DNA from: Bispira polyomma
Taxonomy: Eukaryota
Assembly (NCBI GenBank): GCA_965649765.1
Contig: OZ287750.1
Span: forward strand, 73,346,001-73,410,000
DNA length: 64,000 bases
Direction of reading: 5' to 3'
The notes under the pieces: model-generated
What the model was told of the DNA's origin: nothing
Seen by the model: the letters and a program-made list of their open reading frames with translations, nothing else
The model's database searches: none
Position numbers and translations under genes: made by a program
Shown: positions 1-64,000 of the stretch, piece after piece
How the letters are laid out: every line of letters starts with the position of its first letter
Numbering within the stretch: the first letter of the stretch is position 1

Positions 1-26
1 AACCTTGCAATAATCATTTGTTACAT

Positions 27-378
27 GGTGGTTATAGCCAAACGGCCAGAGTGTCAGACTTTGGATTTGAAAGATCTGAGGGTCCAGGTATGATCCATGC
101 TACTGGCCTGGTGATGGTACCCTTGGACAAGGTACTTTACACCAAGATATCCCTCTCTACCCAGGTGTATAAATGGGTACCTGGCTGCTAATGGGTGTTA
201 GTCCTTGTGTGCCATATGTGGCAGCATGGCTAGTATGCTTCCTTAGTGAGCTGAGACTGAACAATCGGTTGACAAGTGAAAGAACCCAGGCTGGGTTTGT
301 AAACTGTAAAGTTGGATGAGACCTCAATAGAGGTGATATCAGACTATAAATCTACACCCATTTACATTTCACCTTTAC
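27..378 (+). mobile_element. tRNA-derived SINE with CORE/MESC-like central domain
   Basis: Decayed A/B boxes, CCTTGGACAAGGTACTTTAC...CCCAGGTGTATAAATGGGTACC, (TTTACC)n-like tail. Related heads on minus at ~7060-7155 and ~48545-48670. Confidence 0.65.
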
Positions 379-1511
379 CTAGATGGTTAATGATATAGGT
401 TATACAATACAACAAACTGATACTGGGTTTGTTTTTGTCCTAAAAGTGGCTTTCTACATTTGTTTTCGCTGATTTCTCTACCTAAATAAACAAACTAGAA
501 GATATCCCAGTAGAGCCTCCCCCAGTTCTTAAAAGTGTCCATAAAACTCCTAGATCTGCTGCTCTATCTGGACCCCCTCCACGGTTTAGTGATTTCCTGT
601 CCCATCCATCCACCTATATTTTGTTGTAGAACACCAAGTTCCCTTGACGGAAACACTATAGGTACAATATAGAGAAAAATATTTACATTTTTGGAAGGTT
701 TGTTTTTGTTTCCTATTCTATCTGTTATCTGACTGTATTCTTACCTTTATTGTTGCATCGGTGAGACTAGAGGTGGATCTCAGTGATGTAGTGGTAACAC
801 ACTCACATCCTACCTGTGCCATTGTGGGTTCAAATCTAAGCCCTGGTGTGTAGGGGTACCAGTGTATCGCATTTTAGAATATATGGTGCACATCAATGGT
901 AAAATTTGGTTCTTAGACTTATCTTTGCTGCAGCACAAAAAACCTACTTTAAAATGTGGGTCCTGACCCCCCCCCTCCCCCTCCCCGACCCCTCTGAATC
1001 CTCCTCTGCTAATTGACAGTTCCCTATTTTTTGGAGGAGTGTATGTGCTAAAACACCCCCAGTGTATTTGTGTAATACCAGTTAGTTAGGTGACTAAATC
1101 TCTCCTTACACACTCTCATCACTTGAACCACACTCAAACTCCACCCCTCCCTATTTAAAACAATCTCTCCACCCTCCACCTCCCTCTCCAGTCCCCCCCT
1201 TTTCTTTAGGGAATATATTTGTAACCTGGCCAAAGGCTCCAGTCTTCTATATATTAGCTCATATAATATGAAGCTCATAGCACCAACAAACACCCATGCT
1301 ATTGTAGCTATTCTTGTATTTTCCATACAGGAGTAGAACTGTTTTTGTGGTGCCCCGTTCACATATTGGCGCTACGGCAACAGGTAACAGAAGGTACAAA
1401 AAGGTGTTGTAATTTAGCTTAGATTGGTAGTTCCATTTAAGAAAAATATACCCTCTCTACTTGACTAGTTAAGTTTCACAGAGAAGAACTGATGATTACT
1501 GGCACAAAAGC

Positions 1512-1762
1512 GGGGCCGGAGTGGCCTAGTGGTTAGCAAGCATTGAGCTTCACAATCACTGGTCTCTCACCTCTGGGCGGCGTGAGTTTGAATCCCGTCA
1601 ATGCCTATGTGAGAAAGGTGGTAGTTCCCTACTGTGGGCTGCTGGTTTCAGTGCAGAACCTTGATCAACTGTATGCAGTGTTTCCTCCAGCGTTTCCAAC
1701 TACCCGTCCCAATATAACCTAAACAGGTACTAGAGTGGACGTTAAATATCCAAATTCAATTT
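1512..1762 (+). mobile_element. SINE family A (young, ~250 bp, tRNA head, (CAAATT)n tail)
   Basis: A box TGGCCTAGTGG, B box GTTTGAATCC; closely matching copies elsewhere in the window. Confidence 0.9.
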
Positions 1763-4700
1763 CACAGTTGTGATACAAAATAGTCAGACTTTGACTAAAG
1801 GACCCTACCAAACACTCTCACCTTGGACGACCCCCTACCAATGTCTTAAACCGCCTCTTCATACCTACATAGTATGAATCCAAAATATATTACACTGTCT
1901 GGCTTTAATTTGAACTGAGACTGGTGTAGTGGTAGCATGCTCCTCTCCCACTTCTGCAGTCGATCCTAGGCTCTAGCGTGTATGTGCTTAAGTTGTAGAA
2001 TTGCTGAAGGCCTATAATTCCCAAAGCAGAATTTCCTCCACCAGTGCACTATCCATCAAGATATGACACAAAATGTATAGAACGTGACATTACGCCCAAT
2101 CTAATCTCATCAACTTGCGCCTTATGCAAGGCTAAGAAACCAGAGAAAGACGGCAAAAATACCACTTGAAAACCCCATCTCAAATCTTCTTGTTCTTATG
2201 TAAATAAACTCCACGCCTGCATTAGGAGACTACCCTCTTAGTTGTTGTCAGGGTGCAAACTCTGTGTAATCTGTACATGACTTAAAGTGTATTAGATTAA
2301 AAATTTGTAATCTCTTGTACAATTTCTGAAAGGCCAAAACCGTCTATAATCCTTTTGAGAGAAACATTATCCAAACAAATGTATTTCTAAAGTGTGGGTG
2401 TAACCCTTAGTTTTACACCTAAGACTTTCACCATTTTACTTTCTAATTGAAACATTACAAATATTGTCTATTTTTGTTTAATTCGGTTAAGGAATTAAAA
2501 ATTTACTGTGACATAAAATGTTTAAAAATCTGTTTAAAATAATGTTTTATCCTAAACAATGTACATGTAAGCTAAATTTTTTGCCATAAATTTTAGTCTT
2601 AGAGAATAAAACTAAATGGATACTGCAAAATATTTTCTTTTTGCAATTATGGCACAACTTGGAAGTTAACAATTAAAGGTTTCTCAAAGTAAAAACTTAG
2701 TTTTGAAATATATATTAAAATGATTCTTTAAAATCCCACCAATTATTATGAGTTTCATTAGGCTGTCATTTACTGTTATTCTTGAAACTAGGATCTTATC
2801 TATTCTATAAAATTTAAAAGCAATACAGTTTAACCTATTGGGAACATTTCTGTAAAGAAAATATCACTCATTCAGCCCACATGTCATTTAAACCTCTTAA
2901 CCTCTATTTTTTGGGCTTTATATACTATTAAGGGTGGCTGTATCTTTACTTAAATACACTGTATATACATGTATACATGCTAAAATTTGGACAGAATCTA
3001 GGTTAGGTAAGATCTGTCATGTGTGTGTTAAACCCCACAAACAAATAAAGTAAGAAATCTAAAATTCGTCTCTGTATCTGAAATTCGCCAACCGCTGATA
3101 TTGAAGCCACATTAATAAAAATAACTGAAATCGAGGTTAAGCAAGGCAAAGTAGTGACCAAAATCTCAATTTCATCAAATATTACACAGAATTTTACCAA
3201 AAAGCCCAACAATTTGAAAGATTGTCTTTGTGGTGAATTTCAGATGCAAATGGGTAAATTTTAGATTCCTTACGTCTCTATACAAGGCTAATCATTTACA
3301 CAAGAGGACTTGAGGTTTCATAAATATTTGTATAATCCAGCATGCCGACTTGGATACTGAGGTAATAAATTTATGTAGAAATGGCTTCACAGAAAATTGA
3401 AGCTATTAGATCCACTTACAAGGATATGTTATGACAAGAAATAACTGTGTTAAGTGGAACTGTGGTAACAGTGTCAGTGTTATATATTATTTACAGAGCA
3501 ATGTTTTAAGTGTGGGGAGATCTTGTGGTAATACTATATATTACTTTGATATAATTGTCATACATTATATTTACATATTGATAGCTTTTTTTTTGCCACC
3601 TTACTTTCTAAAAACTATTTAACATAAACTTAACTTTTACACTTAAACTCAGTTACGGTAATCTTAAAGTGACATGTGCTTGAAGAGTTTACGTTAACCT
3701 TAGCTTATTTCTAACAGTATGTAAGTTAACCTTAAACTGAACAATTTAAGATAACCTTAACTTATGTTAACAGTATATAAGTTAACCTTAAATTCAACTA
3801 TAAAGTAGGTTGACCTGAACTTTACGGTGGCATTAACACTTACAGTTTGTACATACATTTTAGCTTTACCATAGTAATAAACTAATATGCCCCACTTGCA
3901 CAGCAATTTATTTATTTAATATTACTATTTACTTTAAATAAAATATCAGTCAACAACAATAAAATTTAAAATGCCCTTGTTGTACAGTTTTTATTTCACA
4001 AAAGCTCTGACTACTAAATGACAACATTGGTTGAAGTTTATAAAAAGAGTTTCAAAAAGACACGTTCAAAGCTGATTAAGGTCATCAACAAGATAAATAT
4101 TTAAGTCAGATGTGAAGAGGTACAGAAAAAAGGGGATTGTAGAGCCAAATCTGACGGGAAGCTAAGAGGCCTGTACTTTGTATAAACTCTGTGGGGACTT
4201 AAAATTTGAACATTTAATCTTAGCATATTGAACTGCAATCTTTGCATAAATGATTACCATATGTACAAATAAGAAATAAAACCCATGGCAACATTAGTGA
4301 AACTGCTGTGGAGTATACACAATCTTAATTTTAAACTAAATGGGTACTACTTGAATACTATGAGTATAACACGAGTACTTAATTTTAGTTTGCTCTTAAA
4401 AGTAGGTTTAAAAGTATGACTTAAATAGCTTTAGTGAGGAATATATTAGATATTTGCTTCGTATGTCATTCAATGATAGGGAGTCCATCTACACCCAACC
4501 CAAATATCATCAAAACTAAGATGTTATTTTACCTCTTATTTCACCTTAATTGTTTTTTCAAAGTGACGGAAAGTCAGTTAAGGGAAATTTATGGGTCATT
4601 TATAGTACGAAATTAAATAAATGTTAGCTTCTTCTTTTTTATTTTTTTAACGACAAATATAAATCTATTGTTGAAAAAATGGGCTTAAAGTGTGTTTTTA

Positions 4701-5097
4701 ATTATTCTGTGGAACCATAGCCCTTATATATCATTTAACTTGGACATTCCAATTTATACAAGTTAGTTTTCACCGTATGTTTAGTGTACATTTATAAATG
4801 AAGACTGAATTTACTCTACTTACTCATAAAGTTAGCTAGATAAACTGTGACTAATTTTATAAATATTAAACTTGAATACAGTATTTAAAAATTCGAATTT
4901 TATCTGTATTTATTTTTACGTAACTTTTAACAGTTTCGGTCATATCACAGAGGCCATATTCAATAATGAAAGAAACCAGTGCTGAAGTGCTGAAAACGAA
5001 GGACCTACAGCAAAGTACGTGAAAAAATCTTTCCCACATGAATGAACAAACAGGATTCGAACCCATATTGGTAAGAGGCCATTATTTATTAAGCTAA

Positions 5098-5277
5098 TTT
5101 CGACTCCCGTCAATGCCTATGTGGGAAAGGTGGTAGTTCCTTACTGTGGACTGCTGGTTTCAGTGCAGAACCTTGATCAACTGTATGAAATGTTTCCTCC
5201 AGCGTTTCCAACTACCCATCCCAATATAACCTAAACAGGTACTACAGTGGACGTTAAATATCCCAATTCAAATTCAA
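5098..5277 (+). mobile_element. SINE A, 5'-truncated, inserted in an opposite-strand SINE B (~4925-5320)
   Basis: 14-bp TSD atttattaagctaa at 5084-5097 and 5278-5291. Confidence 0.88.
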
Positions 5278-6192
5278 ATTTATTAAGCTAACTCTTCCAA
5301 CCACTAGGCCACTGTAGTAACTTGGTGGTTGGTCACCAGGATTACACCAAAATCACTATATCACACAAGGTATAACACAGAATTTGGTTTGGTGAAGGCA
5401 GTGGTGGTTTACATCAATGAGTCTCACCACCATCTTGATAGTGTAAGAAAATCCTCACTAGTTCTTCTCTGAGTATGGACCGAATAATGTGTCCATATTT
5501 AGCGAGATTGGTTGCTGTTTTTTGACGACTGAATCACAAAAAGGGATGGAACAGAGATGCCTACAAAACCATTGTGAATTTAGCCTGGCGTAAACTGGCC
5601 AGCAGAGTTGTGGCAATGTTTGTGGTTGTAGTTTTTATGTTATATAAATTTATATCTACCATGTCGGCATGAAACAAGACAAAATTGGCTACTATATCAT
5701 ATATAAGGAATGAGTGTATGTAATTATTTAAACCAGATTCTACCTCTATATATGCTGATTTTGATCTACAAAGCACTGTTTATGGTAGCCGCTCTGTCAC
5801 AAATCAGGTGGTCATCAGTTAAAAAACCGCCATTGGAGGCAAAATCTCGATCTAAGAGTCTAAGAGTTATATGTAATGTAGGTCACTTATACCTGCCCAA
5901 TACATCCAACTTGAAATAGATTACACGAAACAAGTTCTCCGTCTCCTCAACAACTACTTAGATTTGGGGGGGATTTCTCACGATTAAGACCCAACTCTGT
6001 TCTAAAATGTATATTTATTATAAATTGTAAATCTGGATAGAAGCAATGACAACATTTGCGTGCTAATTACTTGTTATACGTATTATTACCTCTGCTGAAG
6101 AGGTTGTGTTTATCAACTGGTACTGTCTGTTTGTTTATTACAAGGAACCGGCAAAAACTGCATAACAAAGTTTCATGAACTTTGATGGAGGA

Positions 6193-6448
6193 TTTGAATT
6201 TGAATTTGGATATTTAACGTCCACGCTAGTACCTATTTAGGTTATATTGGGATGGGTAGTTGGAAACGCTGGCGGAAACACTGCATACAGTTGATCAAGG
6301 TTCTGTACTGAAACCAGCGGCCTACAGTAAGGAACTACCACCTTTCCCACATATGCATCGATGGGATTCGAACTCACGCCGCCCAGAGGTAAGAGACCAG
6401 TGATTGTGAAGCACAATGCTTGCTAACCACTAGGTCACTGCGGCCCAC
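6193..6448 (-). mobile_element. SINE A, full length
   Basis: 13-bp TSD cttt(g/a)atggagga at 6180-6192 and 6449-6461. Confidence 0.9.
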
Positions 6449-6481
6449 CTTTAATGGAGGAATGGGGCATGGACCAAGAAT

Positions 6482-6720
6482 TTTCAATTTAGTTGGGGTT
6501 TACGCCGCCGCCTTCAGGTCATATCACAATGGTCAGATTCAATGGTGAAAGAAACCGGTGCATTGTAAACCACCGACCCATGAGAAGTACATTGTACCTG
6601 ACAAACTTTTTCACATGAAGGAACGAATGGGATTCAAACCCACATTGGTAAGAGGCCAATGATTGTGATGAGGCTAACACTTCTTCAACTAGTAGGAAAC
6701 CACCGCTGCCCAATAAACCA
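6482..6720 (-). mobile_element. SINE family B (Meta-SINE-like central domain)
   Basis: CATGTGAAAAAGTTTGTCAGGTAC..GGTCGGTGGTTT core; 9-bp TSD accaagaat at 6473-6481 and 6721-6729. Confidence 0.8.
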
Positions 6721-7186
6721 ACCAAGAATCAGTTAAATTTTGTAAGTGGATCCAGTAGAATTGGGCCCATCCTGGATTTATTTTCACTTTTTGATGCTGG
6801 GGTAACTTAGCGGAGGTATATACGATCTATTGTATGTGCTTCTAGTTACTTAGAGGGTTTAATTAGTGCCAAATTGATGACAATGTAAAGGTACCACAGT
6901 GCCAAAATGGTGCAGAAATCATCGATCTGCCTTTCTACTTGGAACCTCTCCAAAATGTAATGGATTATTCATTGCCCTATGTCCCACTAATTCACCACTG
7001 ATCCACTACTTCTCTCCGAAGAAGGTGATAACATAGCACTGCTCATCATTAGGAGGCAATGGTGTATGCAACACCTTGTCCAAAGATGTAACATTACCAG
7101 GAGTTTAAACTGGGGACCCTCCAATCACCAGACCAGCTCTGTAACCACTGACCCCAGTGAAGACTAAAATATGCACTCATGATATC

Positions 7187-9007
7187 TGTGATTCCGCAAA
7201 GGCCGATCTTGTGAAGATCACATATTTTCACTTACTTCAATTATTAGAAGACGTTTAAATGATAACAGAGATACATATGTTGCTTTCATTGATATGCAAA
7301 TAGCATTTGACTGGATAAACCGAGATTTATTAATGTACAAACTTCTTAACCATAACATAACAGGTAAATTGTATTGTGCAATTAATTCGTTATATAATTT
7401 TAATAAATCTTGTATTAAGCTAAACAACTTACTTAGTAACTGGTTTGTGGTAAATTCAGGATTAAGACAAGGTGACAATTTGTCCCCAACATTATTTGGA
7501 ATCTTTATAAATGACTTAGCCATTGAAATAAAAAATATGGGTTTAGGTGTCCCCTTTGGTAACAAAAAGATATCAATATTATTATATGCAGATGATATTG
7601 CTTTAATTGCAGAAAACGAAGAACATTTACAGCTTTTATTGACTAAACTGGATCAGTGGTGCAAAAAAATGGCACTTATTAATAAACGAATCAAAAAGTC
7701 AAATAGTACATTTCCGCAAAAAACGAAAACCACAGTCTTGTTGTAAATTTGTTACTGGTTCCTCAAAGCTTGAGATTGTTGATCAATATAAGTATTTAGG
7801 TGTATCTTTGCATGAACATCTAGATTATAAAGTATGCGCAAAAGAATTATCAGAAGCTGGTGGGCGAGCACTAGGTGGATTAATATCAAAATTTAAACAA
7901 TATAAAAATATTGGATTCAAAACATTCTCAAAATTATATGAAAGTGGCATCATACCTATAACAGATTACTGCAGTGGTATTTGGAGTTTTGCACACTCAA
8001 ATTATGCCAATAAAATTCAGAATAGAGCATGTCGTTATTTTGTGGGTGTGCATGCAAAAACCCCACTAAATGTATTGGATGGGGATGTAGGATGGCTAAA
8101 ACCAAAATTCAGAATGTATATGAATATCATTAAGTTTTATAATAGGCTTATTAGAATGGACAATGAGAGACTAACATATCAAATATTTGAACATGATCTT
8201 CAGAACATAACAAATGAAAGTTGGAGCGGAGACCTAGAAAACATTTTAGATCAGATAGGCTTGCAAGAAAAACTTCTCCTAGGAGAAGACATTGATTTAA
8301 ATACCGCAGAAGAGAAGCTATTTTGTTTAAATGATCTCGAATGGCAAGAATCTATATGTACCAAACCAAAATTAAGATCGTATGTCAAATATAAAACTCA
8401 TATTTATACAGAAGAATACGTATTACAGAATCTTTATAGAAATGAAAGATCTCTCATTGCCCAATTAAGATCTGGAATACTGCCTCTAGCCATAGAAACT
8501 GGAAGATACCAGAAAAGAGATTTGTCAAGTAGGATATGTACAATGTGTAATTTAAATTTTATAGAAGACGAACAGCATTTTTTAATTGACTGTACAGTTT
8601 ACGATAGAGATAGAAAAGTGTTCTTTGATTATGTTGTTAAAAATGTGGAAGTAAACTTTAATCTTTTGAGTTCGGAAGAAAAATTTATTAATTTAATGTC
8701 ACTCAAAGATAAACATATTAAAACATTTGCAAAATTTTTATGTAAACTATGGGAATATAGGAAATCAAATTTTTTAAAAGAATTGAAGATATAGAAAGTT
8801 CAATAAACTGTGAATTTTACCATTTCTGCAAAATAATAGTTTTATACCTTTTTATACACACATTAAATTAGAATATTATATTTAAACTGACTTATAAGCC
8901 TTAAGGCTGAGTGTTACAATTAATAAAATGTGATTTTGTATATTTGTATATGTATAACACAATGTCAGTATAATAAAAAATTTATCTATCTATCTATCTA
9001 TCTATCT
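7187..9007 (+). mobile_element. 5'-truncated non-LTR retrotransposon (RTE-X-like), RT plus C-terminal CCHC region, frameshifted
   Basis: FRKGRSCEDH, AFID..AFD, GLRQGDNLSPTLF, LLYADD (ORF 7294..7746); frameshift in an A-run near 7663; ORF 7808..8794 with LAIETGRY..RICTMC..EDEQHFLIDC; AATAAA then (ATCT)n tail at ~8984-9007. Clade is inference. Confidence 0.9.
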
Positions 9008-10257
9008 GGACTTTTTTTTTACTGGAGGGAACACGTTATTAAGGTTCACCCAGCTATATCCACTTGGATAATAAAATGAAATATGAATGCAATTACATAG
9101 GGCATCGGTTGGTTAAATATATAAGCAAAGGCCTACAAAAAAACTAACTGATGGTTTACATAACCATACCTTAAAAGTGTGTCTGATTAGGTTCAGTGTT
9201 TGGTTTTTATTTTTTTTTTTTTTAGGCATGAGATTGACTTCATTTAAACAAATATTTTTTGCACTTTATTTTTACACTCCAAAGATGTCTGAAGTATATG
9301 TTTGCATGTACGTTTTAGGCCAGAAATAAATAGGTGACCATATGACTCACTGGACGACTTCAGTTCAGAAAAGTGAACCAGTTTGGGTCAACTTTGGCAT
9401 GTGTAAGATACGTTTATTTTAGAACTAATGTTATTTCATAGAACTTGTGTTTGCCAACATCAGCCGATTTTATCAGTCATTATTTTTTTTATTATACATT
9501 CTTCATTTCATATGTAGTACAAAATATGTAGTAAAAACAAACAAAAACACATGTAGTACTAGAGATTGACTCTTTAATATATTACAAGATTACTTTAACA
9601 CAGCACATTTAGCAATAATTTAGACTAAGTATTAGTTGACTACTATATACAAGTGACTTAAGGTCACCTTAAATCAGATTTAAAATTTTACTACTTTTAG
9701 AGTGACTTAAAGTCACTTAGTGAATTACTTTACTTAAGACATTTAGCTAAGGTCACCTTAATAACATAATTTAAGGTTGACATTACAAGGACCCCCCAAA
9801 GGGAGGTGTAAACTAAGGTGACCTTAAATCCAAAGCATTTAATTTAAATAAATCAGGATTAACCCATTTTAGAAACTAGATAGCTACTGTACTGCAGCGT
9901 CTAGGTATTAGAGGTTACTTAAGTATGATTTTACAAGTTATTAGACTAGGTAGCTACTGTACTGTAGCATTTAATAAATTTATACAACTTCAACTTTTTA
10001 AGGTAAGTTATTACTTTACTAACTTACTGAGTACTGTTACATTACACTAGGTTACTAGGTACTGTTATCATTAACTAAGAGAGCTGGATACTACACAATT
10101 AGAAATATATCTAAGCCATTTAATGTAATGTTACATAAGCATATGAAAAATGTAAATACTTTTGAAAATACTAGAATTATTACTTGACTAGAACCAGCCA
10201 AACCCTAATGTAGGTAGGAGGTTAGGAGGTATGAGGTGTGGAAAGGTAACGTCTGAA

Positions 10258-11180
10258 TTACTCAGCCACTTGGTGGCCAGCGTCAACTGTGTCGGTGACG
10301 TACCTCCAAACGCAATCCGACGTCCAGGTGCCATGATTTTGAACTTTCTGCATGCTGACAATATGATTGAAGGCAAAGGTTGCACCTGAAAGTCGGAAAG
10401 CACGAAAGGTAAGCCCAGAATCTTGCAGTTTCATACCGGACAATATGTTGTTGAAATGGCGACGTACTCTCGTATCAGTCAGAGGTACCCAGGCTCGATT
10501 AACTTTTATTTGAAATAAGGGGAGATTGTCCCCTCATGGGGTTACAGTCATAATGGCCTCCAGTGATCCAACAGGGCACAAAATTGAGCCTGGCAAGCGA
10601 GGGATGGTGATAAGCTTAATATTTTTATTATTTTGCATAGTCTTGGACCATTTGATAAGTATTACCACTTTATCAGGGTGAAATAGGGCATCTGCTCTGG
10701 CCAGATGTTTGAGAGGAGAAAATTGACAGACTGAATGAGGGACAAGATTCGATAACCGAAGAAATGAAAAGAAACTGACCAGGTACACTGCTCTAAATAC
10801 AAGTGTCATATATGTAGTCAGAGATAAAAAACTATAGTACTCAAGGTTGAAATAGCTATGATTTTTTTAAGTTTGACATTGAGTGGAGCAGCCAATTGTG
10901 TTGCCTTTTGATAGTAAGCAAATTGAAGATCACTGAAGGCCTGTATTTGGACATTGCGAATAATATATTTAGCTTTAATGGCAGACAAATAATTTGCCAT
11001 ATGTGCAGGTTTGACACCATTAAAATGTAACATTTCTAGAAAACATAGCAACTGGAAAGCTGTCACCTGATGAGAAGGCCACTCCATGAAGGCCCCAAAG
11101 GCCAAATACACACGGTACATAGCTCTGTAAGACGTGGCAGTGGACCTGCAGAAGGCCAGGTGAATCTTCCTAGTGTCATT
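10258..11180 (-). pseudogene. Tyrosine recombinase ORF of the Ngaro-like element
   Basis: STATSY, FFSFLRLSNL (Arg), WSKT (Lys), LCPV, FRAFRLSGAT (decayed HxxR), HGTWTSDCVWRY (catalytic Tyr). Confidence 0.9.
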
Positions 11181-11254
11181 TTGATACAATAAGTTTTGCA
11201 AAGGAGTGTGATCTAAATACAAAGGATAGAAAAACAATTTGTGGAACACACTGT

Positions 11255-13523
11255 TTATATTTCATGGTCCAATACAAGATGCTGCTGGAAGACAGGACAC
11301 CATTCTACAGTACCTACAAGAGTATGCAATTTTTCATAATTTTGAGGGGTGTTTTCCCATCTGGATAGCAAATTGGCAGTGGTGTTGTGGTCACCCAATA
11401 TATGAATGACCTGTAACTCAAAATCATAATGGCAAGCCAACATGAATATATTGCCAGAATACAAGACTAGGATATTATCCTTAGTTCTACCATTGGTAAG
11501 CACACTAACCACCGCCTGGTTGTCAGATTTAATTAGTATCTTTTGTCCCTGCCACAACACGCCCCATAATTGAGAGCCACATATATATTTAACATTTCCA
11601 GGGAGGCAATATTATATTACTGGAGGTCTGCTGGTATGGAAAGAGTGTAAACTTTCTGACCATATATTCCCCCCATGCCTGTCAAGCAAACATCTAATTC
11701 TATAGTGCTTGCAATGGGGCTATGGTGGAAGAAAGAGACACCATTGAATCTTTTCAGAAAGGTTTGAAACCAGTTGAGGTTTTTCCTGGAGTAGGGGTTA
11801 ATTTCGAATGTTTTGCCTGTGTGATTACTTCTCAATAGTTGTAATATACGGTTCAAGAAGGAACAACAAGGAACCCAATAGACATTGCAGTTCCCTTTTT
11901 GTGCAATACCTTTTGGCAGCCCATTTATCACACATAGCTCGAATAGTAATTAACTTTTCCTCAGGAATGGAGGTAGTGAGTTCGACTGTATCTATTATTA
12001 TGCCAAGACAAGTTACTCGAGTAGCAGGAGCTACTAGTTTTTTGTTGCTGAGGGTAAGACTAAGCTCAGTCAACAAGGCTTGTCAACGGTGGTAAGTTTT
12101 ACATATCTTGGAAGGAATCAAGCAACATAAAAGATCGTCTATGTAATTTAAATTATAATGACCTTCACCTTGCATCATATATCTGACCCCGTCCAAAATA
12201 CGTTGAAATATGGCCGAGCCGAGAATCCCTTCTCAAGATACGAGCTTGGACATACGGCAGCATTCACGTAATACCCTTCTGGCCAACTGAGATCTATAAT
12301 GACAAGTCGATTGATGGAGCTAGACTTATCTCGGGTCATAAAAGGGGAGGTATGCAAATTAGAGACAGTTGGCACCTCAAAGGGCCCGTACATGGCCTCA
12401 ATCGGCATTCCTCTTCCAAGTAATGACTGACATGTTCAGGATACTGACTGGCAGAGGAATGGTTTTTAAGATCTGACTTAAAGTCACAATGTGTAGCACA
12501 ATCAAGGGGAAAGCCAAACTTTATGAGTAAGGGGAGTTCACAATCCCAATAGTCACTTAAATATTCGGCCCACCTAACAGCATTGGGTTGAGAAGCAACG
12601 GGATTTGCAAACCTTTATAATTAGGCCGACCATCTATTTGCAACAGTTTATGAAGTGCAAACACATCAACAGGGCTTTTATTTTGAGAATTGTCCGAAAT
12701 TAGTTTTCCCCAAGAGAAAATAGGGATAAACCCAAATTTGCCATTGTTTTGGACATCCCAGAGTTTAAATGTTTCCTTTTATCAACCGACCGGTGCATAT
12801 CCAAAGCATACTTGTCATCAGAGAAGTCTGCCTTGATTGTAACCCGTTTTGTTGATTTGACACATTGTTTGAGTGGGAATGACACATGGGTGTTAACTTT
12901 GACATTGGAACTGAGGGGCGAGCCCATAACCTAAAGGGGACCTTCCACACAATTGATCACTTCATCAGCAATTCCCCCCCCCCCCCCTACAAAACGTGTT
13001 AAAAACCTCATATTGATTGTGAAGTGGTAATTGGAATTCATTGTGGCCCAAGGTGTCAACCCTCTTTTTCTGAGACAATGGTTTGTTGGCAAGTTCGCCT
13101 TTCACTGGGGAGGCAAGTCCCCCAGACACTTTTATTGTTTTATTTTTAACACTTTGAACACAAGAAGGCAACACCCCTTGTTGTGTTTTCTTGCTTGTTG
13201 ACCCGGTTAGAAGAGTACACACTTATTTCCTTAGTGAGTGCAAATCTATTTGTGCACGTTTTGTCTCTATTTCCCACAACAACCTTGGAACATGTGTACT
13301 TATCCACCACATTGCCCACAGCAGAATTGGCCACCGGGATTTTTTTATTTCCCTTTTTCAACCCATCACTATAAGACAATTTCATATTCTGGTTACAACA
13401 AGCATATTTTTTAAAATCCACATCAGAAAACAATTTAAAATCGTCAAACTGAGAACTATATACAACTCTTGTAAACAAAGGTATACCTACTGCATCAATG
13501 CACTGGGCCCTTAGTTTTTTGTC
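11255..13523 (-). pseudogene. Ngaro-like pol (RT + RNase H), disrupted and internally deleted
   Basis: GPF..HTSPFMTRDK..VIIDLSWP (12175..12408), NYIDDL at ~12131-12148, CLGIIIDT, ELQCLLGSL, DVCLTGMGG, SDNQAVV, HILGDHNTTANLLSR. Confidence 0.88.
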
Positions 13524-14424
13524 CCCTTCTTGGGTCATAGTTTAGTTTGATGTGCACCCTCACAAGATTCACAACTGTGAATAATTGACCAGATGTCCTG
13601 TGGCTTGCATTGAATTTGCAGGTACCCTTCTGATAAAATTGACAATTGACACCCTAACTTTTACTTTGGGTTTTACTCTTACTGCCACCACCAGCCTTAG
13701 AACTATGGCTACTACTTGCACTATTTTATATATGGTGCTGGGCATGTGCCCGACGGATCCTATCGAATTTATCCACATCCGTCCACTTAAGACGATCTAA
13801 CTTCATGTTTGTTAATAATATCGCATGTGAGGCCTTGGTTGCCTCCCACGAAAAATCGTGGGCATCGTCCATGAGATTTGTTAGATATTCAAGCATGAAT
13901 TCGATAAACTCTTGGGACTTTTGTTCTTGAACACACCTAACAAAACCTGAAGTGAATTGAACGAGGGTTCAGTTATAGTACATTGGACGTGTTTTCTTGG
14001 CACCGGACAATACAAAGTTTTGCGGGCAATCGACTTGGGTTTGTAAGTTATCATTAGACCGTAGGTAATCTAGAGAAGGGATATCAGTTTCGCCTACAGG
14101 CTCAGGCACCTTGGCCACACTTTCACTAGAAACAATACTACTAGATTGGGGTCTAACAATGGGTAAAGTACTACACGCCTGATAGGCGCAGGGTTGGCAC
14201 AGCGCCGCCTCTGTAACCTTCACGCGCTGGTCCATACTGTCCATTTTGTTGTTTAAAGACTGTAACTGTAGTAATATTTGTTCAGACACAGAGTCAGATA
14301 CTTTAGCAGTCGTGGGTACTTCATCAGCGACTCTGTCCACCACTACATAACCACACGTTTTGCCTACAGGCCGTTCATGCTTCTCCATACAGACATTACA
14401 TTGGTACACACGTTTAGATGCCAT
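13511..14424 (-). pseudogene. Ngaro-like gag/ORF1
   Basis: N-terminal CxxC..H..C; LMDDAHDFSWEATKASHAILL..W...DRIRRAHAQ; CCH finger (CKFYQKGTC..H) and a CESCEGAHQTKL(*) knuckle; ends TKN*. Confidence 0.75.
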
Positions 14425-16373
14425 AATGAGAGATATTTGTTAACTTAAAACAATTAAAACCGGGGTAGTAAACGCCCAATTGTAAAAACTCTCTTGTGTG
14501 TTGAGAGATTAAAATTTAATGATGGCGCTGGTTAGGTGCCAAAGCCATTTATATGTGGCCTCATGACTCCAGGTGGCCCAATTGGCCCCCCAGTAGCCTG
14601 TACCAGAACTGAGGGGGGCTGACATCAAAGTGTCAGCCCCCAAATAAAGGTTCCCATGCCTCCAAGTACAAAACAAATTTTACATCTGGATCATTTAATT
14701 GGAGTAGTGTCATTTGTTCATAATAAATTACTTTGAACTTCTTTTGAAAACAAAAAAAATTTATCTTTCTATAAGTTACTGCACATCGAAATATATTTTT
14801 TTTGCATGCATAATAATTAAATTAACTGGTTTATAATTTTTATCCATAGCCATCATTATTTAATATTAGGAAGTGCTGTCTTTCAACATATTTCCCTCAG
14901 ATCAGATCAGACGTTGGACCAACATATTTTATCTGTTAGGGAGGGAAAAAAATGAGAGGTCTGTCCGATTTTTCAACAAAAATTAAGAAAAATTTATATA
15001 TAAATATATATATTAAAATATTTAGTACTTATTGGATGAAAGCGATACATCAGCTCATGTCGGATCTGCTGAAAGGAAGCCCAGGCTAAATGTCAGTAAA
15101 ATAAACTATTAATAGATCTGTTTTTGGATCATTAAACAAAACTTCAAATTGAAAGAGACATGCCAAAATGTTATACATTTTAAAAGGTTCAACTAGAATG
15201 GACATTGAATATAAGGCATCTCCACTAAGGTACCACAATGCTAAAAAGGTGACAAAATCATTAATCTGCCTTCCTACTTGGAACCTCTCCAAAATGTAAT
15301 GGATTATTCATTGTCCTATGTCCCACTAATCCACCACATTTCAAGTGAATTGGTTCACTTTGGGTTGTGTAGCAGTGTGCTGGTTAGCTGTAATTGTGTA
15401 ATCAAGATTATAATGTGGGGTTCACACTATGGCAATATAGAGAGATGGTAAGATAAGTTATGTAAATCACCTTGTAGCACGGGTAACTGTATCTACAAAA
15501 TCTTTAGCTACCTTTCCTCTTTGTCGTTTGCTGTATATATATTTAACTTTTTGGATATATAGACCCCCCCCCCCCTCCCAGATGTAAGGACCACATGTCT
15601 GTATGTAAAACCACTGTTCCCACCAGATTCACATTTTTACTTAAAAACAATAAACCCACACACATCTAAGAATGTAGCATCGTTCAATGTATATTTGCAT
15701 GACCAATGTGAGAGGTAGCATAGTCTAACATAATGATACATAACTCTGTGTGACTGTGTGTAATACACGAATGAACCATACTGCATCGTTAACAGTTCAA
15801 AAGTTCTTGCGCACCATTTTTAATGCCAGGTTATGTACATCCATGCATAACACGTCATAGCACACCAAATCTATATGCACACAAAACCCATGCAGTTTTC
15901 CAGCGCGCGGCACCTAGGCATAAGGCCCACAATTTTACCTGCCATTGGGATATTTTGTGAAGCTGCAACTATTCTGAACTTCTTTAAAGCAATAGCTGCA
16001 TAATGCTAATGTTTATTTATTACAGTGGATAAAACTCAATACTGCTGGAAGAACATCAGCAGTTGTATTGGCAAGCACAGTGTCACCAACTCAGAGGATG
16101 GGCCCAGATAACTGACGTGAGAGGGATAACTACATGCTGCCTAGGTCTCCTATCGCGCCTTCTCCAGAGGCAGTTATACATGACTAAATTATTTCTGATC
16201 ATAATTTAAGTCTGTCTAACCCAGTATAAGTTCAACTTGATGGACAACTTGTATATATATCTTACTCTCCTCTGCTCCATGACATATCATGTGAAAACGA
16301 TTTCCTGAGCAAAAGTCCACTTCCTTTTGGACGGGAACTCGATACCTTCCCTTAAGATGTATTACCTGGTCTC

Positions 16374-16630
16374 TTTGAATTTGAATTTGGATATTTATCG
16401 TCCACTCTAGTACCTTTTAGTAGGTTATATTGGGACGGGTAGTTGGAAACGCTGGAGGAAACACTGCATACAGTCGGTCAAGGTTCTGCAGAGAAACCAG
16501 CGGCCCACAGTAAGGAACTACCACCTTTCCCACATAGGCATCGACGGGATTCGAACTCACGCCGCCCAGAGGTGAGAGACCAGTGATTGTGAAGCGCAAT
16601 GCTTGCTAACCACTAGGCCACCGCGGCCTC
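16374..16630 (-). mobile_element. SINE A, full length
   Basis: Perfect 15-bp TSD gtattacctggtctc at 16359-16373 and 16631-16645; intact B box GTTCGAATCC. Confidence 0.92.
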
Positions 16631-16679
16631 GTATTACCTGGTCTCAACCATATAACCACTTTGTACTAAAGTATCATAA

Positions 16680-17027
16680 AGGGCGTTACCGACTGTCGAC
16701 TGTCGACATGACACTGCAGGGTAAATACACGGCACGACACGACATTGCTATTCACATCAAACAAGACACAACATTACATAATCTATATAAAATCAATACA
16801 CAACCAAAATTGAGGTTTTTCTTTTGCACCTAATTGTCCTAAAACAAAATAGAAATACGCAATGTTTTTTTTAGAAATTTCTCCAGGTCCAATTGCCTTG
16901 TTGTGAAGTGGAGTGCAGTGTTTTGCCAAGAGATGTCTATATATAATCTTCATATACTTTCTTACTTCAAAGTGTGTTTTTTTTTTGTGTGCAGTGTCTT
17001 GTCATGTCGGTGTAGTATAAAGGCCTA
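16680..17027. mobile_element. MITE-like element
   Basis: Subterminal inverted motifs cgacatgacactgca (~16704) and tgcagtgtcttgtcatgtcg (~16990). Confidence 0.4.
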
Positions 17028-19321
17028 TAAAAGCGTAGGATAACTGTAGGTTACAGACAGAAGTTGGACACAAATTCTTGGATATGGCGTTTCACATGGA
17101 TCCACTCTCTAAAATATATCAGTTATTCTTTAGCCCACCCCTCCACCAAATTCCATGTAAATTGCTTTAGTCTTTTTTTGTCTGATCCTAATGACAAATT
17201 AAAAAAAAAAACAGACATGGCAAAAAACATAACTTCCTCAGTGGCGGTAACAAGTATATTTGTTCAAAGGAAATCTTGTCATATTCAATGCTATCAATAT
17301 TTGTTCATAGATCTCTCTCATGTAAAAGCAATTTTTGAACATAATTTAAAATATTATTTCCTATTTATTTCAGAGAACGCAGTTTTTATAAATTAAAATA
17401 GCATGCGCCTAATATTCGTGTCGTCAACCATTTGACATTTGTATCTGGTGTGTATATACAGGATCTAGTGTTTCGTCTGTTAGGATACAAATCTGTCTGA
17501 GGTAATGAACAATAAATCATTTGATAAAAACATCATATCATAAAGTCATTTGGTTAACAAAGTCAATGTGAGGTCTCTCTCTCTCTTTTAAGGGGTGATT
17601 TCTTTTCCATTATGAAATATTTGTTTTCCCAAACCAACCAAACACTCGTGAGGAAGGCATTATTTTGTACTGAAGTAGAGGGGCGTGCCTGTAAATAACC
17701 TTATTTCATATTTGCATTAATTGGAGAAACGTAGCAAAAATCAAAAGGATGGGCCGTTTTGTACACATTCAGTACGCATCTGTACACATTTTTACACGCA
17801 TTTAATACGTTTCAATAGCTATTTTAGTTATGTTTAACTTGTTAGCCACGTTTTAATAATACGTGAGCCTCGATAGCCACGTTTTAACCACATTAGCCAC
17901 ATTTTAGAACTACGTTAGTCACGCTTCTAAACCTGTTTCAGTCTCGTTCTCCTCGTTTTTAGCGTTGGTAAACCCGATTCGTTCTCATTCTCCTCGTCCT
18001 TAATATTATGTTTAGGTATAGTTTGTTTTACTCCTGCTTTTAATGTCAAATACGCATTGAATATGTTTTATATATTTGCCACAAACGCACCGCCCATTTT
18101 CTGAAATTTTTGCAGCAAACAGCAAAGAACGTAAAAAATTTCGTTTTTTTTAAAAGCAGGCGATAACTAAACTTGAGGTACCACCTTTTTCCTTACGTAT
18201 ACATCCGTTACTTCCGTTTACTATGCTTTACTTACGTTTTACCTTACGTTAACCATTTTTTGTGCGTAAGTGAAACGTAAGCCCAGTGTGACCATGTTAT
18301 TAAATATTATCATAATTAGTGTGGTAAGAGATCATTTAAAAGTTTAAAAGGTTTTACATTGATAACCTTCTCATGCCTGATTTGAATACTGTTCTATTGA
18401 CTTCATATGCTCTTGTCAGTAGCCATTTGGAGTACTATAAAGTCAATCCCTCTTTATCTGTATTTACTAAGATTGATTTATTGTAGACAACTGTATCACT
18501 AATTACATTTGCTGATCCTGCTTTTCAAAGTCATTTGGCACATGGTGTTTTAAGTTTGCACAAAAGTATAAAAGGTATAAAAACCATTGAGATTCAAACC
18601 ATTGCCCTCCGATGCAACTCACTATTATATATTAACAGTTCAAGCACCTAAGTCACTCTGAATCCTCCCATTTGTGGACATAATATTTGTAGTTGTCATT
18701 AAAATCTTTCACAAATAACTGTATTGGTGTCTTTTCAGACCCTTTTTAGAGTGTGTTTTGAGAGTATTTTGCATTCGAGGTCATTTAAAGTTGCAGCACG
18801 TGCTGAATGGAAAAGTCAGAAAAAACTTCAAAATACATCTGTATCAACTCGCCTTTCCACCTTTACTTTCATCTGTTAGTTACGTCTGAACTCTGATCAT
18901 GAACATTATTCCCTATCAGACTATAATTTTGCATTCAAACTGGAATGTGCCCCACAGAGGATGCCTTGTCATCGATTGTGGCACTATAGAAGTAAAAACA
19001 CATTCACATCACTAGCATTATTTTTAACGTTTTTTGGTCGTATCAGCACCAACCGTGGTAATCCAAAAACTGTCTTCAGAGGGAAGTGGCAAGTGACTGA
19101 GAAAGTAGATTGACTTTGGGTTTAATTCCTAGATATTATATTGCACTGGGCAGTTTATTGGTGGAAATTAGCAGGTTGTTGGTCTATGTTTTGGAACAGC
19201 AACCTACCAGTGTCCAGCAAGACTACTGCTAACTTTCCTACTTGCACTTCAGGGCCGAGATGATTCAAGTGTTACCCCTATACTACTGATGCCCCCAAGT
19301 GATTATGAATTTTTTTAAAAT

Positions 19322-19540
19322 TTATTTGGGATATACGTCGCTTTTAACGGCTTTGGTCATAATGCGACGACCAGGTTTAGTGGTGGAGAAAACAAATGTT
19401 GAAGCACTTTAAACCACCGTCCCAAGGCAAGTACCTGACAAACTTTCTCACATGAAGAAGTAATCTGTGGGATTTGATCCCCAGAGGTGTGAGGCCAGTG
19501 ATTTTGAAGCAGACGCTTATAACCACTGGACCACAGCTGC
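19322..19540 (-). mobile_element. SINE family B
   Basis: GTGGTCCAGTGG A box; shares CACTGGCCTC.CACCTCTG head segment with SINE A; colinear with 60083-60545. Confidence 0.8.
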
Positions 19541-20966
19541 TTAAAGTGTTTCTGAAAAACCCTCTTCCAAAGCCCCTGTTCCAGATTCACAACCTAACCC
19601 AAGATAATTCACGACAACCTCTGATCATGTGTGGATGTGAATTTGAGTATATTCTTAAGAAATAACCAGAATTACTCACGATTGCCCTTGCAATTGCTGC
19701 TTGATTGAGTTATAAACAATTTATCATGAATTGCCATCATAGACTCAAAACTGTCATAGCACTTGCTAAACAATCACGGTCATCAGGAGATTTTAAAGAA
19801 TTTTAGGTGTCAATTTATTGTTGAAAGATGGTCAAAGTTTAAATAAATAAGTATACAAGTAACTTGTTTACTTTCATAAAAGTTGGTTACTAAAACCAAG
19901 ACTAGTTTAATTACCTTATCTGTCATCATTTGTATAGCTTTTGTTTCAACATGGTCTGTTATTAAAAGAGAAAAAAAACTGGGTGTATTTAATAAAGCCG
20001 AACTAGTAGTGTAAACATATTTTGTTCACACAAAAAATGTACATATTTAATTAACACATAAATCATTTCTTTGCACCAGTCCATATATTGAGGCCTCTAA
20101 ATGTTTCAGTAGAAATTTGGTTTTAACTTTTTACTGTTTAATTTATTCATAGCAGAATGCCTGTTTAATACATTTCCTTGTATAAATTATGAATAAAACG
20201 TTCAGGTAACACCTATCTCTTTAAATTTGGCTATTTGTTTTTGGACTTGTTGATTAGTTAATTAATTCTGTTGTTGCGCTCACGTTAAAAATGCAAAAGT
20301 ACAAAATTATGTGTATCTATTCAATTTTACTGAATATACTTGTCATCATAAGGACGGCATTAATTAACGACTATAAGTCCCTCCTTAAACCATTTACTAG
20401 CTCACGTAATAACGGAAAATTTCTGCAACAACTATGTTGCAATATTGATTGTACCTGTTGAAATCACAAACAATTACTTACCTTTGACATATACATATTA
20501 GAGCTGACCTAAAATAACTACTGGTGCAAAGAGTATTAATTCATTTTTAACAAGAGTTTAATTAGACTTATAAGAGTGCTTTTTAGTACACATGAATACG
20601 TTGTTGCATTTTGTCCTCAATCATGTTTAGAAGTATTAAGTAAGTGCAAAATATGTATGTTAGCATTGTTACAAACTCTTGATTAAGCTATTTTTCTAGG
20701 CCTTATAAAATTTCATCGTATAATACCTACATTACTGTTAGTATACAGGGCGAGTTAGAGAAATGTATGAACATGTTGATAAACTGCCCCAATGTAACTT
20801 ATGGAGATGTATTGCCATGTTGATAGAATCAATAAAGCCTCAAGATGAAACAAACTATCTTATGCCCAATCGTTGAACTTAGGCCTGCATCATATGGCTC
20901 TACGAGACACTTCGCCAGTAATCTCAAATACCCAGACCTAATCATTGCATATCGTTTCATAATCGC

Positions 20967-21014
20967 ACCCCCCCCCCCACCCCCCCCCACCCCCACCCCC
21001 CCACCCCCCCCCCC
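20967..21014. repeat. C-rich simple repeat (G-quadruplex-capable on minus strand)
   Basis: Five C-runs of 5 or more separated by single A. Confidence 0.85.
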
Positions 21015-21844
21015 TAGTTATTAGCATTCATCGGGGCTCTTTGTTTTATAAAAGCTGCAACATTGTTTCACAACTGTTCCTAACCATGAGACAAACATGC
21101 TAAGTTTCAGCTTTTCGGATCTGGAGTTGAACTGGTTGCTCACAAGTTGAGATACGATTTGAAACTAGAAGTAAATGTAGTGCCAAGCGGGAAGGTGTGA
21201 CCTAAGCATAAAACATGTCTTAGTACTTCACAGATTTACAAATTTTATCTGTTTGTGACCAATCGCAGCGAGAAAACTATATTTTCTATCCGATTGCTCT
21301 TACTTAACATTATGACGCAAATAAATTAATTTTAATGAAAACAAAGAAAACATTGAAATGACTTTTTTTTAATTTTACACAACAATTAAGTTAAACAACA
21401 GTAATTATTCACGAAGTATTCCTCACATATCGTAGATAATCTTACACATAGCAGAGACAATATATATATATATGTATTAACCAGACCAGAACTTAATCCA
21501 CAACAAAGGACGACAATGTTATACCCATTTTTTTTTTTTTTTTTCAGGTGCAGCTATTGTAATACAAAGAATGTAAACAAATCCCACTGACAATATTACA
21601 GAAAATACATTAACATAGTTTATATTTTACAATACGTTCTTTTGTTTACAGAGATTATAATTATTAACTGCAAAAAATACTGATTTAAAAATAGGTTTAA
21701 TTTTTTTGAAAAACATTAGAAAAATTACAGCAAAATGGCACGACAGAGTACAACACTTTACCATCAAAATATAACCTCTAACATTGAAACACACCAGATA
21801 TACATTTATCATCCTCATGAATTTTCTGATATTAATATTATTAA

Positions 21845-22070
21845 ACTTAGTCTTAAACTTAGCATTTTTGGTTAAAATATATATAATTATATATAAGACT
21901 GTCTATTATAATTCTTAATATAAAGAGCAACGTTAACCCTAACCAACGATCTTTTCTTACTGTCACAGGGACTAAAACCAAATCTTAACCTTTTCGGGCT
22001 AAAAACAAAGACCTAAATCTTAAACTTAGGACTATGTTAAGACAAAGACATTTTTGTGAATACGGCCCCA
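21845..22070. mobile_element. MITE fragment (GGGGCCGTATTCACAAA terminus, cttaa-rich body) in the probable GPCR 3' UTR
   Basis: tttttgtgaatacggcccc at ~22051-22069; similar termini at ~53925-53943 and at both ends of 54482-54630. Confidence 0.5.
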
Positions 22071-22191
22071 GGTTTTTACTTATATTTCCAACAGTGTTTT
22101 ATATTCAATCAGCTTCCTGAAGAAAAAAATATCAATGCTTTTTTACCCTTGTTTCAATCCATCACTACTGATATTGATCCATATTAAATTG

Positions 22192-22408
22192 TTATAGCTT
22201 ATTGTCCGCCTCATTTACTGCGGGATTAGGAACGGTCCCGTTTTTCTCGGGGGGTTCTGCGGTCGACTTCATAGGGATAGCCGTTGTGGCAGTCGTCACT
22301 CGTGACGTCATACTTGTGACTCCCCCGGAAGTAGTGATGTAAGACTTGGACGGATCCTTGCCCTTCTTGTTACAAGTCAGACAGCGCAGGAATCCCATCC
22401 TAAACTGC
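22192..22408 (-). CDS. GPCR exon 9 (helix 8 and Ser/Thr-rich C-tail, stop TAA)
   Basis: TTTTCCAG acceptor; RQFRMGFLRCLTC (candidate palmitoylation Cys), then ORF 22192..22398. Confidence 0.92.
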
Positions 22409-25400
22409 CTGGAAAAGTGGATATCATGGATTAGTTATTAACAGAAAAATAATGCTGTTGGAAAAGTCATAACAATTAATATTCAAGGAACTATATTTGG
22501 GTTGTTTCCATGTGCACGGTAAACTGCGTTAGTGGTTCGTGGAAGGCAGAACAAACAAAAAAATACTAATGCTCAAATTTGTTCGTCTTCAGCTTGAAAA
22601 GTGACAGAAATTTGCATCTCATAAGGCCGGAAATAATATTGCAAATTGTTGTTTTTATTAGAAGAAAAATTACGAAGGATATGGCCATTTTAATAATCTA
22701 TAGATTAGTAATTCTTAAAAGTACCCATTTATTTGGCACATCTATCCATCCACTTAATGTCTTTTGGAATTGGGATTACCTAGGCGTAATGAGTGCTGTC
22801 AGATTTTGTTTATTTATTTGATTGTTTGATGAACTTTACCTACTTGTTTTCTTTATTTCAATTAAATTCTTCTGTGTAATATAACAGCACATTATGTGTA
22901 AATGATTTTCATAAAGAAAGCAAAGATAATCATGATGCTCTCAATAAATGTCAAAGACCTGGAAAATCCGATAATGAAATACTTTTTGGCCATAGTAATA
23001 TAACAGCATATTATATGTAAATGATTTTGGCAAGAGAAACCTTTAAAGTAATATTTAACCTTTTAGGATATATTCTACAATAGCGTACACAATATTTTGC
23101 CAGTATTTTTTCTCAAAAACTTTGGCTTCTGGCAACCACCACTTTGTTTCCCAAAATGCTTGTCAGTTTGACTAGGAATCGAATGTATAAAATGTAATAC
23201 ATTACACTTCCAAAAATACATTGCAGGAAGACAGAATATGAGAATGTACATCTAATTATGCTAGTACTTTCAAGTCAGCCAGTCTGTTTCAATGTGCGAT
23301 TGACCGCATCCTTGTTTTTGTAAAACTGTCTTACCTGGAGAGGAATCCGTACAGAATCGGGTTGAGTGCGCTATTGGCCAGAGACAGAAAGTTAAACCAG
23401 AGAGTGATGTCCCCGAGCTTAGCGATCATGGCCAGGTTGGTTTGGGCATGGTAGCTGGTCCTGTAAACCTGCATGGCGAGGTAGGGAGCCCAACAGACGA
23501 TGAAGACCACCAACACACTGATGAGGATACGGATCACCTAGCCGAGTGAATGATAATTACAGATGTAAAGATGGCTGAATATAGAAATATTCACTAAATT
23601 AATCTGAAAGTCCTAGATATGCCACTGGGGTTAAATACACATTAAATAACAATGATATATGTATATAAGAATCCACTTGACAGCATTCATGTGATCAGTG
23701 CGCCTTGCAACACTTTAAAAATAATACAAAGATTACAGTCAAAAATAAAAAGAAAAATATAGTCTAAAGGTTAAAAGATAGCTCAAAAAGGTATGTTTTC
23801 AGTTGTTTTTGAAAGCTATTTGTTGTCTGACTTTTATGTAGATGTGGTGGCAGTTGATTCTAGAGTTTCAGTGCAGCAACACTGTAAACGCAGTCTCCAG
23901 CTGGGATAAGCCTGGTCCTCCGAATATGTACTTTTGTACCAGTTTTGTTTCAAAAACATAAAAGATGGCTTTATTTTTAACTGAACTGAATAGCAAATTG
24001 GTAGCAAGTCCAATTCCATCAGAAGGTCTTTGGCAAAGTCCTTGGATCTAGGTAACACAAGCCTAGCAGCACAGTACTGGACACAAAGCAACTTATCTAG
24101 CAGCTACATACAAGTACCAATACGTATTCTATTGCAGTGATGAAGCCTGGATGTTATACATTTTTGTTGGGTCAGCACACAACAAAACCTGGTCATGTAG
24201 CAGACAGATACAGAACTAAAAAATTACTAATGTATTATGCAAATATAACTTAATATGTGAAGTCCTAAAAAAGCCACCATGGTCAAGTAAATATTGTAGC
24301 TAAATACATATGATATGGATATCATTGTAAATACTGCAGTTTATATAAATATAACTCTGATGGAGAACAAAAAAAAATTAAGTTGCTTTTTCGCGTTCAG
24401 TTATAGAGACTATTTACAAGTCAGTGTTAGTAGCTATCGTTAAACAACTGTACAAGTTTTTATACCTGTTGTGCCTGTGAAAAATGAAACTTAAACAAAA
24501 ATAAATTAACGAAAAAACAATAAAATGATTTTACAAATTCCTATTTTCGTTGCTTGATATTTAAAGTTAATGGATTTTTCTTCAATGTTATCAGGGTCTC
24601 TTTCTAAATTTAATATGGAGTCTAGCAGGTGACAATTTGTGACAGGTGATGATGGCATATCGGCGATGGAGAGAAAATGGAATAGTGACAGCCACACCTA
24701 TGTGAATTTAAAAGGTAGGACATTATATAAATACTGTGATGGACTCAAATAGCAGTGCCTTAAAGAAATCATGCTATTCATATGCTAGTTTTCCATATTA
24801 AAATATATACACAAATGACATTGACTAATAATTCTAGGTTAAAGTCATTAATAAATATCCCTAACAAGATCTGCTTTCTGACAAAATTTATTACTCTTCT
24901 AATTGAAGGCTTACTAGATTCTGTGTTTACCCTGAAATAAAGACAAGGACACTTCTGCCACAACCTTCCTGTTCTAGAACTAAACATTGCAATTAGTAAG
25001 GGCATAGTATTTGGGTTATATATTGTTAATTTATGAGGTTACATGTGTGGGACTACAAAAAATGCACAGAAACTTCTTATGGACATTGCATATGTTTTAA
25101 CAATCAAATGTTTGGTTTTAATTTAAAATTTGTTGAAAATTTAGAAATTCAATGGCTGTATTCATTAAAAACCACATCTTTGTGTTATTGAAAATGCTTT
25201 AATGTGGTAGAAAATAAAGATTTCAGGTGTATATTTTTAGCATCAAAAGCCAGGAGTTTTGGGAATTGTGTAATTAATTGTTACTTTCAAAAGATCTACA
25301 TGTGTTTGACAATAGTTCTTGGGACGTCATGAAAAATTGCTTTTAAAATGACAAGAAATAAAAGTGTGGGTGCATTAGTTTGGTACATTTGTGACATTTT

Positions 25401-28400
25401 ACATTTATTTCAGTCAGAAACTATACTTAGAGAATTCATAGATGACCAACTAAATTGTCCTAGATATTGAATTCAAAATTTAAATATGACACATCCATAT
25501 AAATAACCCTGCCCAGTTACTGGAAACCCAAAGGCATAAAAGTGTAAAGATTTGTGACTTCTTTTCATTTATGCCACATATTTATATTTTGCTCCAGATA
25601 TGTAACTCACTCTTTCACCAATGTTCTTGCTCCATATTTGCCTATAATAAATAAAAATATTCCAAAATTTTGCTTAATTATAAACCACTTTTGTGAAATT
25701 TTGTCAAAATCAGACAGCCTAAAATGTGTGCAAGGTTGGATGGTTATGCAAACATTCATTAAAAGAGCAGAGAGGTCAATAGGTTATATCGTTCATTATT
25801 TACACAATGACATTATGATTAATGAAAGCACTATAATTAACTAATACAGTTAGGCTGATGTTTTAACTATGATAATTCCTTTCTACATTAGACTAGATTA
25901 ATCATTATCAATATGTACATTCATTATTACATAGAAAGTCTACATAAGTCATGGTGTTTTTAATATGGAATAACTATGATAAGATGAAATGTCTTTAATG
26001 AAAAATCATCTTAGCACAATCATTATTTTTGAATATTAAAAAGAGTACCATATAAAGTTAACAATAAAATACAGTTTAAGAAAAAAAAAATAGAAATTTT
26101 TAATGCCTCTGTTTAAGCAAACTCAGGAATAGTGTATGCTCTTTGTTTTTAAGAGTGTTTTTTTCTGTACACATTTAAAGGGATATTTTGCTATTTTTGC
26201 TCTTAAAGGTGAGTCAATGTTAATGTTAAAGGTGAGTCAATGTTACAGATTTCAATTGTTTTGAGAAGGAAAATAAACAAATAATATTTAAAGTTCCTTT
26301 TTCGCGTTTAGGTTTTAGAGACTATTTACAAGTCAAGTATTAGTAGCTATCTATTAACAACTCTAAAATTTGGTGTACCTTTTTGGTCTTTTTCCTGTTT
26401 TCCTTTGCCTTCAAAGAATGTTAACATACATCATTGATAACTCAATACAAACCCATCAAGCATAGATTATTATCAAGCATCAAACTACTTGTTGCATTTA
26501 TGATAGTCATTTTTAGAATAATTTTCATTTTGTTTTACAAATTTAAATTACATCACATCGAGTGAAACCGGGTGTATTACAAATAATATCAAATCGAAAT
26601 CTTCTGAATTATTAAATTATGAATATTAAATACACAAATCAGTCACTTTAGGCAGCTATAAATAAATTAACCAATTATCTTATGCAGCTAATAATTTTGT
26701 TATGGAACGGTCAAGTTGTTTATAAACTGCAAGTTTCAATTTTACTAAACCTTTGTCAATTCATTGTAAATTTTCTGTAAAAATAATAAATAATGGTACA
26801 CCTATGTATATTCTTGTATGTATACAGTCTACCTGGCTACTAAGATACAGTCGTCCCAAATGCAGCATGTCTAGCATATTGATAATATTTTATATGTAAC
26901 TACTATTCCCTTTCTTAGACAATAAGAATCTCACCTGAACACGTCCAGACGAGTCTGATGTTTTCTCATCCTTTTTCCCATCTGCAGAACTAAAAGATGT
27001 AAAACAAGAGTTTCTTTTTAAAAAGACACAGAAGCACAGTGTGAAATACACTAACATTGTTATGGCCACTGTAGAAGATAAAGTCCGAGAGTGTGTACCT
27101 TGTTGTCAATTTTACTTTATTACGACGAAATGCGCCCTGGCGGCTTTTGTTTTCGATGCACACTTCCAAGTCTTTGTAATATATACTCAGTTAAGTGGGA
27201 TCTAATAACTATAAATCTGACACCCCCTCAGTTTGGACGGATCGATTGATTCCAACCAATCAATGAAGGCCTTTCATCTTATTTCTAATCTTACAGCGTC
27301 CTTTTCAGAATAAAAACAACATCAGGCTGTAGCTGATAAAAATTGTTTCCAGAAAAACAAAAGCATTCTATTGAGAAAAATCCCGTTCAAAGTAGAAGGA
27401 CACTGAGTAGCAACATAACTAAGTATCAAATAGTGGAAAAGTCCCCAATGTACCCTTCTACCAAGATTAGTTTCAACATTTAAGTGATTATTGCTTGGTT
27501 GGTGTCTCATTCCTTCACGATAATTTCAAATAATTTGGTTCATTTAGTTTTAATGAAATCCTTGTGGCAAAGAATCAAACCCACAGGACAACAGGCATAA
27601 CGATAACATACTTGGTGAAGGTAATTATGGAGTAAATTGTCACACAATTGATCAATGCTACATGTACTGTTCCAGTATTAAGACTAGTCGGGAAGATTGT
27701 ATTATCTTACTCACTCGAAAGACATTTTTGACAAAAAGGATGGGAAAATTTGCAAAAATTTGAATGAAAAATTTAAAAGATGAGTTGGGATGGACCAAAA
27801 GATAAGTCTCAACTTTAAAAGGATAAGTCGTGACCTCATAAAGATAAGTCTTAACCTCATAAAGATAAGTCTGCCAGCCCTCCCCAGTGGCGACCCCTAC
27901 TGCTGTTTGAGGTGAAATTGAAAATTACAGTTTTTCCTGCACTTTAGGTCCTTGGAATGGCCAAAAGATAAGTCTTAACCTTAAAAAAATAAATCATAAC
28001 TTCATAAAGATAAGTCTTAACCTTATAAAGATAAGTCTGCCAGTCATCAGAGCAAAATATAGGTCCTTGGAAGGTTATGATTGACCCCGAGTGACCATGA
28101 TGTATCGGCCGATTGGCCCCCACTCAAACATGTTTGAAAACCATGAGTCTCCCGAGTCAATAAGATAGCTCGTTAGAACCTCAAGGACCTCGCCGATAAT
28201 GGCCCAATCGCATAATCGGAATAGTCAGGAGCTATGATCGCCATAATGGAACATAGGTAATACAGACAACAGAAGTAATTATTGATGCCTTTTATAAATA
28301 AAGCTTATTTACTTGACAGGTGCTGAAATATATATACTTGACATTCTTAACACCGACAAATATAATGCACACCAATGAAGTGTATGTTAAATGTTTTAAA

Positions 28401-30518
28401 CCCTAAAAATATGAAATTACAGTGTCCAAACCAATTTACCCTCCTGTGTCATACATTTTTTTCTAATGTATTTGGGTCTCATGTTGCTTTCAACATCTTT
28501 GGTCACATTGTCAGGGGCATATTTATTGATGAAGGAAACCAGTCCTATTTTCACTGGAAACCACAGACCAAATGGCATGTACCTGGTAAAGTTTCCCACC
28601 TAAACGAAGCAATAGAAGTTAAAAACCACTGTCCTTCACTGCTTTAACAAAAATGACCAACGACCAACACAATATAACCACATATATTGAAAGTGGCATA
28701 AATACCGATATAAATCAATGTACATTTCCTATACATCCCCTGCCAACACTTACAGCATAAACTGCTCCATTTGAACCTCCCTCTAAAAGACCATATTCTA
28801 TATCGAGAAGCTTTCATAGTCTTTCCTGAGATGGTTCTTCTATATAGTTTTTTTTTTTTTGTAAACATGTACATTCCTTACATATCCTTGCTGTATCTAC
28901 TGTTATTTCTGAACCTTGTTTAAAAGACTACCTTTCTATATTAAAACCCTTTCTAAATCTTCCTCTGGACGGTCGGTCCTTGACCTACAGGCACCACTGT
29001 AAACTCTAAATTTCATACATATCCCGCTGACTACTCCCTGCTTCACATGCTGCTGTTTAGAAAGTATAGTTCGTAAACTTGAATTGTTGGATAATAAATT
29101 TGGGATAAGGGAAGTGTAGTTCATAAAATTGATTTTTTTTAGAGAATAAATTTTGAATAAGGAAATCGTAGTTGATAAAATTGAATTTTTAGATAATAAA
29201 TTTAGAATAACGGAAATATAGTTTATAAAATTGAATTTTTGGATAATCTAAGTTCAGATAAGAGAGGTTTTTTGTGGTTACTGTATACTGTAAACTCTAC
29301 ATCCTCTGTGTCCTCCACACACCACTCACTGTTTCATCTGCTGTTGTTTTTGGACACTCTTCCAGAGGGTGATGGAAGTTCTGATGTAAGCAAAACCCAT
29401 CAGGAGGGAGGGGATGAGGAATATCGCCACAAAGATATAGACGTAAAAAGCCCTCTTCTTGGCCAAGTCATAACCAGCCACTGTGCAGATAGTCCCCTGC
29501 TGTATTTCCTGAAAACAGAAACAGATTCATTAAATCAAATTGCAGCCTTGTAGTTGTATTCTCCAAAACATTTGAAGCTCAGCTCAACCTCAGCCTTAAA
29601 TATATGGTAAACTGGCTACCAGACTTTGCTAACAGGTTCCGGTGAGGTATCATCCGACAACATTTTTACAAACAATAAAAAACATATTGTCTATGTATAC
29701 ATAATCAAATCTGTGTCAATTACATCCATGGTCGAGTCAATCCAATCACAACATACATTACAAAATAAAAATTACTCTCTTTTTTTGGTCGGATCGGATG
29801 CGGAGGGGAAGTGGAATCAAAGCTATCAAAACACTTACTCATTGACATAAGATGTATACAATGACGGGCCAGTGGATTGCTTCTAATTTCCTCTATTATC
29901 ACTATTATTACCATGGGCTTTCCTCGTGGCAATCAAACACTTCCCCAATATGTTATACAGTAAAATGACTAATTATTTTTTTAAGTTTATTTTAAGGAAT
30001 ATTGAGAGCCAGTATCAGATGCAATGTAAAATCAACAGCTACCTATGTGTTTGTAAGATGCCAATATTAATGGCTTACCAATTCAAAAGATGCCAGGTAT
30101 CAATAATGCACGTTAAAGAATCCATACTACAATATACTGTTGCTTTTCAATGGTCAATGGGGCTTTGATTGGGGGGGGGGGGGGGGTAGTTAGGGACAGA
30201 ACCATTTAAGAACATTATTACACCTTCATCAATTCTAATGTTCAACTTACTAAGATGCCTGGCATCAATATGGCACAATACAAATCCACAATACAGTACA
30301 TTATATGGTACATTGGTATTAATTGATACTCACGGCCAAGAAATATGTGGGCAAAGAGAGTGCAATGCCAAGTAGCCAGACACCTGCAATAATGATGGCA
30401 GTTCTCTTGAAGGAGCTCATCCCCTGGGCCTTCATAGGGTGATTGATGACCATGTACCTGTACAGGAGAAACAGAAGAGTATGTCATGGATAGGTAACAC
30501 ATCCAAGGCTAAACCATT

Positions 30519-30586
<68 letters not shown>

Positions 30587-33500
30587 GTCAGTTAATTTTA
30601 TCATCTTAAACTTCTTTACATCTATACTGCATAAATATCTCGGCTCATATCTCACCCCTTGCTCTCAGCAAATCAATACCCGTCGTGGTAATCCTAACAA
30701 ATTATTTCTAAATGTTCCTACTTTTGATGCCAGCATAGACAGCTCAAAAGTCCATTTCGATCGTAGTTTCTCATACGCTGCACCCAAGTTATGGAATGAC
30801 ATACCACAAGATATTAGATGCTTGCCTTCTATTTCGACTTTTAGAAGCAAGCTTAAGTCCCATCTCTATCAAAAAGCCTACCCCGATTTTTTGCGCCTCA
30901 GGAGCCGCTAGTACTGAGTTTAAGCGCCATTGTAGAATTGATTAGATTAGATTATACTAGCAAGCATTAGATAATACACTATTGTTAGGGTGAGAGGGTG
31001 TTACTTTGAACAGGCAATGTCAATGTGGCAAGATCATTTATTTTATAACATTTTAAAGTTTTTAAAAGCTGGATTCAGAGCTTTCTTCATAGCAGCTCCC
31101 ATGTTATGAGAAGAGTCTACCCGTTGAGCTAAGATCACTAAAAACACTTTCTATTTTAGCAAAATCCTGAAAACCAATCTCTTCAACATTGCTTATCCTT
31201 CTTAATATCCTCTAGTACACCACAACATCCTCTCTTATGGGCTTGCTATGTTTATGGACTACACGGTTGGTTAACTGATCCTGTTGGTATGCTTTAGAAG
31301 ATGCCTAGCATCAATAAAGTGCATTAAATATGCATAATGATAAAGGATAAAGTTCCATCCGCATACATCAAAAGTCAATATTAACCGGGCTACACAGATG
31401 CATAGAAATATAGAAGGAGATCAAACATTTGATGTGCACGGAAACAGGTTTAATGATACAACTTGTACACTTATTAACAATTTAGCTATATATACCCTAC
31501 TCACCGCTCTAGACTCATAGACATCAGGGTGAAAGCGGACCACATGAAGGAGGCGAAGTAGAGCCAGAGGACGATCTTACAGCCTATCAATTTCAGCTCC
31601 CAAATCATGTAGATAGATTCTACAGCCTGTAACATAGATGTACAACAACAATATGTCAACTATAACAAGAATACACACCAACTTCATCTTAAAGCATGCC
31701 ACATTGTGATCGATGGATTATATGACTTACAACACGATGGCACTAAGTAGAAAGCATGCCACATTGTAATGCTTCCAGCTTTGGATATAATTTAGCAATA
31801 CAAAGGTATGCGTTCCAGCATACTTTTAATGGTTTGGTCTTTGCCCCTATGCCCTAGCCCTCCACAAAGCTTGGCTCAGTGTTTTGTTTCTGTAATCCTG
31901 CAAACAGACAAAGCCAGAGCAAAATCATACAGGTCAAGCTCCCGCTTCCATGCAAGTAAGATTATATGGCCTGTGACATGAATACAGAACATCCAGATGT
32001 TTTAGCTCTTTTCCCCCAATATTAAAGCCAGATTGTGATCACACAGACCATTTCTCAAAGCTCCCACCCTGTGTAGATAAAAGCAAGAAGCAATGGCCAA
32101 CATGTGCTTAACATCATTTCGACGATCCCATAGATATAGTTGTCAAAGATGTATAACAAATGAACTCTTGAGTTCTTTTGACCATGTCTTAGTTCATTTG
32201 GGTTCAAATCCTTTGAAATATTGTTTAAACCTTTTAGGGACCAGGGTTCAAACCCTTTGAAATATTGTTTAAAACTTTTTGGGGAGCAGGATTCAAGCCC
32301 TTTAACTACTCTTTAAAATTTTTTGTGGGTTAAAGTTCTTTAACTACTCTTTGAACGAGAGTTCAAGGCCTTTAAGTATTGTTTAAAACATGTTACGGAT
32401 TAGGGTTCAAGCCCTTTATAAAAGGTCACATTTTTCCATGTTCCAGACAGTTGAATATTTTTCCAAAAGAGCAATCTTTACAATCGGGGTGTCACCTCAG
32501 TTAATCTTAACATTTGGTGAAGCCATCCCAGTTGATCTTAACAATAGGGGAAGCCACCCAGATTTACAACAATGAGGATTCCATTTTGTTGTTTTAGGGG
32601 GAATAAGGGGTAAATACACCCGGATCGACCGGGGTGGCATTAGGATTACTCTGGACTACTCCAGTTTATACGGGCCCAGAGGGGGGTAAAATCTCCAATC
32701 GGCCCATTTTCTAAACATGTTCAGAAACTTCACAATCCCGTTACTTGATCCCCGGATCACCAGGATTATGACACTAAATGTCCAGATCAATCCTGGAGCT
32801 ACAGGATTACGTCCGGGGGTACACAAAATCAGGGCTGGTCCTGATCTATCTTGACAGTGGAACAGCCACAAGTTTCTTTGTTGGGCCAGTAAGTGTTTTG
32901 TTCTGATGGGATTTTTGGTATTTTTTAACAAAAGGTCAGATAAATGTTCTTGTAACATTTGGTGGCCCTGAAAAAGGCCAATATATATTATGTCATTCTC
33001 TGAACATTGGCAGCTCTGCAGCTGCTGGAAGAGGAGGAGGACGATTTTAGAGAGATGGAAAGCTGGTGGAGGTGCGTCTGCTAGAGGTCTTGGGCAGTGT
33101 GTCGGATGTGGTGGTTGCTCCAGCTGTCGTGGTCGGTTAGCGGTCATCACTCTCCTCTGTTATTGGCTGCATATCCAGGTTTGGGTAGTCTCCTCCTGGG
33201 TTGTCTACAAGGTACAAAGACAAGGAGGTCTGGTTGTGAATGTCTGTATTCACTGATGGGATGTTGGAGATATGGAAGGGGCTGGCCGCACTCTTCTGTG
33301 GTGAAGGTATATGTATAATTGTCCCAGTCGGTGTCCGTCCCAACACCGCTATCTGCCTGGGCTGCTGCTTCTGGAAAGGGCTTTTGTCGCTGTGCATGTC
33401 GATTGGTAATACTGCGCTGGTGGTCCATGCTAATACTGCTGCGGTTGTGGTGGTCCCTGCTGGTACTATTGCTGCTGCTCTTGCTGCTGGGATGTGCGCA

Positions 33501-36500
33501 TCTAGTCTATTGGTACACAGGCCTGTACAGTTGTTGGGTTGGCAATGGTGGCTTCCATTGCTGTCGCCAATTCTGGGATGGTGGTGGTGGCATGTCATAT
33601 GAGGTGGAAGCAGAAGGTGCCTAAATCTGCTGCTGCTGATGCTGGGTTGTTAAGGTTGACAATAGCTGGAAGGTCATGGTCTGGAATTCCATAAAAAGAG
33701 TGTCTGGTAAAGTGTCAGCCTGGGCCTTGACCCAATCAAAGTAGGCCACCCTCATCCCTGATGTTTCTGGCTTCGAAGCTGCTGGCTTACCCTTGAAGTT
33801 TGACTTCGTCACGAAATGTCGGATGATGTGCGGCTTCATAAAGGTGAAATGTTCATTCACCCAGGTCTGTCTCTCAGTCAACTCGGATCGGGCCTGCCCA
33901 GATTTCAAAATACTGAGTGTGCCAAACATTGTCCTATGCAACTGAAACCATCGTTTCAACTACTCCGCATCCCTGCCCATCCTAGCCAAGATATCTGCCC
34001 AGCAAGCCTTTTTCTTGACATTGCCTTGTAGTCCTTCTGCTTTTTGTTAAAAAGCAACTCGTGTTCTCTAAGCCAGTCAACCAGGGAATCCTCCTACAGT
34101 ACTGTCAGGGCGACACTCTTGGTTTTCCCCCCTCTTCTACTTCCTGCTGGGTGACACCTTGCCCCCGGACTTGTCTCTGTCAGATTCGGAATTGGGTACT
34201 CCCTTTCTTCTTCTTCTTCCCTCCCCACCCTCCCTGTTGATTGTGTTTCCTGTTCCTCCTCTTCCCCCCCCTCCGCCTGAAGTGTAACTCCCACATGAAA
34301 CACTGCCTCCTCAGCAGCTGAGGCCATCCTCCTCTTCTTGCCTTTTCCTTTGCTCCCATTGGGTGACATTTTCAAATTTTTCAAAAATATTTTTCTTAAG
34401 TCATAAAAAAACAACAACAAAGTCATAAAAATCTATCCATCTATAAATTTGGGTAATATCTGTAATATCGGTGAAAAAATGCCAGCACTGGTGTAGACTC
34501 ATGGAAGTGTGAAGATCGAATGAGGTAGAAGTGGGCAGCTGTCCACTATTTATACCATTTATACCACTCAACATAACCACCCCGATTGTTAGGATTACTC
34601 GAGGCCCAAACAAGCTAATCCTCATTGACCCTGGTTAATCTTTACAATGGCAGTGGATCAATCGGGGTGTCACAATGATTAAACGAGAAGCCACCCAAAT
34701 TGCCCAGAGTCAATGAGGATTGCATTTTGGTGTTTTTAGGAGACGGGAAATACACCCCGATTACTCGAAGTATCAACAACATTAACCGGGGTGGCATTAG
34801 GAATATTTGGGGTTACTCCCCATTTACCAAGCGCAGAGGGTGGAAAATATCTAGGGCCATTTTCTGAACATGTTTAGAAACTTCACGGTCGCTTTATTTG
34901 CTTTCCGCATCACATGGATTACGGCCCGGACTATCCGGATCAACCCTGGATCATCATAATTTTTCAGGATAGGTACAGGATTACGTCTGAGGTGCCCAAA
35001 ATCGGGGGTGCTCCCGATCTATCTTGACAGTGAAACAGGCCATAGATCGAGTACTCTGTTGCTGAAACAGCAGTGTTTTATTGATGTGCGACTGTTACCT
35101 ATACCTATGTAAGCTATATAAATGTTTCAATTATTATTATTATTACCGATAGGTAGGATACCATGCATTAGCAAAGCTTCAAAAATCTGACAACACACCT
35201 ATAACAAAAAAAATATCATTTCCCTAATAAGTCTGTGGTTGTATATTGATTCATTCAATAGGCGTACACAATATTATAACTTATGGTCAACCTACCCAAG
35301 TGCTTGATTAATTACATATCATTATTTAAAAATATTGCCGTAAATTCGGTGTCAGATTTGTTTGAGTTATGGTAATGTCCCTCCTTGTGCGTATTGTTAA
35401 TAAATCAAAGCATCGGGACAGAAACTGGCCCTAGGTTCCTGCTATACTGTCTTGTTCATATAGACCTTGCAACACATTGGTAATATGTCGAATACATTGC
35501 AGAATGTTTAGTTATCTACAGTAAAAATACCTAAAGAGAAAATTAAGGACGGCCCAAGTTTTTGCCCAGTGAGTGTAGATGTGCGAACGAGTCTGCCACG
35601 TGACTATATATGACGTCATAACACATCCTGTACCAGCCCGTTGACGATTTGTTTTGTAATCTGACCTCACATATTGTTATTACAAGGGCTTGAGTGTCAC
35701 ACAAACTTTCAACTTGTCTGACATGGGGACAAAATCTGGCCTAAATAATATACCTTGGTATTTGTTTTCACTGTACAAAAAAATAGGTGTATTGTACACA
35801 GAACTATATTTAGTGTAGAGTTGATATCTAAGAGTGGCTTCAATTGTAGTACAGAATTATATGAGTATTTTAAGAAGATAAAGTTAAACGAGGTTCTTTC
35901 AACATTTGGCTAGATAGGCAATATACTAGTATTTACTGGTATAAATATAACATATTTGTGACCATTTTTTAAATACATGTGAGAATCTGAAATAACTAAA
36001 TGTTCATTAGTTTCCTTAAAATGTAGTTCTGTGAAAGTACATGTATCCTTGGTAATAATTTTAATGTTTTTGATACTGTCAGTGTAACATATTTCACTTA
36101 AAGGGTCAACGTATATGTGTATGGTTTAGCATTGAAGTTCGTGATGGGACAGATTTCATATCATGTGTTAAATTTTAGATAATAGTGTTTGTACATTTTA
36201 CTAATTTTAGAGAGAATTAAACTAAAAGCCTTAGTATCAAAAATACCTAGAGCGGCACTCAGTAAAGCGCATATCTCCACCGTGCTAAAAATGTTAAACA
36301 TATAATTGATAGATCTGCCATTCTGCACACAAGGTCTACTCTAAAATGTAAGGTATTTTTCATTTCACCCATGCCCCATTCATCCACTATATGTCATGTA
36401 AATTAGTTCAGTAGTTTTTGTGTTCAATTATTCTTGTGACAAACAATTACATAAACCAACTAACGAACATAGGTTATAATATAGCTTTCTCGCTTAAAGT

Positions 36501-39500
36501 AAATTTTTTTTTTTTTTTTAATTTAATTTTTGATATCTAACGTCTACTCTAGTACCTGTTTAGGTTATATTGGGACGGGTAGTTGGAAATGCTGGAAGAA
36601 ACACTGCATACAGTTGATCAAGGTTCTGCACTGAAACCAGCGGCCCACAGTAAGAAACTACCACCTTTCACACATCGATGGGATTTGAACTCACGCCGCC
36701 CAGAGGTGAGAGACCAGTGATTGTGAAGTGCAATGCTTGCTAACCACTAGGCCACCGCGGCCCCCCGCTGAACGAACTAACGAACATAGGTTATAATATA
36801 GCTTTCTCGCTTAAAGTAAATTTTTTTTTTTTTTTTATTTAATTTTTGATATCTAACGTCTACTCTAGTACCTGTTTAGGTTATATTGGGACGGGTAGTT
36901 GGAAATGCTGGAAGAAACACTGCATACAGTTGATCAAGGTTCTGCACTGAAACCAGCGGCCCACAGTAAGAAACTACCACCTTTCACACATCGATGGGAT
37001 TCGAACTCACGCCGCCCAGAGGTGAGAGACCAGTGATTGTGAAGTGCAATGCTTGCTAACCACTAGGCCACCGCGGCCCCCCGCTGAAGGTAATAACAAT
37101 ATCTTTACAAAGTACATGTATCAGTTTTACCACTACAACAAAAAACAGAAATTACACTAATAGATGATCAATAAAGTATTGCCGGTAGGTAGAAAGTTAT
37201 TTATGGTTATAACTTACACACCTACAATGTAAATTAACCTGTCCACACCCTCTCCCCCCTCCCCCTTTTTTTTTTGCAGACACAAGATTGGTTGCTATTT
37301 GTTTCCCAGCAAGGATTTAATTAGATAATTACACACCTGGGGTGAAACAGATCTGTGTTACTATCATGTAATTATCAACTTTGCCTTGAAATTTAAATAT
37401 ATAATGAATTAGAAACACTTAAAAGGTCTAAATTTACCTTGCAGGTTGGTATCCAATGTGTAGCCATTTTAACCATCCATATTTATTGAAAAGCTTTAGC
37501 AAGAAGAAAATCATCAGATTTACCTCAATCAAGGAGTTTCTGTTTCTAGTCTGTGTATGTCGGTTTGTTTGTCACCTGAATGACACAAAAAATCGTAATT
37601 TTGGTGGATGGATAGGGGTTGCAGAACAAAACCCAATGGATTTTAAACAGTTCGAAAGATCTTATGCCTTTTACTTGGGGTACAGCAGCATTGACACCAT
37701 TATAAAAAGTAAGATTAATCTCTCAAAAATCGTTACGATCCACTAAGCATTGAATTCTATATTTATACTACTTCGCTTTTTATATCGTCTGATTCCTGTT
37801 TAAATTTATACTGATTAAACTCATTCTATTCAAAGTGCCAATTCACCCTTTTCTTGACTGTCAAAGTATAGCTAACCATCACCAGTTACTGTCTTTCCCC
37901 TCTAACTGAAGACAGAAACTTGGGGATGACCATTTCTATGAATGTCACCAAGGTTTCTTAACAAGCCACTAAGAATAGGACCCAGTGACATAGGACTGCT
38001 AGTTTAAGTGGTTCTCCAAGCCACTATGTATCACTAACAATAGGACCCAATAACATAGGGCTGCTAGTTTAAGTGGTTCTCCAAGCCACTATGTATCACT
38101 AACAATAGGACCAAATGACATAGGACTGTTAGTTTAAGTGGTTCTCCAAGCCACTGTGTATCAGTGACAATAGGACCCAATGACATAGGACAGCTAGTTT
38201 AAGTGGTTCTTCAAGCCACGATGCATCACTAAGAATAGGACCCAATAACATAGGGCTGCTAGTTTAAGTGGTTCGCCAAGCCATTATGTATCACTAGCAA
38301 TAGGACCCAATGACATAGGGCTGCTAGTATAAGTGGTTCTCCAAGCCATTATGTATCAGTAACAATAGCACCCAATGACATAGGACTGCTAGTTTAAGTG
38401 GTTCTCCAAGCCATTATGTATCACTAACAATAGGGCCCAATGATATAGGACAGCTAGTTTAAGTGATTCTTCAAGCCACTGTGTATGAGTAACAATAGCA
38501 CCCAATGACATAGGACAGCTAGTTTAAGTGGTTCTCCAAGCCACTATGTATCAGGAACAATAGCACCCAATGACATAGGACTGCTAGTTTAAGTGGTTCT
38601 CCAAGCCAGTATGTATGTGCCTCTACCTGGTCGTCCCTGACTGAGATCAAACCCAGGTCCTCTATATTCCTAAGCGAGTGTGTTGCTCATTTGACCAATA
38701 TGATCAATGCAACATATTATAGGTTCTTTACCCAGAGACTATGGACACAAGGCCACCCTTTTAAGATGATCTCCCGAGCGATAATGTATCTTCGAACGAC
38801 AACAATTTACCTATAGCAGTTCTATGTATGAAGATGCCACTTTATGGCTGCTCTACTTTCCCACTTATGTGATCACTGATCTGTAATATATTCTTATAAA
38901 ATCTCAATCTAGTGTTGTAAATGTACTTTAATTATGTACACCTTATATTTTAATGTATTCATATATTTTTTTCTTTATGCTATGTATACCCATATATACT
39001 TTATTTACACCGAGTTTGAAAAATACTTTAAATAAATAAGCAACACTTGTGTCATTTGATGACAACACACATTTACGAAGGATTATGGTGTTATTGATTT
39101 TTTGTTGTCTTGTTTTACAATTTATGGCAACCCCCTAGAGAATGTGAAACTTTAATGACTATTCTGACACACTGTATACCTCTCTTTTTATCTAGATTAA
39201 CTTGATTTGGAGGACTTATTTGTATGAAAGTTTGACAGCAGATATAGATATCTATATGGGTGTTCGTGACAAGGCCTAGTTAAATCTTTTTATAGCTATT
39301 TGGTGTGTCTTTTCTCTTCTAAATCTGTTATAAGTCGAGGGAAAGAAAAGGCAAGATTACTCACAGAAAAGTCTTGCAAATAGATGATGGAGTTGTCTTC
39401 CTATATATATTAATCATAGATTTTGTTGGAAATTGTTGGAGCTGTTGGAACTTATTTTGAAGTAGTTATAATGGTGCTGGGAAGAAGTTTGTAAATTAAA

Positions 39501-42500
39501 TTGAAAATGTAGTGCACAGACTCTAAGACCCTCAGTTTGGCCAGGTCGATTGCGTCCAACCAATCCATGAAGGCCCTACATATTATTTTCAATATTGATG
39601 AACTTTTCTAATTTTATCTCAGCACCTAAACTGTATTTCAAAGAAGAGTGAAGTGGGACACTTGTACTTCAGAGACTTTCCTTGCTTCCTGGCTTTGCCT
39701 CATAATATAAATCTGACACGTCTCAGTTTTGCCGGGTCAATTGGTTCCAACCAATCCAGGAAGGCATTAGATATTTCCAAAATATTACCTACATTTCAGA
39801 ATGAAATCAATAGCCATATTCGAGTGGCGTGTCAGTACTTATTTTTTTGGTAAATTACATCACCAATACTTGTATCTTGGGATTCGGGTGGCACTTATCC
39901 GTAAAAAAAAATAAGTATTGAACTAATTCATATATATAGGTTGATAACTTCAGTAACTAACCCACGTGACATGATCTAAGGCCAGCTAAGGCTAAATATG
40001 TTTAATGAGAGATCTAATAGGGAGTGAAAAAAAGCTTGGGAAAAAAATATTTATGAAATGAAATTTTACATGAGCTATAACTTATTAGAGTTAGAAGTTT
40101 GTCTCTGTTTGTGAATAGTAACTTGAGACCTTTGAGCCATTTTTTGGTTTGTAAATAGCAACTTGAGACCTTTGTGCTATCTTTTCTACTACAATCAACA
40201 TTCTATGTTTTGACCTAAATGGCCTGCACCCTTACCTTATATGGTGGAACTGTAGGTTACATTTGCAATACTTAATTCTCTCATTTTACTGGCTTGCTTT
40301 TCATTGTAATGCGTATATGGGCGGAGCCTAAATACTCATTGGAAAACGACGCCAGTAGAGTAGCTCTCGGTTTTGCCGGGTCAATTGGTTCCAACCAATT
40401 CATGAAGGCATTATATATTTCCAAAATGTCTGCTGTATTTCAGAATGAAATCAATAACAGGCTAGACCTGATAAAAAAGAAATCTCGCATAAACAAAAAT
40501 CTTTTCAGTAAAACTATTCAAGCAACAAAGAAAGGTTTACCCTTTTCCTTAGAGAAGTGTATAACACTTTACAGATTTATAAAAAAAAACATCCCTGGCA
40601 TGGTATACAAATAATACTTGTATTATGAAACTCTAAAAGCCTGCTAACTGTAACCAGTAAGAACCCCAAGGCAAAAGCCTTAAGGTTTCATGTAGAACAG
40701 ATAGGCTATCGAACTTAAGACATATTCACACAGGGGTATCAGTGGGTGTAGCAGTAACACATCTGCCTCTGTTCTCATGTGTTTGAATCTTGGCTCTGGA
40801 CGAGTATGAGGGAGAGTTGGCAATATATTTGCCAGTGGCTTTTAGAAATAGGAAACATAGACCAACTACACTGCTCTCATTTCCTTGAGCTGGGAGCTCG
40901 GTGGTGTAGTGGTTAACACACTCGCCTTCCATCTATAAGGTCGTAAGTTCGAATCTTGAATCTTGTGTGGGAAAGACGGAACTAATATAAAAATTAATAT
41001 ATGAAATGCTTGCCTTCCCCACCAATAAAACTGACCATCATGGTATGACCCATACAATGTGTTTAAAGCAACATTAAACCCGAATCAATTAATCAATCAA
41101 TACAGTAGTGAACTGCCTGTCATAATATGAAACAAAACGTTTCAAGTAATTTTAAAACCAAAATCTAATCATTTTGACCCCTCCGTGCCACCGTAGTGAG
41201 TGAGCATGAGTCAGCATACATTAAATTTATACCACTTCTACTACTCTTCAATACATTTGGGTTTATAATTTATGGCTTAGATCATTTATACAGTGACAAC
41301 ACCCTATCAGTTCACCTCCTGTGTGACCTACAATAGATCATAGTCAAAGTCAACTGGCTTCTGGGAGGCGTGTTTTTCTACAATTCCCTATACAACTGTA
41401 GAGTCCCTTTTTGTCAGATATTTGATGATAAAGTTAGTTTTTGAATTAATTCATGCTTAGTTTATATGACTGAAATGACACAATAGAGTCAGTCATTCAG
41501 CGATATATTAAAATAATATAAATGCAAAATGCAAAGTGGACCATTCACATGTCTGGATGTTATAATGTTAATGTAATTTTCTTATTTCAAAGATAGGATC
41601 TAAGTTTTTAATTTAGTAAATTAAATGAACTTTAGTAGAACTCCTTGATTTATGGTCCAAATTCAAGGCAAAGACACCCATTTATGTAGAAGTCTAAAAC
41701 TATTTCTCACCCTTGTGTGTTGTAATTATATACTTAAACCCTCGTTGGGAAAAACAAACACAAAACAATTATACATGGATATAGAGGTCTGTAGGTCAGG
41801 TGAGACTTGGAAATGTTCTCATTTATAACCATAAATAACACCTCTTCTCCACCAGCCAGGGTTATATTATCATATAGTGGGTGAACTTTGTCTTCAAGGA
41901 CTTATCTCCAACTGTTTTTTGGCAGTTGTAGTTTTCAACTTTCTCTTACTGGCTAAATTGCTCTTAAATTATGGGGACATATTTTTCATGCAGACAACCA
42001 TGGGTTAATACAATGTACTACAAATAAGTTAGTATTGTAGTTGAGAAATTTGAATTTAATCAGAAATTTTGAGTGCTTAAAATGTGAGATTTAGTCTGCA
42101 CACCATTGCATGGATGTTTGATTATCAAACAAGCACAAGATTGTTATTAGTGAAGTCACTAACCATTGTGCTCGAGTATAATTGATTAATTGTCTACTTG
42201 AACCATTCCCATTCATAATTGTCAGTTAGTCTTTTGTAGTGCTGTATTTTATGCTTCATATAAAGGTATTATTTTCAGGAAGTTGATTTATGTGTAATTT
42301 AGAAGTAAAAGTAACATTTTGGTGGCAATAGAGGTTGGTGTTTAATTACTATAATTGTATATATTGAAGCATTCTTTGATTTAGAAGAAAGGGTGGTACA
42401 ATAACATTCTGGAGATATTCGTCTTGTTGGCATTTAAATAACCAAACAAAGCTCCACATATTCCTTAAGTTCAGCAGAACAGACAGTTATTCATGTATAA

Positions 42501-45500
42501 TGCCTGGGTCACATATGGAAGACGGTGCTGCAATTGGGACGATGAATGTTGAAAAATTTTGATTCTTGATCATTCTTCGTGAACATGGCAGGAAATTAAT
42601 TTTTTGTTATTAGGTCGGCGACTATCCACCAATACATTACTATCCCAGAGCCAACTACACCACAGGGGGATGAATGACATGTTTTGAGGGATAGGGAATT
42701 TCGATGGATGTGGAATGGGGAAGAAAGGCAAAAACGCAGCAGGAATTGGCTACCAAACTGGAGGAATTTCCAGGTTCACCGACATCCACTTTCTAAACTT
42801 TTAACATTGTGGGCTAGACATTTGAGAATCATGTCATGTATTTATGTATATATATTGGTTACAGCTTTCGCCGAATTATGGTTAGTTGGTTCTGAATATT
42901 TTATTAATATTACATTTATGAAGAATATACTTCAAATACTTAATTTGAATTTGAATAGTATTTAATATTGGTAATAATTAAAATAAACCATATTGCAATG
43001 GCTGGAAAAGGCATTCACATTTCATAGAACGTTTACATCATGTAGAATCATATATTGAATAGGTTATATAACATGGTTAACACTTTAATTTTACAGATAT
43101 CACCCCTTGTTACATATATCTCCTCCATTATGGGTTTAAATCTCACATATGTGGGAGAGTAGGAAGTAGACTTGCTGAAGGTCAGTGGTTTACAGAGCAG
43201 AAAACTTTGACCTATCCTGATTTCCTCCAGCACTGAACTACTGGTCATGATATGGCACAAGACATTTTAAAAACGATGTGAATCCAAAATAAACCACGAA
43301 ACTGAGAGTATACATTTTTGTGAATAAACAGAGCTTTTGTATATACATATCAGTATTACCACACACCTTTATAGGTACATATCAGTATTACCACATACCT
43401 TTGTATGTACATATCAGTATTACTACATACCTTTATAGGTACATATCAGTATTACTACATACCTTTATAGGTACATATCAGTATTACCACATACCTTTGT
43501 GTGTACACAAATCAGTATTACCACATACCTTTGTATATAAACAGAGATGAGTATTACCACATACCTTTATAGGTACACATATCAGTATTACCACATACCT
43601 TTGTAGGTACACAGATCAGTATTACCAAGAGGTCAGCCACTGCTAAGTTACAGATGTAGATGTTGGTTACTGTCGTCCTACCCATAAACTTAGTCACTGT
43701 CACAATGACTAAGATATTTCCTGAAAATATATATTAAAAAAATACATGCTAGGAGAGGTAAAAGTTTTATTGTCATGGCTGGCTGTATATTTAAACATTT
43801 TTGGGATAGAATGGAATATGTAACAAAGCTATAATTTACAGCTTTGTAAGCATAACAAGCATCTCAATATAGAAATGCAGAGGTAGACAAGGAGTTTAAG
43901 CATGCAAATATGTGAGATACAGGTTCATCTGAACAAGTGACTGTTATGTTACTCTATTTTGACCATCTATTATTTTTCAGGTCATATGTATGTTCTTTAC
44001 CACACAAAACATCAATACTGACTAACACGAAAATCCCCCCCCCCCCAAGCACTCACCAAGCAATATATTAATTGTGACTTGAATCCCCTTCCCCAAACGC
44101 TTACCAAACAGCCTCACCAAGAAAATCACACCGTACACCACCCCTCAGGTGTTCTCTCCCACTCTCACTTAACAATTACCTCCACCAAGAAGATTACACC
44201 ATACACCACCTCTTTGACAATCAGGTGTTCTCTCTCATTCTTACTTACTAATTACCTCCACCAAGAAGATTACACCACACACCACCTCTTTGACAATCAG
44301 GTGTTCTCTCTCATTCTTACTTACTAATTACCTCCACCAAGAAGATCAACCACACACCACCTGTTTGACAATCAGGTGTTCTCTCTCATTCTTACTTACT
44401 AATTACCTCCACCAAGAAGATCAACCATACACCACCTCTTTGACAATCAAGTGTTTTTTTCTTTCACTCTTACTTACCAAACAACCCCACCAAGAAGATC
44501 ACACCATAAACCACCCCTTTGATAATCGTGTGCTCTTTCTCGCTCTTTCTCTTCTCATCTGCTCTCTGTTCGCTGTGTATCCTGTTCAGCTCATCTACGG
44601 TCTTGTTACAAATCCCATTACACACACAGATGTACTCCGTCCTCTCCATGTCCAGATCGCAGACATCGTAGATGATATCCAGACAGGCCAGCAGTCCGTT
44701 ATCTCCCCAGCCCTCCATGTTTTCACAGTCAAAATCTTCATTTGGATTTTTCACGGTGACGGAGGACTGTGTCGCGTCTTCATCCGGGCAATTATTCTGG
44801 CAGATGCAAGGGAACTCTTGCACGCCCATTCCACAGGTGAGAGTAACATGTCGGAAGCAAACGCGAGGATCTAGCAAGGACCACTCAGACGTGTCGGAAC
44901 AGTTTATAGGAGGGTCAGTAGGTGGAGCTAGTATACTGGGTGAGGTCATGACAACAGTGCTAGTGATGTTATGATCTTCAGTGTCCATTGATGTGACAGC
45001 TGAAATGGTCTGTTCATCAGGGTCTACTGTACTATGTAGGGCACCTGTATAACAGGAAGAATGAAAGATATTGTGTAAAGGTGGAAATTTTAGATGGAAG
45101 AAAATGCCACAATTTGTGAGAACTTTACTGGAATTAAGTTTCATTATTGGCTACGTTTTGATTAAATTATTAACATAAGTTCAAGTCTTTATTGGGAATT
45201 AATGTTCACTCTCTCAATGCATTAGCTAAACATCTCAATTACTTCCTGGTGAATATTTCCATTTACTTTCCAGTCAAAATTTCCATTTACTACCCAGTAA
45301 AATTTTTAATTACTTCCCAGTGAAAATTTCCAAATACTTCCTGGTGAAAATGTCTACAAGGACTGTATATCTGGAGAAACAGATATTTCTTAAGTTGTCA
45401 TATTAGCAGGTATACAATCTGAAAATTACAATGTTTTCTAATAGGAATGCATCTGTATTGTTACCTCCGCCAAGGAGATGACGTTTTTGTCTGTGTGTCT

Positions 45501-48500
45501 CTTGGTTTGGTTGGTTTGTTGTCAGGATTACATTGAAACCACTGAACAGATTGACATTAAATGATTTTAAATCTTTATTACTTTGGCATTTCACAAAACT
45601 TTTTAATTATTACAGCATGAAATTAGGTGATTGAAGAAGGATTCGTCATTTTTATTGTAGATTATGATAAAAGGGCGGTTGGGATTTTTGGTCACCATGA
45701 CGTCTTGGTACAGGTATGCTCTTCTGAGAGCCCTTCTAAAGTCCCAACTGTTATGGCTTACAGGATGAATTAGACATTGTATATCAGATCAACTAACTTA
45801 GTATAGATTAACTGGCCTTTTAATTGTTGTAATTGTATTTTGCATTTTTAACAAGCCTTATTGATGTGCTAAGATGCAACAACATAATGAATCAACCAAT
45901 CAAGAAGGCTGAAACACAAAGCCAGGTCATACATAATTAAGGATGTATGGATGTACTGGAGTAAGTAGGATAAGTGAGTTTGAAAAGATGAGTTTTAAGT
46001 TTTTTAAGTCTTCTAAACCCAGAAAGTGTTTGTAATTATCTAAGTTCAACTAAGAGACTATCAATTTATGAATATTTCATTTGTGTTATTTTTTCATAAA
46101 ACTAATAGCTAGCTCTTGCCTGTGGGTTTGACTGGGAAAAAGCCGACATAAGTAACACACACAGTATATGAGGTTCGCTATGACACGCGTCACAAAGAGG
46201 AAGTCTGAAATGGTGAATTCAGTCAAGAAGGATACCTTTATTTGCAAAAATGAAGTATAAGTTAAGAATATACCTTTAAAATAGCTAATCAGAAAATTCT
46301 ATGAAAGAGCCCTAAACGTTCCTACAGCAAAAACGTGTACCCTTAATTGTTTGTCACAAAGTACACATTAGATTTACCATGGAATTTACTAGCCAGCATA
46401 AATTTTTGTAATAAAAAGTGCCTCCATTGACACACCTGCACTTTTATTAGTGATTTTCAGTGCACCCAATAAAAGGACTGCAAATTTCATTTCGAAACAT
46501 TCAGCATGAAAAGCCATTGGAATACAGTGAGAACGACTTGTGTAAACTCAGCCATCGTCTATCAAGATTTTTTTATATTTTCCCTTGTTCATGCTTTTTT
46601 TTGTTTTCGGGTGGGTTTTGAACGAAGTGATATATGTCAAGTAATATAAGCTATAACTAAATTACATAGGATTTAATTTCGACAAAACACTTGCTAATGT
46701 ACAGGTTTTATGTTTTAATTTATATCTGTGGAGTGACAAGGGGAGTGATCAAAGTGGCAGATATCTGTGACAAGAGTCTGATATATAAATGTAGTGAGTC
46801 ATAATGCTTACAGTCACACCACGACGGTTGATTTTTCACAATAATCAATGTTAGTCCCGGTTAACCAGGGTAAAGGAACCGCGCTGTCAATCATTATCAA
46901 AATACCTCAGTCCATATCTCACCCCTTACTCTCAGTAAGTCAATACCTGTCCTGGTAATCCTGCGAATTATTTCTCAATGTTTCTACCTTTTGATCGCAG
47001 CACACACAGTTCAAAAGTCCATCATTTTAATTGTAGTTTCTCATTGGCTGCATCCAAGTTATGGAATGACCTACCATTAGATATTAGATGATCACCTTCT
47101 CTTTCAACTTTTAAAAGCCATCTCAAGACTCATCTCTATCAAAAAGCTTATCCATCCTGACACGGTCTTACTATTACCGACTCCCTCCCTGGAAACGACC
47201 CCTTTTCCATCCACCATAACATCATTACTGAATAACGATTCTGATTTTTTGTGCCTTAGAATCCACTAATTGTTATTACGGAATTGATTAGATTAGATAA
47301 GATTACCAATCTGCAGTTGAGCTAAGATAACTAGAAACACTTGTCAATTTTAGGAAAAAATTCCTTCTCTTGTATACCCCCTCATCTTTTCTTACGACCT
47401 GGATTGGTTTATGGCCAGCTTTTTCAATATACACAACAATAAAAAATTAATTAATGTTTGTCCTTGTTAATCAGGGCAAAGAAACACAACATGCAGGAAG
47501 TATCGAGGGCCAATCAAGTTATAAACTGACAATCATAACGGATCTACGATCTAGGTGGATGGGTATCAAGGGTAGAGTGATGGGGGACAGGGTTTACCAC
47601 TGACAATCATCACAGATCTACGCCCTAGGGGTATGGTTATCAAGGGTAGAGTGATGGGGGACAGGGTTTACCACTGACAATCATCACGGATCTACACCCT
47701 TGGGGGATGATTATCGAGGGTATAGTGATGGGAACAGTGTGTACCACTGACAATCATCATGGATCTACGCCCTTGGGGGATGGGTATCGAGGGTAGAGTG
47801 ATGGGAACAGAGTTTACCACCGAAAATCATCATGGATCTACGCCCTAGGGGGATGGGTCTCAAGGGTAAAGAGATGGGAACAGGGTTTACCACTGACAAT
47901 CAGGGTATTACATGAGTACCACAGAGGAATCAAATATTTAAACAACAGTGACAAAAGCATTTCATGGTTTACCATGGTGAGCGAGGACCAATCACATTGT
48001 CCTTGTTAACCAGGGCTAAGATTATGGTTAATCACGGATACAATTCAAAACCTATGGTTTTCGTTCACGGTTTTCTAAGGTCATTCAAGGAAGAATATTT
48101 AGTACTGTAGTCCAGGGTTTCAACACTGTAGGGTTTTTGAACGGTGAACCTTGCCCACTTTATATATTAACATAAAGCATTGACCGACAGGTGTTCTCTA
48201 ATTTCATCTAACGGCTCTTGTTTTTAATGTGAGAGTTGAGGTAAAACTGAACTTCTATAATATAAACAAGTCCTGGTTTGGGGACCAGTGTGAGGAAGAA
48301 ATAGTGTTTATTTACCAACGAGATAATCTGGTGTTGTGGGCTGAAAATTGCTAATTTCATATAAAGGGTCTCGTTTATACTGTTACTTAGGGTAAACCTA
48401 GATTTTTAAAAGTATAAATAAGTCCTGAATTGGTTAAGAACATGTGCGTACAATAATGTTTATTTACTGTACATCTGATATTGGGAGTACTAATTAACCC

Positions 48501-51500
48501 TTGCCTGACTGTAACAGTCAACTGCTTCAGTTACTGATATCCAAGGCACTAGGCAAATGTGTATACATATCTTGTCCAAGGATATTATCCCACAAAAGAA
48601 ACTAGTGGCCGGTACAGGGATTAGAACCCAGGACCTTCCAATGATCAGACCAACTCCCTAACCACTAGGCATGGGCATACTATATATCATTTTTAAAACT
48701 TGTTAGTTTCAGCAGAGGTCTTCCATTCTACGATGACGATCTGTCTCCTCTATTCTGATTAGTTTAAAAGTATGTTAAAACCAACACACAGGAACAGTCA
48801 CCACTCTTTTCCTCAAAAGTAAACTTATGCCCAGTTAAATACTTTGTCCAATAACGTGGCTTTGTGTTATTAATATAGAAAATTAATTTAATTTTGTTCA
48901 CCCATGCCTTCACTTGTGGTTTTTATGTTAGAATATGCTATTTATATTTATATATGCTTGCACCTGTATCGTCATAGAATATAGTCCTCTAGTTTCTTAT
49001 TTTTTAATAACTTTAATTCTCATCATTAAAAATTGTTTTCAAGCTGACAACTCATGCTTTTTTCATTAAAATGGTATTCCTATATATATACCTTATGAAA
49101 AGAATATACTATTTTGAATCTGGTAATATTTTAAAGAAGCACAAGTCCTTTTGACAACCTTTGAAACTTTAATAATAAAAATTTCATATGAAAACATAAA
49201 AGTGCAAAACTTAGTCAGTTGCTAATTTTTTCCCCGCAGTTTCAATGGAAATATCTCTTCCTTTTTTTTCTTTTTTCACCTCGCTTGTTTGATAAAAACC
49301 TAAAAACTATATTTTTTGTCACGTGCATACACAAGTTAATAGTAAGTTACCAAGTGTGCTTTAAATTAGACACAGATAAACTCTACATGTACATCAGAAT
49401 TCTATGTAAATTTGAATAGGACTTATTTCAGTATTACTTTTTCAACAAAATATTATGTTTCCTAATTGATTATTAAAGCCAGCGTCACACATGCGCGTCT
49501 CACACAGACGACAAAAATGCATAACAGTGTTGCGATAATTTGTCAGCAATTGTCTCCATTCTTCGTGGTCAGTCCCCTGAAAAAAAAAGTGGCCATTCAA
49601 CTCCATCATCGAGACAGTAGGACGACAACCAGGAGACACAGATATGACATTTATGAGACCACAGTGAAACAGTATTGAGACTAGGATAAGACAATGGTAC
49701 GACAAATGATGATTTTTGGTTGTTAAGTGACAGAGATGAGACTACTGTGTGACATTAATGCGATTTGTGTATATCATTGTTGTTTCATTGTCTGTTTCAT
49801 GTCCACTGCATCTCACCTACATGTGCCTACTGTCCATTTACCGTCAGCTATGATACGACACCAAGGTGACAGGGTGGCAATTTTAAAGACAAAGATGACC
49901 CAATATAGGAATAACACACGACAAACAATGGTATTTTACCATGATTCAAGGTTTAAGCCTAGAAAGGCGAATTTTTTGAAGAATATTCCTATTTGAACAT
50001 GCCAAAATAATGAAAAAGATGAACCTTACTTTATGTTAATAAAATAGTCATCTGTTTTATTTATAAATGCACACAAACACCGGCTGTTCCATCTTACTTA
50101 CGTTTGCATTTGGTACTGATGGAACAGCCTATGAGTATATACCGGATATTAGCGACACGAGGGAAAGCCTTTTACCAAGCCAATTCACCTATGCAGTGTA
50201 GAGATCTCCCCGAAGAAAGAAACAAAAATCGTCTATACTAAAACCAGGGCATAAAGGTAATAGGTGCTACATATCAACATTCACACAGGGGGCATTTTTG
50301 CATTACATTAAGTTCGCAAATCTCCGTAAGATTTCAGGGAGAAATCTCTACACTGTATGTTGGAAGGGGCCTCAAGCAAACAGGGCTTTTCATAGATTTC
50401 TTTGCTTGAATCTAACTGTTTTAAATTGAAATGTTATATCATTTTTAACAAGTGAGTGTAGTTAGAATATATATCGCAAGAGGCAGTGTATCAGTTGAAC
50501 AAAACGCTGTGCATTCTAGTTGTCAGGGTTAAACTAAAACCATCAACATTCAGCAAGTCTGCTGCCAGCATTTCCACATACACACCAATTTAAGGATCAA
50601 ATGTGATATATCTATAACAAAAGAGATAGAACTTCAATGTTTTCTAGAAATAATATTGATTAGTTAAGACTTCTTTGTGGCATAGTGGACTTAAAAACTG
50701 ACAAGATTACTGATCTTAAAACGTCATTTGCTGAAATAAGTGACTTTGATAAAGACAGTTAAGAAACCAAAATAGTGTAGTGAAAATACATTATCACCAC
50801 AGAAAATGTATATACTTTTAAAGATGTAATTGTATATGTAATGAATGAATGTTTATTTATATTTAAAATCTTTATGAAATCCCTTAATTTAACAGTGCAC
50901 CTCTTCCCTCAATGCTAAAAAAAAAATAAGATAAAAATCTTTGAGGAAAGGTTTACATAATGTTTGTGTCATTTATCATAAAACTTGTGTAATTAATCAA
51001 AATACTCTGTAAGCTCGCAGCGTGAAGTTGAGTGAACTTTTTACTGGAAAAATCACTTCATTTATCATTTAAATGATCTATTTGTAATCTTATTTTTGAT
51101 CAAAAACACTTTGAATTTGATTTATATATAGACCCCATATTTTTTTACTGCCAATGAATGTAGTTGTAACTTCCCCACCAAGTCCCTCCTCACACAACCC
51201 AGGATTTCATCATCGATAACATATTTTTCTATTAAAAAAAATTCTATAAAAGTAAAATAATCATTTTGATTTGGGGTCTGAACTTTACAGGTAGTAGTAG
51301 TTGTCCTACATTTCACTTTAAGTTAGCACGATAGGTTTTGAATGAAGTATAAAAAGACTTGTCATTTGATAATATCTAGTGTAATAAAAAAGGATTTGAC
51401 ATCAGCCGTAAATCATGAAACAAAAACAAAATTTAGAAATTTAGAAAAAAAACACGGCATTAAAAGACTCGCAAAAAGAAAAGATTGAAAAACAAACATG

Positions 51501-54500
51501 TTACATGAACAGAACTTGTGCGCAGTTTTACGGAGTGAGTATTCTTGATATTGCACGAGGGAAGTAAAATCTAACATTGTAAAAGTTAGTTATCCTGACA
51601 CATAAAAGAAGTAGTTCAACACAAAGACATGTAGGTGTTCTGTTTTAAAAATATATAATGTCACAGTATCGTGTCGTGTGACCCCTTTTCTTTTAGTGTA
51701 CTATAGCTATTGGTGTCACAACATTTTCTGATCCCTTACCCTTTGTGCATTGTGGATAATATTTCACACAGGTGTGACAGTCTTTTCAAACCGCCTTTCC
51801 TTTGTGTACCATAGCCATTGGTGTCACAACATTCTCTGATCCCTTACCCTTTGTGTGTTCTGGGTAATATTTTACATAGGTGTGACAGTCCTTTCAAACC
51901 CGCTTTGCTTTTTATACCACAGTTATTGGTGACACTACATTCCCTGATCCTTTACCATTTGAGTGTATTCTGGGTAAGATTTCACATAGGTATGACAGTC
52001 CTTTCAAATCCCTTTTCCTTTGTGTACTACAGCTATTGGTGACACTATATTCTCTGATCATTTACCCTTTGTTTGCATTGTGGGTACTATTTCACATAGG
52101 TGTGACAGTATTTTCTCACCCCTTTTCCTTTAGTGTTAATGTTTTACTTCTGTAGCATCAATCAATATGCGACAGCATAGTTCCATAAAAGGAAAGGTTC
52201 GTGATTAGAGGTCAATCTTAACCAGATGTGTTTTGAGATTTTTTTTATCAGCCTGCAATCCTTGTTTCAGTCCGAAGAGTGGCAGGGAGACTACATTCTA
52301 TTTAGCAGTTGCAGCAACTTTAAATGATGGAAGGTCTTAAAAATTAGGACATTTATTTTGAATTTTATACATTTGTCTAATGTAATCATCGCTCTACATA
52401 GGTCAAAAAGTATTTTCTAAACCGCTGCATTTTGTCTATTGTAATTAATATTTTAGATAGGTGCCAAAGTATTGCATAACCCCATGTCCTTTGGTGAAAC
52501 TGTAGAAATTGTTTCACAAAGGTGTTACAGTTTCGTATAGTCCCTTAAACCTTTGTCTACTGCACTTAAATTGTTTATGTGTTCCAGTATTTTCAAACTG
52601 CTTGCCTTCAAACACAGTAGTTATTGTTTTATATGGGTGTCACAGTGTTACCTTACCCCCATTCACCTTGTGTAATGTAATCAATGTTTTACAAACATAT
52701 AACATTAGCCCCGATGCCCATGCCCTTTGTGTTCTTTATACATTAGCTTACATACTTATCCCACGTGGGCTGATCCCCTACCCAATCCGTACTGTAATCA
52801 TTCCTTTTCTATCTGTATTTGTGTTTAAAAAAAAAAAATTAAAACATCGGTGAGATTTCAATTTAAAATTTTAAGATTCAAATAGATTTTCCAGAAAAAG
52901 TCTTAATTTTGTCTTAAATCTTATATTTTGTCTCAAGTCTTGGATTTTACCTAACAGACTTAAGACAAAATTTTTGCTAAGCTAAAACTGGTATTTAGAA
53001 AGGTCTTAGTCAAAATTTAGACTTAAGTTTTGTCTTAACATTAAGGCCTCTAGGAAGTAGTTGAAAGTTTTGGAAAAAGTCCTAAATATGTATTAATTGA
53101 CAATTTAAATAAATTATCAAATAAATAGTACTTCCTTTTTGTATATTCACACTGTTTGATATGAAAATATAATTTAAATTTTATAAAACAGTTTAGCCCC
53201 AAAAGTAATGTTACACCTCTTTTGTTCCCATTCAATGGGTTCCCTGATCTAATTATTATTATTATGAATTTTTAACGTGCTTTATTGATGCTAGGCATCT
53301 TCTAAAGCACAACAGCAGAATCATTAATCCAATTGTAAAGTTAATAGGGAATAGCAAAGTCGTAAGAAAAGAGATGGGAGCATGTACGAGGTAAGCTAAG
53401 GTGGGAAGGCATGGTTAAAAAGATAAGTTTTAAGCTTTTTCCTAAAAGGGATGAGTGTATCAACTGATCTGAGATCAACTGGGAGCTTGTTCCACAACAA
53501 AAGAGCCGCATTGGAGAATGCTCTGGATCCTGCTTTCCTGATGGGTCCGACCGAAGAAAAAGAGGGTCTGTTGCCTCTCTTACAGTTACTGAAGGAGAAA
53601 AGGGAAGCAAGGTAGGAGGGCTGTTGAGTGACTACAGCCTTGAAAGTGGTGACGTGAATCTTGAACAAAATACGAGAGTGAATGGGCAGCTAGTGTAATT
53701 TTTTGAGGTAAGGAGTGACATCTGTGCGACAACCCAGGCGAAAATAACCCTAAACAGGTAGTTTTTGAGGGACTGGAGCTTTTTGATCTACGACTTGTTT
53801 ACTCCGAACAGAAGAGAGTTGCAGAAGTCGAGGCAGCTGCTAACTAGCGCGTTAGCCACCGTTATCGCTGTGTCCATTGACAGGTGTTTTGATCTAAGCA
53901 GAAATTTATTCTAAGACTTGAGACCTTTTGTGAATCATACCCAGTTTTACTAATAGTGCTACTAAGTGGTGCATTTTGTATGGAGTCATATGACATGACA
54001 TAGATTTAAGCTAGACAAAAGCTAAGTGACATTCAAAAAGATATAATCGAGTTACATTACAAACTTTAGTGATAAGACTTTAATTTAAAGTTTTTTAAAA
54101 TTTCAATAGACTTTACCAATATATAATTATTTGTGTGTAGGGTGTGTCACAGGCATTCCTAACCCCTGACATTAACTGCATGTATTACAGTTATTGGTTG
54201 GTAGCTTGTATGACAAGCTAATGACAGGTGACTTCCTAGAAATTAGGTTCACCTATTTAAATCAAAAGTATCAACACACTAAAGCAACATCCACTCATTA
54301 TTGTAAGTAAAACATTTGAGTGTAAATGATAAACTTTATATATATATGTGTGTACTGAAATAACTAAATCAGTAAAACAATATTAGAAATTTGTTTACCA
54401 GTTATCCAAATGCAGATAGCCAAAACTTAACAAATACTTTGAATGCTTTGAGAAAACAAATTCAAACAGAAGGAGATTCGTGGCTGATATTCACAAAGAT

Positions 54501-56077
54501 TCTCAAAATCTCTTAAATTTTTTCTCAACTAGTTTGATTGGCTGAAATTATTCTTTTCAAGAATTTGAATGGCTAAGGCTAATAAAATTCCAAAGAATTG
54601 TATTTTAGGAATGATTGTGAATACGTCCCCATGTATGTGTTGGAGCCCAGCTTCCGATTTGGCCAATCTAAGATGGGCATATGATTGGTCAGCCCACCTT
54701 AAGATTGGCCAGGAAAACTAGTCAAACTTGAGATTGAATATTGCAATTGAAAACTAGATATCTTAAAAGTTTGAATTGTGTAATAATTAATTCACATAAT
54801 GATGATTTACTGCTAATTTTTCAGCGTGATGATAAGTTTTACTGATAACCTTACCTATGCATTTCCACCAACCAACAATTAGTACTTATTTATCATTTTA
54901 TTTTATTCTACAAGTGCTATTGTGTTGTTCACAATTGAACATGTAAGGAAATCTGATAATCACCAAATTATTGAGAGAGAGAAAAAACATTATTAATCTC
55001 CATTGTAGTAAATCTGGTGTGGCTTACATCATGTAGGTTTAACAAACCTTTAATATATTACCAACTGCAATATTATCTTCAACAGTATTATACCTGCATA
55101 TTTGTATGTATTTGTGTACTAACATATTAGATCAAATATGATCGAGATTTACATATTATTTCTCTAGTGCACTTTAACCCACAGGCTATATATGATTGAC
55201 ATAATTTTACATCTTTTTGAATCACAGCCTGCCATTATTATAATTTAACTTAATACCAGGCATATACATATCCCCCCACTACAGCTGACACCATGAATAA
55301 ACTTCTTAAATAGTTTATACATTTTGTATATGAATAATAGGAAGGTCGCGTATAAGATGTTAGTATCTTGAATGAGTTCTATTTGAGATCTATATTAAAT
55401 ATTCTTCATATTTCTTTTTTTTCCACTCTCCAAAATACTATATTAGTGGCCATTTCCACAAGGAATTTACTTTATTATTGTAACTTTCTATGTTGTTATT
55501 GATATAACATCAAGAAGTAAAAACAGTTTTGATGACGTTGATGTAATCACAATGGTGCACAGGTCACACTAAAAAAAAAAAATAATAATCCCAACAGTAA
55601 ATAGCTGACATGTTACAATTATAAGCAACATTTAATAAGCCGAAAGTTTCTTATTTTTTTCACTGTTGGTATTTCTGTTCATGGATTACAAAAATTATTT
55701 CACTATCATGACAATTATAATGTTGTCGGAGACTTCCCCCCAAAAAAGTACACATACAAATCAGTAAAAATAAAATACCAACACTTCTATGTGTCTTTTT
55801 TTCTAAATTTCAAGTAACCTTATAACTTTTAAATCAATATTTATTCAACCACTCCAAAAAAGCTTCTGTGTAGATTTACCAACACCTTAAACTTTGCTCT
55901 CATACATTTTTTTTTTTAATTTTTTTTTTTTTTTTTTATTTTATTCAATTATTATAGTGACATGTACATGACATATATCTGCATATTTCCTTGATTTAAA
56001 TCTAATAATAATAATAACAAAGTCTTACCTTGTGCAGAGAGAAGAAGCAAGAAAGCAGTGATAGCTGGTGTCTCCAT
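22192..56077 (-). CDS. 9-exon class A (rhodopsin-like) GPCR, neuropeptide-receptor type (QRFP/orexin/CCK/allatostatin-A-receptor-like), 545 aa, with signal peptide and Cys-rich ectodomain
   Basis: Manual splicing gives one continuous frame: exons 49+567+122+122+124+179+55+203+217 = 1638 nt, all GT..AG, phases 1,1,0,2,0,2,0,2. Class A motifs: TM1 GN, TM2 NLAVADLL..CVP, ECL1 W..GCK, TM3 SLERY, TM4 W..SLP, ECL2 Cys, TM5 F..P..Y, TM6 FIVCWAP, TM7 NSALNPILY, helix 8 FR. Subfamily is inference. Confidence 0.93.
23335..23537 (-). CDS. GPCR exon 8 (TM6-TM7)
   Basis: ORF 23331..23537 VIRILISVLVVFIVCWAPY...ANSALNPILYGFLS; TAG acceptor, AG|GTAAGA donor. Confidence 0.96.
26935..26989 (-). CDS. GPCR exon 7 (ICL3: SADGKKDEKTSDSSGRVQ)
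   Basis: 55-nt exon with CTTTTAG acceptor and CAG|GTGAGA donor; supplies the required phase 2 to phase 0 bridge. Confidence 0.8.
27790..28045. repeat. Dispersed array of aaagataagtc motifs at ~21-bp period, two clusters
   Basis: Motif recurs about 8 times; probably TE subterminal repeats. Confidence 0.6.
29330..29508 (-). CDS. GPCR exon 6 (ECL2 Cys, TM5: EIQQGTICTVAGYDLAKKRAFYVYIFVAIFLIPSLLMGFAYIRTSITLWKSVQKQQQMK)
   Basis: TTTTCAG acceptor, CA|GTGAGT donor, FxxP...Y TM5 motif. Confidence 0.93.
30334..30457 (-). CDS. GPCR exon 5 (ICL2, TM4: YMVINHPMKAQGMSSFKRTAIIIAGVWLLGIALSLPTYFLA)
   Basis: GTACAG acceptor, GCC|GTGAGT donor, completes ERY, conserved TM4 W and P. Confidence 0.95.
30523..30582. 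repeat. (AT)n microsatellite
   Basis: About 30 AT units; another (TA)n + poly-T + poly-G at 57082-57157. Confidence 0.95.
30625..30953 (+). mobile_element. L2-clade LINE 3' end with (ATTAG)n tail
   Basis: RSFSYAAPKLWNDIP..FRSKLKSHLYQKAY; sister copy at ~46905-47300; another L2 fragment at ~31070-31345. Confidence 0.8.
31505..31626 (-). CDS. GPCR exon 4 (ECL1, TM3: AVESIYMIWELKLIGCKIVLWLYFASFMWSAFTLMSMSLER)
   Basis: TTACAG acceptor, CG|GTGAGT donor splitting the Arg of ERY. Confidence 0.95.
32482..32867 (-). mobile_element. Second, diverged copy of the same Harbinger-type terminus
   Basis: Colinear with 34660-35041 (aatgaggatt..ccggggtggcattagga..aacatgtt.agaaacttcac..gatctatcttgacagtg.aacag). 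Confidence 0.8.
32870..35041 (-). mobile_element. PIF/Harbinger-type DNA transposon relic carrying the MADF/Myb-like DNA-binding gene, no transposase
   Basis: Disrupted ORF ~33000-34369: LVDWLREHELLFNKKQKDYK, WFQLHRTMFGTL..KSGQ..LTERQTWVNEHFTFMKPHI, Gln-rich tail; terminus GGCCTGTTTCACTG at 35041; two TATAAAT upstream (~34545-34563). Confidence 0.7.
36458..37090 (-). repeat. 317-bp tandem duplication containing two SINE A copies (~36522-36765 and ~36838-37082)
   Basis: Units begin taacgaacat at 36461 and 36778; nearly identical. Confidence 0.9.
37962..38615. repeat. 65-bp minisatellite, ~10 copies, inside a minus-strand SINE (~37870-38700)
   Basis: ccaag/tcaag recurs every 65 bp from 38016 to 38601. 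Confidence 0.95.
39520..40460 (+). repeat. Three copies of a dispersed ~95-bp repeat (ctcagtttt.ccgggtcaattggttccaaccaatc..gaaggc)
   Basis: At ~39530, ~39720, ~40365; a fourth copy at ~27215-27320. Confidence 0.65.
40895..41100 (+). mobile_element. Older tRNA-derived SINE (family C), (AATC)n tail
   Basis: GGTGGTGTAGTGG A box, GTTCGAATC B box; decayed relatives at ~775-850, 1918-2105, 19110-19290(-), 43105-43292, 57160-57378(-), 59265-59485. Confidence 0.7.
43340..43598 (-). repeat. Tandem array, 7+ x 32-36 bp, copies of the exon 3 3' end plus splice donor
   Basis: Unit atatcagtattaccacatacctttataggtac(ac) aligns to 43579-43626. Confidence 0.93.
43599..43720 (-). CDS. GPCR exon 3 (end TM1, ICL1, TM2: GNILVIVTVTKFMGRTTVTNIYICNLAVADLLVILICVPTK)
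   Basis: TTTTCAG acceptor, AAG|GTATGT donor, GN and LAxAD motifs. Not in the ORF track. Confidence 0.95.
44100..44477 (-). repeat. Tandem array, 5 x ~76 bp, copies of the exon 2 3' end plus splice donor
   Basis: Units such as ttacttactaattacctccaccaagaagattacaccacacaccacctctttgacaatcaggtgttctctctcattc align to 44471-44547. Confidence 0.92.
44478..45044 (-). CDS. GPCR exon 2 (Ser/Thr-rich stalk, two 6-Cys repeats, TM1)
   Basis: Polypyrimidine tract + TACAG acceptor at 45045-45047; lies within ORF 44470..45144; ends ...VVYGVIFLVGLF-G|GTAAGT. Confidence 0.92.
46811..48145. mobile_element. Harbinger-like MITE (CAGTCACACCACGACGG terminus) interrupted by an L2 3' end and a minisatellite
   Basis: Shares its terminus and aatcagggt/aaccaggg motifs with 59924-60877. 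Confidence 0.5.
47523..47905. repeat. 73-74-bp minisatellite, ~5 copies
   Basis: ccactgacaatcat-like start at ~47523, 47597, 47671, 47744, 47817, 47890. Confidence 0.92.
51682..52135. repeat. ~109-bp minisatellite, ~4 copies (decayed copies to ~52800)
   Basis: attggtg(t/a)cac..ctgatc..ttacc..ggtgtgacagt recurs at ~109-bp spacing. Confidence 0.85.
53255..53890 (-). mobile_element. L2-clade LINE 3' fragment
   Basis: ORF 53396..53668 FKI...RAFSNAALLLWNKLP..FRKKLKTYLF; upstream LDFCNSLLFG; (AAT)n tail. Confidence 0.82.
56029..56077 (-). CDS. GPCR exon 1 (signal peptide METPAITAFLLLLSAQ-G)
   Basis: ACCATGG Kozak context at 56077, hydrophobic core, AG|GTAAGA donor, phase 1 matches exon 2. A second in-frame ATG lies at 56089. 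Confidence 0.75.
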
Positions 56078-56139
56078 GGTGATACACATCTTTTCACTAT
56101 AGCTTATGGTGAGTTCTGGTTCAATTCATCCACGTTTTA

Positions 56140-56780
56140 CCAATGACATCAGTGACATCATTTACACAAGATATAGATAGTTCATTTAACACTTGTTATA
56201 TATACACTGTAGATCTTTTTTCCAGTTAAAAGAAAATATGATGAGTAAAACCTATTTGGTTAAAGAATTATCCATTGTTTTATAATATATTTTCAATACC
56301 CTTGTAATCTATAAATAAAATTATTTTTAAAAAAATCAGAAGTACAATTCTATTTATTGAAGTTTTATTTTTTAGATGTTTTAATACTTGCAGATAAAAC
56401 AAACTACATGTATTTTATTTTCCTCAAAATCTCCAACTTTTTCCCCTTCACATTAAATCAAACCTCTTTATAGACAAAATGAAATAAAAATAAACTAAAC
56501 CAACAACTATAATAACTTTTCCGATATATATCAGCTGACTTATGAAGTCAAGACTTGCTAATGCTTGTCAGAGGTTTAATTTACAGTGTGTGCGTTGTGT
56601 GTGAGAGAGTGGGAGGCGACACCAGTGACAAATCTACTACTAAACCTCTTTCAACCTTATTTTTGTAACAAGTCAAAAAGGGGGGACCTTTAACACCACC
56701 TTTAAATACAAGGCACGAAAACCGTCTGTTTATGTGTCTCTATCTCTCCCTTAACCTCTAAACAAATCGACGTCACCAGA
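56140..56780 (-). promoter_or_regulatory. Putative GPCR proximal promoter / 5' region
   Basis: Tandem TGACATCA (CRE-like) at 56144-56151 and 56153-56160, TATATATAA on minus at ~56195-56204, GACGTCA at ~56769. Motif-only evidence in AT-rich DNA. Confidence 0.3.
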
Positions 56781-57077
56781 GCTCCCTTTAACCGAAAAGA
56801 AACAGTGACCCCGAAAAGGTAAAATAACAATTGCTTCCTTGTAGAAGTCTTTGGAAAATTAAATATTAGGATATTTAGTTTGTAAACACAAGTGGTGTAA
56901 ATTTGAATAGGTTTAAATTTGTTGTGTAGTATATTTCAGTGTTTCTTGTTGATTTATGTATGCTCTATTACTACAAAGTAAGGTTTATTTTCAATGTAAA
57001 AACTTATTTATAAAAATAGGAATGTTTAAGTAACAGTTTAGTCATTTACTAAAAGATAATCTACATTTATTTGAATA

Positions 57078-57143
<66 letters not shown>

Positions 57144-57874
57144 GGGGGGGGGGGGGGCTTAACTTTGCTTTAAACACATCTTGTGTCATATGACAACGAG
57201 CCATTTGAGGGTGGAGGAACTCATAACAGAATAGATGATTTTAAAGGTTTCCTGCTCTGCAAACCACTGGCCTTCGGCAAGTTTACTGCCAACTTTCCCA
57301 CACAGACTCAGACTAAAGACTGGCATTCAAAACCACAACGGCAGAGGTGGGGAGACAAGTGTGTTACCACTACACCACTGTTCGCTTTATGGTAAGTACA
57401 ACAGAATGAAGTACAGTGCAAGCTAGATTTAACTGAATAGATCAATGTTACCGTTGTTTTGTTTTTTTCAAGGAATACCACATTCGAGGAATGGTTTTAA
57501 GAAACAACAAATAAAAATAAAAATGCTCGTTATATGTCTAAACTTTTCAATCCCTATTCTAACTCAAAAGAAAACTTTTAGTTCATTTTGTCCTCCACGA
57601 GAAAAATTATTTAAATTCAGCAATGGAATTCAGTGTTGAAATTGCTTATGTAACAGTAACATATATCTCTGTACAAAAAATGTCCAAGTGTCCAGATATT
57701 TATAAGCGAGATCAATTTTATTTGTTAATCATCATCAACAAGGAAAACAATGAATAAAGGAAAGATTCTTTGGGGCTTTTTGTTGGGACTTTTAGAATAT
57801 TAAGTACATTTGGCGAGATCTAGGTATTCAAAGCACTAATTGACCCCTTTCTTTGACTATATCCATGCAGTCAT

Positions 57875-58085
57875 CCAGCACACCAGTAACTGTCATTCCC
57901 TTAACTGAAGAGATAGGCTTGAGGCTGACCATTTATCAACGTTACCAAGATTCTTTAGTCTGTCACTTGGGAAAGGACCCTTATAACAGAGCGCAAACAT
58001 TTTAAGTGACTATCGGAGTCACTATGTATCTGTCTGTACCTGAGAGCCCCAAGGGTTTGGAACAAACCCAGATCCTGTGTGTTTG
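57875..58085 (-). mobile_element. SINE family D (Nin/Deu-like core), partial
   Basis: Colinear with the flanks and unit of the 65-bp minisatellite; plus-strand relative at ~62432-62740. Confidence 0.55.
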
Positions 58086-59923
58086 TAATGCCCCGTTCAC
58101 ATATCGGCGGTATGGTCAGTGGTATTAGAAGGTTACCAGAAGATCTTGTACCTTGTATTTTCACCTGTTATATTGGCTGTTCTATCTAGGTGAAATGTAC
58201 CCTATGAAACGTTGTCCAGATAAGTTTTACAGATGGAAATAGATGAGAGCAAACGATTACTGACACAGCAAAACTTACAGTTGTGATATAGAAATACTGG
58301 GAAACGAGCAGAAACAGGACATCAGATTTACAGTAGCGATTCAGAAATGCTTTGAAATACTCCGATTCCAAGGTAAAAGGATTTTGACGCCTTGTTCTAC
58401 TTTGGTGAGGAGGAAGTTTTGACCCTACTCCAACCTTCCGCCTCACACATCCGACTGTAGAAGGTTTGCAAAGTAAGTTGATGCTATAGGAAATTATAGA
58501 TAGGGTTTCCTGCACTACAAGCATTTTTTTTTTAATGTATCTTACCAGACTTTCCATTCTTTCATAGTGTCAACAACACCTTAACCAGTGCATTACCCAC
58601 TAGGCCAAAGTAGCAGATACAAGAATGTAATGACGTAATACACCCCCATGCTCCTTTATGTACATTTATCAAATAAGGAAAGTGCAATAAACACTTCATG
58701 GCCACTTATAAACCAAGCCACAATAACCTCAAAAGGGCACCATGTTTGACACAAAGAACATTTAATGCTTTCAAAAGGAATGAAGCTCAAGAATAGAACC
58801 AATAATGCAACAAATGATTTGATTAGAAAAGCCAGTCATTCAGTGTTTACTTTTGTTTTGTCAAACAATAAGTGCATAATATTGGCATCAAAGAGACAAA
58901 TGGGAAATATAGTTACATTTAGTGTCATTGTCTTAGTAATGGATTGCCATTGTTTAGAACCATATCTATTGAACATTAATGGTGTTGTTTAATTGATCAG
59001 AAACATATTATTGGGAGCTTTCCGTCTACCTTATCTTTGAATTACACTTGTTAGCTTTTAGAAAGACATTTCAATAAAGTACATTAATGTAAAAAAATGG
59101 TTGTTATAAAGCAACATCCTTTAGTAACAAATACTTTTAAACATGATTTCGTTTGGAAAGTCTAGCATAGCAAGACAAGAATGAATTAACTTACTAATGT
59201 TCATCAAAACTAAGATGAACCCTTATGATTTCTTGAACTAACTTAGCCCTTAGTCAATTAAAGTGGGCCTCAGTTGTGTTTTGGTAAGACATTCATCTCC
59301 CACCTCTGCTATTCTGGGTTAGAGTCTCGGCCCTGGCGGGTATGCTAGAAAATCATCAGTAGACTTGCTGAAGGCCAGTGGTTTTCAAATTCTGTACCCT
59401 GTTTTGATTTTTTTAAACCGTAAACTTCCCATCGTGACATGAGACAAGTTGTGTTGACAGTATCATTGAACCCAAACTAAATTTAACCCAATACCATTAA
59501 TAAAAGTATACCATTCAAACTTAATCACAATTAATGGCGTTTCTCTAATCAGCAATATTTCATTGAACTTTTCTGAATGGCATTAAACTCTGACCCATAT
59601 GTAAAAATTGTGAAAAATTTTGTCAAATGGCCACATATATTTATATATTATAATTTATATCGGATTAACGTTTTAACAAATGCACATTATATAATGACAG
59701 CAAAGTTTGTCAAGATTTTTGAATTGTAAATCACCAGCCTTCAGCAAGTAGACTGCCAACTTTCCCACTTACATCCCGGGTACCAAGATTTGAACCCACG
59801 ACTGCACAGATGGGAAGCCAGAGCGTTGCTGAATTTTATTTTGCTATTCATGTTTTAAATATGAACATCTATCAAACTTTCAACATTTTGTCAAGCCGAA
59901 TGCTAAAACTAACTTTAATGCTA

Positions 59924-60877
59924 CAGTCCCAGCATAATGGATGATTTTCACGATAAGCCATGTTTGTCCCAATCAGGGTAAACTAGGAAGTATCGATCAA
60001 TTAATTAACATGACAAGCTCCAGTTCTGTCAGTCAGGGTTTATGCAGACCAATCAGGGTGTTACAAGGGTGTCACAAAGGAATTTGAATTATTTTTACGT
60101 CGCTTTAAACATCTTTGGTCATATTGCGACGACCAGAATTAGTTGTGGGGAACCAGTACTGAAGCACTGTAAACCACCGGCCTACGGCAAGTACCGTAAA
60201 AACTTTCTCACATGAAGAAGGAGTAGGTGAGAGAATTTGAATTGGGATATTTAACGCCCACTCTAGTACCTTGTAGGTTATATTGGGACGGGTAGTTGGA
60301 AACGCTGGAGGAAACACTGCATACAGTTGATCAAGGTTCTGCACTGAAACCAGTGGCCCACAGTAAGGAACTACCACCTTTCCCACACAGGCATCAACGG
60401 GAGTCAAACTCACGCCACCCAGAGGTTAGAGACCAGTAATTGTGAAGCGCAATGCTTGCTAACCACTAGGCGACCGCGGCCTCCCAAAGGTGAGAGGCCA
60501 GTGATTTTAAAGCAGACGCTTTAACCACAACCCTACCATGGCCTCTAGTGACACAAAGAAAGACAAGTGTACAATGGTGATGATGGCAACTAGGAGGTTT
60601 TACCACAACCAATCAGGGTTAATTAGTGTTAATGAGGGTTATGACTACCACGAACAAGGGCGAATCATGGTAGGTCAGGGTTAATCATGGATGTGATTCA
60701 ACCGTGACAGATCCACAGAAGTTTTAAACATATCCATAACTTCCCTCGTTGATCCCGGTTTAGCATACCTCATCAAAGTGTTCTAGGTTTTAAGTTTTTT
60801 TATCATATTCATTTGGTGGTCAATCAAAACTCATTATTGCATGTCAGTGTTGATTTTGAACCGTGATGGTGGGACTG
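59924..60877. mobile_element. Harbinger-like MITE with TIRs, hosting SINE B (60083-60545) which hosts SINE A
   Basis: cagtcccagcataatgg ... ccgtgatggtgggactg, 14/17 inverted match. Confidence 0.65.
60234..60487 (-). mobile_element. SINE A nested in the head of SINE B
   Basis: 9-bp flanking direct repeat aggtgagag at 60225-60233 and 60488-60496. Confidence 0.88.
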
Positions 60878-63044
60878 GGTGGTGAAAAGGAACTACTTAT
60901 TTGCTGATATCCGATGAGAAAATATTACAATTGTTTGTAATTTTCTTGCTTGTATAACATTTTCAAGTAGTTTCCACTCATAATTATCTTTATCAGACTT
61001 CAAATATTATCATTCTTTTTTCAGACTTGGTTCAGATGTTGGCCAAATGAATCCGTACATCTCTATAGTTGGATTAGTAGGTGTGAAATGCTCACATTAT
61101 ATAAATAGTGATATAACATTTAGCAAAACATAGCGTTCCTGATAGCATAGTCGTGGCATAGAAAAGTGCTTTTCTATATGTTTTATTAGCAAACTTTCTC
61201 TATTATCCGAGTATGCTGGAAGAGCAAGATTTAGTTTGGAAATAGGGGGTTCACAAAATGAAAGAGTCTTTTTAATACGTCCAACACTTCTGAAGGTTTG
61301 AATAAAGAAAAATCAAATTTTTAAGACAATCATTGTCAGTGTATTTAGTAAACTGATACCTTAAATGTCAACTCAATATCACAAATAATGCCCCAACAAC
61401 ATGTTGTTTGGTTGGGACATTCGGTTAAGTTCAAATGAATAGATCATGAAAAATAATCAAACACGGAGTTTCAATTGCACTATTACTTGTGTACTTTTGT
61501 TTCGTCAGATGTTTAATAGGAAGTTGATAGACATTTAGTTCCTGTTTTGATATCCCAAGCGGATACAAAATAGGGTGTGTGTTTTTTTCTATAACATGTA
61601 CAGAATACTAGCTAAAACAAAATTCCACTAATTTACAATTAATTTGTAGACAATTCACTTTAACTTGTTTTCAAGTTAATAGTCTTTTTTAACTGATAAT
61701 ATGATTATGAGTTTATGTTTTTACTAAGAATGAATTCCCACTACTCAGGTTCGCAGGTTAAATGAGTAAAATTAATTTTAAAAGAAATTCGTGTTTACAA
61801 TCAGTACTGTATTTTTCATTTTATCAAATAACAAAAATCCCGGAAATACGTCACGCCAGGGGTTTTCAAACAGTAAAAACATGGGCTCAAATGACATCCC
61901 AACCCCAATCAATGTCAATTGAAGTAAATTAATGTTAATAGTCACATCATCTTCGTTAGTTGGCTGATTAAGCTGAAGGAACTTAAAGGAGAGGGTTGTA
62001 AGTTAATAGTTTCCGGTGCACCCCAGTAAACCCGGGTCGTCACCATGACAACCATGTGCGAGATGAAAAAAGAGGGTGCTGGGAGGAAAACATACCGTGA
62101 CGTGGTCACGTTTCAACTGATATATTCGGCAATAAATAAATGAGATAAATGGCTTCAAAAGAAGAGATATTTTGAGACCATGGCCTTCACTTTGTGTGTG
62201 GTTATCTAACATAACATAAGAAAGACGACTTTTCTAAGTTGTTTCTATATCTACACATATTTCTGATAAGGTGGGGTTGTTTTCGTATAAACCAGTTATT
62301 ACAGATAAAAGGATTTTTTTAAAAAGCACTAAAAAAACTTTTGTGCAACAAATTTGGTTGGTAATATTACGACCAAGTGGGAATAGTTTAATTGTAATTA
62401 TTTTAGGTCTGGCTTAAAAATGATGTGCAACTGTGGCTTAGTGGGTAAGAGTCTAGCTAAGGAACATACAGGACAGGGATTTGATTCCAGACATACAAGC
62501 CAATACATGGTGGCTCAGATTACTACTTTAAATAGCCGGTTATATTCATTGTGTCCTATCCCAGATGCAGGCTAAAGAATCTTGGGGATGTTGATATGTC
62601 GTCATCCTTAAGCACTTGTGTATAACAAAAGCAAATAACAGTTATTGTTTGGCTGCACATGTGCAGAAAAAGCTGACTGCTTTGATACCCACAATGTAGG
62701 AAGATAGTAGGCTAAGTATAGAAATACAATACAAATTAAAACAATTTACACATAGATAGATGCTCGAAAGAAACATAGTCACAATGCATTCTTGTAGAAC
62801 AATTCACAGCTTATTTTCTGTTATTTTAATACTTTTGCACTGAGAAATTAATGGCAATACGTCCTCTAAGGAGATTGCAATAGTTATCGAAGAAGGAACG
62901 ATTGTACAACATAGCAATAGTCATACAATCACCTCTCTACCCACGAAAGTTGTACCTGAAGATCATCACTTGTTGGACCCATTGGAAACCAGACCGATAC
63001 CTTACCACTACGCCAAGAGAGACCACTTACAGCTAATAAAGTAA

Positions 63045-63620
63045 AGAATTTTGGTGCTACTTTTGACTCCCTCTTTTCTTCCGATGATCATATTTCTTGC
63101 CACATCGTTCTTGCCACCTTTATATTTACGACCTCAAGAGAATCAGAAAACACATATCCCAGTAAACTACCAGTCATAGAAATTTGACTACTGCAATTCT
63201 TTACTACTGGATTTGAAGTACCAGGTGCAAAGGTTACAGTCAATCTAGAATCACTTGTGCAGAGTTGTATGCTGTGTAAGATCTTGCATCAGTATGATTC
63301 CTTTTCTCAAAAGGCTCCATTGGCTACTTGTCAAGTACGGGATCATTTTCCAGACCAATGGTACTACATACAAAGCTGTAAACATTTGTCAGCCCCAATA
63401 TTTTGCAATATTGATGTCTTTAAGAAGGCTTACTAGGGGAAACAGTATTTTAGTCTCTAATACCAGAACCAACAAACAGATTGGATCCTATGCCTTCTCT
63501 GTTGCAGCATTAACCCCATGGAATATTCTACCAGTCACTGTAAGATCTCCGGAAACCCTCTCTGGTTTCAGAAGCAACCTTCAGACCCACCTCTTTACCC
63601 TTGTATACCCCCATAGCCAT
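63045..63620 (+). mobile_element. L2-clade LINE 3' fragment
   Basis: FDYCNSL, LKRLHWL, YAFSVAALTPWNILP, FRSNLQTHLF (ORF 63255..63635). A further decayed L2-like piece lies at ~23790-24150(-). Confidence 0.8.
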
Positions 63621-64000
63621 TTTTTTCTGCTCTAGTGACTAGTGTTGCATTTCATAAATTAACATTTATTAGAATTGTGTAATGGCTGTCGCTTAGTTAA
63701 TCTGAGTTAAATAAAAACCAGAACAGCATTTTTTGCCCCTAAGTCAGTTTAGATGTCATATAGATCAGTAAGCTTTTTATAACCACCTCTTTACTACACC
63801 TCAAATGTCTATACAGTGTTGGTTTATGCAGTCAAGCCTTTCTTGTATAAAATCATGGTTCCACCAGTGCTATAAGGCAATGGTTCAAACAGTACAAAAT
63901 TAGATTATACCACTTCAAAAACCACTTATGTTCTTAAATGCTCCTTCTTATTCCTGCGATAAATTTCAAAATATTGCCTTAAATATTAAACTTTGAAATT

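Follow-up and report, generated by a model that had tools for sequence, protein, structure and literature searches.

To our knowledge, few class A receptors other than the LGRs possess a modular repeat ectodomain, and we know of no folded repeat ectodomain in the rhodopsin-family peptide receptors (NPY2R, QRFPR, GalR2, NTSR1, SSTR). In RXFP1, the LDLa module probably acts as an intramolecular regulator, and the hormone-binding ectodomain of class B1 receptors has a sushi-like beta fold; undescribed small cysteine-rich domains are frequent in poorly sampled invertebrates. In GRL101, a class A receptor, twelve LDLa repeats are usually encoded one per exon, and their number differs between species (10.1101/2021.04.15.440029). 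Signal peptides are present in a minority of GPCRs and are tied to large N-terminal domains (PMC4240022). The locus considered here lies in a 64,000-nucleotide stretch of DNA from Bispira polyomma (GCA_965649765.1, contig OZ287750.1, positions 73,346,001 to 73,410,000; hereafter the window, to which positions refer unless prefixed), and it encodes a cysteine-rich module, apparently undescribed, whose receptor is of a known kind.

The receptor gene consists of nine minus-strand exons with canonical GT-AG borders that form an open frame of 545 aa, all junctions being predicted from the sequence. Database searches were run with single exons; the joined model served for frame checks and for comparison with homologous loci only. 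The features are as follows.

56029-56077, minus strand: putative exon 1, ATG followed by a hydrophobic leader of 16 codons that resembles a signal peptide, with a GT donor in phase 1
44478-45044, minus strand: exon 2, in phase 1-1, coding for an N-terminal stretch rich in S/T/P, the two modules, the helical linker and the first part of TM1
44988, minus strand: alternative start, an ATG inside exon 2
44902-45042, minus strand: S/T/P-rich stalk of 47 aa preceding repeat 1 (S+T 30%), with N-glycan sequons at N42 and N64
44788-44901, minus strand: module 1, six cysteines, spacing 13-7-8-1-3
44608-44727, minus strand: module 2, six cysteines, spacing 13-7-10-1-3, helix-loop-helix in the AlphaFold2 model
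44479-44607, minus strand: charged linker, predicted (low confidence) as a single helix continuing into TM1; 51% identity to the orthologue
44100-44477, minus strand: intronic 76-bp array, copies of the exon 2 end and its donor, with an in-frame stop directly after the first donor; the array of 76 bp x 5.2 spans 44145-44541
43599-43720, minus strand: exon 3, end of TM1 to TM2 (GN, NLAVAD), Pfam 7tm_1 at E 1.6e-9; 93% identity to the orthologue
31505-31626, minus strand: exon 4, ECL1, TM3 with C262, and the ER of ERY
30334-30457, minus strand: exon 5, ICL2 and TM4
29330-29508, minus strand: exon 6, short ECL2 with C336, and TM5
26935-26989, minus strand: exon 7, 55-nt ICL3 mini-exon, of the same size in the paralogue and present in the orthologue
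23335-23537, minus strand: exon 8, TM6 (CWAP) and TM7 (NPILY), Pfam 7tm_1 at E 2.1e-10
22192-22408, minus strand: coding part of exon 9, helix 8 and C-tail, TAA stop at 22194-22192

Exon 1 was chosen as the best signal-like phase-1 exon upstream of exon 2; another signal-peptide candidate, near 49700, was dropped as it has no in-phase donor. Exons 1 and 2 together encode an N-terminal part of 205 aa, the length given in the initial annotation, and the ectodomain comprises 187 aa. Exon 2 is covered by DNA contigs from three runs with zero differing letters, so that its sequence is not an assembly error. The array that follows exon 2 raises the question of whether this exon is joined to the 7TM exons at all or whether the module resides in a separate or truncated, ectodomain-only product, given that splicing from any of the later, copied donors would lead to an in-frame stop and leave the ectodomain with a partial TM1. 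However, exon 2 encodes the start of TM1, the rest of which exon 3 supplies in frame, and this donor and acceptor are shared with the orthologue and the paralogue described below, so we assign this possibility only a negligible chance. Another array (32 bp x 8.5, window 43345-43627) contains copies of the exon 3 end and donor.

By its motifs and exon-wise matches, the receptor is a class A (rhodopsin-like) GPCR. With 38.1 and 41 bits, respectively, exons 3 and 8 exceed the Pfam 7tm_1 cut-off of 30.5, and ERY, CWAP, NPILY and the TM3-ECL2 cysteines C262 and C336 are all intact within the open 545-aa frame (the list of class A motifs was taken from PMC12716839). Of the solved structures, exon 3 is closest to NPY2R and QRFPR, exon 5 to NTSR1 and exon 6 to GalR2; among PDB matches of exon 8, the histamine H2 receptor is slightly better than SSTR1, and for exon 4 the PDB search found no solved relative. 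The best relatives thus differ between exons, which argues against one-to-one orthology with any of the solved peptide receptors. Accordingly, the label “peptide-type” given in the initial annotation is loosely supported by the per-exon relatives, given their weak scores and the slight preference of exon 8 for histamine H2 over SSTR1, and no family is named. The receptor shares with NPY2R, QRFPR, GalR2, NTSR1 and SSTR the 7tm_1 domain, the GN/NLAxAD/ERY/CWxP/NPxxY motifs and the TM3-ECL2 cysteine pair but, unlike these receptors, has a short ECL2 (~19 aa with a basic patch at the end, both in this receptor and in its paralogue). Several other receptors were observed in this genome: a cluster of at least 3-4 at C3:36.52-36.66 Mb (L013-L015, L055, L056), which follow the paralogue in closeness when exons 3, 5 and 8 are compared; a gene for a third peptide-type class A receptor, more distantly related, ~25 kb past the paralogue (C3:73297145-73307736, minus strand, L006/L007); and an intronless 477-aa receptor (L017:481-1911, minus strand) that resembles the SIFamide/NPFF/orexin type by Atlas features.

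The two repeats in exon 2 are located on the minus strand within a single open frame, exactly where they had been reported, and the cysteine spacing holds as well, with the tryptophan at C1 plus six residues in both. Compared directly, the repeats resemble each other only modestly, as 56 of 10,000 shuffles attain their local score of 38, and their relatedness becomes convincing on sequence grounds once homologues are added. A profile built without either repeat 1 row gives the window repeat 1 a score of 11.1 bits, which is reached by 9 of 2,000 shuffles with fixed cysteines, and the orthologous repeat 1 a score of 21.0 bits, reached by none of 2,000; repeat 2 scores 20.3 bits against a profile made from the paralogue copies only (0 of 2,000 shuffles), and for the repeat 2 rows of the window and the orthologue, again 0 of 2,000 cysteine-fixed shuffles match the leave-out profile score. 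These scores are slightly favourable because the alignment columns came from the joint alignment. In this genome, the module is represented by at least 7 copies at E<1e-13, all at this locus, the next match being at E 1.4. A weak match (E 0.17) to an F-x-C-x-C-x3-C segment in a 63-aa frame at C3:95497047-95497124 (L030) was lost with a larger profile and is probably due to chance.

A phmmer search of 1.84 billion representatives identifies a single true match, P0001, on a 1.65-Mb contig of the ENA assembly ERZ22147071; a second match, P0002, was rejected because it represents a repetitive ORF, antisense to a retroelement gene, that does not have the cysteine pattern in common. No match was found in the scanned JGI metagenomes. 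P0001 is the orthologous exon 2 from a second species, 39% identical, with 12 of the 12 cysteines and both tryptophans retained and with the same phase-1 acceptor and donor as in the window. Exons 3-7 of the orthologue have the same borders and are 66-93% identical, the splice sites of exons 2-7 all being conserved; the candidate for exon 1 in this species has the same length of 49 nt but a weak donor and no sequence match. In the comparison of the orthologues, pS is 0.67 and 0.98 vs pN of 0.39 and 0.30, with synonymous sites near saturation, which at the sequence level shows a receptor and modules conserved under purifying selection. The suggestion that the repeats derive from an old duplication kept under selection is supported. 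The proposed acidic character of the module, by contrast, did not survive, given that the net charge is -2/-8 in the window modules vs -1/-2 in the orthologous ones (whose rows run a few residues longer).

The modules of the window gene are 37% (repeat 1) and 54% identical to those of the orthologue, compared to 66-93% for the TM exons, and this faster evolution would also fit a plain scaffold. Under this interpretation, the modules would be structural and take no part in ligand recognition: they could act as a rigid spacer, shield the receptor from proteases, assist its folding or trafficking, or serve for adhesion or as a mechanical tether, borne by a mucin-like stalk. The S/T-rich stalk, which is found in the window gene and its paralogue (30-35% S+T), the labile number of modules and the strong divergence of non-cysteine positions in repeat 1 are all compatible with such a role, which we nevertheless regard as unlikely in the light of the conservation of non-cysteine residues in the tandem paralogue.

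This paralogue, which the initial annotation did not mention, is located on the same (minus) strand ~8 kb beyond the window start (C3:73343586-73331000, L003/L004). It is 53% identical to the window gene over the 7TM part, with the same intron positions and phases, and has a long, acidic C-tail. The paralogue contains five copies of the module, one in the TM1 exon and four in separate upstream, duplicated exons, each copy with four cysteines. These module exons are bounded by AG and GT, in phase 1-1, and are 156 nt long (one is 153 nt); the four lie within an ~962-bp tandem unit whose copies are 92-96% identical, introns included, and an S/T-rich exon with a phase-1 donor is found above them. 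Spliced in order, as predicted, the paralogue exons remain open for 774 aa to a stop; a first exon was not found at the locus. In the second species, the same two genes occur in the same order, and the paralogue has two separate module exons, for a total of three copies; between these two exons the identity is 98%, compared to a mere 51% with those of this genome, which implies that the duplications are either independent or homogenised within species. The proximal module exon of the paralogue was also detected in a third, putative species (P0003; at least one copy). The module was found in two genes of this genome and in three species, in line with the narrow receptor group that had been anticipated.

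Among the paralogue module copies, dN/dS is 0.10-0.35, which points to purifying selection on non-cysteine residues among recent copies, and the proximal module exon shows 72-73% identity across the three species, many non-cysteine residues included, which exceeds what a bare spacer requires; both observations weigh against a purely structural role. C1 and C3 are jointly absent in all seven aligned rows with four cysteines (every paralogue copy), and this loss of the two always together implies a C1-C3 disulfide.

The predictions of structure and the searches for known domains agree in presenting the module as unrecognised, as originally proposed. For exon 2 and for 11 module copies, Pfam returns 0 families at E<=10, and PDB sequence profiles give nothing better than E>=0.8 (fragments of obscurin and neuraminidase). 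The AlphaFold2 prediction for one repeat from a five-row alignment (mean pLDDT 87.8, pTM 0.66; five models at 82-88) contains helices at 15-25, around C2 and ending at C3, and at 32-40, including the E-Y-x-C-x-C motif, so that the predicted fold is a two-helix, helix-loop-helix structure; the helical character suggested in the initial annotation is reproduced by the model. For this fold, there is no Foldseek match in the PDB, the best VIA Z being 2.2; the ESM Atlas yields no usable match by features and, by structure, a best TM of 0.63 to an unnamed 49-aa protein, a value that is uninformative at such length. An empty fold search for 46 residues is weak evidence of a new fold. The model of both modules together has low confidence (pLDDT 56), and all its fold matches, which were discarded, are to the long linker helix. 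In titles and abstracts of the literature on annelid, lophotrochozoan and sabellid GPCR ectodomains, a partial sample of that literature, no description of this module was found.

Short domains easily escape detection, and the module could in principle be a highly diverged EGF-like, LDLa, SMB, ShKT or class-B hormone-binding domain. The module resembles EGF in its six cysteines, an aromatic residue two positions before C4, the C4-x-C5 motif and the implied C1-C3 bond (of the EGF connectivity C1-C3, C2-C4, C5-C6, only C1-C3 is implied, from the co-loss), and CxCxxxC is reminiscent of somatomedin B. However, the C1-C2 gap is 13 (short in EGF), the C5-C6 gap is 3-4 (~8 in EGF), and the prediction is all-helical rather than a beta-hairpin, so that the EGF reading is outweighed by the disagreement in spacing and predicted structure. 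In ShKT, C1 pairs with C6 and the end is C-x2-T-C-x2-C, whereas here C1 is lost with C3 while C6 stays, and the end is C-x-C-x3/4-C. The LDLa domain differs in spacing (13-7-8/10-1-3 here) and by its acidic Ca-binding cluster, which is not conserved in the module, and the helical prediction does not fit the beta/loop folds of EGF and LDLa. Combined with the negative Pfam, PDB and fold searches, these differences render a diverged known domain very unlikely.

In its layout, the receptor is comparable to GRL101 and type C LGRs, with a class A 7TM domain preceded by an array of small six-cysteine modules of variable number. These proteins contain LRRs, of which there are none here (no Pfam match in exon 2, 187-aa ectodomain), and the TM exons resemble NPY2R, QRFPR, NTSR1 and GalR2 rather than LGRs. 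Judging from these features, the receptor is not a member of the GRL101/LGR group, nor is its module a member of the LDLa family. Another analogy, a functional one, is with class B1 receptors, where a signal peptide (putative in the present receptor) and a small three-disulfide N-terminal domain go with possible ligand capture ahead of the 7TM core; the differences are the receptor class, the fold, the lack of a Pfam HRM match and the tandem, variable arrangement of the modules.

The observations appear best compatible with a lineage-restricted module of ~40-50 residues, variable in copy number, that is carried by a functional class A receptor and might capture a ligand, a reading to which we give about even chances. 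At the level of sequence, it is supported by the open nine-exon frame, the intact activation motifs, the purifying selection and the apparently independent multiplication of exons in the paralogue, whereas the differing surface charge of the orthologous modules counts against it. A cleavable signal peptide would let the folded N-tail enter the ER. In the module, the core of C2, C4, C5 and C6 would form two disulfides, with C1-C3 as a dispensable third, so that the modules might be disulfide-stapled helical hairpins, carried above TM1 by a helical linker and preceded by a glycosylated stalk. The modules could then serve as a first, affinity-raising site for a peptide or small-protein ligand that would subsequently engage the 7TM pocket (two-site binding), and the number of copies may tune avidity or reach. 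A more speculative version, possible but decidedly tentative, is that a new domain family from fan worms or wider annelids made a peptide-type class A receptor two-site for a protein ligand (e.g., a pheromone or a cue related to settlement or to the tube), its avidity being adjusted as a phase 1-1 exon continues to duplicate.

Alternatively, the modules might be a built-in regulator (a lid, a tethered agonist or an inverse agonist) that acts on the receptor's own pocket instead of a capture site. In each of the two genes, conservation is highest in the copy adjacent to TM1, which a conserved predicted helix joins to TM1, and the short ECL2 with its basic patch would suit such an arrangement; yet a single lid would have no need for distal copies that number one to four depending on gene and species, and on balance we find this improbable. 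Whether as a capture site or otherwise, the gene pair appears to present an ectodomain under construction, with a two-copy, six-cysteine form vs a four-cysteine form multiplied exon-wise, putatively independently, in two species. The module would represent a new disulfide scaffold of ~45 residues that should be easy to express and solve, and the two receptors would provide a clean deletion series for assessing what a class A receptor gains from a new ectodomain.

Several other elements were observed in the window and the genome. A 316-bp element with an A-rich tail and a SINE-like appearance is present at window 36454-37088 as a tandem duplicate with 99% identity, and similar copies are found elsewhere in the window. 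An intronic element (window 32700-35050) contains several ORF fragments that resemble a decayed DNA-transposon accessory gene. Two overlapping plus-strand ORFs at window 7192-8791, with a frameshift between them, resemble a LINE reverse transcriptase. The genome contains erythrocruorin linker genes. The mitogenome (C75, L052/L053) is 15,503 bp long, with more than one trnM call and protein genes on both strands: one strand carries cox1, cox2, atp8, cox3 and nad3, and its complement the remaining protein genes, as assigned by eye from ORF translations. The same unusual strand pattern has been reported for Sabella spallanzanii (PMC7889199), which makes the host probably a sabellid fan worm, and presumably a different one, given that the two mitogenomes differ in length and GC.

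What the first reader, a model, noticed from the sequence alone, without database searches (positions are those of the whole stretch)
43340..44547. Two consecutive exons each spawn a tandem array whose unit ends at about +6 of the intron
Seen: after exon 2 the unit is the last ~70 exon nt + GTAAGT. After exon 3 the unit is the last ~28 exon nt + GTATGT. The two arrays are unrelated in sequence and length, yet both breakpoints fall at intron position +5/+6. Known: +1 to +6 is the U1/U6-pairing part of the 5' splice site, and tandem duplication around splice sites is a proposed route to intron gain and sliding. Inference: either a splicing-coupled mutational process (R-loop, or RNA-templated repair at U1-bound donors) generates exon-end repeats, or selection retains only duplications that keep a full donor on the first copy. 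Selection alone would also allow longer intron overhangs, so the shared +6 endpoint deserves a genome-wide test.
Basis: partly seen in the sequence, partly recalled or inferred. Interest (0 to 1): 0.8.

Follow-up and report, generated by a model that had tools for sequence, protein, structure and literature searches.

The report
Splice-donor "mirage" repeats in GPCR gene
Two neighbouring exon ends of a receptor gene were each copied head-to-tail, with their splice donor, into the next intron; this kind of repeat is known ("mirage") and common at donors in this genome, but the shared stop at intron base +5/+6 is not a general rule.

Summary
A minus-strand rhodopsin-family GPCR gene has two donor-spanning arrays: about 70 exon nt + GTAAGT (6 copies) and 29 exon nt + GTATG(T) (8-9 copies). 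Both end at about +5/+6. A tandem paralogue keeps both introns and has no arrays. The class is known: "mirages" in amphioxus, and the human F7, CBS and 6-16 VNTRs.

Genome-wide, triple donor motifs outnumber reversed controls 3.7-6-fold; acceptor motifs (0.9-1.2) and a GT-less look-alike (0.6) do not. Donor enrichment is therefore supported.

The +6 rule is not. In 42 other donor arrays the smallest intron overhang runs from 2 to 111 nt (median 16.5). Only 3 fall at +5 to +7 (2.5-3.6 expected if flat) and 32 need +8 or more. A skew to short overhangs is significant under one null only.

Best reading: microhomology-type duplications arise often around exon ends, and donor-spanning ones survive because the first donor is the true one. 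The cause of the hot spot is open. Reads and an unbiased exon sample were unavailable. The scan already reported this class on other DNA of this genome.

The parts
44478..45044 (-).
   Evidence: paralogue frame matches at E 1.6e-9; no Pfam match for this exon alone
44099..44547 (-). Array A: last ~70 exon nt + GTAAGT, six copies including the real exon end; copies 2-4 have -1 G changed to A, copy 5 lost the GT, copy 6 ends at GTAAGC
   Evidence: TRF period 76, 5.2 copies; unit split and boundaries
43599..43720 (-).
   Evidence: Pfam 7tm_1 E 1.6e-9; paralogue 85% identical in protein
43328..43627 (-). Array B: last 29 exon nt + GTATG(T), eight GT-bearing copies and a ninth exon-part copy; copies 2-7 keep a donor identical to the real one
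   Evidence: TRF period 32, 8.5 copies
31505..31626 (-). Exon C (TM3, ends in ER), no array at either edge; its acceptor closes the ~12 kb intron that holds array B
30334..30457 (-). Exon D (TM4), no array
   Evidence: tblastn E 0.002
29330..29508 (-). Exon E (TM5), no exon-derived array; at least one further exon before exon F was not located (phase mismatch)
23335..23537 (-). Exon F (TM6-TM7), no array
   Evidence: class A GPCR chains of the PDB, best E 7e-7
22192..22408 (-). Exon G (helix 8, C-terminal tail, stop codon); coordinates approximate

Best explanation
Both arrays are donor-spanning 'mirage' minisatellites, tolerated by-products of mutation. Step 1 (inferred): slippage or gap repair, often across 1-4 nt of microhomology, duplicated a stretch running from inside the exon to a few bases into the intron. 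Step 2 (shown by the divergence pattern, mechanism inferred): unequal exchange amplified and homogenised the inner copies. Step 3 (inferred from human F7 data and from the reading frames here): the first donor is still the true one and is used, so the array is harmless intron sequence and decays; duplications inside an exon or across an acceptor are removed more often. The genome-wide excess at donors (shown as motif counts) needs a raised duplication or expansion rate around exons, with selection leaving mainly the donor-spanning class. The intronic breakpoint is not fixed: two neighbours at +5/+6 come from the short end of a broad distribution.
For: The paralogue has the same introns without arrays. 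In array A the inner copies are 88-97% alike while the end copies are 68-80% alike to them, the turnover pattern described for mirages in PMC3087553. Downstream donors give stops or frameshifts and some have decayed. Overhangs of 42 arrays span 2-111 nt, median 16.5. Left and right ends agree within 4 nt in 17 of 34 arrays against 8 expected, as for simple tandem duplication. Four arrays share AAGT between the exon and the donor at the junction. Donor triples are 3.7x and 6.0x their controls, 4.1x after correcting for single-motif frequency; acceptors 1.2x and 0.87x; the GT-less look-alike 0.56x. Exon ends are 46% GC against 35% for intron flanks. First-donor use is reported for human F7, LMNB2 and PDGF (PMC1557585).
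Against: The cause of the raised rate was not tested. Acceptor arrays are not clearly depleted (0.87-1.2x) and some exist (L044, L053, L091), so the selection filter is inferred. Overhangs are skewed short under the stricter null (15 of 42 at 10 nt or less, 6.1 expected, P 0.0005), though not under a null that allows microhomology (10.7 expected, P 0.08). No RNA reads were available to show which donor is used. Motif counts are matches, not arrays, and long arrays weigh heavily.
Confidence: 0.55

Rival explanations
1. A donor-specific mutational hot spot coupled to splicing or transcription (polymerase pausing, R-loop or break near the exon 3' end) starts the duplications, without fixing the breakpoint at +6.
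For: The enrichment needs the GT (vs 49) and is absent at acceptor motifs. Units are somewhat exon-heavy (mean overhang fraction 0.35-0.44).
Against: The same pattern follows from an exon-centred rate increase plus selection. Nothing here measures breaks or R-loops. Breakpoints up to 111 nt into the intron fit a sharply placed lesion poorly.
Confidence: 0.25
2. One reading: U1/U6 pairing at +1 to +6 sets the breakpoint, by RNA-templated repair or a bound snRNP, so units end at about +6. Possibly true only for a minority class.
For: Both window arrays end at +5/+6. 10 of 42 other arrays have a minimum overhang of 7 or less and so do not exclude +6, against 2.5-7.1 expected.
Against: Only 3 of 42 fall at +5 to +7 (2.5-3.6 expected, P 0.45-0.71). 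32 of 42 need +8 or more. Right-hand ends give 3 of 34 at +5 to +7 against 2.7 expected. Human F7 is -4/+33 (PMC1557585).
Confidence: 0.08
3. No hot spot: this genome is rich in minisatellites, arrays start anywhere, and selection merely spares donor-spanning ones.
For: Eleven other arrays lie in the 64 kb window. The flat null that allows microhomology is not rejected (KS P 0.24).
Against: Selection that only spares cannot lift donors above neutral background, yet donor triples are 4-6x their controls while single GGTAAGT is rarer than its reverse (132,630 vs 149,634).
Confidence: 0.08
4. The arrays are functional: decoy donors that tune expression through nonsense-mediated decay, recursive AG|GT sites, or intermediates of intron gain.
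For: Six copies in array B keep a donor identical to the real one, with AG before GT. Human CBS and 6-16 use downstream copies (PMC1557585). Intron gain from mirages is proposed in PMC3087553.
Against: The paralogue lacks both arrays. Donor copies decay (A copies 2-5, B copy 8). All downstream donors break the frame. B units show no clear pyrimidine tract before the AG by eye.
Confidence: 0.03
5. Assembly artefact.
For: Raw reads could not be checked.
Against: Copies differ by up to 32% in a graded way and carry indels; dozens of unrelated loci show the same anatomy.
Confidence: 0.01

Closest known systems
'Mirage' minisatellites of amphioxus (Adh3, globins BflGb6 and BflGb9, troponin C, PGBD5; PMC3087553, PMC3902484)
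   Same: Tandem copies of an exon-intron boundary running into the intron; units of tens of bases; many but not all copies keep the splice signal; inner copies homogenised and end copies left out; several per gene; mechanism of origin unknown.
   Different: Found here outside cephalochordates (earlier scan notes call the animal an annelid; not tested by me). Here there is a measured donor excess with no acceptor excess, whereas amphioxus reports both edges without counts. Polymorphism and normal splicing are shown in amphioxus but untested here.
Human donor-spanning VNTRs: F7 IVS7 (37 bp), CBS IVS13, interferon-inducible 6-16, LMNB2 (100 bp), PDGF intron 4 (81 bp) (PMC1557585)
   Same: The first unit spans the exon-intron junction, so identical pseudo-donors follow the true donor.
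   Different: A handful of human loci against probably hundreds or more here. F7 is 4 exon + 33 intron nt, the reverse of the exon-heavy units in this window.
Intron gain by tandem genomic duplication (Rogers model, as cited in PMC3087553; case title PMC4974935)
   Same: Tandem duplication of a stretch holding AG|GT (array B).
   Different: That model concerns a duplication of an AG/GT proto-splice site inside an exon (my own knowledge of it). Here an existing donor is copied into an existing intron, and no new intron or exon results.

Membership tests
mirage / donor-spanning minisatellite | Head-to-tail repeat whose first unit spans a real exon-intron boundary | tested here: met
   introns conserved in the paralogue
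mirage / donor-spanning minisatellite | Further copies lie in the intron and repeat the splice signal, some decayed | tested here: met
mirage / donor-spanning minisatellite | Unit length in the minisatellite range (10-160 bp in amphioxus) | tested here: met
   32-36 and 67-78 nt; range from PMC3087553
mirage / donor-spanning minisatellite | Concerted evolution of inner copies, end copies excluded | tested here: met
   Array A inner copies 88-97% alike, end copies 68-80%; less clear in array B
mirage / donor-spanning minisatellite | Normal splicing at the authentic site | not testable with these tools
mirage / donor-spanning minisatellite | Copy-number polymorphism or instability | not testable with these tools
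   one assembly, no reads
   3 of 42, expected 2.5-3.6; right ends 3 of 34, expected 2.7
   3.7x and 6.0x against 1.2x, 0.87x and 0.56x; match counts, no confidence interval
Intron gain or sliding by tandem duplication | A new in-frame intron or exon, or a shifted intron position | tested here: not met
   positions identical to the paralogue; downstream donors break the frame
Rhodopsin-family GPCR (PF00001) | Seven transmembrane segments with family motifs | tested here: met
   tested exon by exon; the joined protein was not searched

The most novel reading that the evidence does not exclude
In this animal, spliced donors are a mutational hot spot: a process tied to splicing or to transcription of the exon 3' end creates tandem duplications there several times more often than elsewhere, perhaps with a minority class that ends within the U1-paired bases. 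This would be a route by which RNA processing shapes DNA mutation, testable on hundreds of loci.
Probability: 0.3. Interest if true: 0.75.

Novelty: new member of a known kind. Interest (0 to 1): 0.33.

Why it matters
The two arrays themselves are ordinary mirages and probably harmless. The literature calls the origin of mirages unclear and rests on a few genes; a genome with many of them makes the origin testable. The arrays also matter in practice, because rows of pseudo-donors can mislead gene prediction and give a natural test of first-donor choice.

Tried and rejected
(3) The 65-bp array at 37967-38616 first looked like a 'RYIVAW' exon copy; the frame closes at once and the real TM3/TM4 junction lies at 31505/30457, so I rejected this. 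(4) A sharp +6 peak: rejected. (5) The short-overhang skew was P 0.0004 in the first 35 arrays, 0.03 under a microhomology null and 0.08 under that null after adding 10 arrays and dropping 3 without a clear exon; I report it as unsettled. (6) Arrays left out for no clear exon or ambiguous orientation: L012, L018, L070, L073 plus strand, L080, L081, the second L082 array, L083 plus strand, L087, L091 minus strand. (7) The two large protein searches were not needed. The spliced gene model was searched exon by exon by reference; the joined protein was left out, so the receptor subfamily is not assigned. (8) A second findings look-up on breakpoints returned nothing. No contig looked human.

Full report
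Setting. The window is G000:C3:73346001-73410000 of a 1.035 Gb eukaryotic assembly. The finding lies in a minus-strand class A GPCR gene. Seven coding exons were located: A 45044-44478, B 43720-43599, C 31626-31505, D 30457-30334, E 29508-29330, F 23537-23335 and G from about 22408. Exon B matches 7tm_1 at E 1.6e-9 and exon F matches solved class A receptors. At least one exon between E and F was not found. The model was searched exon by exon; the joined protein was left out.

Observation. TRF finds arrays at 44145-44541 (period 76) and 43345-43627 (period 32). Array A has six copies counting the real exon end. Its left boundary is +3 to +6 and its last copy stops matching after GTAAGC, so +5/+6 fits both ends. 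Array B is 29 exon nt + GTATG, with +6 reachable through a shared T; a ninth partial copy is followed by a hexamer matching the donor at 4 of 6 positions. A tandem paralogue about 9 kb before the window start, 85% identical in exon B, has both introns at the same codons and no arrays, so the arrays most likely arose after the gene duplication. In array A the inner copies are 88-97% alike and the end copies 68-80%. Three copies lost the -1 G and one lost the GT. In array B six later copies keep a donor identical to the real one. Use of any later donor gives a stop or a frameshift. The other four located donors and all located acceptors carry no array.

Is it more than background? In the window, 0.76% of bases lie in the first unit of another array; two of six donors would then be hit with P about 8e-4 (post hoc). 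Genome-wide pattern counts, each against the same pattern read backwards: GGTAAGT three times at 25-55 nt spacing, 3310 vs 905; AGGTATGT, 1681 vs 278; acceptor-like TTTCAGG, 736 vs 614; TTTTCAG, 837 vs 959; the GT-less look-alike AGGAAAGT, 78 vs 139. Single GGTAAGT is rarer than its reverse (132,630 vs 149,634), so the corrected donor excess is 4.1-fold. These are matches, not arrays: one array has 139 copies and some dispersed families recur, so the ratios are rough. The direction is the same in all five patterns.

Testing the +6 claim. I collected loci with two or three GGTAAGT copies, most of them anchored to an upstream acceptor, and measured where the first copy starts in the exon and where the last copy ends. 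Fourteen upstream exons were supported by Pfam matches (SLC35F, subtilase, LLGL, two ankyrin, USP47, EGF, 7tm_1, COR-B, ASK-PH, Sec63, OCRL-ASH, NOA36, P450; E 1e-17 to 0.007). The others rest on an open frame, most with an acceptor. The final set is 42 arrays, excluding the two in the window. The minimum intron overhang is 2-111 nt, median 16.5. Three arrays fall at +5 to +7, against 2.5-3.6 under flat nulls (P 0.45-0.71); the 95% interval for that share is 1.5-19%. Ten have a minimum of 7 or less and so do not exclude +6; 32 need +8 or more. Among the 14 Pfam-supported exons the values are 2, 2, 4, 7, 8, 11, 13, 15, 17, 19, 24, 24, 31, 39. Right-hand ends show no peak either (3 of 34, 2.7 expected), and agree with left ends within 4 nt in 17 of 34 (8 expected), which supports both the measurement and a simple tandem-duplication origin. 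Short overhangs are in excess under a null starting at +6 (15 of 42 at 10 or less, 6.1 expected, P 0.0005) but not under one that allows microhomology (10.7 expected, P 0.08). Four arrays start at an exonic AAGT that matches the donor's own AAGT. With the empirical frequencies, two given arrays both at 7 or less has probability about 0.06, and both at +5 to +7 about 0.005; with the many multi-array genes this genome seems to hold, some such pairs are expected. Limits: the sample is small; it required GTAAGT in a second copy, so true overhangs under 6 are mostly invisible; periods were mostly 23-53 nt; divergence can inflate a left boundary; curation was by hand.

How it most likely works. Shown: the arrays are tandem copies of exon end plus donor, absent from the paralogue, homogenised inside, decaying, unproductive if used, and enriched at donor motifs with no fixed breakpoint. 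Inferred: a first duplication by slippage or gap repair at short microhomology, then growth by unequal exchange. The upstream donor stays authentic and is preferred, as shown for human F7 (PMC1557585), so donor-spanning events are tolerated. Copies across an acceptor lie upstream of the true site and should compete with it (my inference). Tolerance alone cannot raise donors above background, so a raised rate near exons is needed. Exon ends are 46% GC against 35% in flanks, and units lean to the exon side, which fits an exon-centred rate increase filtered by selection (0.55). A donor-specific, splicing-coupled hot spot with loose breakpoints fits as well and is not separated by these data (0.25). 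A U1-defined +6 end is refuted as a rule (0.08 as a minority class).

Comparison with what is known. [quoted passage not shown] Human examples include F7 (4 exon + 33 intron nt), CBS, 6-16, LMNB2 and PDGF (PMC1557585). The structural criteria are met here; splicing and polymorphism could not be tested. My paper searches found no genome-wide donor-versus-acceptor count or breakpoint survey for this class, but the library lacks most subscription journals. Earlier notes of this scan describe the same class at other loci of this genome and gave me the name. One of them says most copies stop within a few bases of the donor; in my sample 15 of 42 do so within 10 nt.

Verdict. Real, a new member of a known kind, probably neutral. 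What remains open and testable is why donors carry several-fold more arrays than background. Interest 0.33.

Noticed in passing
L002 (G000:C3:73335210-73338329): Tandem paralogue of the GPCR about 9 kb before the window start, same strand, same two intron positions, no arrays; a natural pre-duplication control.
   Followed up: partly
window 37967-38616: 65-bp array, 10 copies, inside the 12 kb intron after exon B; preceded on the minus strand by a tRNA/SINE-like stretch; not exon-derived.
   Followed up: partly
window about 10200-14450, minus strand: Broken frames that read by eye like a DIRS-type retrotransposon (gag-like, reverse transcriptase, RNase H, tyrosine recombinase). Not scanned.
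   Followed up: no
window 7192-8791, plus strand: Two overlapping frames that read like a LINE reverse transcriptase fragment. Not scanned.
   Followed up: no
window 44479-45042, minus strand: The receptor's 188-aa N-terminal exon encodes a Cys-rich ectodomain with no Pfam match; its second half is 35% identical to the paralogue.
   Followed up: partly
window 23538-29329: Phase mismatch between exons E and F implies at least one unlocated exon (third intracellular loop).
   Followed up: no
L044:2935-3069, L091:1821-1999, L053:659-875: Candidate acceptor-spanning duplications (2-3 copies), one before a kinase exon: acceptor mirages seem to exist here too.
   Followed up: partly
L040, L043, L045, L076, L090: Several 3-kb loci hold two donor arrays at neighbouring exons (SLC35F-like, subtilase, LLGL-like and others), so consecutive hits as in this window are not rare; arrays may cluster by gene or region.
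   Followed up: partly
L047, L049, L062, L065: The unit starts at an exonic AAGT that matches the donor's AAGT, a 4-nt microhomology at the duplication junction.
   Followed up: partly
L058, L060, L061, L068: One dispersed element family carries paired donor-like heptamers and matched the donor pattern at four places on C1; it inflates motif counts and was not used as an array.
   Followed up: no
L069:1604-2384, L077:48-935: Nested duplications: a longer exon-sized repeat plus a short donor array, and a 95-bp donor array after a DSL-like exon with a nearby shorter derivative array.
   Followed up: no
window 36454-37088, 47525-47902, 51681-52136: Other tandem repeats (316 bp x2 at 99%, 73 bp x5.2, 110 bp x4.2) with no link to a located exon.
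   Followed up: no
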